From a virus (taxonomy: Duplodnaviria; Caudoviricetes): a DNA stretch of 54,754 nucleotides. Below the pieces are notes generated by a model. The model did no database searches, was not told the origin of the DNA, and saw nothing but the letters and a program-made list of their open reading frames with translations. Below are positions 1-54,754 of this stretch, piece after piece (the first letter of the stretch is position 1; every line of letters begins with the position of its first letter). The stretch lies in the IMG/VR virus record IMGVR_UViG_3300024279_000003, positions 1 through 54,754 of that record; one strand, written 5' to 3'. The position numbers and the translations under genes were made by a program.

Positions 1-127
1 ATATATCTGCACCTACACCAGTTAATCCTTCTAAACCTTACGAATATGGTTCAATCTCTAATTGTCCTGAAGAAGTTCAGGAGTATTGTGAAAAGATACA
101 CGATTCACTAACCATTGAACAATTAAG
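1..127. repeat. Exact 127-bp terminal direct repeat (copy at 54628-54754); circular assembly overlap
   Basis: Bases 1-127 are identical to 54628-54754. 127 is a common assembler k-mer size, and an ORF reads through the junction. Confidence 0.95.
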
Positions 128-284
128 GAGTCTAAGTGACTACTTCTCGCAAAAAGCAAACAAACTCAGAGAACTCGCAGATAAGAGTGTTACAATCGAA
201 GATTTTGAATCAGCAAAAAAAGAGGAGGCTGACGAAGATGATGAAGTGGGTGAAGGAGCAGAAAAGGGTTACTCACAATCTTGA
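1..284 (+). CDS. Junction-spanning hypothetical acidic protein, 95 aa (ATG at 54624, MNISAPTPVNPSKPYEY...GAEKGYSQS)
   Basis: The frame is open from ATG 54624 across the circular junction to TGA 282-284, which overlaps the TTG start of the next ORF. It is absent from the ORF track. Confidence 0.75.
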   Translation, partial: ISAPTPVNPSKPYEYGSISNCPEEVQEYCEKIHDSLTIEQLRSLSDYFSQKANKLRELADKSVTIEDFESAKKEEADEDDEVGEGAEKGYSQS

Positions 285-469
285 AAACGCACTTAAAGAA
301 TATACTGATTTTCATGCTGCTGGTTATGATGGTTACTAGCTGTCATTTACCCAAAGAAGAATGGAATCCATTCTATCATTCTGCACCAGTTCCGGGATAT
401 GACCCAACAACAGGAACAATAACTAATAATGCGTATCTTGATTTTTCTAATACTAATAATATTCATTAA
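281..469 (+). CDS. Small putative lipoprotein
   Basis: Basic N-terminus and a hydrophobic stretch ending VTSC (lipobox-like); TTGA coupling to the upstream gene. Confidence 0.5.
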   Translation: MKTHLKNILIFMLLVMMVTSCHLPKEEWNPFYHSAPVPGYDPTTGTITNNAYLDFSNTNNIH

Positions 470-556
470 TGGATGCACTATTCCTGTTGTAGGAAATTCT
501 CCTGAAGAAGTGAAACATCGTAATAGCACAGATATGCCTAAAGATTGGAGTCAACC

Positions 557-724
557 ATGAAGAAATTTAATCAATTCTCTAAGAAGAAGTTTGATAGTGG
601 GCCAATGTCCATCATTAATAAAGAATTGAAAGCTGCTGGTCATCCTCCTATACCATATCCAGCTAATCCATCTATGCAAGCTGCTCTATCATCTAATAAA
701 CCCAGTAGAAAGGCAAAGCTTTAA
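557..724 (+). CDS. Small basic hypothetical protein, 55 aa (MKKFNQFSKKKFDSGP...)
   Basis: ATG 557 to TAA 722-724, overlapping the next ATG (TAATG coupling). Confidence 0.55.
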   Translation: MKKFNQFSKKKFDSGPMSIINKELKAAGHPPIPYPANPSMQAALSSNKPSRKAKL

Positions 725-1161
725 TGCACGCTCTTATTCCAGTTAAAAATTCTAGTTTTGCATTAGTTGATGTAGAGGATTTAGATAGAGTTATAGGTGA
801 TAAGTTTTATTTACATAATGGTTATCCTGCTACTAAAAGATGTAATAGGAGAAGATTATTACATCATATTTTAGGCTTTAAGGGGCAAGACCATATAAAT
901 AGAAATAGACTAGATAATAGAAGGGAGAATTTCAGACCAGCAACATTTGACCAGCAAACTTATAATAGAAATACTCGATGTGATAATACTACAGGAACTA
1001 CTGGAGTTCTATATCATTCTAGAAATAAAGTTTGGACTGCTTGCATTGGTTATCAGCGTAAATTAATCCATATAGGAACATTTAAAACAAAAGAAGAAGC
1101 AATTCAAGCTAGATTAATAAAAGCTAAAGAATTGTTTGGAGATTTTACACCTCATGAATGA
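724..1161 (+). CDS. HNH-AP2 homing endonuclease
   Basis: ALVDVEDL N-terminus, DHINRNRLDNRRENFR HNH core, and an AP2-like C-terminus (W.A.I...HIGTFKTKEEAIQAR). Confidence 0.9.
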   Translation: MHALIPVKNSSFALVDVEDLDRVIGDKFYLHNGYPATKRCNRRRLLHHILGFKGQDHINRNRLDNRRENFRPATFDQQTYNRNTRCDNTTGTTGVLYHSRNKVWTACIGYQRKLIHIGTFKTKEEAIQARLIKAKELFGDFTPHE

Positions 1162-3193
1162 AAATTATATTGGACCTGGAGAAGCACAACAACCGGGAAG
1201 TATCAATACTTCTGCGGGACTTCAAGATTTACCTCCATCATTAACAGGTAAACCTGCACCACCTCCAGGTTCAGATACAGAGCAAGAGAAGATGTTTGAT
1301 TTCTCAACTGCATATGTGCATTTGAAGAGAATCATTGATGATTGGAATACAGAAGTAGAAGATACAGAGGTTCGCCGCAAAACGAGAAAAGTTGAGTTAG
1401 ATGTCGAAGGTTTACGTCAGAAAGGTGATTTGGATGAGGACGAAACTATAGTTCCTGTTCGCACCATTGATGTTAACATTCAGAGAGAATTACCAGCTTA
1501 CGTTAACTATCTTAAGAATAGCAGGAGAATTTGCACCTTCTTCTGTTTGTCTGACCCAGGACGTGACCCACAGCATATTGAATCTGATTATGCTAGAGGG
1601 ATGACATATACAGCATGGGAAAAACCACATTTCAAAGAGATTGATGGCTCTGCAACTCATGGATGGGCTGCTGTCGAAGTTGTATTTGATTCCTCAAAAC
1701 CTCTTAATTGCTCTCTTGAATACGTTGCACATGATAAACTCTATTGGGGAAGAACAGTAGAGAACTTTCAAGATGCGCCGCGAATCATTCGTGCATATGA
1801 CGTAACAGTAACCAAACTTAGAGAGTGGACTAAGACATTTGGATTTGACCCTACACAAGTTGAGAATCTTCTTCGTCCTCGCAAAGATACACAGAAAGAG
1901 AATGAAACTGCACGTATCTATAAGGTTTACCTTAAGAAAGAGGGTGTAGTTTATGTAGCTTGGTTTGCAACTACAGACCTTGTAACTGATTGGCTTAAAG
2001 CTCCAACTCAACATTATGTTGGTATAAAGCATAAAGTTCAAGTTCCTACACAGGTTCCTCAACCTGATATGCCAGTGCAAACTCCACAAGGTATTGCAAT
2101 GATTCCTCAACCTCCTCAAACTATAATGCAGGAGCAATGGCAAGAATCACCATTAATGCAATATCCTATCTTTATTCTTCCATATCGTGAATCTGAAGAG
2201 CCTAAAGAAGTTGATAAGAAGGGTCGTTGTTTCTATGATGAACCTAAACAAGAATCTCAAACTGCCATTCTTTCTGGGTATATTAATGGTCTTACTCGTG
2301 CTTCAAATATTTATGCTTCTCCTGCTCAAGAAGATGGGACTGGAGCAGCCTTAAAGGAAATCGAAGATGTAATTCTGCGCGGCGGCAGATTTATGTCTAA
2401 GCCAGTTAACTTTTGGAATCCTCCATATCCACCTCCAGAGACTATTAAAGCTTTGGAATACATGGATGCAAACAATTCTGAGGAAACAAATCAAGTTAAC
2501 TTTGCTACTCTAAATAGAGAAGATTCTCGCAAAACAGCAAGAGAAATAAGTGCTGCACAACAGCAACAACAGATATTGAACAGTGTTCAGTTAACTCTGT
2601 ATAGCACACATATTCGTGAAGTTTACTCTTTTGCTTGGCTTATTGTTCAGAGTCAAGCTCTTCAAGGTGAGATTAGGTTCATGCTTATTCCTAATCCACA
2701 ATTTAATCAACAGATGCCTGAAGGTCCTCAGAATCTTAAATTGATTAATGATGAAGATACAATCTCACAAACATGGGAACTTAGGGCTGCTGGTGATGTT
2801 GATGTTGTTCAACGTGCAGAAAAGATTCAACAGATGAAACAGGATTGGCCTGTTATAGCTAATACACCATTAGCCATGAGATTTCTTGCAGATTTGCTTA
2901 AGCTTGAATATCCTGATACTGGCGAACAGTATGCTGATATAGTTATGCAAGCAGATGCTATGCAACAAATGAAAGGATTGCTTGGTGGTCTTGCTCATAT
3001 CATGACTGCTATGATACAGGAGAATCCTCAAATGATTAGAAAGGAACCTCCTCAGAATCAACAGCAATTAGCTCAAATGTTACAGCAAGCTGCACAATTA
3101 TCAGGAGTTCCTGCGCCAAATAGTAACGGTAAACCTCCACAACAACAGTCTCCTCAGCAGCAACAACCTCAAGTAGCAGCTAATCCATCATAA
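1154..3193 (+). CDS. Portal protein (start probably ATG 1154; ORF track gives 1136)
   Basis: About 680 aa, lying after the terminase and before scaffold and capsid; KTAREISAAQQQ (TAxE-like) portal motif; Q/P-rich C-terminal tail. Confidence 0.8.
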   Translation: MNENYIGPGEAQQPGSINTSAGLQDLPPSLTGKPAPPPGSDTEQEKMFDFSTAYVHLKRIIDDWNTEVEDTEVRRKTRKVELDVEGLRQKGDLDEDETIVPVRTIDVNIQRELPAYVNYLKNSRRICTFFCLSDPGRDPQHIESDYARGMTYTAWEKPHFKEIDGSATHGWAAVEVVFDSSKPLNCSLEYVAHDKLYWGRTVENFQDAPRIIRAYDVTVTKLREWTKTFGFDPTQVENLLRPRKDTQKENETARIYKVYLKKEGVVYVAWFATTDLVTDWLKAPTQHYVGIKHKVQVPTQVPQPDMPVQTPQGIAMIPQPPQTIMQEQWQESPLMQYPIFILPYRESEEPKEVDKKGRCFYDEPKQESQTAILSGYINGLTRASNIYASPAQEDGTGAALKEIEDVILRGGRFMSKPVNFWNPPYPPPETIKALEYMDANNSEETNQVNFATLNREDSRKTAREISAAQQQQQILNSVQLTLYSTHIREVYSFAWLIVQSQALQGEIRFMLIPNPQFNQQMPEGPQNLKLINDEDTISQTWELRAAGDVDVVQRAEKIQQMKQDWPVIANTPLAMRFLADLLKLEYPDTGEQYADIVMQADAMQQMKGLLGGLAHIMTAMIQENPQMIRKEPPQNQQQLAQMLQQAAQLSGVPAPNSNGKPPQQQSPQQQQPQVAANPS

Positions 3194-3199
3194 CACGCT

Positions 3200-3646
3200 A
3201 TGAAGCTTATTCCATTATTTAATAGCATAAGTCAGTTTGCTAAGGTTGATGACGAAGATTATATAAGAGTAATGGATTTATGGCCTTGGAAATTGCTTAA
3301 TAGATATGCTGCTAAAAATCTTTCTGGAAGAATTCTTTATATGCATCATTTCATAATGAGGACCACTTCTAGAAGTCATTTATGGGACCATAAGGATAGA
3401 GATAGACTTAATTACCAAAAAGAAAATTTAATCTCTTCTTGTCAGCAAAAGAATTGTATAAATACTTCTTTAAGCCCTAATAATACTTCAGGAGAAAAAC
3501 ATATTCATTGGCATTCTCAATCAGATAAATGGAGAGTAGAAATTAAGAGAGGGAATAAAAGAATGTTTGGTGGAACATTTTCTACAATTGAAGAGGCTAT
3601 TGAAACTAGAAATAATCTATTAAGTCAACTTAGTATAACAACATAA
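3200..3646 (+). CDS. HNH-AP2 homing endonuclease
   Basis: AKVDDEDY, DHKDRDRLNYQKENL, NNTSG..HIHW, GTFSTIEEAIETRN; paralog of 724..1161. Confidence 0.85.
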   Translation: MKLIPLFNSISQFAKVDDEDYIRVMDLWPWKLLNRYAAKNLSGRILYMHHFIMRTTSRSHLWDHKDRDRLNYQKENLISSCQQKNCINTSLSPNNTSGEKHIHWHSQSDKWRVEIKRGNKRMFGGTFSTIEEAIETRNNLLSQLSITT

Positions 3647-3653
3647 ACACGCC

Positions 3654-4007
3654 ATGGCTAACATCGGAAAGATATACTCAGAAGCAATATCTCTTACTCC
3701 AAAAGAAAGAGAAGATAAAGGATTTAAGCCCCGTGATGAAGTTAATCCTAATCCGGATGGCTATTCACCAGCAGAAGATGCTGCAACTGCTCAAGAGAAG
3801 ATAACATGGTTACAATCACCGATAACAGCTTCTCTTCTAAAAGATTTGGGTCATCAATGTGATGATGCCATTAATGATGCTATCAAGTTAGCTGTTGGGT
3901 ATTCCTCCCATCAGAACCCTTATCGTATCATTCAACTGTTAAATAAAGCTCACGAACTAAAACAAATAATACACCATTATGGCCGAACAACACGCAATTC
4001 CCACTAA
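3654..4007 (+). CDS. Hypothetical head-module protein
   Basis: 117-aa ORF between portal and scaffold with an AACACGCC leader. Confidence 0.6.
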   Translation: MANIGKIYSEAISLTPKEREDKGFKPRDEVNPNPDGYSPAEDAATAQEKITWLQSPITASLLKDLGHQCDDAINDAIKLAVGYSSHQNPYRIIQLLNKAHELKQIIHHYGRTTRNSH

Positions 4008-5298
4008 AGCTTCTCAACCAAAAGTAGACGATGGAATGGAAATTTCTCCAGATGGAGGAATTATAACTTCCTTAGCTGCTCCATCTAGTGCACGTAGACT
4101 TGCGCCAGCTAAGGAAGCTTCTACAATGGCTGAAGCTCCTACTGTGGATGAAACTGGTAATGAAGTAACTACAGAGAAACCTGCTGAAGAGGTTAAGCCT
4201 GTAGTAGAACAGGAAGCGCCAGCAGTTGAAGAAACACCTATTGAAAAAGTAGCTGACTTTACAGATTTCCTGAAAATTAAAGAAACAGGAGAACTAACTG
4301 ATGAGATTCAGAAAACAAAGTTGGCTGAAGAAGATAAAAGCAAAGTTTCCGAAGAAGATAAAGCTAAGCAAGATAAAGCTAAAGAGGTTGCCCCGAAAAC
4401 GGTTTTAGACAAAACTGTTGCTCAACGAGATTATTCTGACCTCGACCAAGAACTTGCTCCATTGTTTAAGACAATGAGCAATGATTCGTTCAATAAGCTT
4501 AAACCAATTATTCTAGAACATAAGAAGCTTAAAGAGCAAGTTGCATCTCAAACTCCTGAAATTGAGAGACTTCGCAAAGGTGCAATACCAGATTCCTATT
4601 ACGATAATCCTTCTGGATTTGTATTGGACCCTGAATATCAGAAAGCAGAAATGAGTGTTTCACAAGCTCAATCTGTGTTACATCATTGGCAACAACAGTT
4701 CAAAGCTGTAAGAGATGGGGCCGCAGAGTTTACACTTGCGCAGTTTGATAATAATGGGAATCTTGTTCCTGTTCAAAAAGTAGCTGCTGGTAAGGATGCT
4801 GAAATTCAAATAATGCAAGTTGTGAATAATGCTCAACAGCAATTATTCAAAGTTGCAGGTAAAGCTGAAGCTATTAGAGAAACATTCAAAGCTAGACACT
4901 CTAATGCACTTGGATGGCTTAACAACTATGAGAATAAAGCATTTCAAATCTTCAATACTGAACAGGGAAAACAATTTGAACCACAGTTGAAATCTATACT
5001 TGATGAATTCCCTGCTGAGTTTAAAGGTCATCCATTAGCTAAAGTTCTTGCAAAATCTATTGCAACCAATGTTCATCTTGCAACTTTACTCGTTCAGAAT
5101 GCACCTAAACCGGGAACTACAACTCCAGCTGCTACGACAACTAAAACTGTAAACGGAAAACCATCTACAGCTAAAGAGCAACAACGTAGAGCAGGACCAA
5201 CTGTAGCTGATACTGGAGCACCTTCAAGAGCATCTGCGGTAGATGATAAGAATGATGTATCATTTGATGACTTCCAACGTGTAAAGGAGGAGTCATAG
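3979..5298 (+). CDS. Putative capsid scaffolding protein
   Basis: Acidic disordered N-terminus, coiled-coil middle, P/T-rich C-terminus; lies upstream of the capsid gene. Confidence 0.65.
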   Translation: MAEQHAIPTKASQPKVDDGMEISPDGGIITSLAAPSSARRLAPAKEASTMAEAPTVDETGNEVTTEKPAEEVKPVVEQEAPAVEETPIEKVADFTDFLKIKETGELTDEIQKTKLAEEDKSKVSEEDKAKQDKAKEVAPKTVLDKTVAQRDYSDLDQELAPLFKTMSNDSFNKLKPIILEHKKLKEQVASQTPEIERLRKGAIPDSYYDNPSGFVLDPEYQKAEMSVSQAQSVLHHWQQQFKAVRDGAAEFTLAQFDNNGNLVPVQKVAAGKDAEIQIMQVVNNAQQQLFKVAGKAEAIRETFKARHSNALGWLNNYENKAFQIFNTEQGKQFEPQLKSILDEFPAEFKGHPLAKVLAKSIATNVHLATLLVQNAPKPGTTTPAATTTKTVNGKPSTAKEQQRRAGPTVADTGAPSRASAVDDKNDVSFDDFQRVKEES

Positions 5299-5299
5299 T

Positions 5300-5911
5300 A
5301 TGTATTTAGTTTTCGATACTGAAACTTCGGATTTGCCTGATTTCAAGGCACCAAATCCTGGAATGTCTAGAGCTAGAGTATTGCAGATGGGTGCTTTACT
5401 TCTAACTCCAGAATTTGATGAAGTAGCATCATTCTCATCTCTGATAAAGATTCCACCTGAAGTTGAGATAGCTCCTGGAGCATATAATGCACATCATATA
5501 TCATTTGAGATGTGTCAGCAGTATGGCATACCTATCGAAGCAGCTTTAGCTATCTTTGATGAGTTCGCTAAACTTGCTGATTATGTTGTGGCTCACAATC
5601 TAAAGTTTGATACATATCTACTATCAACTGAGATGATTGTATCTGGAAGAGCACTTTATAATATTTCTCATGGTTCCTCTGGAATCTGCACTATGCTAGC
5701 TGCTACAAATGCTTGTGGTCTTAAGCAAAAGACTGACCCAAATAAGAAAAAATGGCCTAAGCTTGAAGAAGCTGCAAAGATACTTCTAGGTATTGAGATG
5801 ACAAATGCTCATGATGCATTATATGACGTTAGAATTACAGGTCAAGTGCTTCGTTGGCTACTTTTAAATAATCATATCTCATTACCTGCTAAAGTAGCTT
5901 CTCAAGGTTGA
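5300..5911 (+). CDS. DEDDh 3'-5' exonuclease (DnaQ-like)
   Basis: VFDTETS (ExoI), VAHNLKFD (ExoII), CTM, AHDALYDV (ExoIII). Confidence 0.9.
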   Translation: MYLVFDTETSDLPDFKAPNPGMSRARVLQMGALLLTPEFDEVASFSSLIKIPPEVEIAPGAYNAHHISFEMCQQYGIPIEAALAIFDEFAKLADYVVAHNLKFDTYLLSTEMIVSGRALYNISHGSSGICTMLAATNACGLKQKTDPNKKKWPKLEEAAKILLGIEMTNAHDALYDVRITGQVLRWLLLNNHISLPAKVASQG

Positions 5912-5917
5912 GATAGT

Positions 5918-5934
5918 TTGGCATACTTCCTGCT
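5918..5934 (+). promoter_or_regulatory. sigma54 (-24/-12) promoter upstream of the major capsid gene
   Basis: TTGGCATACTTCCTGCT, with GG-N10-GC spacing, in an intergenic gap. Confidence 0.75.
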
Positions 5935-6066
5935 TTCTGTAGTGCTAGCTTCTACGTGCTTTGAGCTAGCACACAGGCTTCTATTCAGTTCTTCCGAGCC
6001 TAGAACAAACGCTGCGGTATCGTAATCTACCGTATAACTGTCTGTTTTAGATTAACACTAAAATAT

Positions 6067-7365
6067 ATGCCTTTAGCACAAATTCCAGCTATAGATGCAA
6101 ATATTTGCTCTGGCTGGACTGAACAAGACGTTAACTTGTATAATAGGTTAGATTTTTATCTAGCCAAAATGCAAGTTGACCGCCGCAAAACTTGGGTAAC
6201 TTGGCAGCGCTTCTTAGGTAAGAAGAAATGGACTCCTAATATGGGTCCAACTATGAGAAGCGTTACAAAAGAACCTTCTCCGCACATTCGTCAGTTTGCC
6301 TTTCCTGCTGAAATCTCAGCTGCTCCAAAGAAAGATGTGATGGATGTTAGGGAACGTCGAGTTGATGAGTTAGTTTATCGTCATCGATTCGAATCAAATG
6401 TTCTTAACTTCGTTCCTTCATTTCGTGACTTCCTCACTGACCATGTTGATGCATGTGGTAAGGATATTATGGAAAAGATGGAACGATTCGAAGATATCTT
6501 CACTCGTGGACGTATCTTTCATCGTTCACCTTTCGTGTGGATTACTGATTCTCAAGCTGCTGCTGGTGAACTTACAGCTGCACCTATTGGTATCGGTAAT
6601 GCTGCTGGTAATGGAGATGGTAAGACAACTGCATTCAATCAACAAGCTGTAGCTCAAATTGGTGGTCGAGGATATCTTTCCTTTGAATCATTAAACAAGC
6701 TTCTGACTGCTGCTGAAACTGACCAACGTATTCCTCCATTCTCAGGTTCAGGTCTCCCTAAAGGAGAAGATGGAATGAGTGATAAGTATGTTCTTGTCAC
6801 TGGCGGTGAAGCATTCAATCAATTCACATTTGACCCTTGGTTGCTTGCTAACAAAAACTGTGCTCTTGATGTAGTTAATGGACGATTCAAGGGTTCATTG
6901 TTTGGACGTATCACTTGTATTCTAGAGGATAAGCCTCTATATATGCGTGCTGATGGAACATTTGCTGCACCTGAAGTGCGTGAATTGGACCCTGCTGCAT
7001 ATAATGCTGGTGAATCAATTCCAAATACACTTTACACTTATCTTGATGTTGCCGCAGGTTCTCCCTATGGTGTAGCATTTTTTGTAGGTGCTGAAGGTTA
7101 TGAGCAAATTCAAGTTGGACCACCTCCTGCTGCGTTTGCTGGTAATGGTATGCCTAAAGGCTTCGGTAAGATGTTCTGGAATGGTGAAGTTGAAATCACT
7201 AAGAACTTCCTTATCCCTTGCTATGATGATGCAGGTAATCTATTCTGGGAAACTAACCAGTATGGTGAATATCTGAAGTTCATCTCGCAATGCACCTACG
7301 GGAATCTTGCAAAGCAACCTCGCTATGTAATTCCCATTTACTACAAACGGAAGAGGGGTCAATAA
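6067..7365 (+). CDS. Major capsid protein
   Basis: 432 aa, follows the scaffold, has its own promoter and a long leader. Called mainly from position and size. Confidence 0.75.
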
Positions 7366-7407
7366 TTCTGAGTTGGATAACAAATTAACCAATAAGGAAT
7401 AACTAAT

Positions 7408-7917
7408 ATGAAATTCTTCCAAAAACTGTCTCTCGTTGTTGTAACATCTCTTGCTCTTTGTGCTACTACACAAGCAGCCGTGATTGCAACAAATCTTCCC
7501 TCAAATGGTGTATACCAGTTGACCACAAATCGTGCTAGTGTTTATAGTGTTGAAGTAACTTCCTCTGGAAGTGCACTATTGGCATTCTATGATAGTGGTT
7601 CTCTTGCTGCACCATTCTACGGAACAAACTACACCAATGCAGCCTATACAAATCGAGTAACGTATTCCACAAATTACGTTTACTCTTTTGTAGGTTACAA
7701 CGGATTCACTAACTGGTATACTAACTCTGGCGTTTGGACTATTAATGTGTCCAATCCAGCTAACACCAATGTTCTTCCTGTAATGTTTGGCGCTGTTGTA
7801 GCAGGTGGAACATATGCTGTGTATAATACTGATGCATTGTTTGCAAATGGTATCACAGTAGGTTGCACTGGAACAAACGTAGCCATTGTTGTTAATTATC
7901 GTTCGGCTGGACCGTAG
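7408..7917 (+). CDS. Signal-peptide-bearing Thr-Asn-rich protein (possible decoration or exported protein)
   Basis: Sec-type signal MKFFQKLSLVVVTSLALCATTQA; 10 TN dipeptides; directly after the capsid gene. Confidence 0.75.
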   Translation: MKFFQKLSLVVVTSLALCATTQAAVIATNLPSNGVYQLTTNRASVYSVEVTSSGSALLAFYDSGSLAAPFYGTNYTNAAYTNRVTYSTNYVYSFVGYNGFTNWYTNSGVWTINVSNPANTNVLPVMFGAVVAGGTYAVYNTDALFANGITVGCTGTNVAIVVNYRSAGP

Positions 7918-7938
7918 TTCAGTTTGAATGATGCCTAT

Positions 7939-7981
7939 GGGTGCTGTTACATATTATAGCGTGTTTTATGTAGCAGCACCC
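7939..7981 (+). terminator. Stem-loop after the capsid operon's first two genes (attenuator or terminator)
   Basis: GGGTGCTGTTACAT...ATGTAGCAGCACCC forms a 14-bp stem with a G-U pair on the + strand; the U-tail is weak. Confidence 0.55.
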
Positions 7982-7992
7982 TATTTAATAAA

Positions 7993-8586
7993 ATGAAAAA
8001 TTTATCTAAATATACTGTTGCGGGTTTACTGATAATCTGTTTTGCGGTGCTAATTTTACCTGCACAACCTCGATTTTCTCCGTTAAGCGGTCCATCTACT
8101 TATCCATTAATCTCACCTACGACGATTAATAATCTGTTCACCAACACTACCGTATATTTTGATACATTCAACTCTACAACCATCAACTCAATTTCCAACT
8201 TTACTCAGAATATCTCGGTTAGTGGTAAGGCTACCTTTAATCAAATAACTGTAACAAATCAGTTACAGTTCACTACCAATAAATTTCCTCTATCTGCTGG
8301 AACAACTTGGAATTTCACCAAAACCTATCAGAACATCATAACCAACAACGATTGGCAGATTACAGCTATAGCAGGATTGACTAATTATCTTATCAATTGG
8401 AGTGTTGTTGAATGGAGTAATAGTGATTCTGCTACACACTTCTGTGATTTATCAACTATACCTTGGCATGTTATTGGACAGAGTTCTACTAACAAGGTAT
8501 ATCTTGGTGCTGGCAAAGTTGCATTTATGTCAGCCTTAATTCGTGGAGTAGCCTCTTCTAATCTAACCACTGGTGTTGAACAATGA
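7993..8586 (+). CDS. Exported Thr/Asn-rich beta protein
   Basis: N-terminal signal peptide; T/N-rich sequence. Confidence 0.7.
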   Translation: MKNLSKYTVAGLLIICFAVLILPAQPRFSPLSGPSTYPLISPTTINNLFTNTTVYFDTFNSTTINSISNFTQNISVSGKATFNQITVTNQLQFTTNKFPLSAGTTWNFTKTYQNIITNNDWQITAIAGLTNYLINWSVVEWSNSDSATHFCDLSTIPWHVIGQSSTNKVYLGAGKVAFMSALIRGVASSNLTTGVEQ

Positions 8587-9968
8587 TTAGAGCTTTAGCA
8601 ATACTATTAGTTTCCTGTGTAGCTGCTTTTGGGCAGGCTTTCTCATTTAATGATTTAGCTTGGATGAGCCAAGGTGGGATAGTTAATAGTAGCTTTGATG
8701 CACTAGATAACTATAATGTTGGCCCATTACAGAGTCTTAACAGTTCTGATACAGCTAATCTTGGAGCTAACTTTACAGCGGGATATGTTGTATCTCCTAC
8801 ATTTCCGTATAGATTATGGGACCTCTTAACCAATTCAACATATAGTGGGGCATTAACTGCGTTGAATGGTGGAGCAGATGATAATGCTGAGACAGTTGTT
8901 TACTGGAATGGAACCTTTGTTGCTGAGATATTTACTCTACAGCCTGTAGCCACAGCAACTCTTGCAGGAAATAATGTAACTCTTACTGCAACTGCACCAT
9001 TAGCTACAGCATATCAATGGAAGAAGAATGGGTCTAGTGTAGTGGGAGCTACATTAAGTAGTTTTACACTTAGTTCTGTATCTTCTTCTGATTGGGCTGA
9101 TTATAAAGTTACTGCTACCTGTCCTAGTGCTGGTGGTAATTTTGATTCTGACACTGTAAATGTAGCCATTGTTGATACTACAACGGTATCTAATTGGGTA
9201 ACTTTGTGTGGGATTAACGGAGGCACACTTACATCGAATACTATCTATGCTGTAAATGTATTTTGGAATGGGATGATTACGGATGGAATAGACACAGATA
9301 TGTATTCTGTGAACTGTTATGTTCCTGACCATCTTCAATCTTGTCTTACTCCTTTAGTGAATATTGGTGGTCCTACTATATGGGTGAATAATGGACCATT
9401 TGTTAGTGGGGATTTAACTGTTAATGGATTGATTAGTAGTGGTGGTGGCACAAAGTATCTGGATACAGGGATAAAGGATAGCACCACATTTAGCTCTGTA
9501 AATGATGTTGGATTTACTATCTATTTCTCAGCAACTCCTAGTGATGGTGGACTGATAGGCATAATTACACCAGATGTTAGTGGTGGATATATGCTGAATG
9601 CTAACCGTTCAGGTAATGCACAATGGTATGATTATGGTCCATCTTCAGGCGGTTTAGGTAATCTACATGCTACTTCTCCTGGTCCGGGATACTATTGTGG
9701 AGTTAGGACAGCATCTAATGCTGAAGCATTCTATTTTGCAAGTAGTGGAAGTGCACATGCTGCGTTAGCTACAGGTTCTACCGCACCGGGAGAAGCATTG
9801 GTTGGGATTAATGTGTATATCTTCAACTGCAATGGCACAAGTGTTCCAACAACCAACAAAAGAATCTCCTACACTTCTATTTCCAAAGGATTAACTAGCA
9901 CAAAATCAAGTCATCAATATAATCGTGTGCAAACTCTTAGAACAACACTTGGTGGAGGATTTCAATAA
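8583..9968 (+). CDS. Exported protein with an Ig-like domain and a probable lectin-like C-terminal domain
   Basis: Signal MIRALAILLVSCVAAFG; Ig pattern VTLTATA...YQWKKNG..VVGAT..FTL..V...D.ADYKV. The lectin-like call is tentative. Confidence 0.7.
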   Translation: MIRALAILLVSCVAAFGQAFSFNDLAWMSQGGIVNSSFDALDNYNVGPLQSLNSSDTANLGANFTAGYVVSPTFPYRLWDLLTNSTYSGALTALNGGADDNAETVVYWNGTFVAEIFTLQPVATATLAGNNVTLTATAPLATAYQWKKNGSSVVGATLSSFTLSSVSSSDWADYKVTATCPSAGGNFDSDTVNVAIVDTTTVSNWVTLCGINGGTLTSNTIYAVNVFWNGMITDGIDTDMYSVNCYVPDHLQSCLTPLVNIGGPTIWVNNGPFVSGDLTVNGLISSGGGTKYLDTGIKDSTTFSSVNDVGFTIYFSATPSDGGLIGIITPDVSGGYMLNANRSGNAQWYDYGPSSGGLGNLHATSPGPGYYCGVRTASNAEAFYFASSGSAHAALATGSTAPGEALVGINVYIFNCNGTSVPTTNKRISYTSISKGLTSTKSSHQYNRVQTLRTTLGGGFQ

Positions 9969-10708
9969 TGAAAAGACGTAAATTTCTAAGGTCATTTGGG
10001 TTAGCCGCCAGTGGATTAATATTTGTTCCCCGCCATCTATTAGCTAACTCTAATATCATTACGGCTAACTCTCTTAAGAACATACAAATGTTCAATTCTA
10101 CTTGGGCTAGGTCAGTTGCTTTACCTAGTTCATGGAGTAAGATAAGAGCGGGAGTGTTACTTTATTTGGACCCTACGGCATTTACAACACTTACTGGAAC
10201 CCCTAAATTTACATTAGGTTTCTGTCATGGCACAGCAAACAAGGTTGGTAATCCAACTACTGACCATTTTGTTGGTGTTCAATCTACCTCTGCTACATGG
10301 CCATATCCGGGGAATGATGGACGTAGTAGTGATTATAAGCCTTTAGTAGACGTTGCCAGCACTCCAACTTATGGAACTGCTATAGCTACAAATTCCCTAT
10401 ATATTCCATGTTCTGCTTCTGCTGGAAGTGTTAGGAATGTGTTCTTTGTTGATATCACTAAAGGTTCTCCGAACTATACATTTAACATTTTTGGTCCTAT
10501 TGGAATTGGTGGTGATGTAACTGTAGCTACTTTCTTAGCTCAAATGGCACAATCTAGTCCATCTATTGCAACACATAATTTCTTTAGTGCTCAGACAATG
10601 GCAGTTGATGAAGCAGGTAATGGATTATTGAATGCTATAAATTGCTATTGGGACCATACAGATTACGCAATAAACATTTGTGCTTTAGGAGTTACTGTTT
10701 TGGCATGA
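9968..10708 (+). CDS. Protein with a twin-arginine (Tat) signal peptide
   Basis: MKRRKFLRSFGLAASGLIFVPRHLLA matches RRxFL plus a hydrophobic region. Confidence 0.75.
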   Translation: MKRRKFLRSFGLAASGLIFVPRHLLANSNIITANSLKNIQMFNSTWARSVALPSSWSKIRAGVLLYLDPTAFTTLTGTPKFTLGFCHGTANKVGNPTTDHFVGVQSTSATWPYPGNDGRSSDYKPLVDVASTPTYGTAIATNSLYIPCSASAGSVRNVFFVDITKGSPNYTFNIFGPIGIGGDVTVATFLAQMAQSSPSIATHNFFSAQTMAVDEAGNGLLNAINCYWDHTDYAINICALGVTVLA

Positions 10709-10965
10709 GTAGAGGACCACGATTTAATTACAGGTTGCGAAAGAATAAGAATTTTAATTCTAAGCGACGTATACAAGTATGGACTTTGTTTGCTGAAGGT
10801 TATCCAGCGAAAGAGATATCTGCTATGCTTGGGATTACTCTAAAGACAGTGAGCTATCATAAATGTTGGATTACAGATTATTTTAACATACGAAGAAACG
10901 ATGCAATGTTCTATCGTCTTGCTGTAGCATTTGGATTAGTAGATAAACAGAAACCAATACAATGA
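10705..10965 (+). CDS. Stand-alone LuxR/NarL-type HTH protein (start probably ATG 10705)
   Basis: QVWTLFAEGYPAKEISAMLGITLKTVSYHK matches the GerE/LuxR HTH pattern; ATGA coupling. Confidence 0.85.
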   Translation: MSRGPRFNYRLRKNKNFNSKRRIQVWTLFAEGYPAKEISAMLGITLKTVSYHKCWITDYFNIRRNDAMFYRLAVAFGLVDKQKPIQ

Positions 10966-11372
10966 AAACAAAAGTAACACTAGCAACACTACTTGCCGGA
11001 TTAACCACGCTATCCGCGTTATGCGCGGGTGCTCAAACTAAACCTTTGGGACTCTTTTGGGATAATCCCAATCCAGTAAATACTAATGAGGGATTTAATA
11101 TCTATTCCTCAACCAGTATGAGTATTCCCACTAATCAGTGGCCACTGTTAACTTCGATTCCAAATCCAGTATTAGTTCCCTTAACAAATGTTAATGGTAT
11201 CAACTACACGAATCATTATTGGTTCTTTACCAATGTGGTTCCCGGTAACTATTTCTTCACCGTCACACTCACTAATCGATTCTGGAAGTTAGAAAGTTTT
11301 TTCTCCGGAGTGGCGGCGGCTCAGGCACCGTCAACAAACCTATTAATCAACCTGGGATTAACAGTTCCTTAA
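10962..11372 (+). CDS. Exported FN3-like Thr-Asn-rich protein
   Basis: Signal peptide, L.WD, GFNIY, YFFTVT..N...ES.FS pattern typical of FN3-like domains. Confidence 0.6.
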   Translation: MKTKVTLATLLAGLTTLSALCAGAQTKPLGLFWDNPNPVNTNEGFNIYSSTSMSIPTNQWPLLTSIPNPVLVPLTNVNGINYTNHYWFFTNVVPGNYFFTVTLTNRFWKLESFFSGVAAAQAPSTNLLINLGLTVP

Positions 11373-11378
11373 TTAAAA

Positions 11379-11858
11379 GTGGCCCGCCTCCATTACCGAA
11401 GGTTATCTATATTTTCAGAACAAATGGGTGATACAGACATATTTGATTACAAGGGAGCTATCCGCGATATAGAGAAAACTATTGCTGCTTTGCAACCGCC
11501 TAGAAAGGTTCTATTGGTGGATGATGATGTGGCTGATGTTACTCTTATCTTAAAGAAACTAGAAAGCTTCAATGTAGAGGTAACAGTTGTTCATACAGGT
11601 GAGGAAGCACAGGTTATAATGGCTAAGGTTAAGTTTGACCTTGTGATGTTTGATTTAGTCATGCCTGGAATGGATGGACTAGAGTTGATAATGAGAACAA
11701 CCGGATTGAACCCTGGAACACGCTTTGCTCTAATTACTGGTTATCCATCTAGCCATAAAGTAGATGCGGTTCTTAAACAAGGTGCAGTTATGCTAGCTAA
11801 ACCACTAGATGACCACGCATTAGAAGTGATAGTTCCTCGTAAGATTAAAGCCGTATGA
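11379..11858 (+). CDS. CheY-like response regulator receiver protein (alternative start ATG 11424)
   Basis: KVLLVDDD, FDLVMFDLVMPGMDGLEL, ITGY and AKP show that all catalytic receiver residues are present. Confidence 0.92.
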   Translation: MARLHYRRLSIFSEQMGDTDIFDYKGAIRDIEKTIAALQPPRKVLLVDDDVADVTLILKKLESFNVEVTVVHTGEEAQVIMAKVKFDLVMFDLVMPGMDGLELIMRTTGLNPGTRFALITGYPSSHKVDAVLKQGAVMLAKPLDDHALEVIVPRKIKAV

Positions 11859-12163
11859 CTGACCGAGACTATATGGACCAACTTGTTAGTGTAATCCATT
11901 CAAAGATAGATAAGATGCAGGAGGATTACGCTGAATTACGCATAGCCATTAGTGGGGGAGATATGAGTGGAAAACCTGGGGTATTACAGAATCAAGTAAG
12001 GATGATTAATGCTTTATTTGATGAGAAAGAGGGATTGGTTCCAAGACTAACTGCTATGGAGCGTAGAGAACTGGAAAGAATGAGCTTTATACGTGGAGCA
12101 TACTTCATAGTAGGTGGAGTAGGATTGATAGTTGGATGGTTACTGAATCATTTCGTTAAATAA
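11855..12163 (+). CDS. Coiled-coil protein with C-terminal TM helix (holin-like)
   Basis: GLVPRLTAMERRE followed by a hydrophobic C-terminal helix. Confidence 0.55.
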   Translation: MTDRDYMDQLVSVIHSKIDKMQEDYAELRIAISGGDMSGKPGVLQNQVRMINALFDEKEGLVPRLTAMERRELERMSFIRGAYFIVGGVGLIVGWLLNHFVK

Positions 12164-12164
12164 T

Positions 12165-12497
12165 ATGCCTGATACAACGACAACTACCAGTAGTTTGGGT
12201 AAGGTAACATTGAAACTTGCTGTAGTTTGGGGAGTAATGTTTTCTCTTCAAGCTCTTTGCACTTGTATCATTGCATCTCTATCTAATGTTAAATGGAATC
12301 AACTTGAAGCACAATCTAAGTTCCTGATTGTTCTAATGATTTTTGGGAATTGGAGCACTACAATGATGGCGTTTCTATCTAAGACTGTTGCTAGATTAGA
12401 AGCTGGTAAAGAACCTATTCCTATGAATGGAACTGATGTATTTACAAAAGCTCCAGATGGAACTGTAGTAACAGTATCAACACAGGATAAAAAATGA
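12165..12497 (+). CDS. Two-TM membrane protein (holin-like)
   Basis: Two hydrophobic segments and a charged C-terminus. Confidence 0.55.
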   Translation: MPDTTTTTSSLGKVTLKLAVVWGVMFSLQALCTCIIASLSNVKWNQLEAQSKFLIVLMIFGNWSTTMMAFLSKTVARLEAGKEPIPMNGTDVFTKAPDGTVVTVSTQDKK

Positions 12498-13003
12498 AAT
12501 ATCTACCTACACTTTCACTCCTACTGCTCTGTTTAAATCTTAGTGCTCAGACCACTAACACAAACAGATTGTTCAGCACAAATACCACAATGATAGTGGT
12601 TAGGACAAATATACCCTTCATTTTATCTGAATATCCACAGCTTTCAGGTGTATCTAATATTCTAGCTGAAGTAGGAATTCTATCATCTTATCAACCTGTT
12701 ACAAATGTATGGCCAAACGCAGGTGTAATTGACTTCTCAACTAATGCTAGTTACGGATATACCATGAATGGAGATTTATCTATAACTGGATTTGTGTATA
12801 CCGGAAGTTTTTCTACAAACGACCCTACAGTTCATCTTTGGCTAACAAATCATGATGGAGTTACACATACATTTACAGTTCCAGCATCATGTAGAACTAC
12901 AACTGGAGCTAGAGTAAATTATGTAACAAATGCTTTGGTTTCCGATTATGAGTTTCATATCGGTTATGGTATGACTAACCTCATAATTAGAAACCTTTGG
13001 TAA
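12494..13003 (+). CDS. Exported Thr-Asn-rich protein
   Basis: Signal MKYLPTLSLLLLCLNLSA; 10 TN dipeptides; C-terminal half resembles 7993..8586. Confidence 0.7.
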   Translation: MKYLPTLSLLLLCLNLSAQTTNTNRLFSTNTTMIVVRTNIPFILSEYPQLSGVSNILAEVGILSSYQPVTNVWPNAGVIDFSTNASYGYTMNGDLSITGFVYTGSFSTNDPTVHLWLTNHDGVTHTFTVPASCRTTTGARVNYVTNALVSDYEFHIGYGMTNLIIRNLW

Positions 13004-13028
13004 AAAAGAACCTATAAGTAAAACACGT

Positions 13029-13412
13029 ATGAATAAAATCAAACACATAGGCATCATAGTAGCTATCATGATGATGGTATCTACCTTTGCAGGGTGTAAA
13101 TCTACACCTTATAAAGTTGCTGCCACAACTACAATATCAGTTCAAACTGCTATGAGTTTGTGGGGAGCATATGTATCAGCTAATCATCCACCTGTAGAAC
13201 AAGAACAGGCTGTAAAGACTGCTTACGAAAAGTGGCAACTCTCTATGGCTATTGTCTGTGATGCTGGTAAAACATATGCTGCTGCACAGCAAGCAGGTGC
13301 ATCTAATCAATCAGTTTTATTAGCTGCACTAGAACAATCTATTACAGATTTGGATGTGAACAAAACTGACCTTGTTAATCTTCTTGTTTCCTTTGGAGTT
13401 AAAATATCATGA
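13029..13412 (+). CDS. Lipoprotein, helical (possibly spanin-like or lysis accessory)
   Basis: Lipobox FAGC after a hydrophobic stretch. Confidence 0.7.
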   Translation: MNKIKHIGIIVAIMMMVSTFAGCKSTPYKVAATTTISVQTAMSLWGAYVSANHPPVEQEQAVKTAYEKWQLSMAIVCDAGKTYAAAQQAGASNQSVLLAALEQSITDLDVNKTDLVNLLVSFGVKIS

Positions 13413-13600
13413 GTCCTACACTTCTAGCATCTATTGTAGCTCTTGTAGCTGAAGCTGTTAAACTTGAACCTCAATTTGAGCAAGACCTTAAAGCTATCTT
13501 TGCAAAAAATACTGCTACTCCTGCTGATTGGCAGGCGTTGAAAGATTCTGTTCTTGCAAAGAAATACAAGGATTACGTTCCTGATTCAAAGATTGTTTAA
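13409..13600 (+). CDS. Small hypothetical protein coupled to the lipoprotein gene
   Basis: ATGA overlap; 63 aa. Confidence 0.6.
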   Translation: MSPTLLASIVALVAEAVKLEPQFEQDLKAIFAKNTATPADWQALKDSVLAKKYKDYVPDSKIV

Positions 13601-13622
13601 CGTGCCATAGATATATTGGCGT

Positions 13623-14336
13623 ATGAGTGATTTCGTTGATGTAACAAAGTATCTGGATAAGTTTCCAGTTAGAGTTGCATCTTATCAGGAAGCACTCAAC
13701 GCCAATATACCTTTTGATAAATTCTATGGTAAGGTTGCAACTAGAGCTATCAAGAAGATATTTTGGTATATCCAGTTACAACCGTATCAAGTTATTGGTT
13801 CCCTATCTGGCAGACTTATATTCCAATACAATATAACAATGCCGGTTCCATTCTATATTCTTGGAGTTGTTAATGCTCCTCCATTCTATAAGCCCGGAAT
13901 CTCTACAACTGGAATGCAAGCTGTTGGAGCAGTTAAATGGAGAAAAGGAACTGATGTTTCCCGATACTGTATTATAAATAAGGAATGGAAAGGACCATTA
14001 ACATTCTTCATCAATCATCAGAATAAAGTATCCTTTGTTCCATCAATGCCTGATTATGGAAATCAAGTTATTCCTGCAAATTTCTGTATAGAATTTTGGA
14101 CTTCATTTCTAGATATAGCTGCATCTGGACAACTTGGAAAGCAATCTGGATTTGCAACACCAATTCTCATTCAAACTTCTATAATGAGTGACCCTCTTAC
14201 AGCTGATGATGCTGCTGTAATTGTGCAAGCTGTAAATCCAATTAGTGTTCCTATTGATACCCATACTCTAGGAGTAGGTTTGCCAGAACCTTTACCCTAT
14301 ACACAAGATGACATTGTTTGGTTAGATAATCCATAA
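13623..14336 (+). CDS. Hypothetical structural protein
   Basis: 237-aa ORF at the start of the tail block. Confidence 0.55.
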   Translation: MSDFVDVTKYLDKFPVRVASYQEALNANIPFDKFYGKVATRAIKKIFWYIQLQPYQVIGSLSGRLIFQYNITMPVPFYILGVVNAPPFYKPGISTTGMQAVGAVKWRKGTDVSRYCIINKEWKGPLTFFINHQNKVSFVPSMPDYGNQVIPANFCIEFWTSFLDIAASGQLGKQSGFATPILIQTSIMSDPLTADDAAVIVQAVNPISVPIDTHTLGVGLPEPLPYTQDDIVWLDNP

Positions 14337-14337
14337 T

Positions 14338-15477
14338 ATGTTAACAATACAAGACTTTGTTCATGGAAGAGATTTTACTGGAATCAATCCAGCTACAGGT
14401 GGCGACCACAATAACCTAGTAGATTTAGCTGCTCCACATGCTGATTCTGCTTCAGAAGGTATTGGATTAGTTATCTGGACTATTGATACAGCATTAAATA
14501 CTCCTGATGTTCCAGACCCTACAGGTCTTGGTGCTGGTAAATGGAAAAGATATCTTTGGCTTCGTATTCCATTTCAAGGTATTCCATTACCTCCTACTTT
14601 AACACCTTTACTCTATGGATGGAATGATGCTGGATTATCTATCCCTACATATCTTAAATGGATACAAATTGTATCTGATACAGCATCTCTTCAAACTCAG
14701 ATTAATAATATAGTAAATCAGATTGGCACAATACAATCTACAGCTGTTAATGCTCAAACGATTGCGAATCAAGCGAACACTACAGCGGGAATTGCCAATA
14801 CTAATTCTCAGAATGCTTTAACTCAAGTAGCCGCTGCAACAAATACTGCAAATGCTGCTAAGACTGAAGCTGACCAAGCTATTGCTGGAGTAAATACTCT
14901 TACTACAGACCTTAATACTTTACAGCAGCAAGTTTCCACAATAGTTCAGACAAGCATTCCTACAGTTACCAATATTCAGAGAGCATGTGTTATTCTATCT
15001 GAAATTGCTAATGCTGGAAATGATTTAGCTGCTGCTGTAGCTGGTTCAAATCTGAGGACAATTAACCAGAAAGATTATGACCCACAGAATTTGATTACAT
15101 TAAATGCTGGCAAAATGACTTTTAACTTGGCCGGCACCTATCGCATCCGTGCGACAGTTCCTATTGTGTATATCAATCCGGGTTCAGGTCATGACCCATT
15201 AACTGCTCAATCATATATTAAGAGAGATTCAGATAGTGGTTCATTTATTACGAGCACATCAATTTGGTTACAGGCTCCAAGTGCAAATAATGTAATAACA
15301 GGATTTATGACACTTGATGGTGTTATAACTGTTACTGCTGCTCAAGTTTGGAGATTAGATACACACTGTTCTGAATCTGGATTAGGACTTCTAGGTCAAC
15401 ATGCTCAAGATGGAGTCCATTTTCCACCCGCAACTCATGAAGTATTCACTGTGATAGAGATTCAACAATTACAGTAA
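14338..15477 (+). CDS. Tail fibre or spike-like protein (coiled coil plus C1q/TNF-like head)
   Basis: A/N/T/Q heptad stalk, then YDPQNLITLNAGKMTFNLAGTYRIRATV jelly-roll pattern. Confidence 0.6.
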   Translation: MLTIQDFVHGRDFTGINPATGGDHNNLVDLAAPHADSASEGIGLVIWTIDTALNTPDVPDPTGLGAGKWKRYLWLRIPFQGIPLPPTLTPLLYGWNDAGLSIPTYLKWIQIVSDTASLQTQINNIVNQIGTIQSTAVNAQTIANQANTTAGIANTNSQNALTQVAAATNTANAAKTEADQAIAGVNTLTTDLNTLQQQVSTIVQTSIPTVTNIQRACVILSEIANAGNDLAAAVAGSNLRTINQKDYDPQNLITLNAGKMTFNLAGTYRIRATVPIVYINPGSGHDPLTAQSYIKRDSDSGSFITSTSIWLQAPSANNVITGFMTLDGVITVTAAQVWRLDTHCSESGLGLLGQHAQDGVHFPPATHEVFTVIEIQQLQ

Positions 15478-15479
15478 TT

Positions 15480-16463
15480 ATGTTAATTGATGTTTTAAAG
15501 CGTATATCTGCTGAAACTGGATATCATTCTGTCCAGAAGAGAGATACTATTCTCTCCTATATGGAACAAGCAGCTAACGAAATGCATGAACTTCTCGAAT
15601 GCACTAAAATGTATCGTGAAGTTACACTTGTAGTTCCACCTAATAAGGTTGTAACTCTTCCATCATTTATTGGTGAATTGAGAGGAATGAGAATGCATAC
15701 AAATGAGCTACCATTTGATGTAAATTCTATAGCTCAACCTCGATATGTTTCTACAACTCTTGCTCACAAATTCAAGAATTGGAGAGATTTGGGCGAATCT
15801 GCTATTCAGACAAGTATGACTCAGGCTAGCATCATTAATATCACATGCCTGGGTCATGAAGCTGTGCCGATTACAGTCAAAATTACAGGTCCAACTAATA
15901 TATCATCATATATTGAGGAAGATGTTGTAATTAATCCTAGTGATACTCTTCTATCAACACAAAATGTTTTCACTGATATACAGACAATCTCTTCAGATGA
16001 TGATAGACAATTTAATATTCAATTCTCAGAGCAAGTAGATGGAACTGTTCTTGCTATCCTCAATAACAATCAAGTTAAAACTAGATATAAGTGGATTGAT
16101 GTATCTTTGATATTCTGGACACTTGATACTGTTGATGGTGGCTCTCTAATTGATGTTCTATATAAACTCCCCAGAACAAAGCTTCGCAATGATGCGGATT
16201 CGTTCTTTGCTGGTGAAGATTATGATGAAGCATGGTATTCAATGTCCATGTATCATTATTATAGGAATATCCAAAATCGATTAGCAGATGCCCAAACAAT
16301 GAGACAAGCAGCTTTAACCATGCTAATGGCCGCCAAGGAGTCATCAGAATCGGGGATAGTAAAGAAAGTTCAATTCGGTAGGAATAAATTCTACGGATTG
16401 TTCCGGAAATACAGATATTTTCCGGGGTCAGTTACTAATGTTGACCACAATGTTCAGACATAA
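15480..16463 (+). CDS. Putative head-tail adaptor (tail tubular A-like)
   Basis: Helical N- and C-termini around a beta core; precedes the nozzle-like gene. Confidence 0.55.
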   Translation: MLIDVLKRISAETGYHSVQKRDTILSYMEQAANEMHELLECTKMYREVTLVVPPNKVVTLPSFIGELRGMRMHTNELPFDVNSIAQPRYVSTTLAHKFKNWRDLGESAIQTSMTQASIINITCLGHEAVPITVKITGPTNISSYIEEDVVINPSDTLLSTQNVFTDIQTISSDDDRQFNIQFSEQVDGTVLAILNNNQVKTRYKWIDVSLIFWTLDTVDGGSLIDVLYKLPRTKLRNDADSFFAGEDYDEAWYSMSMYHYYRNIQNRLADAQTMRQAALTMLMAAKESSESGIVKKVQFGRNKFYGLFRKYRYFPGSVTNVDHNVQT

Positions 16464-18193
16464 TGCTCGCAACCCAATCAGTATTCACTAATCTTAATCT
16501 CCTTGCTGCTGATTCAGCATTACAGCAGGGAGAATATCTTTGGTTAATCAATGCTAGACAGAGATTTGGCTATAATGAGCCTATTCTCAAGCATAATGAT
16601 TTAACTGCTAGATTACCTCTTGGTAAAGTTCAGAATATTACTGCTGTTGGTAATGTTCTTCTAGCCTTTGTTGGTGGACTTGCATATTTTCAAGAAGATG
16701 GTTCATCCACTTGGACAAGATTACAAGACTTTGCAATGGATGGTAATGCTGACCAATATTGGACTCAATCTGTTCCAGAATCCAATATGAACTTTGTGCG
16801 TAAGGCTGCTACAAATATAAATTCGCCAATAGTTCTTACTACAGACTTTAAAGTTTCGGGCACTCCACAATGTGTAGTTGTGCAAGATGGAATCAATCAG
16901 CCTTGGTTGATAATCTATGATACGGTTAATCAAATATTCACAGCTAGACAATCCCACAATTATTCTCAGTGGTCTAATGTATCTGCTGACTTGAATGATA
17001 GAGAATATATTCCTATTGGAAAGCAGATGGCATTCATTGATGGAATTCTATTTATAGTTTCCCCTGATGGAACTAAAGTCTTTAGGTCAATCACTGGTAG
17101 ACCTTTAGATTTCATGGTTATTGTAGACCAATTTGGAAATAAACTCACTGATGAGAATCAAGGTAAAGCTGATAATATTGCATTTGCATTTGATTCTGAT
17201 ATAATTACCTGTCTACAAGCAACCTCAATTCCTCAATCATTTATCTATGGGACAGCAAGGAATACAAGAATCTGCACATTTGATTACACAATCACACTCT
17301 TTGGTGAACCAAGATTCAGTGTTACAACAAAACTATCATCGGGAGTTATTAACCAGTATGCGATTGTTGACATTCTCAATGATACAGCTTCAATTGACTT
17401 TGATGGAGTTAAGTCATTCAATGCAGTTCAACAGCTTAGATTTCGTGGAAGGAATTCAGTATTCTCGTTATCTATAAGCAAATTGCTGAAAACTAACTCT
17501 ACAAAGAGAATTAAACAGACTCGTTCTGTTTGTGTAAACTTCGATGATTATGCTATCTTCAATCTTGATACACGTTATGGTAATATCATGTGTATCTATG
17601 ATACTTTATCTGAGAAATGGGTAGCTCTCGATATTACTGTTGTATCTCAAATTAAACAATTTGCTGTTGTAGAGACTCTGACAACATCGAAACTCTATGC
17701 TATAACTTGGGAAGATGAATTATTTCAATTATTTGCAGGTCCAACAACTGAAACTGCAATGTTGAGAACAAAAGCATATGTTGCAGCAGAACCAATGGGT
17801 GAAGATGTTAGATATCCTCTAAAGACAACCTCAGTTGAACATAAGAGTGATTATATTAGACTTATGTTTAATTCTGGAACATTTGATGGTAAATGTATTG
17901 TTCTAGAGCTTGTTGATGACCAAATCTCTGACCCTAATGGAGAATCTAAAACTCTTAGAGGTGTTACTTCTGGAGTTAAGTTTCCAGTTAGACCGCCAAT
18001 CAGACCTAATAATGACCAGCAGGTAGATAATCCTACATTTGTTCTTAAGGATGGTCTACATGGCAAAAAGATTTCATGCATTGTAATTTGGAATAATGAT
18101 GCACAGCTTGTAGAATATGAATATATGTCCTCCAATACAGCAGAGAATACTGCTGGTTCTCAAAAGCAACAGGTTTATACCAATCAAGAATAA
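16463..18193 (+). CDS. Putative tail nozzle / stabilisation protein (tubular B or P22 gp10-like)
   Basis: 576 aa with beta-propeller-like pattern (VVQDGINQP, FIDGILFI, VFRS); podovirus position. Confidence 0.65.
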   Translation: MLATQSVFTNLNLLAADSALQQGEYLWLINARQRFGYNEPILKHNDLTARLPLGKVQNITAVGNVLLAFVGGLAYFQEDGSSTWTRLQDFAMDGNADQYWTQSVPESNMNFVRKAATNINSPIVLTTDFKVSGTPQCVVVQDGINQPWLIIYDTVNQIFTARQSHNYSQWSNVSADLNDREYIPIGKQMAFIDGILFIVSPDGTKVFRSITGRPLDFMVIVDQFGNKLTDENQGKADNIAFAFDSDIITCLQATSIPQSFIYGTARNTRICTFDYTITLFGEPRFSVTTKLSSGVINQYAIVDILNDTASIDFDGVKSFNAVQQLRFRGRNSVFSLSISKLLKTNSTKRIKQTRSVCVNFDDYAIFNLDTRYGNIMCIYDTLSEKWVALDITVVSQIKQFAVVETLTTSKLYAITWEDELFQLFAGPTTETAMLRTKAYVAAEPMGEDVRYPLKTTSVEHKSDYIRLMFNSGTFDGKCIVLELVDDQISDPNGESKTLRGVTSGVKFPVRPPIRPNNDQQVDNPTFVLKDGLHGKKISCIVIWNNDAQLVEYEYMSSNTAENTAGSQKQQVYTNQE

Positions 18194-18196
18194 CAT

Positions 18197-18523
18197 ATGG
18201 CACTTACAGCACAACTAGCCTTAGTAGTTCCAGCATTACCAGATGCAGATTTCTGGTTTATTAATGCTGCTTCATGGTCTAACTATTGGCAGGGAATTCA
18301 AATGACAGCTAATTTTGCTGCCGCTGCTAATGCAAAGTATGTCCCTTCACCATTTGACCCAACAACAGACATTGATAATTTCAATGTTGATGGTGTTGAT
18401 TACTTTGTGCCATCTCTAGCTAGATTTGCATCGCTTCAAGCTCAAGTTGCTGCCTTAGATGCTGCATTTCAGGATATGAGAACAGCAATGAAAACTGCTG
18501 GATATATCCAAGAATCTCAATAA
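18197..18523 (+). CDS. Small virion protein with short coiled coil (needle or plug-like)
   Basis: LQAQVAALDAAFQDMRTAMKTAGYI; tail-block position. Confidence 0.5.
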   Translation: MALTAQLALVVPALPDADFWFINAASWSNYWQGIQMTANFAAAANAKYVPSPFDPTTDIDNFNVDGVDYFVPSLARFASLQAQVAALDAAFQDMRTAMKTAGYIQESQ

Positions 18524-18527
18524 ACAT

Positions 18528-20075
18528 ATGCCCGACTACACAGACCTATATAATGCTAGTGTTCCTGTTCTTCCTGTAGGAAGAGGATATGACCCACAGT
18601 CATTTCTTCCGGGAAACTTTACACCTCCTACTAATGCTGGTAGTCCTGTTCAACCAACTGGTTCTCCATCAAGTAGGAATAATAGTGCATGGATGTTTGG
18701 GCCTGGAGGCCAACAGATATCAGATATAACTTCAGGTAACTTTAATGCTTGGGATGCTATTGACCCATCTGGAGTTTTATCAGGATTGCTTGGTGGAGGA
18801 AGTAAAGGACCACCTCCATTTCAACCTTATATTAGTAATGGACAAGTTCAATCATTATCTCCCGGTGCAGGAGGACAATATCAGAATCCTACTTCTGTAA
18901 CTAATGTTCCAGGAGCACAGCAACTTTGGTCTAATAATGATATACAGCAGGCCAATCAGATTAAGGTTCTTCAGCAGCTTCTACCTTATTATCTTGATAC
19001 AATAAATAAGGGAAATCTTCAAACTGCACAAGGAAATCTTGGTGTAGCTCAAGCTACTTCTCCCGGATATGCACAGTTAATGACCCAGATTTTTAATCAA
19101 TATGGGCCACAACTTAATGCTATTGGGAATGCAATTAATAGACAGAATGCTTTAGCACAGGCTAATACAGAATCTCAAGTGATGGCAGGTCCTGGGCAAA
19201 ACCTAGTTAAGCAAGCCTATGACCTATCTCAAGTATTTGATAAACCTTACTATGATACTCGTGCTGCTACAGCAGGTAGACTTCAAGATTTACTTGGAAG
19301 TATCAATTTGAATGGTGGATTATCTGATACAGAGAGAAATGAAATTGCTCAGGGATTATCCAGAGAAGGATATGCTCGTGGAACAGCTAATGCTCCATCT
19401 GCCTCTGAAACTGTTGCTAACGCAATGCAATATGGTCAAGCGGGATACCAACGAAGGACACAACAACAATCCTTACTTGGTTCAGCAATTAGCACAGCAT
19501 CTTCATTTCTACCATCATCTAAATCTGGTGTTGATGTATTTCAAGTTGCTACTGGTAGACCTTCAATGCCAAATCAAGGTGCTGCTCAATTTGGTGGTGC
19601 ATCTCAAGGAGTTACTAATCAAGGTAATTCTACAGCAATGGGTATTTCTCAAGGATTACTTGGTGGAATGAATACAATCGGTCAGCAGAATATTGAACAG
19701 AATCTTGGTCAGCAGCAGATTAATCTACAGAAGAAAGATTGGGCTGATTATCTATCTCAAGTTATGGGTTCTGTTGGAAATCTTGCTGGTGGAGTTGCTG
19801 GTGCTGCTCTTTGTTGGATTGCTAGAGAGATTTATGGAGAGCAGAATCCTAAATGGAAGCTATTCAGAACTTGGTTAATAACTAAAGCACCGAAATGGTT
19901 CTTTAAATTCTACATTAAGTTTGGCCCAAGAATTGCTACCTTTATTTCCAATAAACCATTACTGAAAGCAGTAGTCAGAAAATGGATGGATAAACGTATA
20001 TGTCAGCTAAACGAACAGGATATGAAGGATTTCAACACAAGCTCGCTATTGAAGTCTTTGCAGATGATTCTATAG
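18528..20075 (+). CDS. Internal virion (ejection) protein with a C-terminal CFI-box-CTERM-like domain
   Basis: G/Q/N-rich body, glycine-rich hydrophobic end, then CWIAREIYG...FRTWL...FYIKFGPRIATFI. Confidence 0.7.
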   Translation: MPDYTDLYNASVPVLPVGRGYDPQSFLPGNFTPPTNAGSPVQPTGSPSSRNNSAWMFGPGGQQISDITSGNFNAWDAIDPSGVLSGLLGGGSKGPPPFQPYISNGQVQSLSPGAGGQYQNPTSVTNVPGAQQLWSNNDIQQANQIKVLQQLLPYYLDTINKGNLQTAQGNLGVAQATSPGYAQLMTQIFNQYGPQLNAIGNAINRQNALAQANTESQVMAGPGQNLVKQAYDLSQVFDKPYYDTRAATAGRLQDLLGSINLNGGLSDTERNEIAQGLSREGYARGTANAPSASETVANAMQYGQAGYQRRTQQQSLLGSAISTASSFLPSSKSGVDVFQVATGRPSMPNQGAAQFGGASQGVTNQGNSTAMGISQGLLGGMNTIGQQNIEQNLGQQQINLQKKDWADYLSQVMGSVGNLAGGVAGAALCWIAREIYGEQNPKWKLFRTWLITKAPKWFFKFYIKFGPRIATFISNKPLLKAVVRKWMDKRICQLNEQDMKDFNTSSLLKSLQMIL

Positions 20076-20162
20076 AGCTAACAGGAACACCTAACATAAC
20101 ATCACGAGATTTAGTAAATGTCGCATTAAAAATATACAAAGCAGCAATCCAATTAAAAAACT

Positions 20163-21194
20163 ATGAGTTCAAGAGCACTAGCGCAGAGATACCACGGTAA
20201 TGGTGGACCATCATTGGGAACAGGTAGAAATGACCCAGCAAGTAATCCATCTTTGCTATCATCTTTATTTGGACAAGATGCTGTAACTGGTGGAGATTAC
20301 TCAGAGGACCCTTTAGGTGGAGAGGATACTTTCAATCCATATAAAGGTTCAGGAGGTATCTTTGGTGGTCAATCTAGAAGATTGGCAACTCTGCTTAATG
20401 CACAGCGTAATTCTCAGCAGGAAGGTTATAAAGCTGATAAAGATTATGCTAAACTTGCAGGTCAAATTGAACAGGATAGAATGAAATCTGAGGAAGCACT
20501 AAAAGAGAAGTATGCTACTAATGAGACTGTTCAGAAACTCTCTCTAACTCATGATGTTCATCCTGATGAAATTCTATCTGGTGCTCTTCGTGATAGTATG
20601 ACTGCGGGTGCAAATATAACTCAAATGCGCCGTAATAATGCTATTGCTAGACCTGAAGCTCAACCTGCATTTAATACTGGTGCTGATTATGCTGCTTCTG
20701 GTATTAATCCTAATACACTTAGAACTGCTCCTCCAGGTGGTATTTCTGCATTTCCAATGCCTGCTGGCGGAATGGGGACTTTAACTGGTTCTGTTCCTAC
20801 ACAAGAGACACAACTTATTCCTGACCCTGTAACTGGAATGTTACATACTCTAAATAGGCAAGCAAATACTCCTGCTGGAATGAGATTACCTGTTAATCCT
20901 TTACAGTATGACCAAGCATCTCAAATGCCTCCTCCTAGTGGACCAAATCCTAATCTTCCTGCTGGTGCTGGAATAGCTGCTAATCCTGGTTTACCTCAAG
21001 ATAATCCTATGGCTGGACCTTTGGATGGAAGAGGTAATATTGCACCTGTTCCTGCTGATAGACAAAATCAAGATGGAATCTATTCTCCTCAACAAATGCA
21101 AGAAGGACAAGGATTTGCTGATTGGTATAATAAATTTATATCATTGTTAGGTCAAGGTGGACAAACTGGTTCATTTGGTGGTCAACGATTCTAA
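20163..21194 (+). CDS. Internal virion (ejection) protein
   Basis: G/P/Q-rich with a coiled coil; middle gene of the typical three-gene podovirus ejection block. Confidence 0.6.
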   Translation: MSSRALAQRYHGNGGPSLGTGRNDPASNPSLLSSLFGQDAVTGGDYSEDPLGGEDTFNPYKGSGGIFGGQSRRLATLLNAQRNSQQEGYKADKDYAKLAGQIEQDRMKSEEALKEKYATNETVQKLSLTHDVHPDEILSGALRDSMTAGANITQMRRNNAIARPEAQPAFNTGADYAASGINPNTLRTAPPGGISAFPMPAGGMGTLTGSVPTQETQLIPDPVTGMLHTLNRQANTPAGMRLPVNPLQYDQASQMPPPSGPNPNLPAGAGIAANPGLPQDNPMAGPLDGRGNIAPVPADRQNQDGIYSPQQMQEGQGFADWYNKFISLLGQGGQTGSFGGQRF

Positions 21195-21196
21195 TC

Positions 21197-24100
21197 ATGC
21201 CACTTCAAGATTATCAAAAAGATTGGCTCATTAAACAGAATGGGCTTGACCCATCTCAATATACTTTGGATGATAATGAAGAGAATATTATTCCAAAGCC
21301 ATCTAAGAATCAGCCATCTCTAGGCAATACACCGTATGAACCTAAGCTTCTAGCAAATCCTGGATTTACTGGACTTAAATCTGGTAATCAGAATTCAGCA
21401 TTAGAAACATTTGTTAAATCATTTGCTGAATCTGCACTTCCTACAATGGCTGGTGGTGCTGGAGCAGGAATAGCTACAGCAGAAATGAATCCTCTAGCAC
21501 ATGTATTACCTCCTTGGTCTGAAATAGGATTTGGAGTTGGTGGAGCATTAGTTGGAAGTGCTTTAGGTAGAGGTGTTCAACATGCTATAGAACCTGAAGC
21601 ATGGCAACAAAATGTAGCACAAGCACAAGCTGAGAATCCTAAATCAGCTATTGCAGGTTCGCTTGCCACATTACCTCTAGGTGGATTAGACCCTAATTTA
21701 GGAAATATTGGTTCGGCGGTAAGAGCTTTACCTAAACTTGCTACTGGATTACCTGCTACTTCAGAAGAGATTGCTAATCTAGCTAATGTTGGAATTGGTG
21801 CTGGATTAGGTGCTGGACAACCTTTAGCTGAATATGCAATGTCACCTGAAGGAACACCATTTCCTACTTCGCAAGTTGTAGGTGGTGCATTAGGTGGTGC
21901 TATATTTAATGACCCAAATAAGCTTGGTCAAAAGCTCTATGGTTTTCATCCTAATGTTACTCCACAAGATGAATTCTCTAGAGAGATGCTTCGCAAGAAT
22001 GCGAAAGGAAAAGCTAGAACTCCTGCTCAAATTGAAGATGCTGAAGAAGTATCTGCTACTCCTGGATTTACAACTCAATCTGGAATGCAAGGTCCAGAGT
22101 ATACTCCACCTGCTCAATTAGGCTATCAAGAACCTACTCAACTTCCTGAAGTATCTGAATCTACTGCAAGAGCACAAAGAAGTGCAGATATAAGACAGAA
22201 GATAGAGTCTATCTATGCTAAACAGCAAAGAAGGCATGAATTTGACCTTGCTAAACAAGAGAAAGCTACTCAAGATTTACAAGAGCAAGTTGATGATTTA
22301 AGTTCACAATTACAAGCTTCTCAATTAGCTGGCCCCGAACAGCGTCCTACAAAAGTAGAGACTAATCCAACTGTCCTCGAAGCACAAGCAAGAGCAAAAG
22401 AAGAAGAGATTGCAAATATGCCTTCAGACCTTGAAGAACGTAGAACTGAAGCTCAACTTGCTGGAGAAGAAAGACCTAAATATTCTGAACCATCTGTTCT
22501 TACACCTCAACAGGAAGCTACTTCAAAGAATCTGGAGATGGAGGGATTCTCTGGTGAACTAACTCCAGCATGGTTAAGATTTGCACAGAAATTGGGAACT
22601 CTTAGAAATATCAAAGTTCTAGAGGATGGTTCAATCGTAAATACAGATACAGGTAAACCTGTTGCTGGAAGCACTGTAGCAAGGCAAGGTCTAAATGAAG
22701 TCATTACTAAGATTAATCCTGCTATGGCTGGAGCAGATACTCCAGTGCATGAAGAGTTTCATTCGTTCATTAACGATATGCGTCAATCGCCTAGAGCCAG
22801 AGACCAAACTCTTGCTAATAAGTATGATAATCTTGTATCTACTCACCCTGATTATCTTGCTTGGAAAGCTGCTCGTGAAGCTAAAGGATTAAACTCTACT
22901 GTAGAAGAATTCCAAGCCACTAATGCTGGAATGGAGTCTGTTAATCGTGCTATTGCTAATGAAGGTCCGTGGAAGAAATGGTGGAAAGATTTTTCTGCAT
23001 ATTCTAAAACTCGTTTTGGTGAACATGGAACTCTTGAAGATTTTCAGAGAGTCATGCACTATAAGTTACTTCATGACCCCGAATTCTCAAAAGTGTTTGG
23101 CGGACAACAATCTACTGTTGGGGTAGGTGGTGCTATTTCTAATGCTGAAGATAGCAATCTTAAAAACCAAGATAGATTATTTGCTAAAAATGCTCTTATT
23201 GGTGATATAAGTGGTGGAGAAGTTCATGGCCATGTATCTTCTGGTTTAATGGAGTCTCATGGAATGACAGGATTAAATGGTGGAAGTGGTTGGAGATATA
23301 GACCAGATACTAATAGGGTTTATTGGAATCACCCACCAACTCCAGATGAAAAAATTGCTGTAGAAAATTGGCTTGCTAAGAAAAATATAGAAAATCCTAC
23401 ACATACTAGCATAGATAATTGGACTAACTATAAACCCGATTTTAGATATGCCGAGGAATCCAATCTCAAACCTAAAACAGATTACGAAAGATATCACGAA
23501 GTGCAAGCAGAGATGCGTAGAGCATTTAATGCTGGAGATAATGAAGCTCTACATAAAGCATTCCAAGAGAATGAGGATATTAAGAGTAAATACAATGGAA
23601 TGCCTCCTACTAAGGAGACTGATATTGAGGAAGCATTAAAGAGGGCTAGGCCACCATCTCAGAGATATTCTGAATCCTCCAATCTAATCTCTCCCAAAGA
23701 CCCAGAGATAATTGACCTTCTAGATAAAGCTAGAAAGTTATCTGATGTAGCTGAACTTGAACCTGAAGATGCTGCAAAAATTCATGCTATTCTAACACAG
23801 AAAGTTAACTGGCCTAAGAATTCTGAAGTTGCTAGAAGTTTAGCACGTAAAGACTTTGACCCAATGGACCCTGACCACTGGGAAGATTTAAATAAACTCT
23901 ACAATGCAGAACAATTCCAATATGAAAACGAAAACGAAAAGCCAAAAGAAAAGAGTCCTAAAAAGAGTGTTCAAGCCAAAGAAGAAGCTCCAGCTCCACA
24001 AAAGAAAGTAACTGCTCCTTCAAAAGAGGAAGTTACTACTCATCCTGAACCTGTTAAAGTTTCTAAAGCACCAGCAAAATCTCCTGGGTTAGAGAAGGCA

Positions 24101-27100
24101 GTAGTTCAAGGTATTGAGGAAAAGCCCTATACTGTATCTAGTAATGAAGAACGGTATAGGAAAGATATGCCTTCTAAGCAGGAAGCTAAGAATAGAGAGC
24201 TATCTGCTGAAGCAATTAAGGAAGGGACAGATTCTCTCGAAAATCAGAATGCAGCAAGAGCATGGTCTAATGCACTTAGAAAGATGTATTTCGATGCTCA
24301 GGAAAAGAAAGACTCTGCTACAAATCCAACTGATAGAGATTATCAAGCTGCTCGGCAAATGCATATTAGGTCAGAGCTATATCATATTGGTAGAAAATGG
24401 AACATTGAGACACACACTGAAGATTTGCCTAAATACTCAGAAGAAAGCAATCTTAGACCTGATAAGGCTAGAGATTTGTATGAGGAAGCAACTAAAGGTG
24501 GATACGATTTATTTAAGAAGAAGGTTGGTATTGTTGAGGAGTTAATTCAGAGATACAAAGATAGAGGATATGGAGAATTAGATTATAATGCTGCTCAACA
24601 GATTTTAGAAAATCCTAATGTTGATTATCATAAATTTGTAGCTCATGAAGTTGGAGATTTAGATTTTAATGATATTAGAGATAGATATGATAAAGCTAAG
24701 AGTGCTTATGATACCAATCGTAAACAGCTTTCCTCTATGCTGCATATCATTGGTCCAGGAATGGAAAAAGAGAATATCAAAAACCAAGAAGAATCTACAC
24801 TTGCTTCCGGTGATGAACCAAGGTTGAATTGGCGCAGAGCGTCCTTTGAAGAAGATTTGCGGTCACATGATTTACCATATACCTCTATAGGTATTACAAG
24901 AACACTTCTAGACCAGATTATTCAGAAGCATGGTCCAGAAGGACAAGCTTTCTCTGATGCATATAATAGATATGCCACAGATAAGGATTCCATGTATGGT
25001 AAATATATGGCTCCAATTCTCAAAGCTGCGAAAGGAATGTCTCCTGGTGATTTGAATAAGGTAGAGAATATCAGGATTCTTGCTCGCAGAAGAGGAGAGG
25101 ATATGTCTCATCTTCTGACTGATAGACAGAAAAATCTATATGACACTATTGGTGATTCAATGCATCAATGGCAGCAAGACCAAATTGATGCTAATCAACC
25201 TGTATCTGTAATGACTCCTAGTGGTGCATATGAGAAACAGCTTCCTACAGTAGATGAATTCTATCATCCAAATAGACCATCTCCACAAGCTATAGAGATT
25301 CTAACAGAGAGACCAAACTCTAATGCAGCTAGAGATTTGAGAAATGATTTTATCAATCTTCAAGTTAGAAATGGCAAGACTCCAGAGCTTGCTAATAAGA
25401 TGCTTGATAGCATGATTAAATCATATGACCAAGGAGATGCAAATCTAAATAGATTTAGAGAAGTTAGAGCCGCTGATAAAACTCAACTTCCAGACTCATG
25501 GATGAGAAATGATTTACTCAAGAATTTGAATGGATTCTTTAATAGAGTTGCTTCTGATAGGTCATTTCATGATAACTTCGAAACTAATCCAGATGTTGCT
25601 AAATCCATAGGAATTGAGAAAGACCCTTGGGGAGAAAGATATGCTGGTAGAGGTCATGTTGGAGATTTACAAGGTTCTACTCCAGTTCAAAATGCTCTTG
25701 AGAAAATCTATGGTGAACCGTTCGATAAAGATGAGTCAAATCTCAAACTTGCGAACCGTATCGCCACAGCTTTATTTCTTGGCCCGTTAACAAATATTCA
25801 TATCGCGGCAAGCTCTGTTGCTAATGCTTTACAGTATATGCATCCTACAGAGATAGTTCCAGCGATGACAAAAGCTTTAACAAATATTACCTCTGGATAT
25901 GAGAAAGCTCTCACACAAGGATATGCAAGACAGAATCTTAGTAAATTCTCTGATATTCTTGATGTTAACAATACGGCACACGAAAGATGGGCAGCACTCG
26001 GTAATCAAATCGCAAAGATTAATGGAAGAGATGCCACTAACGCATTCACAAAAGGATTCCTACAGAACATAGGTGATTGGGTTATCAAATCAAAGATGAT
26101 AGCTGCTGAAGCTGGAGATAGAGATGCTATCAATTTACTGAAACATGTTAATCCAGATTGGGAAGCTGGAAGAACATTTACTCCTGAAGAGATAGATAAG
26201 ATGGCATCTTCATTTGCTGGAATGATTCATGGAACACATGACCCAAGAACTCTTCCCGGCTGGATGCTAAAAGATACGGCCATACAGCCATTCTTTCAAT
26301 TAGCATCTTGGAATATAGCACAGACTAATGCATGGATGCGTCACGTATGGACTCCTGCCAAAAACGGTAATCTTACACCGTTCCTTATGTCAACTTTAGG
26401 TGCTGTTGGAGGTGGATATGCTATCTCAAAGTTGAGAGAGTTGATTGGAGATAAGAAAGGTCCAATACCATCTATTTCTGAGATTATCAATTCATCGAAG
26501 GGATTAGAGGGTAATGTTCCTCTAGATGCCTACAAAGCTATGGCACTTGCATCTTATGTTGGATATGGTGGTATTCTATCTACTGCCGCTAAAGCAGTTG
26601 GAGATATTGCATTTAAGAATATACCTCAAAGTGCAACCTTTCCACTTGATGAAGTTATCTCTACATTAGCACATCGTCCAATGCAAGCTATTGGTGCAAT
26701 GATAAATGACCCCAATATCAAATCAATGGATGATTATGCTAGAGTAGTTGGAAAACTAGCTACAGATTTAGTCAAGGAGAATATTCAATTTGGAAGAATT
26801 GCTACCTCTTGGCTAGCTAGGAATCCAGACATTCTCAAGAATGAGAACTACTACAAGGAATTGAATCAGAAAACATCTGAATTGAGAAGATTCAAGATGG
26901 TTGAAGGATTGCCTTATGATGCTCAAACAGCTTCTACTGGTAATCCATATATGGACCTAGGTATTAAGCAATTCAAGCATACACAGGATTTAGGAGAAGC
27001 TGCTAAGGAAGCTGGAGGATTAGTTAGAGGTGCTATAGACCAATCTCAAGGTAATCCAGATATTATGCGTGCTAAGCTTCATAAACTCAATGCTAATGTC

Positions 27101-27265
27101 TATGAAACTATGCCTGACCCTGATACAGCACCACTGATGTTTAAGAAGTATAGAGACTTCCTTCTAAAAGAAGTAGGCCCGGAAGAGACAAATAATCTAA
27201 TCCGGGACTATTATATCAAGAAAGCTTTTAATTCTGCTAAGTCACAGATGATTCCGACAGTGTAA
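21197..27265 (+). CDS. Large internal virion / polyvalent protein with a zincin metallopeptidase motif
   Basis: 2022 aa; glycine-zipper hydrophobic N-terminus; DTPVHEEFH (HExxH); repeated linker motifs; helical C-terminal domain. Confidence 0.8.
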   Translation: MPLQDYQKDWLIKQNGLDPSQYTLDDNEENIIPKPSKNQPSLGNTPYEPKLLANPGFTGLKSGNQNSALETFVKSFAESALPTMAGGAGAGIATAEMNPLAHVLPPWSEIGFGVGGALVGSALGRGVQHAIEPEAWQQNVAQAQAENPKSAIAGSLATLPLGGLDPNLGNIGSAVRALPKLATGLPATSEEIANLANVGIGAGLGAGQPLAEYAMSPEGTPFPTSQVVGGALGGAIFNDPNKLGQKLYGFHPNVTPQDEFSREMLRKNAKGKARTPAQIEDAEEVSATPGFTTQSGMQGPEYTPPAQLGYQEPTQLPEVSESTARAQRSADIRQKIESIYAKQQRRHEFDLAKQEKATQDLQEQVDDLSSQLQASQLAGPEQRPTKVETNPTVLEAQARAKEEEIANMPSDLEERRTEAQLAGEERPKYSEPSVLTPQQEATSKNLEMEGFSGELTPAWLRFAQKLGTLRNIKVLEDGSIVNTDTGKPVAGSTVARQGLNEVITKINPAMAGADTPVHEEFHSFINDMRQSPRARDQTLANKYDNLVSTHPDYLAWKAAREAKGLNSTVEEFQATNAGMESVNRAIANEGPWKKWWKDFSAYSKTRFGEHGTLEDFQRVMHYKLLHDPEFSKVFGGQQSTVGVGGAISNAEDSNLKNQDRLFAKNALIGDISGGEVHGHVSSGLMESHGMTGLNGGSGWRYRPDTNRVYWNHPPTPDEKIAVENWLAKKNIENPTHTSIDNWTNYKPDFRYAEESNLKPKTDYERYHEVQAEMRRAFNAGDNEALHKAFQENEDIKSKYNGMPPTKETDIEEALKRARPPSQRYSESSNLISPKDPEIIDLLDKARKLSDVAELEPEDAAKIHAILTQKVNWPKNSEVARSLARKDFDPMDPDHWEDLNKLYNAEQFQYENENEKPKEKSPKKSVQAKEEAPAPQKKVTAPSKEEVTTHPEPVKVSKAPAKSPGLEKAVVQGIEEKPYTVSSNEERYRKDMPSKQEAKNRELSAEAIKEGTDSLENQNAARAWSNALRKMYFDAQEKKDSATNPTDRDYQAARQMHIRSELYHIGRKWNIETHTEDLPKYSEESNLRPDKARDLYEEATKGGYDLFKKKVGIVEELIQRYKDRGYGELDYNAAQQILENPNVDYHKFVAHEVGDLDFNDIRDRYDKAKSAYDTNRKQLSSMLHIIGPGMEKENIKNQEESTLASGDEPRLNWRRASFEEDLRSHDLPYTSIGITRTLLDQIIQKHGPEGQAFSDAYNRYATDKDSMYGKYMAPILKAAKGMSPGDLNKVENIRILARRRGEDMSHLLTDRQKNLYDTIGDSMHQWQQDQIDANQPVSVMTPSGAYEKQLPTVDEFYHPNRPSPQAIEILTERPNSNAARDLRNDFINLQVRNGKTPELANKMLDSMIKSYDQGDANLNRFREVRAADKTQLPDSWMRNDLLKNLNGFFNRVASDRSFHDNFETNPDVAKSIGIEKDPWGERYAGRGHVGDLQGSTPVQNALEKIYGEPFDKDESNLKLANRIATALFLGPLTNIHIAASSVANALQYMHPTEIVPAMTKALTNITSGYEKALTQGYARQNLSKFSDILDVNNTAHERWAALGNQIAKINGRDATNAFTKGFLQNIGDWVIKSKMIAAEAGDRDAINLLKHVNPDWEAGRTFTPEEIDKMASSFAGMIHGTHDPRTLPGWMLKDTAIQPFFQLASWNIAQTNAWMRHVWTPAKNGNLTPFLMSTLGAVGGGYAISKLRELIGDKKGPIPSISEIINSSKGLEGNVPLDAYKAMALASYVGYGGILSTAAKAVGDIAFKNIPQSATFPLDEVISTLAHRPMQAIGAMINDPNIKSMDDYARVVGKLATDLVKENIQFGRIATSWLARNPDILKNENYYKELNQKTSELRRFKMVEGLPYDAQTASTGNPYMDLGIKQFKHTQDLGEAAKEAGGLVRGAIDQSQGNPDIMRAKLHKLNANVYETMPDPDTAPLMFKKYRDFLLKEVGPEETNNLIRDYYIKKAFNSAKSQMIPTV

Positions 27266-27938
27266 ATTTGAATTTCTCGTAGGCTTCCATTGTCCAAGGA
27301 AATAGCTCACTACAAATTGATTTGATTGCTTTGCCATACACCTGTATCTCTGCTTGAGCATGTGCATCTTCTCTAAGAGTGATAAAGTGTAATAAATTCT
27401 TCATATCCCAACAAGCATATATTTCAGTATATATGCCTACAGGTAAAATGAATCTGGCCATCTCCCTTGCTACTCCCTTAGATAGTAATTCTTCGTAAAT
27501 ATAGTAGCAATATTGATATGCTGCACTGAGTATTGTAGAGTTTTCTGTGTTCCATCCATAATCATCTTTAAGAGGAACTGACCCCTGTTTGTTTTTATCG
27601 TCTTGTTTTCTCCAAACAGATGGAACATAGAACTCATTCGATAATTCAGTATATCTTGCTGAAACCTCATTGAGATTCTGCATTCTATGTCTGACGTATT
27701 GGCGCATCACAACTATAGGTAGCTTAATGTTCAATGTAACTTTAAGCATCTCGAATGGTGATGTATGCTTATTCTTCCAAAGATATTGAATTAGCTTCCT
27801 ATCAGATTCTTCACCTTTAGAGGCAGATTTATAAGATATACGTGCTGCTTCACATACTCTTAAATCTGTTCCCATATGGTCAATATATCTGACATATCCG
27901 TGGTCCAGAACTGGTATTGTGTATCCTTTTTCTAGCAT
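27237..27938 (-). CDS. thyX: FAD-dependent thymidylate synthase
   Basis: AARISY, HTSPFE, RQYVRHR..NLNEVSARY, AREMARFILP, NLLHFITLR..HAQ.EI. Confidence 0.97.
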   Translation of the reverse strand: MLEKGYTIPVLDHGYVRYIDHMGTDLRVCEAARISYKSASKGEESDRKLIQYLWKNKHTSPFEMLKVTLNIKLPIVVMRQYVRHRMQNLNEVSARYTELSNEFYVPSVWRKQDDKNKQGSVPLKDDYGWNTENSTILSAAYQYCYYIYEELLSKGVAREMARFILPVGIYTEIYACWDMKNLLHFITLREDAHAQAEIQVYGKAIKSICSELFPWTMEAYEKFKFTLSESSVT

Positions 27939-27956
27939 GTTTATTTGGTTGTTGAG

Positions 27957-28331
27957 TTATTTAGCCGACGGAAGTTCTACAATTATATCCTTAGAAGAGG
28001 AATTTGAGATTGTAAGTCTCATTACGTTGTTTGTTATTATCTGATATCTATAGGTGAAGGTCTTTCCAGAATCATCTATCTCAGCGATAAAGACATTATC
28101 TGGGTCAAAGTAGCAAATAAGAGGTTGCTTGTTTGTATATGGATAAGGATATAATCCTATACCAACTCTGTTAGAATAAGCTGTAGAATAGCCTGCTATA
28201 ATTTTCCAGCGTTGAGTTGGAAGCATAGGAGGAGGTTTAGATAATTCATTCTTAATATGATTATTAGTTACAATCATGGCCACTATTATGAATGGTAGAA
28301 TGTAAGCTACTGCTTTTTGGTAGGGGTTCAT
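27957..28331 (-). CDS. N-terminally membrane-anchored hypothetical protein
   Basis: Hydrophobic helix at residues 7-21. Confidence 0.6.
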   Translation of the reverse strand: MNPYQKAVAYILPFIIVAMIVTNNHIKNELSKPPPMLPTQRWKIIAGYSTAYSNRVGIGLYPYPYTNKQPLICYFDPDNVFIAEIDDSGKTFTYRYQIITNNVMRLTISNSSSKDIIVELPSAK

Positions 28332-28533
28332 ATATATCTCTAGGTTGAGTTAGTATGTCTAACTGGTAGGGTTTATAGAGAGTTCTGTGAAATTTCGGCT
28401 GTCTTGAGTCGGTTTTACTCTAAAAGTGGCCTATAAGTCAATCTGAGCACACTATTCACGTTGTGGGGTGAGCCATAACTGACAATAGGCTGGCAAAGAA
28501 TTTTTCATTTTCATCTCAAAGATGAGTTAATAG

Positions 28534-29913
28534 CTACTTTTTCCTTATAGTATCAAAGAATATTCTATCTGTTCCATCAATCATTCTTTCAGAAAAGCTT
28601 CTCAACTGTCCAATAGCTTCCATGAATGATAGTATATCATCAAGAGAATCAGCACCGTTAGGAAGCTCTGTCCAATGGTCAATCAAGATTTCCTTTCTAC
28701 TCTTCTTTCCATTAGCCTCTAACGATTTTCTAATCTTCTCGGCGGGCACAGCTAATGGATTAGACCTATCTATTCCAAGTGACAAATGCATATTCTTTTC
28801 TTCTTTCTCTAGGACACCAATAGCTCTCTGATATGTAGATAAAGGTATTTCCATTTCTGTAGATTCTCCAAAGTGCATAGCAATAGCTAGTTTCTGAAAA
28901 TGAATGTTCTTTCTAGAATAATATGGCAATAGCTTAGGAGAAGTATTAACCTTCTTTCCTTGAGACTCTGACCACCATTTCTCTAATTCTATGAGTGCTT
29001 CCTGATTAACATTTACTCTACCATATAGATGCGATAATCTCTCTAAATGTAGCTGAATATCAACATAAGCAGCTTTCTGTTCTTTAGTTAAATCGGGTAT
29101 CCAGAGTGTTGATTTTCTATTAGCCGACGCAAATATAAAGAAAGTTCTTGAGCTAAAGCCTTCGGTAAGGAGTCTGTCATCAAAGGTTGATTGTAGAAAT
29201 CCGGGTGTAGTTCCTCCAAAGAATGAAACACAACACTTTTTAATTCTATCTTTACCTTGCGTTTTTGTATCGTAAATGTAATCTCCGCAGTCATATGCTT
29301 GAATTAAGAAGTGAATTACATCTTCCGTTCTCCTCCGAATAAGGGAAGATATTTCTTCGAGACAGAAACTAATGGATGAGTGAGTATAGACCCCAAGCTC
29401 CTGATTTCCAGATACAGGATTAGGTGAGTAGAAGTTGATTCGTCTGATAGATTGAGATACAGCTTTAACAAGAGCTTCGTAAGTCGTAGCATCAGCAGCA
29501 ACAGGAAATAACAGAGGCTTCTCATAGCTTTTATTTTTCTTAGACTTCTTTTTATCGTAATCATCATTTACACCTTGAGCTTGCTTATAATCAGCTTCCG
29601 CAACAGCTTCCATAGCTGCCCTATCAACCTCTGTAAGTGTCTTTATGTGTCCATTATTCTTTGGGTCTGGAAGCTTATGAAACTTGAGTAGTTCAGCTAC
29701 CTGTTTAATAACCAAGCCTTTACCAATACCAGGCTCAGCCACAGGTATGACATATATATTAGGATACAATCGTTGATGGTCAGGGCCGGTCCATACTCTT
29801 CGTTGTAGAGCAGCACTAATAAGAAAATACCATCCAAAATCTATAAAATTATCAGGAGAGATAAGTCCATCGGTATATAATCGCCATTTTTCGAAATTTG
29901 TTAAATCTGTCAT
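28534..29913 (-). CDS. DUF3987/YfjI-like P-loop ATPase (putative replicative helicase)
   Basis: PNIYVIPVAEPGIGKG Walker A, CLEEISS Walker B, YDC...Y.TK..G.D.I, SFFGGTTP, GFSSR. Confidence 0.8.
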   Translation of the reverse strand: MTDLTNFEKWRLYTDGLISPDNFIDFGWYFLISAALQRRVWTGPDHQRLYPNIYVIPVAEPGIGKGLVIKQVAELLKFHKLPDPKNNGHIKTLTEVDRAAMEAVAEADYKQAQGVNDDYDKKKSKKNKSYEKPLLFPVAADATTYEALVKAVSQSIRRINFYSPNPVSGNQELGVYTHSSISFCLEEISSLIRRRTEDVIHFLIQAYDCGDYIYDTKTQGKDRIKKCCVSFFGGTTPGFLQSTFDDRLLTEGFSSRTFFIFASANRKSTLWIPDLTKEQKAAYVDIQLHLERLSHLYGRVNVNQEALIELEKWWSESQGKKVNTSPKLLPYYSRKNIHFQKLAIAMHFGESTEMEIPLSTYQRAIGVLEKEEKNMHLSLGIDRSNPLAVPAEKIRKSLEANGKKSRKEILIDHWTELPNGADSLDDILSFMEAIGQLRSFSERMIDGTDRIFFDTIRKK

Positions 29914-30422
29914 TTAGCCTCCTCAATCTTATTGAGTAATGCATACTCACCAAAGTATTTAAGAGCTGCTTCATTATAGGCTAATGCTGCTAAAATTTCA
30001 GATTCAAATTGACCAATATATATTTGTTTACATTTTACATACCATTTAAGATTTTGTTTATGCCAAAAAACACCTTTATATTTAGATGCATGAATCCCTT
30101 TATATTTAAATTTATTTGCATTATTTTGAGATTGTGTAGCCCATCTTAAATTAGATTTTCTATTATTTAATCTATCTCCATCTTTATGTTCAGCGTCGAG
30201 TCCGTTATCTTCAACACATCCTAAAATTATTCTAGAAACAATCCATCTATAATGTCTATGACGAATTGTTTTTTGTATAATTACTTCATTATCTTTTTCC
30301 CAATAAAACTTATTTCCATATTTCAGTAATTTAGGATACTCTTCTACATCAATAATAAATACTTCAATTTTATTAACAATCGGCAACGATAAGTCCGAGC
30401 ACAGTTCTTGAGGGGGATGCAT
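29910..30422 (-). CDS. HNH-AP2 homing endonuclease
   Basis: EHKDGDRLNNRKSNLRWATQSQNNAN, SKYKGV.W, YIGQFESEILAALAYN.AA..YFGEYA.LN. Confidence 0.92.
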   Translation of the reverse strand: MHPPQELCSDLSLPIVNKIEVFIIDVEEYPKLLKYGNKFYWEKDNEVIIQKTIRHRHYRWIVSRIILGCVEDNGLDAEHKDGDRLNNRKSNLRWATQSQNNANKFKYKGIHASKYKGVFWHKQNLKWYVKCKQIYIGQFESEILAALAYNEAALKYFGEYALLNKIEEAK

Positions 30423-30462
30423 GGTTCTTTTGTGTTAGCGTGTTTCATACCGATAGTTGTTA

Positions 30463-31593
30463 TTATAATTTAACTTCTGTCATGCCAACTGGATACTTAT
30501 CCTTGGCTTTACACCAGATGAATCCATGTTGACACTCTGCCCGCATCTTAAATGGTTCACCTCTAGGAGAAACTAAATCTTGCTCTATGAAATTCTTCAT
30601 TATCTTCAGTGACTCTATAGACTCTGGAATTGGAGTTTGATTCATATATGAATCGTGTGTATCAGCTAATATATCCCAATCTAAAGTATTGCTTTCGATA
30701 AAGTCCTGTAACCTACAATACGCTTTCGCTGTAATACAGGCAACAGTTGACTGTGGAACAAACGAATATGCCTCGTTAAACATGGAGTCTCGAATCTCTT
30801 GCCCAAAATATTTAGGGTAGCCGAATAGATTAAATAGGGTTCGTGTTTCTTCAAGTTGTCGAATAACAGTTCTATGCCATTCTGAAATCTCTGGAAATAG
30901 GGTGTGATAGAAACCAATATACTCGTCTGCTTGTTTCTTTGTAAGAGCAATCTGACCTCTAGACTCTTCCAACACCGCGAGTTGAAATGTATTGCCGCGC
31001 ATTCCATAATTACCTGCATGGCAAACCTTCTTCCCAATATAGTAATATCTTCTTCCACCTTCCCAACCATCGGATGATTTAATGATTCCATCTAATTTCT
31101 TCCAGTAAGTATGTTGTTGAAGTTGTGGTATAGGACAATCCAAGAAGTCGTGTATATCGATTTTAAAGTCTCCGGAAGAAATTTTATTAAGTTCTTCTTG
31201 CCATATCTGAGAGAATAAATGCAACGCAACAAACACATGAGGCTTAACACTGTTGAGGAATAAATCTCTGAAGCGACCAGCAGAGCAAAGATAGGCAACG
31301 ATAAGAGCTTCAGCACCAGCTTGGTCAACTTGGTTGAATATTCGAAGGAGATCAAGTTCTTCTGATGTAAATTGGTCATATTGTTTAGTCTTTAAATAGT
31401 GTAAACATTTCTCGAAATTAATGGCTGCTTTATATCCCTTTGCATGATAGATTCTCCTGAGTTCCTGCTCAATATTCTGGAGATTAGTTCCAATCTTAAC
31501 TAAATAATCTCCCCATCCTTCTGTGATTGCCTTTGAGCTTCTTCTATATGTATTGGTTCCTTCTTGATGATATTGAGTAGTGTTTATGCCCAT
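30463..31593 (-). CDS. polA: Family A DNA polymerase, C-terminal (palm/fingers) part
   Basis: TTQYHQEGTNTYRRSS...TNLQNI, motif A VDQAGAE, motif B KKVCHAGNYG, PQSTVA, motif C THDS. Confidence 0.93.
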   Translation of the reverse strand: MGINTTQYHQEGTNTYRRSSKAITEGWGDYLVKIGTNLQNIEQELRRIYHAKGYKAAINFEKCLHYLKTKQYDQFTSEELDLLRIFNQVDQAGAEALIVAYLCSAGRFRDLFLNSVKPHVFVALHLFSQIWQEELNKISSGDFKIDIHDFLDCPIPQLQQHTYWKKLDGIIKSSDGWEGGRRYYYIGKKVCHAGNYGMRGNTFQLAVLEESRGQIALTKKQADEYIGFYHTLFPEISEWHRTVIRQLEETRTLFNLFGYPKYFGQEIRDSMFNEAYSFVPQSTVACITAKAYCRLQDFIESNTLDWDILADTHDSYMNQTPIPESIESLKIMKNFIEQDLVSPRGEPFKMRAECQHGFIWCKAKDKYPVGMTEVKL

Positions 31594-31860
31594 CTAGATT
31601 AAATCTCCCCTTCTAGGAAATTCCCAAGGTTTATCTACAGGTTTAATCTTTTCGTTTAAAGGTGAATCCATTTCTGTTATTCTGATAACCTTAGTTGGAA
31701 ATTGCTCTCTGATTTTAAGCATCATATCATTGAGCATAGGCACTAGAAACTTAGCTATCTCTGTTTCATATCCAGAATAAGGTGCATATAAAGATGCTCT
31801 ACATACAACATCGATTGTAGTATCATCACGCTCTGATATTTTTGTATTTATTTCGACCAT
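31594..31860 (-). CDS. Hypothetical protein
   Basis: 88-aa ORF whose stop abuts the polA-C ATG. Confidence 0.6.
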   Translation of the reverse strand: MVEINTKISERDDTTIDVVCRASLYAPYSGYETEIAKFLVPMLNDMMLKIREQFPTKVIRITEMDSPLNEKIKPVDKPWEFPRRGDLI

Positions 31861-32069
31861 ATTAAATCCCTATTCTCGCATTTAAATGCATCAATGTTAT
31901 TCTCTATGTATTTGAAAACAGCCTTCATTTCTGTTGTTACTGGATTACAATTATGCCAAACCCAATGAAAGTATGCTGCTGGAATATCTTCAAAAGCTTC
32001 ACCTTTATGCTTTCCAAAAGGAAAGGGTGATTGGTCAGTATATATTACTGTAGTCGATTTTATAGTCAT
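31848..32069 (-). CDS. DUF3820-like small protein
   Basis: PFPFGKHKGEAFEDIPAAYFHW matches the (M/F)PFGK(Y/H)KG..I..P..Y..W motif. Confidence 0.8.
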   Translation of the reverse strand: MTIKSTTVIYTDQSPFPFGKHKGEAFEDIPAAYFHWVWHNCNPVTTEMKAVFKYIENNIDAFKCENRDLIWSK

Positions 32070-32427
32070 GGCTCATCATTTTATTCAACTCTTCACGTAA
32101 ATACTTGTATGTCAATGGACACTTCTCTTTCATTCTAGCGCAACCTAATCCGATTTTCGGAGGCACTATTAAAGGTCTATCTGTTGGAATACATTTAATC
32201 CATGATTCAAAGATTGTTGTATTATCCTTCAACTGATAATCAGAGAAGTATTCTGAGTTTGCACAAAACTTAACAAGGGTAGGAATAGGAAAGCTATTGG
32301 GGCAACCTGCCATAAACCATTGCATACCGAGGCCGCCATGATTTCTTAAATCTGTGCTATACACAAATGTTAGCTCTTGATGTTCTCTAATAAATTTTTC
32401 CGTAATTCTATATGGGATTATTATCAT
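32035..32427 (-). CDS. A1S_2505-like (macro-fold-like) phage protein
   Basis: FVYSTDLRNHGGLG...SFPIPT...PKIGLGCA pattern. Confidence 0.5.
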   Translation of the reverse strand: MIIIPYRITEKFIREHQELTFVYSTDLRNHGGLGMQWFMAGCPNSFPIPTLVKFCANSEYFSDYQLKDNTTIFESWIKCIPTDRPLIVPPKIGLGCARMKEKCPLTYKYLREELNKMMSHDYKIDYSNIY

Positions 32428-32894
32428 GGGAAGTTTAATTTTGCAAATTCACCATGTAAAGATTTCATTAATTCATCTGCTTTTCTAGCTGCTAATTCTT
32501 CATCTTCAAATGTTCCACCATATGTGCGTTTTCCATTATGCCTTACACAAACATACCACTTTTGACTTGCTACATGCCAGTGAACATTTTTAAAAAATGA
32601 AGTAGTTTTATTACTTATTTTTCTTTTATTAAACTGATTTTGACTTTTTGTTGCTATTCGTAGATTTTCTTTTCTACAATCAAAATAATCTAAATTTTTA
32701 TGCTCAGGTATAATAGCTCTATCATAAAGATTTAATATTATTCTGGATACAGATATAAATGTAACTCTTCGCTTTAAAGCTATTACACCTTTGCAGTCAA
32801 ATAGTCTTAAATCTGGATGAATATTATACAATTTATTATAATCTTCATCATCGATAATAAGCTTTCTATTTGAGTTTATTAGACTTAGTTCCAC
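32424..32894 (-). CDS. HNH-AP2 homing endonuclease
   Basis: IIDDEDY, EHKNLDYFDCRKENLRIATKSQNQFN, GGTFEDEELAARKAD...HGEFAKLNFP. Confidence 0.9.
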   Translation of the reverse strand: MELSLINSNRKLIIDDEDYNKLYNIHPDLRLFDCKGVIALKRRVTFISVSRIILNLYDRAIIPEHKNLDYFDCRKENLRIATKSQNQFNKRKISNKTTSFFKNVHWHVASQKWYVCVRHNGKRTYGGTFEDEELAARKADELMKSLHGEFAKLNFP

Positions 32895-33243
32895 TTAACG
32901 GCGTCCCTTTCCTACTGTTTTTCCTGTTCCCTTCATTCTTTTGTTCCAAGTTTTGCTTGCTATCTCTACTCCTTTCCTTTCTCCGTATTGTTTTTTCATT
33001 GCTTCTTCCATTTTTTTGAATGCTTTGGGCATGGTTAGTTGTCCTTTCTTTTATTTGTTTACCGTAACTATGAAGCAAATTACCGTATTCATCGCCAATA
33101 GTGTAGTCTAAGATAACATTGATAAAGATTTCAGTGCAACTCTTGCATAGAGCTATAATAAAGCTCTTACCATGCATGTTACTGTATATCTTAACAAATA
33201 CTAACTTCTTAGGCTCTTCACATCTGGTGCAATATTTATTCAT
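32866..33243 (-). CDS. CxxC...CxxC zinc-ribbon-like protein
   Basis: CTRC and CKSC; ATG 33243 overlaps the upstream gene end. Confidence 0.5.
   Translation of the reverse strand: MNKYCTRCEEPKKLVFVKIYSNMHGKSFIIALCKSCTEIFINVILDYTIGDEYGNLLHSYGKQIKERTTNHAQSIQKNGRSNEKTIRRKERSRDSKQNLEQKNEGNRKNSRKGTPLSGTKSNKLK
32895..33032 (-). CDS. Small basic protein, 45 aa (MPKAFKKMEEAMKKQYGERKGVEIASKTWNKRMKGTGKTVGKGRR)
   Basis: ATG with an AACTAACC leader; its stop abuts the HNH GTG at 32894. It overlaps the 3' part of the CxxC ORF in another frame and is absent from the ORF track. Confidence 0.65.
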   Translation of the reverse strand: MPKAFKKMEEAMKKQYGERKGVEIASKTWNKRMKGTGKTVGKGRR

Positions 33244-33658
33244 CTGAATCAACGAGACGTTTAACTATAGGATATAGCTGTGGTAAAGTATAATTTGGGC
33301 CTTTAAGAAACTTACCATCTGCCCGCAAAATAGGTTTACCATCTGTTCCTAGCTTACTCATGTTTGACCTATGCACTTCAGCAAATGCTTCGTCCTTAAC
33401 TGTATGAAATCCAAAAGCTAAAAATGCTCCATCAAGAACAACCTGTAAATCACATAGAGCATCAAGCACTAAAGCTTTGTTTTGAACGCTTGGTTCCTCT
33501 ATATGAGCACAGATAGCATCACCTAACTCTTTCCATTCTTCTTCTAGAAGAAGAAGCCGAAGTTTATTTAAATTGAAATCATCTAGATAAGGTTGGTCAT
33601 GTATTGGATGATTGAATGTTTGATGTAGTTCCTTCACTATCTCCAGCGTTGTTTTCAT
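33236..33658 (-). CDS. MazG-like all-alpha NTP pyrophosphohydrolase (DR2231-like dUTPase family)
   Basis: LEEEWKEL, DALCDLQVV, FAEVHRSNMSK..DGKPILRADGKFLKGPNY. Confidence 0.9.
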   Translation of the reverse strand: MKTTLEIVKELHQTFNHPIHDQPYLDDFNLNKLRLLLLEEEWKELGDAICAHIEEPSVQNKALVLDALCDLQVVLDGAFLAFGFHTVKDEAFAEVHRSNMSKLGTDGKPILRADGKFLKGPNYTLPQLYPIVKRLVDSDE

Positions 33659-35168
33659 CTCTTTTTAATGGATTAAACTTCAATGCTCCGGATTCTTTTT
33701 GTGTTTCTCTGTATGCTATAATCAAATCAATAACCGGATTTTCTTGTTTGAGTTTAAGCTTATAGAGATTCTTTTTGGCCAAACTTGGATTCCTTGTGCC
33801 ATCAGCCTTTTCCTTTCCCTTACCTACTACTGGATATCCAAGCTTCTCATGAAAGTATATACAGCATTGTGGATTAGAGCCTGGAAGAGATGACTTGAAT
33901 CGTTTGCGTAATTCATCTATTGTATTCTTTCCAACAAACCAATTAATGATACGGATATACTGCATCATTAGAGCATCATTCTCTGTCATTATTTCCTGAA
34001 CCATCTTTTCATCGTAAGGAATGCCAGTGAAAGTAGTAGTAAGATAAGGCTTAATAGCAGAGTTGACTTGGTCGAAAGAATCCTGAAGTCCGGGAATACG
34101 TTTAGCATGTTCAAGTTGTGCATAGTAAACAAGCTTCATTGTGTATACGTCTTTACCGCAATACTTCAATTTTGCTTTAACTTGCTCTGGTGTATAGTAT
34201 CCAGAATTGCCTTCATCTTTATGGAATGGTTCAAATGTCCATAGTGATGTGCAATGTCCTAGAGACTTCTCTGCTTCGGGAAAGCATCTATGCTGCTGAA
34301 GCATGGTATCCTTAACTCTATTGATACCAATACGATACTTCTTACCTAGAACATAGAAATCGAAGTTTGCACCATTATGAGCTACAACAATGTTGTTCTC
34401 AATAGCTATTGCCAACGCTCTAAATATACCAGGAAGATTAGAATAAGCCCACCTGTAATTATAGTCAAGAGCGGGGACACAATAGATATTGCTATCGTCG
34501 AAAGAATAGCTAAAACAGATAATATTATTAAGTTCATCAGTCTCAATATCAAAGAATAGTAATTTGTCCTTGGTCCTTGTAAGAGTGGAGATTACTACCT
34601 CAGATGAGGGATAGATAATGTATTCTGGATTGGGGAATGGATTAACAGGAATCTTATTCTTGAGAATAAGTTTGCATTTCCATATATCTCTATTCAACCA
34701 GAATCGAAAGTTTCTTCTTTTAGTTTTACCATGCCTCCGCTTTTCGTCTACAGGTGCCTTATCATCTTCATCTTCCTCTCGTTCGTATTCTTCATTATGT
34801 GTAGATTCGTAATCTTTGATATCGACTGCATCTTGCGGAAAGTATGAAGAGATATGTGGTATCTCATTGACGCTATACACAGAGCCACGAATTTCATTTA
34901 AAGTATTCTCCTTATTTCCAAGCCATTCTTGTGCAGCTTCCTCACCAAGTAAAAGCACAGCTCTAGTCCCCGGTAACAATGGCTCTCTATCTTCTCTTGT
35001 TCTCAGGTCACACTGATGTATATTAAAATCAGGAGCTAAGCAATCATTGAAATAGTTGCCGCCATTCGCAGATAGTAAACGGCCATGCTTTAAATCAAAT
35101 CTGGAGGGATTTCTAAGCACAACTGTTAATCCACAGTAGGACAATCTTGGTTTAGCTCGAAGGTTCAT
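33597..35168 (-). CDS. polA: Family A DNA polymerase, N-terminal part (degenerate UDG-like domain, 3'-5' exonuclease, thumb)
   Basis: UDG4-like VLLLGEEAAQEWLG...IRGSV; ExoI FDIET, ExoII AHNGANFD, ExoIII YCGKDV; thumb GIPYD...SNPQ...PVIDLIIAYRETQK. Confidence 0.9.
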   Translation of the reverse strand: MNLRAKPRLSYCGLTVVLRNPSRFDLKHGRLLSANGGNYFNDCLAPDFNIHQCDLRTREDREPLLPGTRAVLLLGEEAAQEWLGNKENTLNEIRGSVYSVNEIPHISSYFPQDAVDIKDYESTHNEEYEREEDEDDKAPVDEKRRHGKTKRRNFRFWLNRDIWKCKLILKNKIPVNPFPNPEYIIYPSSEVVISTLTRTKDKLLFFDIETDELNNIICFSYSFDDSNIYCVPALDYNYRWAYSNLPGIFRALAIAIENNIVVAHNGANFDFYVLGKKYRIGINRVKDTMLQQHRCFPEAEKSLGHCTSLWTFEPFHKDEGNSGYYTPEQVKAKLKYCGKDVYTMKLVYYAQLEHAKRIPGLQDSFDQVNSAIKPYLTTTFTGIPYDEKMVQEIMTENDALMMQYIRIINWFVGKNTIDELRKRFKSSLPGSNPQCCIYFHEKLGYPVVGKGKEKADGTRNPSLAKKNLYKLKLKQENPVIDLIIAYRETQKESGALKFNPLKRDENNAGDSEGTTSNIQSSNT

Positions 35169-35241
35169 TTAACTAAAAGGGGACTTACACATATGCTATC
35201 ATATGATGCCCCATAGGTTAGTTATGCCTAATTACGGAAGC

Positions 35242-35811
35242 TCAATATGGAGCGTTAACTTTGGTTTCAGATAACCCAATAATCATTTCGATTTGAGGCT
35301 GATAAGTAATAACTTCCTTGTTATTAGCATCCTTGATTGGGTCACCGGGTTCATTTCTCTTCTTCTGTTCAGGAGTCTGTTGCTTACGGGAAACATCTTT
35401 CTTGCCATAAACAACTGCTTCAACAGTTTTACCCTTCATGAACACAGGAGGATTCTCGTCATCAATCTCTTCCTCATCGAAACCACAAGTTTTCAGTTCA
35501 TCTCTGAATGCACCAAATGCCTTATCTGATTTTTGAGGGTCCCATCCTTCCTTATCTTCTGTCCTAACCTTTGTAGGTCGATATTGGGTAATCTTGGTTC
35601 CAGCGATTCCTACTGTCTTATCGCCTATTGTGATGGTTTCTGAACCTTCACCGTTACCAATAACTTCCCAAGTGCGTGTTACCATTGGATTCTGAGAACC
35701 CTTTGAGATACCGAATTCTTCCTCTACACAATGGAGGATATACCTATCCTTTGGAAACTCCATCTTAGAGTTCCATTGTGAGACACCTTCACTAACTTTG
35801 CGTATTGCCAT
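35242..35811 (-). CDS. Putative single-stranded DNA-binding protein (DUF669-like)
   Basis: FPKDRYILHCVEEEFGISKGSQNPMVTRTWEV OB-fold-like pattern; follows the Sak4-like ATPase. Confidence 0.6.
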   Translation of the reverse strand: MAIRKVSEGVSQWNSKMEFPKDRYILHCVEEEFGISKGSQNPMVTRTWEVIGNGEGSETITIGDKTVGIAGTKITQYRPTKVRTEDKEGWDPQKSDKAFGAFRDELKTCGFDEEEIDDENPPVFMKGKTVEAVVYGKKDVSRKQQTPEQKKRNEPGDPIKDANNKEVITYQPQIEMIIGLSETKVNAPY

Positions 35812-35857
35812 ATGTTTATGTTTTGTTTTTGTTTGCTTTCCTATGCCACTTTAGTGA

Positions 35858-36742
35858 CTAGGAAATTGGTTTCCGCCATTTCATGAATGCATCATAATTG
35901 GCAGGAATAAATCTTGGTGTTCCAGGTTTCATTGAAGATGCTTTTGCTGAAAAAATGTCATCTCCTTCAGTTTGCCAGCAATATACAGAATTACCTATAA
36001 ACTGTTTTTGCATCTCTAAAAATTCCTCTCTAGTTTTCATTCCCCATAGAGTAAGAATCTTTTCATCAATCTTATCTGGAGACTTCTTATCAATGCAATG
36101 CTGTCTGAAATGGTCTGTTAAATGAGATACAAGTTTATCTTTGAATTGTCCTGTGAATAAAGGATTATTCTTACCTGTCAAATCTCCCTTAGAATTTCTC
36201 TCAAGCTGTTCATGACAGATATAGATTATATTGCAAGGAACACTCTTGAATATGTCCTCGAACAATTCCTGAAACCAATTTACTTTCTCTCTCCAAAATA
36301 CAAATTTATCTTCCTCTCCTGATTTTGTGTAATATGGATACTTGGATTGCTCAATATCGAATGCAGCTTCAAGTCCAGTAGATGCATCCATAATGAAAGT
36401 CTGTTTGGTGGAGAATTTGAAAAGTTCCTTTCTACACCACTTCATTATTGCATCTCTTCTATTAACTGCTTCTCCCTGTTTCCATGTTATACCTTGAGCT
36501 TTACACCAATTAGGGTCATAGAATGGAATTTCTCTGATATCACTTCTACCTATGTGTGCACCTAATCCTCTATCAATGTTACCTACAACTGGAAATGGAA
36601 ATGTTAGGGCTGCATGAGTTTTACCTTCACCCGGTGGACCTTGGATTCCAAGACGGATTTGTGCAGAATGAATTGTATCCAGAGTTCTAGAGTCTGGTGG
36701 AGTATATATTTCCTGTTCTACTTGCGTGTTTGTTTCTGTCAT
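35858..36742 (-). CDS. AAA_24 / Sak4-like recombination ATPase
   Basis: GPPGEGKT, IDRG, FIMDASTG, NIIYICHE, PLFTGQ. Confidence 0.8.
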   Translation of the reverse strand: MTETNTQVEQEIYTPPDSRTLDTIHSAQIRLGIQGPPGEGKTHAALTFPFPVVGNIDRGLGAHIGRSDIREIPFYDPNWCKAQGITWKQGEAVNRRDAIMKWCRKELFKFSTKQTFIMDASTGLEAAFDIEQSKYPYYTKSGEEDKFVFWREKVNWFQELFEDIFKSVPCNIIYICHEQLERNSKGDLTGKNNPLFTGQFKDKLVSHLTDHFRQHCIDKKSPDKIDEKILTLWGMKTREEFLEMQKQFIGNSVYCWQTEGDDIFSAKASSMKPGTPRFIPANYDAFMKWRKPIS

Positions 36743-36744
36743 AA

Positions 36745-37065
36745 CTATTTCTTGGCTTTTTCTGATAGATATGCACCCAATAGAATTGAGTAGTTTATCA
36801 TATCTAGCAAAGTGTCATGCACAGTTTCATCTTGAACTTCGAGTTTACCCTTCTCAGCATAGGTAGCAAGCCTTGAAAGTTTATCTGCCATTCTAACTAG
36901 AAATCCTTGTTCTGTAGAACAGATTCCAAGAGCTTCTACTCTTTCGAAGTTAGCAAATACAGTTCCTCTTCCACCAGCATAATCATTATTCTTCTTTGCC
37001 ATGATTTGTTTAGCTGTATCACAGGCTGTTTGGTGGAACTCTAATAATTCATCTCTAGTCATCAT
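36745..37065 (-). CDS. DUF1599 / nucleotide-modification-associated domain protein
   Basis: KKNNDYA...FANF...VRMADKLSRL...DETVHDTLLDMINYSIL. Confidence 0.8.
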   Translation of the reverse strand: MMTRDELLEFHQTACDTAKQIMAKKNNDYAGGRGTVFANFERVEALGICSTEQGFLVRMADKLSRLATYAEKGKLEVQDETVHDTLLDMINYSILLGAYLSEKAKK

Positions 37066-38090
37066 TCAGTCACTTCTCCATGTTTTAAGGGTTCATATGG
37101 TCTTTGGTCGAAGTTAGATAATAGAACAAAATTACCAACCTTCTCATCTAAAGCATGACACACATCATGGAATTTACATGAGAATAAATTGTGGCATAAT
37201 CCCTCTATCTTGCCATTCATTGCAGGTGGAGTTTCACGAAGAGCATACTCTTTAATTTCTTGCATCTTAACAGCAAGCATATCCTCAAATTCAATTTCTT
37301 GCTTTAAGGAGAAGAAGAACACTTCTGAAGAATCAAAGAGAGTTTCCGATTTCGATTTTAGAAATACACCGTCAATAGCGGCACCTATCTTCTGACCTCT
37401 AAGTTGTGATAAAGCTGAACCATCTCTTGCTGCTTCCATTCTAACTGCCCAAAGATATAGTTTAAGCTGTGGTGAACTCTTGAATCCCTTTAGAAATTTC
37501 TGAGCATCCCATGATGAAGTTGTCTTGTAATCTCTAACACAATAGCAACCGTTATTAATCTTTCCAACTCTATCTATTGTTCCCTCTATGTAGGATTCAT
37601 ACTCCTCTTGTATCTCCCAAGGAATAGAGAACTTAACTTCTACAACAGATTGCTCTCTTTTACCTTTGCCATCACATACAGCACATTGAATATTAGCATC
37701 ATCTTCTGCATGTATAACTCCTTCACCACCACATCTCCAGCAGTTAGCTGTGGGATTCTGTATTAGAGAGAATTCAGATTGCTTAGTTTGTAGATGCTGC
37801 CAATAATCGAAGCAAGTATTTATTAAATGATTCTCAGTTAAATGTTCCTTCTTAGGTCGAATTTTGAAATTAGCGCCGCGCCACACTTTTATAGCTGCCC
37901 TAACTGCTTCATCAAATAAACCACCAGACTCTTCCATTCTAGAGAGATATTTATGAACTGATGTTCCATAGATGGTATCATTCCAAGTGAATTTCTCTCT
38001 CCATCCTTGAATTACAATGGCATTATACTTCCATTCACAGGCTGATTCTTTTAATGCAGATGCATCTACTTTAACTATTGTTTTTGGCAT
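37062..38090 (-). CDS. PD-(D/E)XK nuclease, Cas4/RecB-like, with a DnaJ-type Zn-finger insert
   Basis: YGTSVHK, EVKF, GTIDRV, RDYKT, QLKLY, C-terminal C....C.F..VC; insert CWRCGGEG...CAVCDGKG. Confidence 0.85.
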   Translation of the reverse strand: MPKTIVKVDASALKESACEWKYNAIVIQGWREKFTWNDTIYGTSVHKYLSRMEESGGLFDEAVRAAIKVWRGANFKIRPKKEHLTENHLINTCFDYWQHLQTKQSEFSLIQNPTANCWRCGGEGVIHAEDDANIQCAVCDGKGKREQSVVEVKFSIPWEIQEEYESYIEGTIDRVGKINNGCYCVRDYKTTSSWDAQKFLKGFKSSPQLKLYLWAVRMEAARDGSALSQLRGQKIGAAIDGVFLKSKSETLFDSSEVFFFSLKQEIEFEDMLAVKMQEIKEYALRETPPAMNGKIEGLCHNLFSCKFHDVCHALDEKVGNFVLLSNFDQRPYEPLKHGEVTE

Positions 38091-38110
38091 AGCGTGTTAT
38101 GTGTTTACTG

Positions 38111-38362
38111 TCAGTCAAACTTCAAATCTATCCCCATTTGCGCTGCCATCTTTTCAGCCAAGCGTTTCTTAGCATCTTTAAGGGTATTCTCAATGGAGGA
38201 GACATTAGAACCTTTCGACCTATACGCAGATTTCTCTGGTTTAGGGGCAAGTTCAGGTCGTGTAACATTTAGAAGAGGCCCAAAATACTCATTAAGTTTC
38301 TTTTCATCCATTTCGGCCAATTCTTTCGCTGATTTGCCATTGATAGCTTGGAGTATAGTCAT
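38111..38362 (-). CDS. Hypothetical protein
   Basis: 83-aa ORF in an operon context. Confidence 0.6.
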   Translation of the reverse strand: MTILQAINGKSAKELAEMDEKKLNEYFGPLLNVTRPELAPKPEKSAYRSKGSNVSSIENTLKDAKKRLAEKMAAQMGIDLKFD

Positions 38363-38363
38363 C

Positions 38364-39005
38364 CTACTTCATCTTTGCATATTGTTCAGGAGTAAGCTTA
38401 ACACAGAATAGAGTGTCTGCTGTTGCTTTGAATACAATACATTTATCGTCGGCTATCATTGACTTAATGTATTCACCATCATCAGCAGTCAGATTAAGAT
38501 TGTTAAGTTTGAGTTGCTGGCCAACATCAGCTTTCTCAACGAAGGCATGTAGTGTTGCTTTCCAATCTTCAGGTTTCTTAGGCTCAGGCGTGGGTTCAGT
38601 TGATTTTGGAGGTGCTTCTACAGCTACATGCTCTTCATGAGAAGTTGCTCTAGCTACTAATGGTTTATCATCTTCACCCTGATTATATGAGATGACAATT
38701 CCACCATTGGTTCCTCTTGCTCTAGAGATATGAATAATCTCTCGAAATTCTTTGTAGACTCCATCAGGGTCAAGTTTATCTAGCAAATAGAGCATTGCTT
38801 GATTAATCTTGAGATAGAGTGTTACAGGAGCTATCTCTTGATAGTCGGCATACTTAATTAATCTTGGCTTTCTATCTCCTGATTCCCTTGCCAAAATCAT
38901 TTCATCCAAGATATGCTTTACTTCAAGAGCATGACGCTGCCTATAATAAGGCGCGTTAGCTCTTCGTGACCATGTAGATGGTCTATCCACTGTGTTCTGC
39001 GGCAT
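38364..39005 (-). CDS. Hypothetical protein
   Basis: 213-aa ORF in an operon context. Confidence 0.7.
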   Translation of the reverse strand: MPQNTVDRPSTWSRRANAPYYRQRHALEVKHILDEMILARESGDRKPRLIKYADYQEIAPVTLYLKINQAMLYLLDKLDPDGVYKEFREIIHISRARGTNGGIVISYNQGEDDKPLVARATSHEEHVAVEAPPKSTEPTPEPKKPEDWKATLHAFVEKADVGQQLKLNNLNLTADDGEYIKSMIADDKCIVFKATADTLFCVKLTPEQYAKMK

Positions 39006-39306
39006 AATCTGCTTTCTTAATTATAGCGTGACAATCTTCACCATCGAAGAATCTTACCATTTCATCAAATTGAGACACGGCATTTCCAAACTGTGAAGGC
39101 ACAAAGAGAATATCTCCTATCTCTACTTCATTCTTATGTCTGAACTTTGTTCCAATCTTTAGAACTTCACCTGGGATAAGTTCTAATGGAACTCTTTGTG
39201 AATCTGGAAGCACTAATCCAGAGAATGTTCCAGTTGGTTTTTTGTGTAGTCGAAGGATTACAACATCTTTCAGTAGCGTGTTTATTTTATTTAGTTCTAT
39301 TGACAT
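38983..39306 (-). CDS. groES: GroES/Cpn10-like co-chaperonin
   Basis: LKDVVILR...TFSGLVLPDS...GEVLKIG...EVEIGDILFV..FG matches the Cpn10 pattern. Confidence 0.75.
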   Translation of the reverse strand: MSIELNKINTLLKDVVILRLHKKPTGTFSGLVLPDSQRVPLELIPGEVLKIGTKFRHKNEVEIGDILFVPSQFGNAVSQFDEMVRFFDGEDCHAIIKKADYAAEHSG

Positions 39307-39615
39307 AAATTCTTCACTGTCATTTTACAATCTCGACTTAGGGAGGAAACAACAAGCACTAACCCTTTAACCAATTCGGCAATGATGATAATAGACAGTC
39401 TAACCTTAATTGCCTAGTCAGCATATTACTATTCAATTACCTGACTTAAGTCAACCTGAAGCTGCCCGCAACAGGATAATCAACAGAATGCTTGGCATAT
39501 ACGAAGCAGATACTCACAATATAGCATACATTCTGTAATGTAGAAGGGATTTCCTTTAATCCCTCCGAAAGAGTTAGCATACAATTTAAATCTCGCTAAC
39601 GGAGCTAAAAGAGGA

Positions 39616-40029
39616 CTAATGCTTAGGCATCAGCAAACCGATTGGGGAGGTATTTTGCTCTCTCTGAAGTTCAGCATACTTCTTTCGTTGCTCTTCTTCA
39701 GTCATACCAAGAGTCATACCCATAGATGGAGGAGCATCTGGAAGTGCTAGAATAGCTACTTCTAATTCAGCAGTTTTCTCACCAGCAAGATATCGTTTAA
39801 CAAGAGGTTGAACATCAGCATTAAGCCAGAAGTGAGGATTCTGTCCTTTCTTGCCTATTACTTTGTTTACATTCTCTTCAATGAGTTGAATCTTTGCTCT
39901 GACATTTGCATCATTGAATATGTAGGTTTTATGTGGAACTTCCTTCTGTTCTGGAGTTTTATCTCCACCAGTATCTTCAGCTTGAGCAGATTTATTGTTG
40001 GCTGCTTGTATTTCGGCTTTAGTTGGCAT
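39616..40029 (-). CDS. Hypothetical protein, first gene after a sigma54 promoter
   Basis: 137-aa ORF with an AACACGT leader. Confidence 0.7.
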   Translation of the reverse strand: MPTKAEIQAANNKSAQAEDTGGDKTPEQKEVPHKTYIFNDANVRAKIQLIEENVNKVIGKKGQNPHFWLNADVQPLVKRYLAGEKTAELEVAILALPDAPPSMGMTLGMTEEEQRKKYAELQREQNTSPIGLLMPKH

Positions 40030-40080
40030 ACGTGTTAATTATTTAGTATTAAGTTATTCACAGGCATTGACCTCTTATAT

Positions 40081-40097
40081 AGCAGGATTCGTGCCAA
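40081..40097 (-). promoter_or_regulatory. sigma54 promoter for the replication/recombination operon
   Basis: Minus strand TTGGCACGAATCCTGCT, intergenic. Confidence 0.8.
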
Positions 40098-40127
40098 AAT
40101 AGATTATATAAAGTTATATCATCTATC

Positions 40128-40988
40128 TCATGATTGCAATACCTTGTATCTTCTAACAAGCTGTTGAAGTCTCCTTACTCCCAAAGATAAATCCATGTTA
40201 TCAAGTGTCCCAAGTTTATTTCTAGACCTCAGATATTCTAGATATGAATGGCCATCCTGCATTGCTTGTATGATTGGCTGAATATCACATTTCCTCTCCT
40301 TTAATCCTTTAATGACAATCTCGAATGTGGAAATTCTAGCATACAAATCTGTTCTAAATGAACCATCTAGAATCATTGCTCTCAAATCTCTATGAGTTGC
40401 AAATACAAATCTACAGGATATATCTCTCTCTTTTGTATCACCAAGAGGAAGAATCTTCTTTTCTTGAATAGCTCTCAGAAGCTTAGCTTGTAGAGTTAAG
40501 GGCAATTCACCAATTTCATCAAGGAAGAGAATACCGTCTCTTGCGGCTACACATAACCCTGCCTTATCCTGTTCGGCGCCCGTAAATGAACCTTTCTTGT
40601 GTCCGAATAGCAATGAATCTATTAGAGTATCAGGTAATCCTGCACAATTAATTGGGACAAAGTTTCCTTCTCTTGGACCTAGAAGAGCATGTGCTATCAA
40701 TTCTTTTCCAGAACCAGTTGGACCTGTAATTAGAACTTCGTCATCTACTTTGGCAAGCTTCCTAACATCATCCTTCATTGCTATTGATGCAGAATCTACA
40801 GTAACAAACTTATGAAGCCAGAACTCTGTAGAGTTAAGCTTATCTACAATCTTGCCATCTCGAATTTCTATTTGGAGATTATACTTCTCTATCTGTGCTA
40901 TTGCAACATCAGGTAAATCATTGTCTAGATATCCCTGAATTAGATGAAGTATGTTTGGTGGTGCTGTAGGATGATTGCCGTTGCTCAT
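40128..40988 (-). CDS. sigma54-dependent enhancer-binding AAA+ activator lacking receiver and HTH domains
   Basis: GPTGSGKE, INCAGL, SLLFGHKKGSFTGA (GAFTGA loop), LFLDEIGEL, QAKLLRAIQE, FATHRDL, FRTDLYARI; the protein ends just after the GVRRL sensor-II helix. Confidence 0.93.
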   Translation of the reverse strand: MSNGNHPTAPPNILHLIQGYLDNDLPDVAIAQIEKYNLQIEIRDGKIVDKLNSTEFWLHKFVTVDSASIAMKDDVRKLAKVDDEVLITGPTGSGKELIAHALLGPREGNFVPINCAGLPDTLIDSLLFGHKKGSFTGAEQDKAGLCVAARDGILFLDEIGELPLTLQAKLLRAIQEKKILPLGDTKERDISCRFVFATHRDLRAMILDGSFRTDLYARISTFEIVIKGLKERKCDIQPIIQAMQDGHSYLEYLRSRNKLGTLDNMDLSLGVRRLQQLVRRYKVLQS

Positions 40989-41293
40989 GGTATTAATCCT
41001 GCTTCTTTCATCATTTGCTTGAGTTTTTGTTGTTTCTTGACTTGTTCACCATTAAACTGTTCCCAAGATTCGCGGAACCATAATCGCTTTGAGCCATCTG
41101 TCAATTCTGGTAAAATAATATTTGTTCCAGGATATATGGTATCCTTATCAGCTTCAAGAACATAATTCTCTTTTAGCCATGATACAGAAGGTAATCCATC
41201 TCCCTCTATTATAGTTGTTTGAAGCACAGAGAGTTGAACATAATGTTCTTGACCCTGTAAAAGAGCATCAATATAATGTTGGAGTGGAATCAT
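40985..41293 (-). CDS. Hypothetical protein translationally coupled to the activator gene
   Basis: 102 aa; ATGA overlap at 40985-40988. Confidence 0.65.
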   Translation of the reverse strand: MIPLQHYIDALLQGQEHYVQLSVLQTTIIEGDGLPSVSWLKENYVLEADKDTIYPGTNIILPELTDGSKRLWFRESWEQFNGEQVKKQQKLKQMMKEAGLIP

Positions 41294-41406
41294 TTAGAGA
41301 ATGGTGGCTTTTTGAATTTACCCCAACGATATCCATCATAAAATCCCATAGCATAAGCACATGCCATAAGAAGAATTACAGGTGGTATTATTAGTAGAGT
41401 TATCAT
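41290..41406 (-). CDS. Small membrane peptide, 38 aa (MITLLIIPPVILLMACAYAMG...)
   Basis: Fills the gap between the helicase stop and the next ATG, with ATGA coupling. Confidence 0.5.
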   Translation of the reverse strand: MITLLIIPPVILLMACAYAMGFYDGYRWGKFKKPPFSK

Positions 41407-43647
41407 TTAATCCTCATCTTCTTCATCTTCTCCAGTCCATGTATCTGCTGTCTCATCTGAACCATTCTGAGGTTCTGATTCTCCAGTTTCTTCCTTACCT
41501 TTAATTAGCTTCGCTTCGATTTCTTCTTCTGACATTCCTTTTCTACCAATGATGAGGTCTTCCCACGATTCTTTGTTACGGACAACTTTAGAGAGACAGT
41601 GCAATTTAACTCCAACAACTCTAGCTTGTCTTTCTTCAACTGTTCCTCTATAAAATTCCATAGTTTGATTCGTATCCGAGAGTGATGTAAGCCTAGGGCA
41701 TCTTCCAACTCCTTGAACCAATTCGATTGCGGACCATGTAGGCGTAACAACAACTCTTCTTGGCCGTGTAGGGATATTCGGTATATCTTCTTCATATGCG
41801 TATCCTGATTCTCTATGTCTGACTTTCTCTTTTGTTAGGTCATCCGTATGATGTAGTGAAAGTCCTACTCCACCAGCACGGAAAGTATACATGCAATATA
41901 GAGCTTTACCACTCTGGAATCTATCAATCTCTTTCTGTCGCTCTTTAAAGCTCTGATTACCTAACCTATATTCTTTAGGCCAAGCAGCAACTTCAGCTTC
42001 CTCTACTTCATCTAAATCTAAATCCTCGAATGTTAAACCAGTTGCAGCCATTTGCTCAAGGAACTCAGGTGAATTGAGGATTGACCGCTTGATTTTCTGT
42101 TTCTTTGTTGCCACAGGTGCTCCACCCCAGATAAGAGCAATATCATCGCGTTTAACTCCGTAATCCTTGATGAGAATTTCAACAACCTTACATATTGTAA
42201 GCTTAAATCTAACAGCAGCGACAGAGGCAAATCCTTCTTGGACTCCATGATACATATCTCTAGCAATCTTATGCACTCTATCGTAATTTGTTTCTGCTGC
42301 CTTGAGAAATACTTGAAGTTGGGCGAGGATATTGAAAGCAGCTTGTGAACTCGACATAGATTCATCTCCCTCAAGCTTAGCCTTCTCTTTTTGGAATTCT
42401 TCCCATGCATTTTCATATTCAGTTCTACCTCTATCTGTCTCAAAGTTCATTATCTTGATATGATTATATGGCTTGAATTGTGTCTTAATACCTTTGACAC
42501 GATGTATATATTCAGCCATATAAGCCATGAGTCTATTCATAGCTCCGGGAGAATAATTCTCTGGCTTAGTTTCTAATCTACCGTAATCACTAGCAATATT
42601 CTTAGCAAAATCATTCCAATGTTCATTACACATTGGTGCATCTTTATTGAGTCCGAAAGTATATGGTATCTTAGATGCAACTACAAAGCATTTGGCCTCA
42701 GACACTCTAACAAACGGTGTTGCAGATTCAAATAATTGATAGGTGCTATCTGATTCTATATCGTTGTATGCCTGTGCTATAGATGATTGTTGGGACCAAT
42801 GATTCTTTAATGCCTGACACTCATCCCATATAATAGCTATAGGGAATACGTGTGGCCGCCAAACCCATTTACACGATTCTACACCATCCTCAACTGTTAT
42901 CTCTTCCTTAACGAATCTTTTACCGAATTGAGAACGAAGTTGGTCAATATTGATTACTAGAACTTCATTCTCAGTTAATCCGAAATACTTCTTTAGGACA
43001 CGCTGAGTTTGTTCAACAACTGAAGCTTTAGTAACATATACATATGGCCAAGGTGTAAGTGTTCTTCCCTCATGAAATTTAGAATGATATAGTCTAGCTA
43101 GCAAAGCACCAACTATAAATGTTTTACCAGAACCAGTTGCAGCAATAAGCAAATCTGCTCTATGATTATGCTTTCTAATATTCTCAAGCAATACACAGCA
43201 AGCTCTCTTTTGAAACCAATACAGGAAACTTTTGTCTAGAGGACACGGTTCTAAATTCCATTTTCGGACTTCCTCATCTTGTTTCGGGGGAAAATCTCCT
43301 AATTCGGAAGCTGGAACTGGAAGTAAATCTAATGCTTTAACTACCTCATTGAAATCTGGAGTATCAGGAAGAATTAATGGTGGATTATGCTGTAACCAAA
43401 TATAGGTTTCTGATTCTATTCGCCTATCATCTAGAAAATCCTTAACATCTTGATATGTTAGTTCTGTATTGAGGTGAGATTGAGTGCAACCATCTATTAG
43501 ATACCATTCATAGAGATTATATAAATCTTGGAATGTCTTTAAGTTTCCCCAAGACCAAGCACCCTTGACTTTATTCTCCAGATATCTTATCTGGTCACGA
43601 AGTCGCTTGTCTTGCTTCTCTTGTGGACTTAGTTGTGGTTTTGCCAT
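41407..43647 (-). CDS. Superfamily 2 helicase (SNF2/strawberry-notch-like)
   Basis: ATGSGKT, WDECQALKN, SATPF, AGGVGLSLH, WSAIELVQGVGRCPR. Confidence 0.88.
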   Translation of the reverse strand: MAKPQLSPQEKQDKRLRDQIRYLENKVKGAWSWGNLKTFQDLYNLYEWYLIDGCTQSHLNTELTYQDVKDFLDDRRIESETYIWLQHNPPLILPDTPDFNEVVKALDLLPVPASELGDFPPKQDEEVRKWNLEPCPLDKSFLYWFQKRACCVLLENIRKHNHRADLLIAATGSGKTFIVGALLARLYHSKFHEGRTLTPWPYVYVTKASVVEQTQRVLKKYFGLTENEVLVINIDQLRSQFGKRFVKEEITVEDGVESCKWVWRPHVFPIAIIWDECQALKNHWSQQSSIAQAYNDIESDSTYQLFESATPFVRVSEAKCFVVASKIPYTFGLNKDAPMCNEHWNDFAKNIASDYGRLETKPENYSPGAMNRLMAYMAEYIHRVKGIKTQFKPYNHIKIMNFETDRGRTEYENAWEEFQKEKAKLEGDESMSSSQAAFNILAQLQVFLKAAETNYDRVHKIARDMYHGVQEGFASVAAVRFKLTICKVVEILIKDYGVKRDDIALIWGGAPVATKKQKIKRSILNSPEFLEQMAATGLTFEDLDLDEVEEAEVAAWPKEYRLGNQSFKERQKEIDRFQSGKALYCMYTFRAGGVGLSLHHTDDLTKEKVRHRESGYAYEEDIPNIPTRPRRVVVTPTWSAIELVQGVGRCPRLTSLSDTNQTMEFYRGTVEERQARVVGVKLHCLSKVVRNKESWEDLIIGRKGMSEEEIEAKLIKGKEETGESEPQNGSDETADTWTGEDEEDED

Positions 43648-44788
43648 TTATTTCCCTTTCTATTTTAGATTGATAACTAAGTAAAGTAGCGAATCTTTCT
43701 TTAGTCCAGAAGTTATCTTCTTCTAGTGCACAATCTACAGCATGCCCTAGTGCTTGTTGTATTACAATTAGGTCTTTATTTGGTATGTTCAGTCGCATAT
43801 TGTTTTAACCTTCGTTTATTTGCTCTATTTGGTTTTCATGATTTAAATGGTATTAGTTTATGGTGAATCATTGCTTTATATCTATTTAAATCTGATTGAA
43901 GAACTAAAATTTTCTCATTATCTACTCTGCATCTTTCAACATACTCTTCTACATCTTCTGGTCTGATTGCAAGAACAGTAGTAAAATGGTCACAATCAGG
44001 TTCATCAGGAATACGAAGATACATTCCATTTTTTTCTGTTTTACCATCCCACTCTACAATTTTATGTAGAGTTCCTTCATATGTCATTAGTGCGATTTTC
44101 ATTTAATCTCCCATATCTAATTTCGCTGCAACTTCAAGTTTATCTACAATCTCCTGTCGCTTAGATTTCGCTATTCTAGAAGCTAATCCGCGGAGCACTT
44201 CTCTATCTTCTATACCATACTTCTTAGCAAGAGAACGCATTAACAATTCTGTATTCTCTGCTTGTAGATTCCATTCCTTTCTTTGCTGCATTTGTTTGGC
44301 TTTGTCTAATTGCATCTTTAGATGATATGTTTTCCATTCTTTGATATACCAAACATGAGGATATTCGAACTTTGAATTATCCTCCATTGATTCAAATTGA
44401 ACATGGCAAAGAGTTTCATCCTTATCTATCTCAGAGATAAGAAGTGCATCTTCCATATCTACTGGACCCCATTCTCTAGTTCTAATTACATACCAGAGAT
44501 ACTTTGAAAGTGGACGAGTGATTTTCTTTTCAATCATAATTTTTTACCATAGTCATAGAAGTCTATATACCAATCTCCGATACAGAAATTTTTAGGTGGA
44601 TTAGGATATGATGCAATAATCATGTTGAACATATTCTGCACTTCATCGATAGTTGATATGCTTTCTACCACCTTCTTCTGTTTAAAGAATGATAGTAAAG
44701 CAGCATTAGTTGCTCCGCGAGGATTGTCTCCTATTCCGATAAACACTAAGGCAGGTGCTTTAGAGTTTCTGAATCTGAGGTAAATCAT
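43595..44788 (-). CDS. Four small hypothetical ORFs (43595..43798, 43836..44102, 44103..44537, 44534..44788)
   Basis: Tightly packed, same strand, downstream of the promoter at 44804-44820. Confidence 0.65.
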
Positions 44789-44803
44789 TGAGTTCCCTCT
44801 GAC

Positions 44804-44820
44804 AGCAAGAATCGTGCCAA
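44804..44820 (-). promoter_or_regulatory. sigma54 promoter for the helicase/activator operon
   Basis: Minus strand TTGGCACGATTCTTGCT, a full consensus match. Confidence 0.85.
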
Positions 44821-44867
44821 CTTAATGTTATACTAGGTTATATATGGTTCTCAAATTTGCAATATGG

Positions 44868-44915
44868 AAAAAAGAAAACTCCCTGGTAAGAATCTTTCAC
44901 CTACCAGAGAGTTTC
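44868..44915 (-). terminator. Intrinsic terminator
   Basis: Minus strand GAAACTCTCTGGTAG...TTACCAGGGAGTTTT followed by CTTTTTT; G-U pairs fit the minus strand. Confidence 0.8.
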
Positions 44916-44962
44916 TTGGATTAGTTCTATTGGAGAACCTTGAAAGAACCAATAGAGACTAA

Positions 44963-45520
44963 TTAAGCTGTAGCATTCTCAGTCTCTTCATCCGTCTTGC
45001 GACGCTTAGAAGAGATAGCAATCTGCAACCTCTTGATTTCGTCTGCGTATTCCTTGAACATCTTCTGGAAATCTGGAGATTCCATATCCAGAGCTGTGAT
45101 TTGATTCGTGAGTTCTTCGATTTCTTCCTTGAGCTTGGGAATAGATTCTCCACGAGCAGAGAATTCTTTTGCAAGAGTATCGAATACCTCAAGCAATTTC
45201 TGGTTATCAACCTTACCATCTTCTCCCTTAGCCTGTGATTCAGCTTCCTCCATCCATCCCTGTGCTAATCCCTTAACAAAGGCATGAAGTTTAGATGCTG
45301 CAACATCAGCACCCATCCAACCTACGAGAGTATCAAGAGTTTCTTTTGTGGTTTTCTCTGGAGCAAGATAAGGCCAACCTTTTGATTTGCCCTTCATTAC
45401 TTCAGTATCCACAAACTTCAAAGCAACTTCATTGCGTGTTACTTCGATAGAAGGAATCTTTTCTCGTTTCTTTGGAGTTGCTCCTGGATTTCCAGCGTGT
45501 TGTGTTTGAGTTTCTGCCAT
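44963..45520 (-). CDS. Hypothetical protein in a monocistronic unit
   Basis: 185 aa, bracketed by its own promoter and terminator. Confidence 0.8.
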   Translation of the reverse strand: MAETQTQHAGNPGATPKKREKIPSIEVTRNEVALKFVDTEVMKGKSKGWPYLAPEKTTKETLDTLVGWMGADVAASKLHAFVKGLAQGWMEEAESQAKGEDGKVDNQKLLEVFDTLAKEFSARGESIPKLKEEIEELTNQITALDMESPDFQKMFKEYADEIKRLQIAISSKRRKTDEETENATA

Positions 45521-45626
45521 ATACTTACTTTGCTTTCTTTTGTTTGGTTTGTTTGTTTACTTACTTCTGAACCCTAACTCTACATTGAATTACGAGTTCA
45601 AAATTCTTTAGTTCAGTTGGGGATAT

Positions 45627-45643
45627 AGCATTTACTGTGCCAA
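45627..45643 (-). promoter_or_regulatory. sigma54 promoter for 44963..45520
   Basis: Minus strand TTGGCACAGTAAATGCT, overlapping the end of the upstream ORF. Confidence 0.7.
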
Positions 45644-48600
45644 CTCATTAGGAAACTGTATTTGGAATCCCTTCTCAAAGTTGAGAACTTCTCTAACTGA
45701 TGATAGGTCAAAGGTAGCATGATTTGCATTACAGATAAGAGCTATCTCTCTTATAGCATCTTGCTTATGCTCAGCATCCACTGTTAGTGTAAATTCTTGA
45801 CCGTCTGTTATAGCACAACATTCAACTTGGAATTTCATTTGTTAGTCATTTGAGGTTCTAAAGTTTCTTGGAACATAATCACCATCACCTTGAACTAAAA
45901 CACATGCAGGAATAGATGGAGCCGTTTCTATTGTTAACACTTCACACCAATCTGATGGGTCTGCTCCATCTAAAGCTACCAATTTAAATTCTGGTGGAAA
46001 AGTTTTAAGTTTTTCTATTGCTTCGGCTATATTCATTTTATGAAGGAGATTGCAAATGTATCTTCAGATTCAAGGTCTACAACAGTGTTCATTACAGATG
46101 TGTTATCCGTAATTTGCATTGTCCAATTCTCTGGGTCAATTCTGATTTCTGTCTTATGCTTGAGTGTTTTCTCAAGTAGAAGTGTGCCTTCAGAATCGTG
46201 TATTAGGAGTTTCATTATTTATCCTTCAAGTATTTTCGAATTTCAGATTGAATAGAGTTAAAGTATTCTGCCGATTCTCTTCTACAGAACTCTATTGCTC
46301 TATTTGCTATTGCTGTTTCTCCTCTTCTGAATTCTGAGGTTTTAATTCCAGCACACTTAAGCCTGTATCCAACTTGCGATACGGATTTGCCAGTGGCTTT
46401 AGCAATAGTTTTCCAAGGAAAGCCAAAGAACTTTGCCATTAGAAGAACTTGAATATCCTGTCTATCAGCCTTCTCGTTTATGAATGGTGCTACTGTTGAT
46501 TTGTCATTTTGCATGTTTAATCATCTTTTTGTAATCTTCCCAGTAATCTGGGAAAGCTTTCTTAATTCTCTCGAAGTTTGTTTCGTCAGCATAAATACAA
46601 GTTTCAGCTAAAGATTTAATAAAGCTTCCACCATATTTACGCATTGCATTGATTACTTTAACATCTTCATCATGTTCTTCTGGTGTTCTCATCTCTGTGC
46701 CTCTATCATTTCTAATGCTGCTTGGATAACATCAAGATTTGTCCCGCAGCATGGACAATACTTGAGCTTTCGCATTGTTGCGATTGTGAACTTCGATAGT
46801 GTAGACTGTTTCGCGGGAACAAATTTAGGTTTGTGGAACAACTTCATTGCTTGTGACCAGTATCTCCATGTAGTTGAACTAGTCAACTTGATTGGAATCT
46901 CTTTTGGATGAAATACATTAGCAAATGCATCTCTCACTATATTTGTTCTAGCATCTCCTCTATTCTTCATTCGATAGATTGCATCTAGAACTGCTGCTTG
47001 TTGCTCTTTAGTTACTTTTCTGTGGCCCATCTGATTGTTTCCTTTCATCATTGAGTTTTAGGTTTTGTATTCTGCAAGCTCTTAGCCTGCAAATTCCATC
47101 TACATTAATCCAAACTGTCTTACTATCATGACTAATTTGGATTTCAACTATCTTTGGGCTAGTAATATCTAGCATTGTGAGATTTTCAACTTTCATCTTT
47201 CTTATCCTCCAATGATTTTATCATGCAGTTGCCAAGTGCCTCCGCCATTCTTTTTGCATCATCCGCCAATTGTTGTGCTGCATCACTAGCCGACTTAACA
47301 ATGTGCGGGGCCAACAATCTCATGATTTCAGTAGATATCTTCTCATCTAGAGATATCCTGAATTCTTTAGCACTTCCGTGTTTTGCTTTAAGGTATGCAC
47401 TAGCTTGCCAAGGTGCATCATCTTTCCACGATGATTCTCTATTGATTGTTAGGGATTGAATTGTTAGCTTCTCTAACTCCTGTGGTGTCTCTATCGTTTC
47501 ACTCATTTGTTTGGTTCTTTCTTTTGTTTTTGTCTGTTTTCCTTTAATGCTATATCGGCATTAGGGGAAATTCCGAAAATTGGGTCATCATATTTGACTG
47601 TTACACATGCAAGTCTAAGATTCTCTACTCTTCCTAGAGATGCACTTTTAATTTCTTCGAGATTGTAGCAGAATGCATCATCGTAGATATTCATATGTAG
47701 ATATACCAATTGAATCCGAACTTAGTCCTGCAAAGCATATCTCCAGCCCTAATCCATGTTACATCGTAGTTTATGCATGTGTAATGTCTACAATCTTGTT
47801 CAGACCATGTAGATGGAAATATGAGATAGGCTCTGATTAGGTTGTGTATAGGATAGATTTTATTGTCTTTCTTTCCAATTGTGTATTGATTCATAAAGTT
47901 GCATCATTTCGGAGAATGATAATCTGATAGAACGATGATTGCAGAATTCCTCAATAGAGATTTCCCAATGGTCCTCTGGATGGTCATCATCGTCAATGTT
48001 TGCTTTGTTTAGCAGGTTAATTGATACATTGCCGTTCATAAAGTTATCTTGTATTTTCCAGGTTTATCCATGGTGAATTAATAGATGTAAATGGATATTT
48101 GAGCCTCATTTTATGAAATGCTTGTTTTTCGTTTTTTGCTTTGCATTCATCCCAAACTGTTTTACCGTTAAGGAAATGAATAGTGAATATGTAGAGTTTC
48201 ATATGAATGGTGAAGGTTAAGCTCGCCTTCGGCTCGTAGGTTAATCCCTTTCATCTTCTAATAGGTTTGCTTCATCTAATTCTGGTAGTTTACGTCTAAT
48301 CTCTGCTAATTCTTCAGGTTTAATTCCGTATGCAGATTTGAGTATTCGCAATTCAACAATCATTCCTTCAGCATCCCATTTGAGATGTGTCCATAATTCA
48401 TTCTTGTCATCTTGAGATATATCAGCAGGAAGAGATTGTATGTAATCATTCATGAATTTGAATGATACTTCACGCATAACAGCATGACGCTTGAAGTTAC
48501 TCCATCCAAACTCTTTAGACTCTTTCCAAAAATGGTTTATAGATTCCTGACACACAATCAAGTGTTTCAGTATCTCGCGGGCATACTGTTCAATATCAGC

Positions 48601-49450
48601 CATAGATTAATCATCTCCTAGAAGCTTATCAAGTTCATGTGATGCAGCTTGAGATTTATTTAAATCAACAGTTGTTGATAGTTCAATTTTATTTCCATGA
48701 CGTTCATCATACATTATTACATTGTATAGGTCCGATGCTGAAAATATGATTGGAGTGTCAGTTCGGAGTAAAAAATCAAATGGAATTATGGTTGCTGTAA
48801 CTGTAGATTTGAAGTCAATTTTTTCCTTCTCGTCTAAATGAAATATTCCTATTCCATGATGATATTCTGCTGAATTTTTAAATCTTTTAAATAGAACTTC
48901 ACAGATAATAAATCGTTTACGCATATTTAGTGAGAATTTGAATGTTTACAATGTCATAGCCTGGTCCAGTTGGAGTATAAATTGTTAAAGCATATCCGAC
49001 TTCTTCCCGTTCATCAAATTCTTTTGGCCGATACCATTTATAGTTTGAAGGTTCATAATACAACAGTTCAGCTCTGTATTCGGATGCTGTTGCATATACA
49101 ACACGGCAGATATGAGCTTTTGCTCTATCTGGATTATTATACCATTTTTGAATGAGTTCTTGTTTGTTTGTTGTTGTCATTTAGAGTTTATGTGCTTTTA
49201 ATGGTTTATGAGTGCTTGATGCAAAAACTTTTTTAGGTTTTTCAAACAGTGTAGAGTTTAATAGATGTCTACCCTCTAATGCTCTTCGATTTTTAATATA
49301 AAGTCTATATAATCGACTATAACAATTAGAATGATTGGAGGCATAATTACGTTTAAATTTTGCTTGAAGCTTATTCGCCTCTTTTTCAGTATCACATTCG
49401 ATGATATAGCGTGATGGACCAATTTCTAATATAAGTCGATATATTCTCAT
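45632..49450 (-). CDS. Cluster of about 15 small, tightly packed early-type hypothetical ORFs
   Basis: Minus-strand ORF-track genes plus two short ORFs near 47860-48200; frequent start/stop overlaps. Confidence 0.65.
46215..46514 (-). CDS. Putative HTH DNA-binding protein
   Basis: GFPWKTIAKATGKSVSQVGYRL HTH pattern. Confidence 0.6.
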   Translation of the reverse strand: MQNDKSTVAPFINEKADRQDIQVLLMAKFFGFPWKTIAKATGKSVSQVGYRLKCAGIKTSEFRRGETAIANRAIEFCRRESAEYFNSIQSEIRKYLKDK

Positions 49451-49554
49451 ATAATTCTATTATAACTAGAGTATAATGGTTTACTCAATTTAAATCGGTT
49501 TTAAGTGGGTTTTGATTTATGTTATATGAAGGCTGTCTACCACCAAATTCTGCT

Positions 49555-49571
49555 AGCATAAAATATGCCAA
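49555..49571 (-). promoter_or_regulatory. sigma54 promoter for the small-ORF cluster
   Basis: Minus strand TTGGCATATTTTATGCT. Confidence 0.65.
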
Positions 49572-49749
49572 AATAAGCGATTTTAAAGTATGGCATAACT
49601 TTGCATGGTTGAGGTAAATATAACCACAAGTATAACACCTTTCTCAAGCTTGAGAATATTGAGTATACTCTATTGCAAGACTGAGAAGATGGTTAAATTT
49701 GTATGGATTTATGTATGTTAGTGGATGTTTTAATTGAGTTTAATGGAAA

Positions 49750-49960
49750 GATATATATTGAGGATATAACTGTATATAGGTGTCGTTATATATATAATGA
49801 TATATAACCCCTAAACCCTCCACTATCTCTCTATATATAATCTATATATAACTCTTAGGCTGAAACAATCAGAATTTACAAGTAGCGAAAAAGCAAGCAA
49901 TGTTATATATGGTTATATACGTTATATATCGATATACTGAGTTATATCATATTATATAAA
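49750..49960. repeat. Cluster of TATAAC/GTTATA repeats in an AT-rich non-coding region (candidate origin or operator array)
   Basis: TATAAC at ~49765, 49803 and 49847; GTTATA at ~49785, 49902, 49912, 49921 and 49941. Confidence 0.6.
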
Positions 49961-50248
49961 GTTCCCGTAATTCTCTTCCAATCGCTAGCTCTATTCATTA
50001 AGATGAGCTTTTCGTTGTTTAACGCTGGAGATATAACCGGGATGGAGATTTCCATTTAAACCAAACGTGAATGCTAACTCAAACTTGGTTCACTTTACCT
50101 ACCCATCACCTAAGTATTTCATAGGCTGATATGGTTCTGCAATTAATGAATAACCTACTTTAGCTTAAAGAAGCTGTTTTGATTATAGCAGATGTTCTCA
50201 TAGCATTTATTAATATGCTAGACTGTTAGCACAGCCCTAACTCTCCTT

Positions 50249-50851
50249 CTAACTGGTCTGAGTGGTGGAAGCTTCTTTAGCTAACTTCTCCTGCTGTCCA
50301 ATCTCTCCAAGGATATATTGCTTGGTAAGATTGAGTTGCATGATTTGAGCTTGGATTGATTTCTCCCGGTCGAAGTTGGGAGTATTCTTCGCAAACAAGT
50401 CCCGCAAACGCTTTTCAGCAGCGTTAATCATTAAGTCAACTCCAAGTAGTTGCTCCTTAAGGACCAGCTTGTTCTCACCGATGATAGTGACTCGCTCCAC
50501 AATCTCAGCTTGTCGTGCAATGTGGAAGAACGCCCTGCGTGAACTGATGACGTTCAAACTGTTCACTTGCTTGAGTTGCTCTGTCAGATAGTTGTCCACG
50601 GCATTCTCAACCTTGTTGAATATGTCTCTGGGCAACTTCTCAGACTTGCCATAGACCGCTGCGAAGTGCATCCTGAAATCGCCACAAACATGTGTTATCA
50701 GCTTGTTACGATTCAGAGTTAGTCTTTCGCGTGTAGTGCCTTTGGCCGATTTGGTTGCTTGACGTTTAACGCTCAGGTCGAAGTCATAATCTTCCTCACC
50801 TGTAGGACTAATTGCTAAGTCCGTTGCATTTTGAGTGATAGCTTTGCTCAT
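50249..50851 (-). CDS. Hypothetical protein, first leftward gene
   Basis: 200 aa; visibly more GC-rich than its neighbours. Confidence 0.8.
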   Translation of the reverse strand: MSKAITQNATDLAISPTGEEDYDFDLSVKRQATKSAKGTTRERLTLNRNKLITHVCGDFRMHFAAVYGKSEKLPRDIFNKVENAVDNYLTEQLKQVNSLNVISSRRAFFHIARQAEIVERVTIIGENKLVLKEQLLGVDLMINAAEKRLRDLFAKNTPNFDREKSIQAQIMQLNLTKQYILGEIGQQEKLAKEASTTQTS

Positions 50852-50884
50852 ATGTATTTGACTGTTATTTGGTTTACTAGCTAG

Positions 50885-51070
50885 TGCTAGGAATCACATA
50901 ATCCCCAGCTTGGACAACTCAGGACTTATCCCAAGTATCATAGGGGCCTGAGCCGTCGCCGATATATATCGGGAGCGTAGCCGAAGTGGAGACCAGTGTT
51001 AGAAGGATACAATCTATGTCTGGTAGTTTTGCTTTGCCCAAGCTAGGGACTATGCTAACAGTCTAGCATA
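50885..51070 (-). ncRNA. Structured leader RNA of unknown family
   Basis: A 20-bp helix (50897-50916 with 51035-51054) has three mismatches that are all G-U pairs on the minus strand; internal stems are present. Confidence 0.6.
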
Positions 51071-51287
51071 CTTTTGTGATGGTGTTACCTCACTTTCAGG
51101 TATATCGTTTCATTCCCTGCTTGACTAATGAGCCAGCGGATTTACTGTTACCCTATGACCTTGTTTTGTATACCGCCCTACCCGGACTTAGCGGTTAGTG
51201 TTCAGAGAAACACATTAATTCCACTGTTAGAGGCGAAAGTGCCTCAGCAGGACCAGCAGGAATGCTGCTCAACTGCAAGAGTAATTA

Positions 51288-51304
51288 AGCAATCCCTATG
51301 CCAA
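51288..51304 (-). promoter_or_regulatory. sigma54 promoter, leftward arm
   Basis: Minus strand TTGGCATAGGGATTGCT. Confidence 0.8.
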
Positions 51305-51597
51305 CTATTAGTAGTGCCTCACAGTTTGAGGTTATACCACATATGGTATACCTTCTACTGTGATGTATCCGTTCTATACACCAAAAAGCAACATCATGGC
51401 TAGGAATCTACAGTAAAGTGACGTTGCTTGACGTATCATTAGTTAATAGTCGAGTAGGGGGGTAGTGACCAGATAAAAAGTCGTCAGCCTTCGGCTGGTA
51501 TACTCATAAAATTTCCCCCTAAATATCACTACCCAAATCATTCCCAATATATACCATATCTAACTCTATATAACCCTCTATCGCATCTTTGAGTAGT

Positions 51598-51614
51598 TTG
51601 GCACGATAGTTGCT
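51598..51614 (+). promoter_or_regulatory. sigma54 promoter, rightward (packaging/head) arm
   Basis: TTGGCACGATAGTTGCT, a full consensus match. Confidence 0.85.
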
Positions 51615-51633
51615 TCCTTCTCAAGTCTGAGAT

Positions 51634-51813
51634 ATGTCGAAAGCATTTCTAGATATTAATAGTGAAGGTAGGATACGAATCAAGCGTTCTCCTGGAATGA
51701 TTATATCTAAGGAATGGCTTGAGAAAATAGAAGAAATACGTGAAGATATAGAGAAAACATATGTGCTACCTCAGACTACATCGACTAATTCGAATAGGGA
51801 TAAGAAGGTTTAA
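51634..51813 (+). CDS. Small hypothetical protein, 59 aa (MSKAFLDINSEGRIRIKR...)
   Basis: ATG 51634 to TAA 51811-51813, just downstream of the promoter; below the ORF-track cut-off. Confidence 0.5.
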   Translation: MSKAFLDINSEGRIRIKRSPGMIISKEWLEKIEEIREDIEKTYVLPQTTSTNSNRDKKV

Positions 51814-51957
51814 TCTTCCCTATCAGGTAATCTGGAATCAGATTTACCGGAATGCTTTGCCCCTCATAACGAGGAATAAGATTCCTTGGCATCTTCGAGA
51901 TGAGGAACTTAGTATATATTTGCAAAACAATGGTGTCTTTAAGAATGCATAGATAAC

Positions 51958-52398
51958 ATGACCGCCGGCTCTCAACAAATTATCACAGCCTATGAAGAAC
52001 TTGGTATGTCTGCTGAACAAATAGCAGATGACCAAGATTTGGATATAGCAGCAGTTAAAGCTGTGTTAATGCAATTCTCAAGAGATTTTAGAGTTGCCGC
52101 CGGACAGTCTCCTAAAGAGATAGGGTTCAACGATGAGCAAGAACAAGCTGTAATCGATGTGATATCGAATATAGCCCGAGGTTACACTGAAGCTGACGAG
52201 CGCACACAACTTAGAGCAGCAATGTTTCTTAGGAATGATAGACGAGGTAGACTTGATATTGGGAAACAATTGACTGGACTCAACATCAATGTTATCTCCT
52301 TCAATGAGCAAATGCGAAAAGCAATTGAAGCAAAGAATCGTTCTAAATCTCAGGTTGTGGATATACCTGCCGAGGTTAAGGAACTTATTAGCAAATAA
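51958..52398 (+). CDS. terS: Putative terminase small subunit
   Basis: N-terminal HTH (GMSAEQIADDQDLD), DERTQLRAAMFL helix; upstream of the large subunit. Confidence 0.6.
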   Translation: MTAGSQQIITAYEELGMSAEQIADDQDLDIAAVKAVLMQFSRDFRVAAGQSPKEIGFNDEQEQAVIDVISNIARGYTEADERTQLRAAMFLRNDRRGRLDIGKQLTGLNINVISFNEQMRKAIEAKNRSKSQVVDIPAEVKELISK

Positions 52399-52524
52399 TT
52401 TCACTCATAACCAATATACCTTGAAGTAGTTAAAGCTAAACACAATGACTGCTAATTGTTCGTCCGAGTCAAATCCCCCAAATGGTATATTCGCATACAT
52501 CCTGTCTGATGTTAGTGGCTAGTT

Positions 52525-54231
52525 ATGAGTGAAATTCTTGTATCCAATTTCTCTGAAGATGCCTTAAAGGAGGTATCTCGTTCGGTTTCTACTAATGGGT
52601 TTGCATCAGCATCTTCAGAGAGAATTTCATATCCTGGTGATTATGTTGATAATGATGGGCCATTAAAGGGAAATGAGTATCAAACTCTAGAGTTTCCTGA
52701 CCCCGCCCTATTTCTTGCGTTCTATGATAAGGCAATAGCAAATGGAACAGTAACTCTTCACAAATGGCAAACGGAATTCCATGAAGAGTGTGCGGGATAT
52801 AAATTTCCAGATGGTAATCCACCTTCATCTCAGCATCCTCTTAGATATGCTTTGCTAACCTGCAATGGTTCTGGTAAAGATGCATTCATAATTGCAGGTT
52901 GGGCTGTATGGTTTTGTGCTTCGAAGATACGCTCTAGAGTAATCATTACCTCTGCTTCTGGAGTTCAATTAACAGGTCAAACTGAAAACTATATTGCATC
53001 TCTAGCTAGAAAAGTAAATGATTTTCATGGTTGTGAAATCTTCCGTATAAGACAGCGATTCATCAAATGTATGCTCTCTGGTTCAGAGATACGTTTGTTT
53101 GCTACAGATGAAGCTGGTAAAGCTGAAGGTTATCATCCTCTTGAACCTAATGCTGAAATGACAATTATTGTCAATGAAGCTAAATCTGTAGTTCCTGAAA
53201 TCCATGGTGCTTTGCGTAGGTGCACTGGATATAATTACTGGTTTGAGATATCATCTGCTGGAGAACCTTCTGGAGACTTCTATAAGGCATACTGTAATTG
53301 GAAACATACTCGTAGAGTAACATCATATGATTGTCCACATATTTCCAAAGATGAAATTGAGCAAGCTAAAGTGGACCTTGGAGAAAGCTCTGCTCTCTAT
53401 CGTTCTATATATCTCGCTCTCTTCACTTCCCTGTCGGGTGAAACAGTTATTCCTCAAGCACTCATTGATAGTTTACTTTCGTTATTTAAACTTAATCCGC
53501 CCGAACATTTAAAGTTAAAAGAGGATAGAGTTGGTATTGACTTAGCTGCTGGCGGTGATGAAAATACAATCTTCATTTGCAATGGCAATAAATGCCTTAA
53601 AGAAATAGCGTTTCGGGAAGTAGATACAGAAATTACAGCAGAGAGAATAGACAAGGAGCTTAAAGGTTATGGCATACCTAAAACCCATAAGTATATTTAT
53701 GCTGATGATGGTGGAGTTGGTAGAGCTATTATTGATAAACTTGTGCGTTTGGGTTGGTCTATTAATCGTGTTCTTAACCAGACCCCTGCAATTTCTAAGA
53801 AGCTTTATGGTAATAAAGGAGCAGAAAACTGGTATCGTTTTTCCAGAATACTGGAAGAGAGATTCTTTGACGTTACCACTATATCTGCTCTATGTCAAGA
53901 GCAACTCTACACTAGGCATTACAAGAAGTCTACTATGTCTGGTAGATTATTTCTTGAGTCTAAGAAGGAAGCTAAGGCAGAGGGTAGACCTTCACCTGAT
54001 AGAGCTGATGGATTAATTCTAGCCTACACTGGATTAACCATAGACGATTTCCTTTCTCTAGATAAACCTGAGAAGAAAGATGCTAGACCTAAAGAAAGAT
54101 TTGATACAATGAATTCTGCATATGAGCATTATGAGAATGATGTTGTATATGCTAACTATGACCCAGACAAAACCAAATCATCCAGCAAAGTTAGAATTAG
54201 AGGGTCACTATCTGTTGCTGTGAGACATTAG
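52525..54231 (+). CDS. terL: Terminase large subunit
   Basis: HKWQ, TCNGSGKD Walker A, AEGYH, IIVNEAK Walker B variant, nuclease GIDLAAGGDE, ADDGGVG, SPDRADG. Confidence 0.93.
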   Translation: MSEILVSNFSEDALKEVSRSVSTNGFASASSERISYPGDYVDNDGPLKGNEYQTLEFPDPALFLAFYDKAIANGTVTLHKWQTEFHEECAGYKFPDGNPPSSQHPLRYALLTCNGSGKDAFIIAGWAVWFCASKIRSRVIITSASGVQLTGQTENYIASLARKVNDFHGCEIFRIRQRFIKCMLSGSEIRLFATDEAGKAEGYHPLEPNAEMTIIVNEAKSVVPEIHGALRRCTGYNYWFEISSAGEPSGDFYKAYCNWKHTRRVTSYDCPHISKDEIEQAKVDLGESSALYRSIYLALFTSLSGETVIPQALIDSLLSLFKLNPPEHLKLKEDRVGIDLAAGGDENTIFICNGNKCLKEIAFREVDTEITAERIDKELKGYGIPKTHKYIYADDGGVGRAIIDKLVRLGWSINRVLNQTPAISKKLYGNKGAENWYRFSRILEERFFDVTTISALCQEQLYTRHYKKSTMSGRLFLESKKEAKAEGRPSPDRADGLILAYTGLTIDDFLSLDKPEKKDARPKERFDTMNSAYEHYENDVVYANYDPDKTKSSSKVRIRGSLSVAVRH

Positions 54232-54240
54232 AGAGGAAAT

Positions 54241-54411
54241 ATGTATATTGGTGTAATATTCTGGATAATCATGCTAGTTGGATTAGTGTTTGGACTCTAT
54301 ACAAATAGAGGTCCGGGAAAGATGGGAACATGGGTTGGAGATAATATTGTTTTCTGGATACTTCTAGCTTTACTTGGATGGAAAGTATTTGGACCAGCAG
54401 TTCATGGATAA
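54241..54411 (+). CDS. Small two-TM membrane protein, 56 aa (MYIGVIFWIIMLVGLVFG...LLGWKVFGPAVHG)
   Basis: GAGG 5 nt upstream; two hydrophobic helices; below the ORF-track cut-off. Confidence 0.75.
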   Translation: MYIGVIFWIIMLVGLVFGLYTNRGPGKMGTWVGDNIVFWILLALLGWKVFGPAVHG

Positions 54412-54415
54412 TCTT

Positions 54416-54619
54416 ATGCCTATTTATTATAATAAGCCCTTAAGAATTCAATTTCTATGTAACTGGCTTAATTGGGGATTCCATTGCCCTTGGTTTATTA
54501 GAATTTCATTTCTTAATAAATGGCCATTTGCATGGTCACATATTCAAATAGGTAGATATGTTTTATTCTGGGAAAGAGGTCAATTTTGGAAAACAAAACA
54601 TTTAGAAATCCACCCATAA
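54416..54619 (+). CDS. Small Trp-rich hypothetical protein
   Basis: ATG 54416 inside the ORF-track frame 54374..54619; fills the gap before the junction-spanning gene. Confidence 0.45.
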   Translation: MPIYYNKPLRIQFLCNWLNWGFHCPWFIRISFLNKWPFAWSHIQIGRYVLFWERGQFWKTKHLEIHP

Positions 54620-54754
54620 ATTTATGAATATATCTGCACCTACACCAGTTAATCCTTCTAAACCTTACGAATATGGTTCAATCTCTAATTGTCCTGAAGA
54701 AGTTCAGGAGTATTGTGAAAAGATACACGATTCACTAACCATTGAACAATTAAG

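What the first reader, a model, noticed from the sequence alone, without database searches (positions are those of the whole stretch)
40128..40988. Phage-encoded sigma54 activator plus a genome-wide set of sigma54 promoters: a candidate sigma54-driven phage transcription programme
Seen: an intact bEBP-type AAA+ domain (Walker A/B, GSFTGA loop, R-finger) and seven 17-mers matching TTGGCAYR-N5-TGCT at +5918, -40081, -44804, -45627, -49555, -51288 and +51598. All have exact GG-N10-GC spacing, lie in or at the edge of intergenic gaps, and face the local coding strand, covering early, replication, packaging and capsid operons. My rough chance expectation is well below one site per genome. Established: sigma54 holoenzyme cannot open promoters without an AAA+ activator. 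Inference: the phage supplies its own activator to redirect host RNAP-sigma54 rather than encoding an RNA polymerase or sigma factor. I do not know of a characterised phage that works this way.
Basis: partly seen in the sequence, partly recalled or inferred. Interest (0 to 1): 0.93.

Follow-up and report, generated by a model that had tools for sequence, protein, structure and literature searches.

The report
Phage-encoded sigma-54 activator with matching promoters
An uncultured 55-kb tailed phage, like all of its relatives examined, carries a stripped-down copy of the bacterial ATPase that switches on sigma-54 RNA polymerase, plus canonical sigma-54 promoters in front of nearly all its operons, so it probably runs most of its genes through the host's alternative sigma-54 machinery.

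Summary

- **Activator.** ORF 40128-40988(-) is an intact bEBP AAA+ protein (PF00158, E 2.9e-54). All catalytic and sigma54-contact motifs are present. It has no DNA-binding or sensor domain.
- **Sites in the window.** All seven TTGGCAYR-N5-TGCT sites exist (0.03 expected by chance). All face a downstream gene. They are 7 of the top 8 hits of a PWM built only from other genomes.
- **Relatives.** 13 relatives analysed in full hold 80 further sites. A site lies 108-157 nt upstream of the capsid orthologue in 13 of 13 genomes that have one.
- **Independent sample.** Of 36 further relatives chosen by capsid similarity, 36 encode the activator. Together they hold 192 sites, against 11 for the reversed-pattern control. 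Seven of them use a variant -12 element (AGCW).
- **What is absent.** I found no sigma54, sigma70-family or T7-type RNA polymerase gene.
- **Open points.** The host is unknown, there are no expression data, and what first switches on the activator is unresolved, because its own operon is headed by a sigma54 site.
- **Precedent.** Pseudomonas phage YuA uses host sigma54 promoters but has no activator gene. Six literature searches found no phage-encoded bEBP programme.
- **Earlier scan notes.** This scan has already reported the same arrangement on other phage genomes.

The parts
40128..40988 (-). Activator gene: 286-aa minimal bEBP. It has a ~66-aa N-terminal extension and a complete sigma54-interaction AAA+ domain that ends at sensor II. 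It has no HTH and no receiver, GAF or PAS domain.
   Evidence: Pfam PF00158 at E 2.9e-54. PHROG 7998, function unknown. Family alignment. Alignment to the FleQ AAA+ domain through sensor II. AF2 model pLDDT 93.6. Top Foldseek matches are FleQ, FlrC, NtrC1 and PspF.
5918..5934 (+). Sigma54-type -24/-12 promoter, 133 nt upstream of the 432-aa major capsid candidate (6067-7365). Predicted TSS about 5945 (inferred).
   Evidence: An orthologous site lies 108-157 nt upstream of the capsid orthologue in 13 of 13 genomes.
40081..40097 (-). Sigma54-type promoter 31 nt after the activator's stop codon. It heads the p137 / GroES-like / p213 / exonuclease / DNA polymerase / primase block. Predicted TSS about 40070 (inferred).
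   Evidence: best PWM score, 25.1. A same-strand site lies 31-704 nt after the activator's stop in 10 of 13 genomes.
44804..44820 (-). Sigma54-type promoter heading the operon that ends with the SNF2-type helicase, p102 and the activator itself. Predicted TSS about 44793 (inferred).
   Evidence: A sigma70-like TTGAGA-N17-TATAAC lies directly upstream.
45627..45643 (-). Sigma54-type promoter 107 nt upstream of the 185-aa coiled-coil gene (44963-45520). Predicted TSS about 45616 (inferred).
   Evidence: A site precedes the p185 orthologue, or its operon, in G001, G002, G003, G006 and G016.
49555..49571 (-). Sigma54-type promoter heading the run of about 17 small leftward ORFs (49450 to 45632). 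Predicted TSS about 49544 (inferred).
   Evidence: lowest PWM score of the seven, 15.8.
51288..51304 (-). Sigma54-type promoter in the divergent control region, 437 nt upstream of the 200-aa gene (50249-50851). Predicted TSS about 51277 (inferred).
51598..51614 (+). Sigma54-type promoter heading the rightward operon: small ORFs, p146, the large terminase at 52525-54231, then across the circular junction to the portal. Predicted TSS about 51625 (inferred).
   Evidence: A site precedes the terS-like/TerL block in 12 of 14 genomes.
19921..19937 (+). Possible eighth, weaker site (TGGCCC-N5-TTGCT, GG-N10-GC kept). It lies inside the 515-aa gene, 241 nt upstream of gene 20163-21194.
   Evidence: PWM score 16.2, the only non-reported hit above the gap. 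Not examined in relatives.
5900..5913 (.). Palindrome TCTCAAGGTTGAGA abutting the capsid promoter. Its centre lies 13.5 nt upstream of the GG. Further copies are at 45673-45686, 49642-49655 and 51619-51632.
   Evidence: The pattern TCTCAW-NN-WTGAGA with up to 1 mismatch occurs 10-13 times in G000-G002, against 0-4 in shuffles. Copies sit at -13.5, about -37.5, -60.5, about -80 or +22 to +25 relative to the GG. The motif is absent from G003 and I saw no shared upstream motif by eye in the 8 genomes printed.
49618..50037 (.). Cluster of about 11 [AG]TATAAC repeats in both orientations inside the 798-nt gap 49451-50248. Pairs of the same repeat sit just upstream of the -24 element at sites 40081, 44804, 49555, 51288 and 51598.
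   Evidence: ATATAAC is the most intergenic-enriched 7-mer: 14 of its 17 copies lie in the 8% of the window that is intergenic. Positions are and the sequence.

Best explanation
The phage makes a minimal sigma54 activator: the bEBP AAA+ ring ATPase with no DNA-binding and no sensor domain. Host RNA polymerase carrying host sigma54 binds the seven (possibly eight) -24/-12 promoters on the phage DNA as closed complexes. The activator meets these complexes from solution rather than from an enhancer. It contacts sigma54 through its GSFTGA loop and uses ATP hydrolysis to open the promoters. This drives the small-ORF block, the helicase/activator operon, the recombination/replication operon, the packaging operon and the capsid/tail operon.

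The activator is the last gene of an operon that is itself headed by a sigma54 site, and it is followed at once by the next sigma54 promoter. The circuit is therefore a positive-feedback cascade.

Shown here: gene integrity, site enrichment, orientation, and conservation of both gene and sites across the clade. Inferred: binding by the sigma54 holoenzyme, action from solution, timing, and what fires the first round. Candidates for that first round are the sigma70-like TTGAGA-N17-TATAAC that overlaps promoter 44804, a host bEBP, or leak. In the window's subclade, a palindrome and TATAAC repeats next to the promoters probably bind other phage regulators that set the timing.
For: Activator: PF00158 at E 2.9e-54. 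Walker A, GSFTGA, Walker B, arginine fingers and sensor II lie in invariant or nearly invariant columns of 40 homologues. The AF2 model has pLDDT 93.6 and its best matches are FleQ, FlrC, NtrC1 and PspF. The protein ends at sensor II when aligned to FleQ.

Sites in the window: 7 against 0.03 expected. In a PWM scan that left G000 out, they are 7 of the top 8 hits.

Fourteen genomes analysed in full: 87 sites. 81 of 87 are co-oriented with the next gene of at least 100 aa. 55 of 87 lie in the 5-9% of sequence that is intergenic by crude ORF calls.

Position: a site lies 108-157 nt upstream of the capsid orthologue in 13 of 13 genomes, before the terS-like/TerL block in 12 of 14, and after the activator's stop in 10 of 13. 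GC content across these genomes ranges from 30 to 55%.

Capsid-selected relatives: 36 of 36 carry PF00158. They hold 192 sites, against 11 for the reversed-pattern control.

No competing machinery: no sigma54, sigma70-family or T7-type RNA polymerase gene in the window. Sigma70-type and Bacteroidetes-type promoter matches are not enriched.

Precedent for action from solution: the AAA+ domain of DctD alone (DctD250) activates diverse sigma54 promoters without an enhancer (passages of PMC3844500). Precedent for phage sigma54 promoters: YuA (passage of PMC10914365 citing Ceyssens 2008).
Against: There are no expression data. No RNA run was listed, and I count that as no evidence either way.

The host is unknown, so the presence of rpoN in it is assumed. 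The one bacterial MAG that holds a related contig shows no sigma54 DNA-binding domain and no enrichment of the motif. Its completeness is not given and binning of phage contigs is unreliable.

The activator's own operon starts at a sigma54 site, so a purely sigma54-driven programme has an unsolved ignition problem.

Seven of the 36 capsid-selected relatives have at most 2 canonical sites. They have 1-5 sites with AGCW in place of TGCW, which departs from the textbook -12 TGC.

No relative lacks the activator, so co-occurrence was not tested through absence.

At sites 44804 and 51598 the predicted TSS falls only about 5-9 nt before the start codon called by my ORF finder.

The L1 loop reads GSFTGA rather than GAFTGA. 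Position 134 is not among the invariant or nearly invariant columns of the family alignment, and its consensus there is A.
Confidence: 0.78

Rival explanations
1. The phage promoters are fired by host enhancer-binding proteins, as presumably happens in YuA. On this reading the phage activator mainly reprogrammes the host's own sigma54 regulon (nitrogen, motility, envelope stress) or merely boosts it, so it is an auxiliary host-takeover gene rather than the engine of phage transcription.
For: An activator without a DNA-binding domain cannot tell phage promoters from host ones, so host sigma54 genes would be switched on as well (inference; DctD250 behaves this way). YuA has sigma54-dependent promoters without any PF00158 gene. 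The first round of transcription of the activator's operon needs some other source.
Against: The activator is a core gene in all 49 related genomes examined and sits in a conserved place between two sigma54 sites. I saw no shared enhancer-like element for a host bEBP upstream of the sites in the 8 other genomes I printed. The number and position of the sites argue that phage transcription is the main target.
Confidence: 0.1
2. Most phage transcription comes from promoters of the host's primary sigma factor that I cannot recognise because the host is unknown. The sigma54 sites would then be an added late or conditional layer, or act as stable closed complexes that block or insulate transcription until the activator appears.
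For: At 2 of the 7 sites (40081, 44804) a sigma70-like -35/-10 pair (ATGAGA or TTGAGA, N17, TATAAT or TATAAC) lies directly upstream, so its predicted start would fall on the -24 element. Sigma54 holoenzyme is known to sit on promoters without firing (established knowledge). Consensus scans have little power when the host is unknown.
Against: Sigma70-type matches are not enriched: 48 found against 57.1 expected in 38000-54754. Neither sigma70-type nor Bacteroidetes-type motifs are enriched in intergenic DNA of four genomes. The sigma70-like pair is absent from the other five sites and I did not see it in the more distant genomes I printed. The sigma54 motif is the only promoter-like motif shared by the whole clade.
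Confidence: 0.08
3. The 16-17-nt motif is read by something other than sigma54, such as a phage DNA-binding protein or an unrecognised phage polymerase, and the AAA+ protein has a different client.
For: The conserved 2022-aa virion-module protein and many other proteins have no family assignment. The capsid fold resembles that of N4-like phages, which carry a giant virion RNA polymerase.
Against: The motif matches the sigma54 consensus in sequence and in the exact GG-N10-GC spacing. It co-occurs with a protein whose sigma54-contact loop is intact. The giant protein has no conserved acidic catalytic motif across 14 orthologues; its 25 conserved columns are mostly Pro or Gly. No RNA polymerase family match was found, although the T7-type control rang in no control genome.
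Confidence: 0.04

Closest known systems
FleT of Rhodobacter (Cereibacter) sphaeroides, and the AAA+-only DctD250 construct
   Same: A sigma54 activator reduced to the AAA+ core, with neither a regulatory nor a DNA-binding domain. A 2020 review calls FleT the only known bEBP lacking both (passage of PMC7175178). DctD250 activates many sigma54 promoters from solution without an enhancer (passages of PMC3844500).
   Different: This protein is encoded by a virus. It carries a ~66-aa N-terminal extension of unknown role (predicted helix-helix-hairpin-helix). It is paired with a genome-wide set of promoters on the same replicon. I made no sequence comparison with FleT itself.
Pseudomonas phage YuA (and M6): host sigma54-dependent phage promoters
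   Same: A tailed phage with no RNA polymerase of its own that uses the host's sigma54 for part of its transcription (passage of PMC10914365 citing Ceyssens et al. 2008; the 2008 paper itself is recalled, not read).
   Different: YuA has no PF00158 gene and no site matching TGGCAY-N6-TGCW. Most of its promoters are sigma70-like or phage-specific. In the present clade the phage supplies the activator, and canonical sites precede nearly every operon.
FlgR (Helicobacter) and CtcC (Chlamydia): bEBPs without a DNA-binding domain
   Same: Natural activators that lack the C-terminal HTH, listed as group 5 in the review's table (PMC7175178). That they work without an enhancer is recalled, not read.
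   Different: They keep a receiver domain and are controlled by phosphorylation. The phage protein has no receiver. A separate stand-alone receiver gene lies elsewhere in the window at 11379-11858, with no shown link to the activator.
Htm (Gp204) of Mosigvirus AV110
   Same: A phage-encoded protein with structural similarity to bEBPs, proposed to act on sigma54 RNA polymerase (passages of bioRxiv 10.64898/2026.10.06.757011).
   Different: Htm lacks the GAFTGA loop and has a changed Walker B motif. The passages I read propose no set of phage sigma54 promoters for it. The protein here keeps every bEBP motif.
T4 late transcription (gp55/gp33/gp45)
   Same: A functional analogy only: a phage-encoded activator that is not a sequence-specific DNA binder turns host core polymerase onto phage late promoters (abstract of PMC2988020 as shown in the search listing).
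   Different: T4 brings its own sigma-like factor and uses the sliding clamp. Here the sigma factor is the host's and the activator is an AAA+ remodeller.

Membership tests
bEBP / sigma54-interaction AAA+ (Pfam PF00158) | Profile match above the curated cut-off | tested here: met
   183.7 bits against a cut-off of 20.2, residues 67-224. The genome-level search gave 185.2 bits.
bEBP / sigma54-interaction AAA+ (Pfam PF00158) | Walker A (GxxGxGKE) and Walker B (DE) | tested here: met
   G89, G92, G94, K95, E96 and D157, E158 are invariant in 40 family members.
bEBP / sigma54-interaction AAA+ (Pfam PF00158) | GAFTGA sigma54-contact loop (L1) | tested here: met
   GSFTGA at 133-138. G133 and A138 are invariant. 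F135, T136 and G137 are conserved in at least 90% of members. Position 134 is not conserved and the consensus there is A. Whether the Ser variant is fully active was not tested.
bEBP / sigma54-interaction AAA+ (Pfam PF00158) | Arginine fingers (FRxDLYxR) and sensor II (NVR) | tested here: met
   F211, R212, D214, L215, R218 and R272 are invariant. Residues 270-282 align with the GNVRELANLVERLA stretch of FleQ.
bEBP / sigma54-interaction AAA+ (Pfam PF00158) | AAA+ fold like solved bEBP cores | tested here: met
   AF2 pLDDT 93.6, pTM 0.83. Foldseek E 5e-23 to 1e-17 against FleQ, FlrC, NtrC1, PspF, ZraR and LuxO.
bEBP / sigma54-interaction AAA+ (Pfam PF00158) | C-terminal HTH that binds an upstream enhancer | tested here: not met
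   No HTH family matched. The protein ends 14 residues after the sensor II arginine. It is therefore an activator of the bEBP family but not an enhancer binder.
bEBP / sigma54-interaction AAA+ (Pfam PF00158) | N-terminal regulatory domain (receiver, GAF, PAS, V4R) | tested here: not met
   Only about 66 residues precede the AAA+ domain and they match no Pfam family. The region is poorly conserved.
bEBP / sigma54-interaction AAA+ (Pfam PF00158) | Hexamer formation, ATPase activity and contact with sigma54 region I | not testable with these tools
   A hexamer exceeds the size limit of the complex predictor, and the host's sigma54 is unknown.
Sigma54-dependent (-24/-12) promoter | GG and GC exactly ten bases apart, within TGGCAC-N5-TTGCW | tested here: met
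   Seven exact matches. The consensus of 80 sites from the 13 relatives is TTGGCACG-N4-TTGCT followed by an A/T-rich stretch.
Sigma54-dependent (-24/-12) promoter | More sites than chance, upstream of and co-oriented with genes | tested here: met
   7 against 0.03 expected. 81 of 87 co-oriented and 55 of 87 intergenic. 192 against 11 controls in 36 further genomes.
Sigma54-dependent (-24/-12) promoter | Conserved at orthologous positions in diverged relatives | tested here: met
   Before the capsid orthologue in 13 of 13 genomes and before the terS-like/TerL block in 12 of 14.
Sigma54-dependent (-24/-12) promoter | Upstream activator (enhancer) sites about 80-150 bp away | tested here: not met
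   I saw no shared upstream element by eye in the 8 other genomes printed. The palindrome and TATAAC repeats of G000-G002 are subclade-specific and lie closer to the promoter. This fits an activator that has no DNA-binding domain.
Sigma54-dependent (-24/-12) promoter | Transcription start about 12 nt downstream of the GC; dependence on rpoN and on an activator | not testable with these tools
   No RNA run was listed for this sequence. The host is unknown.
Minimal bEBP of the FleT type | Lacks both the regulatory and the DNA-binding domain | tested here: inconclusive
   The DNA-binding domain is absent and no known regulatory domain is present. However, a folded ~66-aa N-terminal extension exists and its role is unknown. 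I made no direct comparison with FleT.

The most novel reading that the evidence does not exclude
This whole phage clade has given up promoters for the host's primary sigma factor. The clade comprises at least 50 genomes of about 43-56 kb with GC content ranging from 30 to 55% among the 14 analysed in full, so probably many hosts. On this reading every transcription unit, including the earliest, starts at a sigma54 promoter, and infection depends strictly on host rpoN. A host activator or leak ignites the circuit. The phage's own enhancer-independent activator then amplifies it, being encoded at the end of one sigma54 operon and directly followed by the next. Subclade-specific operators (the palindrome and the iteron-like TATAAC repeats) set the order of expression.
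Probability: 0.3. Interest if true: 0.9.

Novelty: new variant of a known kind. Interest (0 to 1): 0.8.

Why it matters
Phages are known to take over host transcription in three main ways: with their own RNA polymerases, with their own sigma factors, or with small proteins that modify the sigma70 holoenzyme. A phage that brings only the ATPase 'ignition key' for the host's sigma54 polymerase, and writes sigma54 promoters in front of nearly all its operons, would be a fourth strategy.

Sigma54 promoters are silent without an activator, so this design gives tight, self-contained and orthogonal control.

It would make rpoN a host-range determinant and a route to resistance for a widespread uncultured phage clade.

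It would also provide a natural, compact part for synthetic biology: a 286-aa activator that needs no enhancer, together with its promoters.

The hypothesis can be tested directly with reporter fusions in any rpoN+ laboratory strain.

Tried and rejected
1. **C-terminal HTH.** I first read the C-terminal LGVRRLQQLVRRYKV as a degenerate Fis-type HTH. I rejected this because it aligns with the sensor II stretch GNVRELxN of FleQ and of the family.

2. **N-terminal extension as a winged HTH.** The secondary structure would allow it. However, the segment looks acidic to me from reading the sequence, and it is poorly conserved. I did not pursue it.

3. **Sigma70-like promoters.** The consensus scan of 38000-54754 found 48 matches against 57.1 expected. 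Sigma70-type and Bacteroidetes-type (-33/-7) patterns are not enriched in intergenic DNA of four genomes. TTGAGA-N17-TATAAY occurs at only 2 of the 7 sites.

4. **Expression data.** No RNA holder was listed for 40000-49999.

5. **Host.**
   - No tRNA genes.
   - Shine-Dalgarno cores precede only 15-23% of genes. This hints at particular hosts but proves nothing.
   - The capsid alignment found one contig, in a MAG labelled Alphaproteobacteria. That MAG shows no sigma54 DNA-binding domain and no motif enrichment, 41 against 34.
   - The protein atlas gave only generic bEBP clusters.
   - Cluster look-ups gave no names.

6. **Cultured relatives.** Megablast of 39000-45000 against phage records found nothing. 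tblastn of the activator hit only bacterial-type bEBPs in mislabelled or provirus records. The capsid candidate had no hit. The terminase was about 31% identical to Akkermansia phage terminases.

7. **Giant 2022-aa protein as a virion RNA polymerase.** It has no meaningful Pfam or PHROG match and no conserved acidic motif in 14 orthologues. This does not exclude the idea.

8. **Capsid model.** Mean pLDDT was only 57.1. The HK97-capsid matches have TM about 0.3, so the capsid label is provisional.

9. **Rfam.** No family reached its gathering score in the window.

10. **Literature.** Six searches found no paper describing a phage-encoded bEBP with phage sigma54 promoters. Subscription journals and supplementary files were not searchable.

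11. **Negative control.** I looked for relatives that lack the activator among records chosen by capsid similarity. None exists among the 36 examined.

12. **Rows left out.**
    - One search used 50 of the 54 loci. I dropped L042, L050, L054 and L088, which are contigs of 4.4-5.8 kb. L039 was not held, so 49 records were searched.
    - Searches used 36 of the 79 loci. These were the contigs of at least 40 kb that I had not already analysed.
    - G050 has no BLAST-detectable capsid orthologue and is outside the 13-of-13 count.
Full report
**What the window is.** The window is one complete IMG/VR virus record of 54,754 bases with about 38% GC. Its 'direct terminal repeat' is a 127-base overlap that lies inside an ORF, so the assembly is circular with 54,627 unique bases. 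Genes run rightward from about 51.1 kb, across the junction, to 27.3 kb. They run leftward from 50.9 kb down to 27.2 kb.

Homology names the following genes:
- a large terminase at 52525-54231, about 31% identical to Akkermansia phage terminases;
- a split family-A DNA polymerase, a primase/helicase, a Sak4-like protein, a PD-(D/E)XK-type exonuclease and an SNF2-type helicase on the leftward arm;
- a GroES-like protein;
- a DnaQ-like exonuclease at 5300-5911.

Most virion proteins match no Pfam or PHROG family. The 432-aa protein at 6067-7365 is the best-conserved protein of the clade. Its AlphaFold model is poor (pLDDT 57.1). Even so, its best Foldseek matches are all HK97-type capsid proteins, led by N4-like phages (E 7.6e-7, TM about 0.3). 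I call it the major capsid candidate.

**The observation.** The seven 17-mers are present exactly as reported. Shuffles gave a mean of 0.03 matches and none reached seven.

The ORF at 40128-40988(-) encodes 286 aa. It matches the sigma-54 interaction domain at E 2.9e-54.

I aligned it with 39 homologues taken from more than 100 short relatives of 263-349 aa. Many of these sit on contigs of 50-56 kb. In that alignment the following are invariant or nearly so:
- Walker A (G89-E96);
- the sigma54-contact loop (GSFTGA, 133-138);
- Walker B (D157, E158);
- the arginine-finger stretch (211-218);
- the sensor II arginine (R272).

The AlphaFold model is confident (pLDDT 93.6). Its nearest solved structures are the AAA+ cores of FleQ, FlrC, NtrC1, PspF, ZraR and LuxO.

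The alignment to FleQ runs through GNVRELANLVERLA. The conserved C-terminal stretch of the phage protein is therefore sensor II and not an HTH. The protein has no DNA-binding domain and no known sensory domain. It has only a ~66-residue N-terminal extension, predicted as helix-helix-hairpin-helix.

**Are the sites more than chance, and do they behave like promoters?** All seven face the next gene on their strand. They lie in or at the edge of gaps, although gaps make up only about 7% of the genome.

I built a weight matrix from the 80 sites of the 13 other genomes, leaving this window out. It ranks the seven sites among the top eight hits here, with scores 15.8-25.1 and a gap down to 11.6. At score 16 or more there were 7 hits, against 0-1 in ten approximate shuffles. 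The eighth hit, at 19921-19937(+), lies inside a gene and may be an internal promoter.

**Relatives.** Searching by the activator found three close IMG/VR relatives (51-74% identity). Each has seven TGGCAY-N6-TGCW sites and none for the reversed-pattern control.

A profile search found 54 more loci. Among the 49 records that could be searched, the ten near-complete non-provirus records of 45-56 kb have 4-9 sites each. That is 59 in all, with one control match. Records flagged as provirus, or with only distant bEBP matches, mostly have 0-2.

I fetched these 13 genomes in full. All share the core genes of the window. Together with the window they hold 87 sites:
- 81 are co-oriented with the next gene of at least 100 aa;
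- 55 lie in the 5-9% of sequence left intergenic by a crude ORF caller.

Position is conserved although GC content ranges from 30 to 55%:
- a site lies 108-157 nt upstream of the capsid orthologue in 13 of the 13 genomes that have one;
- a site lies before the small-terminase-like/TerL block in 12 of 14;
- a site lies 31-704 nt after the activator's stop codon in 10 of 13.

**An independent sample.** I chose a second set of relatives by capsid similarity rather than by the activator. I examined all 36 contigs of at least 40 kb that I had not yet seen.

- All 36 carry a PF00158 gene in an open frame of 230-379 aa.
- Together they hold 192 sites, against 11 for the reversed control.
- Seven of them form one capsid subclade and have at most two canonical sites, which counts against the reading at face value.
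- In six of those seven, and in three shorter contigs of the same subclade, the capsid promoter reads TGGCAT-N5-TAGCA or TGGCAC-N5-TAGCA. In the seventh it is canonical.
- A search for TGGCAY-N6-AGCW finds 1-5 such sites per genome, with one control match in all.

So the GG-N10-GC frame is kept and one base of the -12 element differs. The activator and multiple -24/-12 sites are both core features of the clade. The price is that no relative lacks the activator, so co-occurrence could not be tested through absence.

**What else is, and is not, there.** The window has no sigma54 gene, no sigma70-family gene and no T7-type RNA polymerase. The T7-type control rang in none of the control genomes, so that blank is weak.

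Sigma70-type and Bacteroidetes-type promoter patterns are not enriched.

The conserved 2022-aa protein of the virion module has no family match and no conserved acidic motif. I have no sign that it is a polymerase, although this is not excluded.

**Promoter surroundings in this subclade.** Two further motifs are enriched in the window and its two closest relatives.

The palindrome TCTCAW-NN-WTGAGA occurs 10-13 times with up to one mismatch, against 0-4 in shuffles. Relative to the GG, its centre sits at discrete places: -13.5 at the three orthologous capsid promoters, about -37.5 most often, -60.5, about -80, or +22 to +25, which is on the predicted start.

[AG]TATAAC is the most intergenic-enriched 7-mer. 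Pairs lie just upstream of the -24 element at five of the seven sites. About eleven copies crowd 49618-50037 inside a 798-nt gap. The cluster looks like an iteron array or a multi-operator region.

The palindrome is not enriched in the 30%-GC relative G003. I saw no shared upstream motif by eye in G003 or in the seven other genomes I printed. So I read these as sites for subclade-specific regulators, not as a general enhancer.

At sites 44804 and 40081, the right half of the palindrome (or a half-site) and the promoter-proximal TATAAC or TATAAT repeat form a sigma70-like -35/-10 pair with a 17-nt spacer. That pair could give the first transcripts of the operon that encodes the activator. This is inference.

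**Most likely mechanism.** Host core polymerase with host sigma54 binds the phage -24/-12 sites as closed complexes. The phage activator has no DNA-binding domain, so it engages them from solution and opens them using ATP.

This is what the AAA+ core of DctD does in Salmonella and E. coli without an enhancer (passages of PMC3844500). A review states that FleT is the only known bEBP lacking both the regulatory and the DNA-binding domain, and lists FlgR and CtcC as lacking the DNA-binding domain (passages of PMC7175178).

The order of elements is: sigma54 site, small genes, SNF2 helicase, activator, sigma54 site, recombination and replication genes. This order appears in several genomes and suggests a feed-forward, self-reinforcing cascade.

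Still unexplained is what fires the first round. An activator that cannot choose its promoters should also switch on the host's sigma54 regulon.

**Comparison with what is known.** Pseudomonas phage YuA depends on host sigma70 and sigma54 for initiation (passage of PMC10914365 citing Ceyssens 2008). The YuA record has no PF00158 match and no strict site.

Htm of Mosigvirus AV110 resembles bEBPs in fold but lacks the GAFTGA loop.

PHROG 7998, which the activator matches, is annotated 'unknown function'.

Six literature searches found no description of a phage-encoded bEBP working with phage sigma54 promoters. Subscription journals and supplementary files were out of reach.

Notes from this same scan report the same arrangement on other phage genomes. 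Those are AI notes and I do not count them as evidence. My own tests here agree with them.

**Verdict.** The parts are well known and a phage using sigma54 has a precedent. A viral, enhancer-independent activator paired with a genome-wide sigma54 promoter set across a whole phage clade is, as far as I could find, undescribed. I rate it a new variant of a known kind, of high interest.

Noticed in passing
window 49618-50037 (gap 49451-50248): About eleven [AG]TATAAC repeats in both orientations, including three tandem copies with a period of about 10 bp. The cluster looks like an iteron-type origin or a multi-operator region. The same repeat flanks five sigma54 sites.
   Followed up: partly
window 5900-5913, 45673-45686, 49642-49655, 51619-51632; also G001 and G002: The palindrome TCTCAW-NN-WTGAGA sits at fixed offsets from the -24 GG (-13.5, about -37.5, -60.5, about -80, or +22 to +25 on the predicted start). 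It is enriched only in the window's own subclade. The protein that binds it is unknown.
   Followed up: partly
window 5935-6066 and the orthologous capsid leaders of 12 relatives: The 108-157-nt leader between the sigma54 site and the capsid start codon carries recurring GCTTCTA-like and GGGCA-like motifs, and hairpins, in genomes of 30-55% GC. This may be a conserved 5'-UTR RNA element. No Rfam family matches it. YuA is reported to have an ncRNA candidate in its major-head 5' UTR.
   Followed up: partly
records G064-G069 and G071 (loci L147, L150, L154, L156, L159, L160, L163): One capsid subclade carries the activator but uses a -12 element AGCW instead of TGCW. Its capsid promoter reads TGGCATATCGTTAGCA. 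There are 1-5 such sites per genome.
   Followed up: partly
window 10642-10965 (+) and 11379-11858 (+): A stand-alone LuxR/GerE-type HTH protein and a stand-alone response-regulator receiver domain lie in the late region. Neither the receiver gene nor its neighbours have a homologue in the 13 relatives; the HTH ORF itself was not in the BLAST set.
   Followed up: partly
window 40985-41293 (-): A 102-aa ORF overlaps the activator's start codon by 4 nt, so it looks translationally coupled. It has homologues only in G001 and G002, the same subclade that has the palindrome and TATAAC motifs. It matches no family.
   Followed up: partly
window 21197-27265 (+): A 2022-aa protein at the end of the virion module has a homologue in all 13 relatives (811-2449 aa, 21-57% identity). 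It has no family match, and its 25 conserved columns are mostly Pro or Gly.
   Followed up: partly
window 19921-19937 (+): A near-consensus site TGGCCC-N5-TTGCT lies inside the 515-aa gene. It may be an internal promoter for gene 20163-21194 and the giant gene.
   Followed up: no
window 1-127 and 54628-54754: The 'direct terminal repeat' is an exact 127-base overlap inside an ORF. The record is therefore a circular assembly with 54,627 unique bases, and the repeat does not mark physical ends.
   Followed up: yes
window-wide, upstream of start codons: Only 15-23% of genes of at least 80 aa have a Shine-Dalgarno core within -18 to -4. Several starts are preceded by AACACG(C/T). This may hint at the host's mode of translation initiation.
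   Followed up: no
window 5300-5911 (+), 33597-35168 (-) and 30463-31593 (-): A DnaQ-like exonuclease gene sits in the packaging/capsid arm just before the capsid promoter. The family-A DNA polymerase is split into two genes about 2 kb apart on the other arm.
   Followed up: no
G003 and G006, just downstream of the sites before the p185 and p213 orthologues: A shared TCAATTTGC motif lies about 10-20 nt downstream of the -12 element in two distant relatives. It may be a leader or operator element.
   Followed up: no
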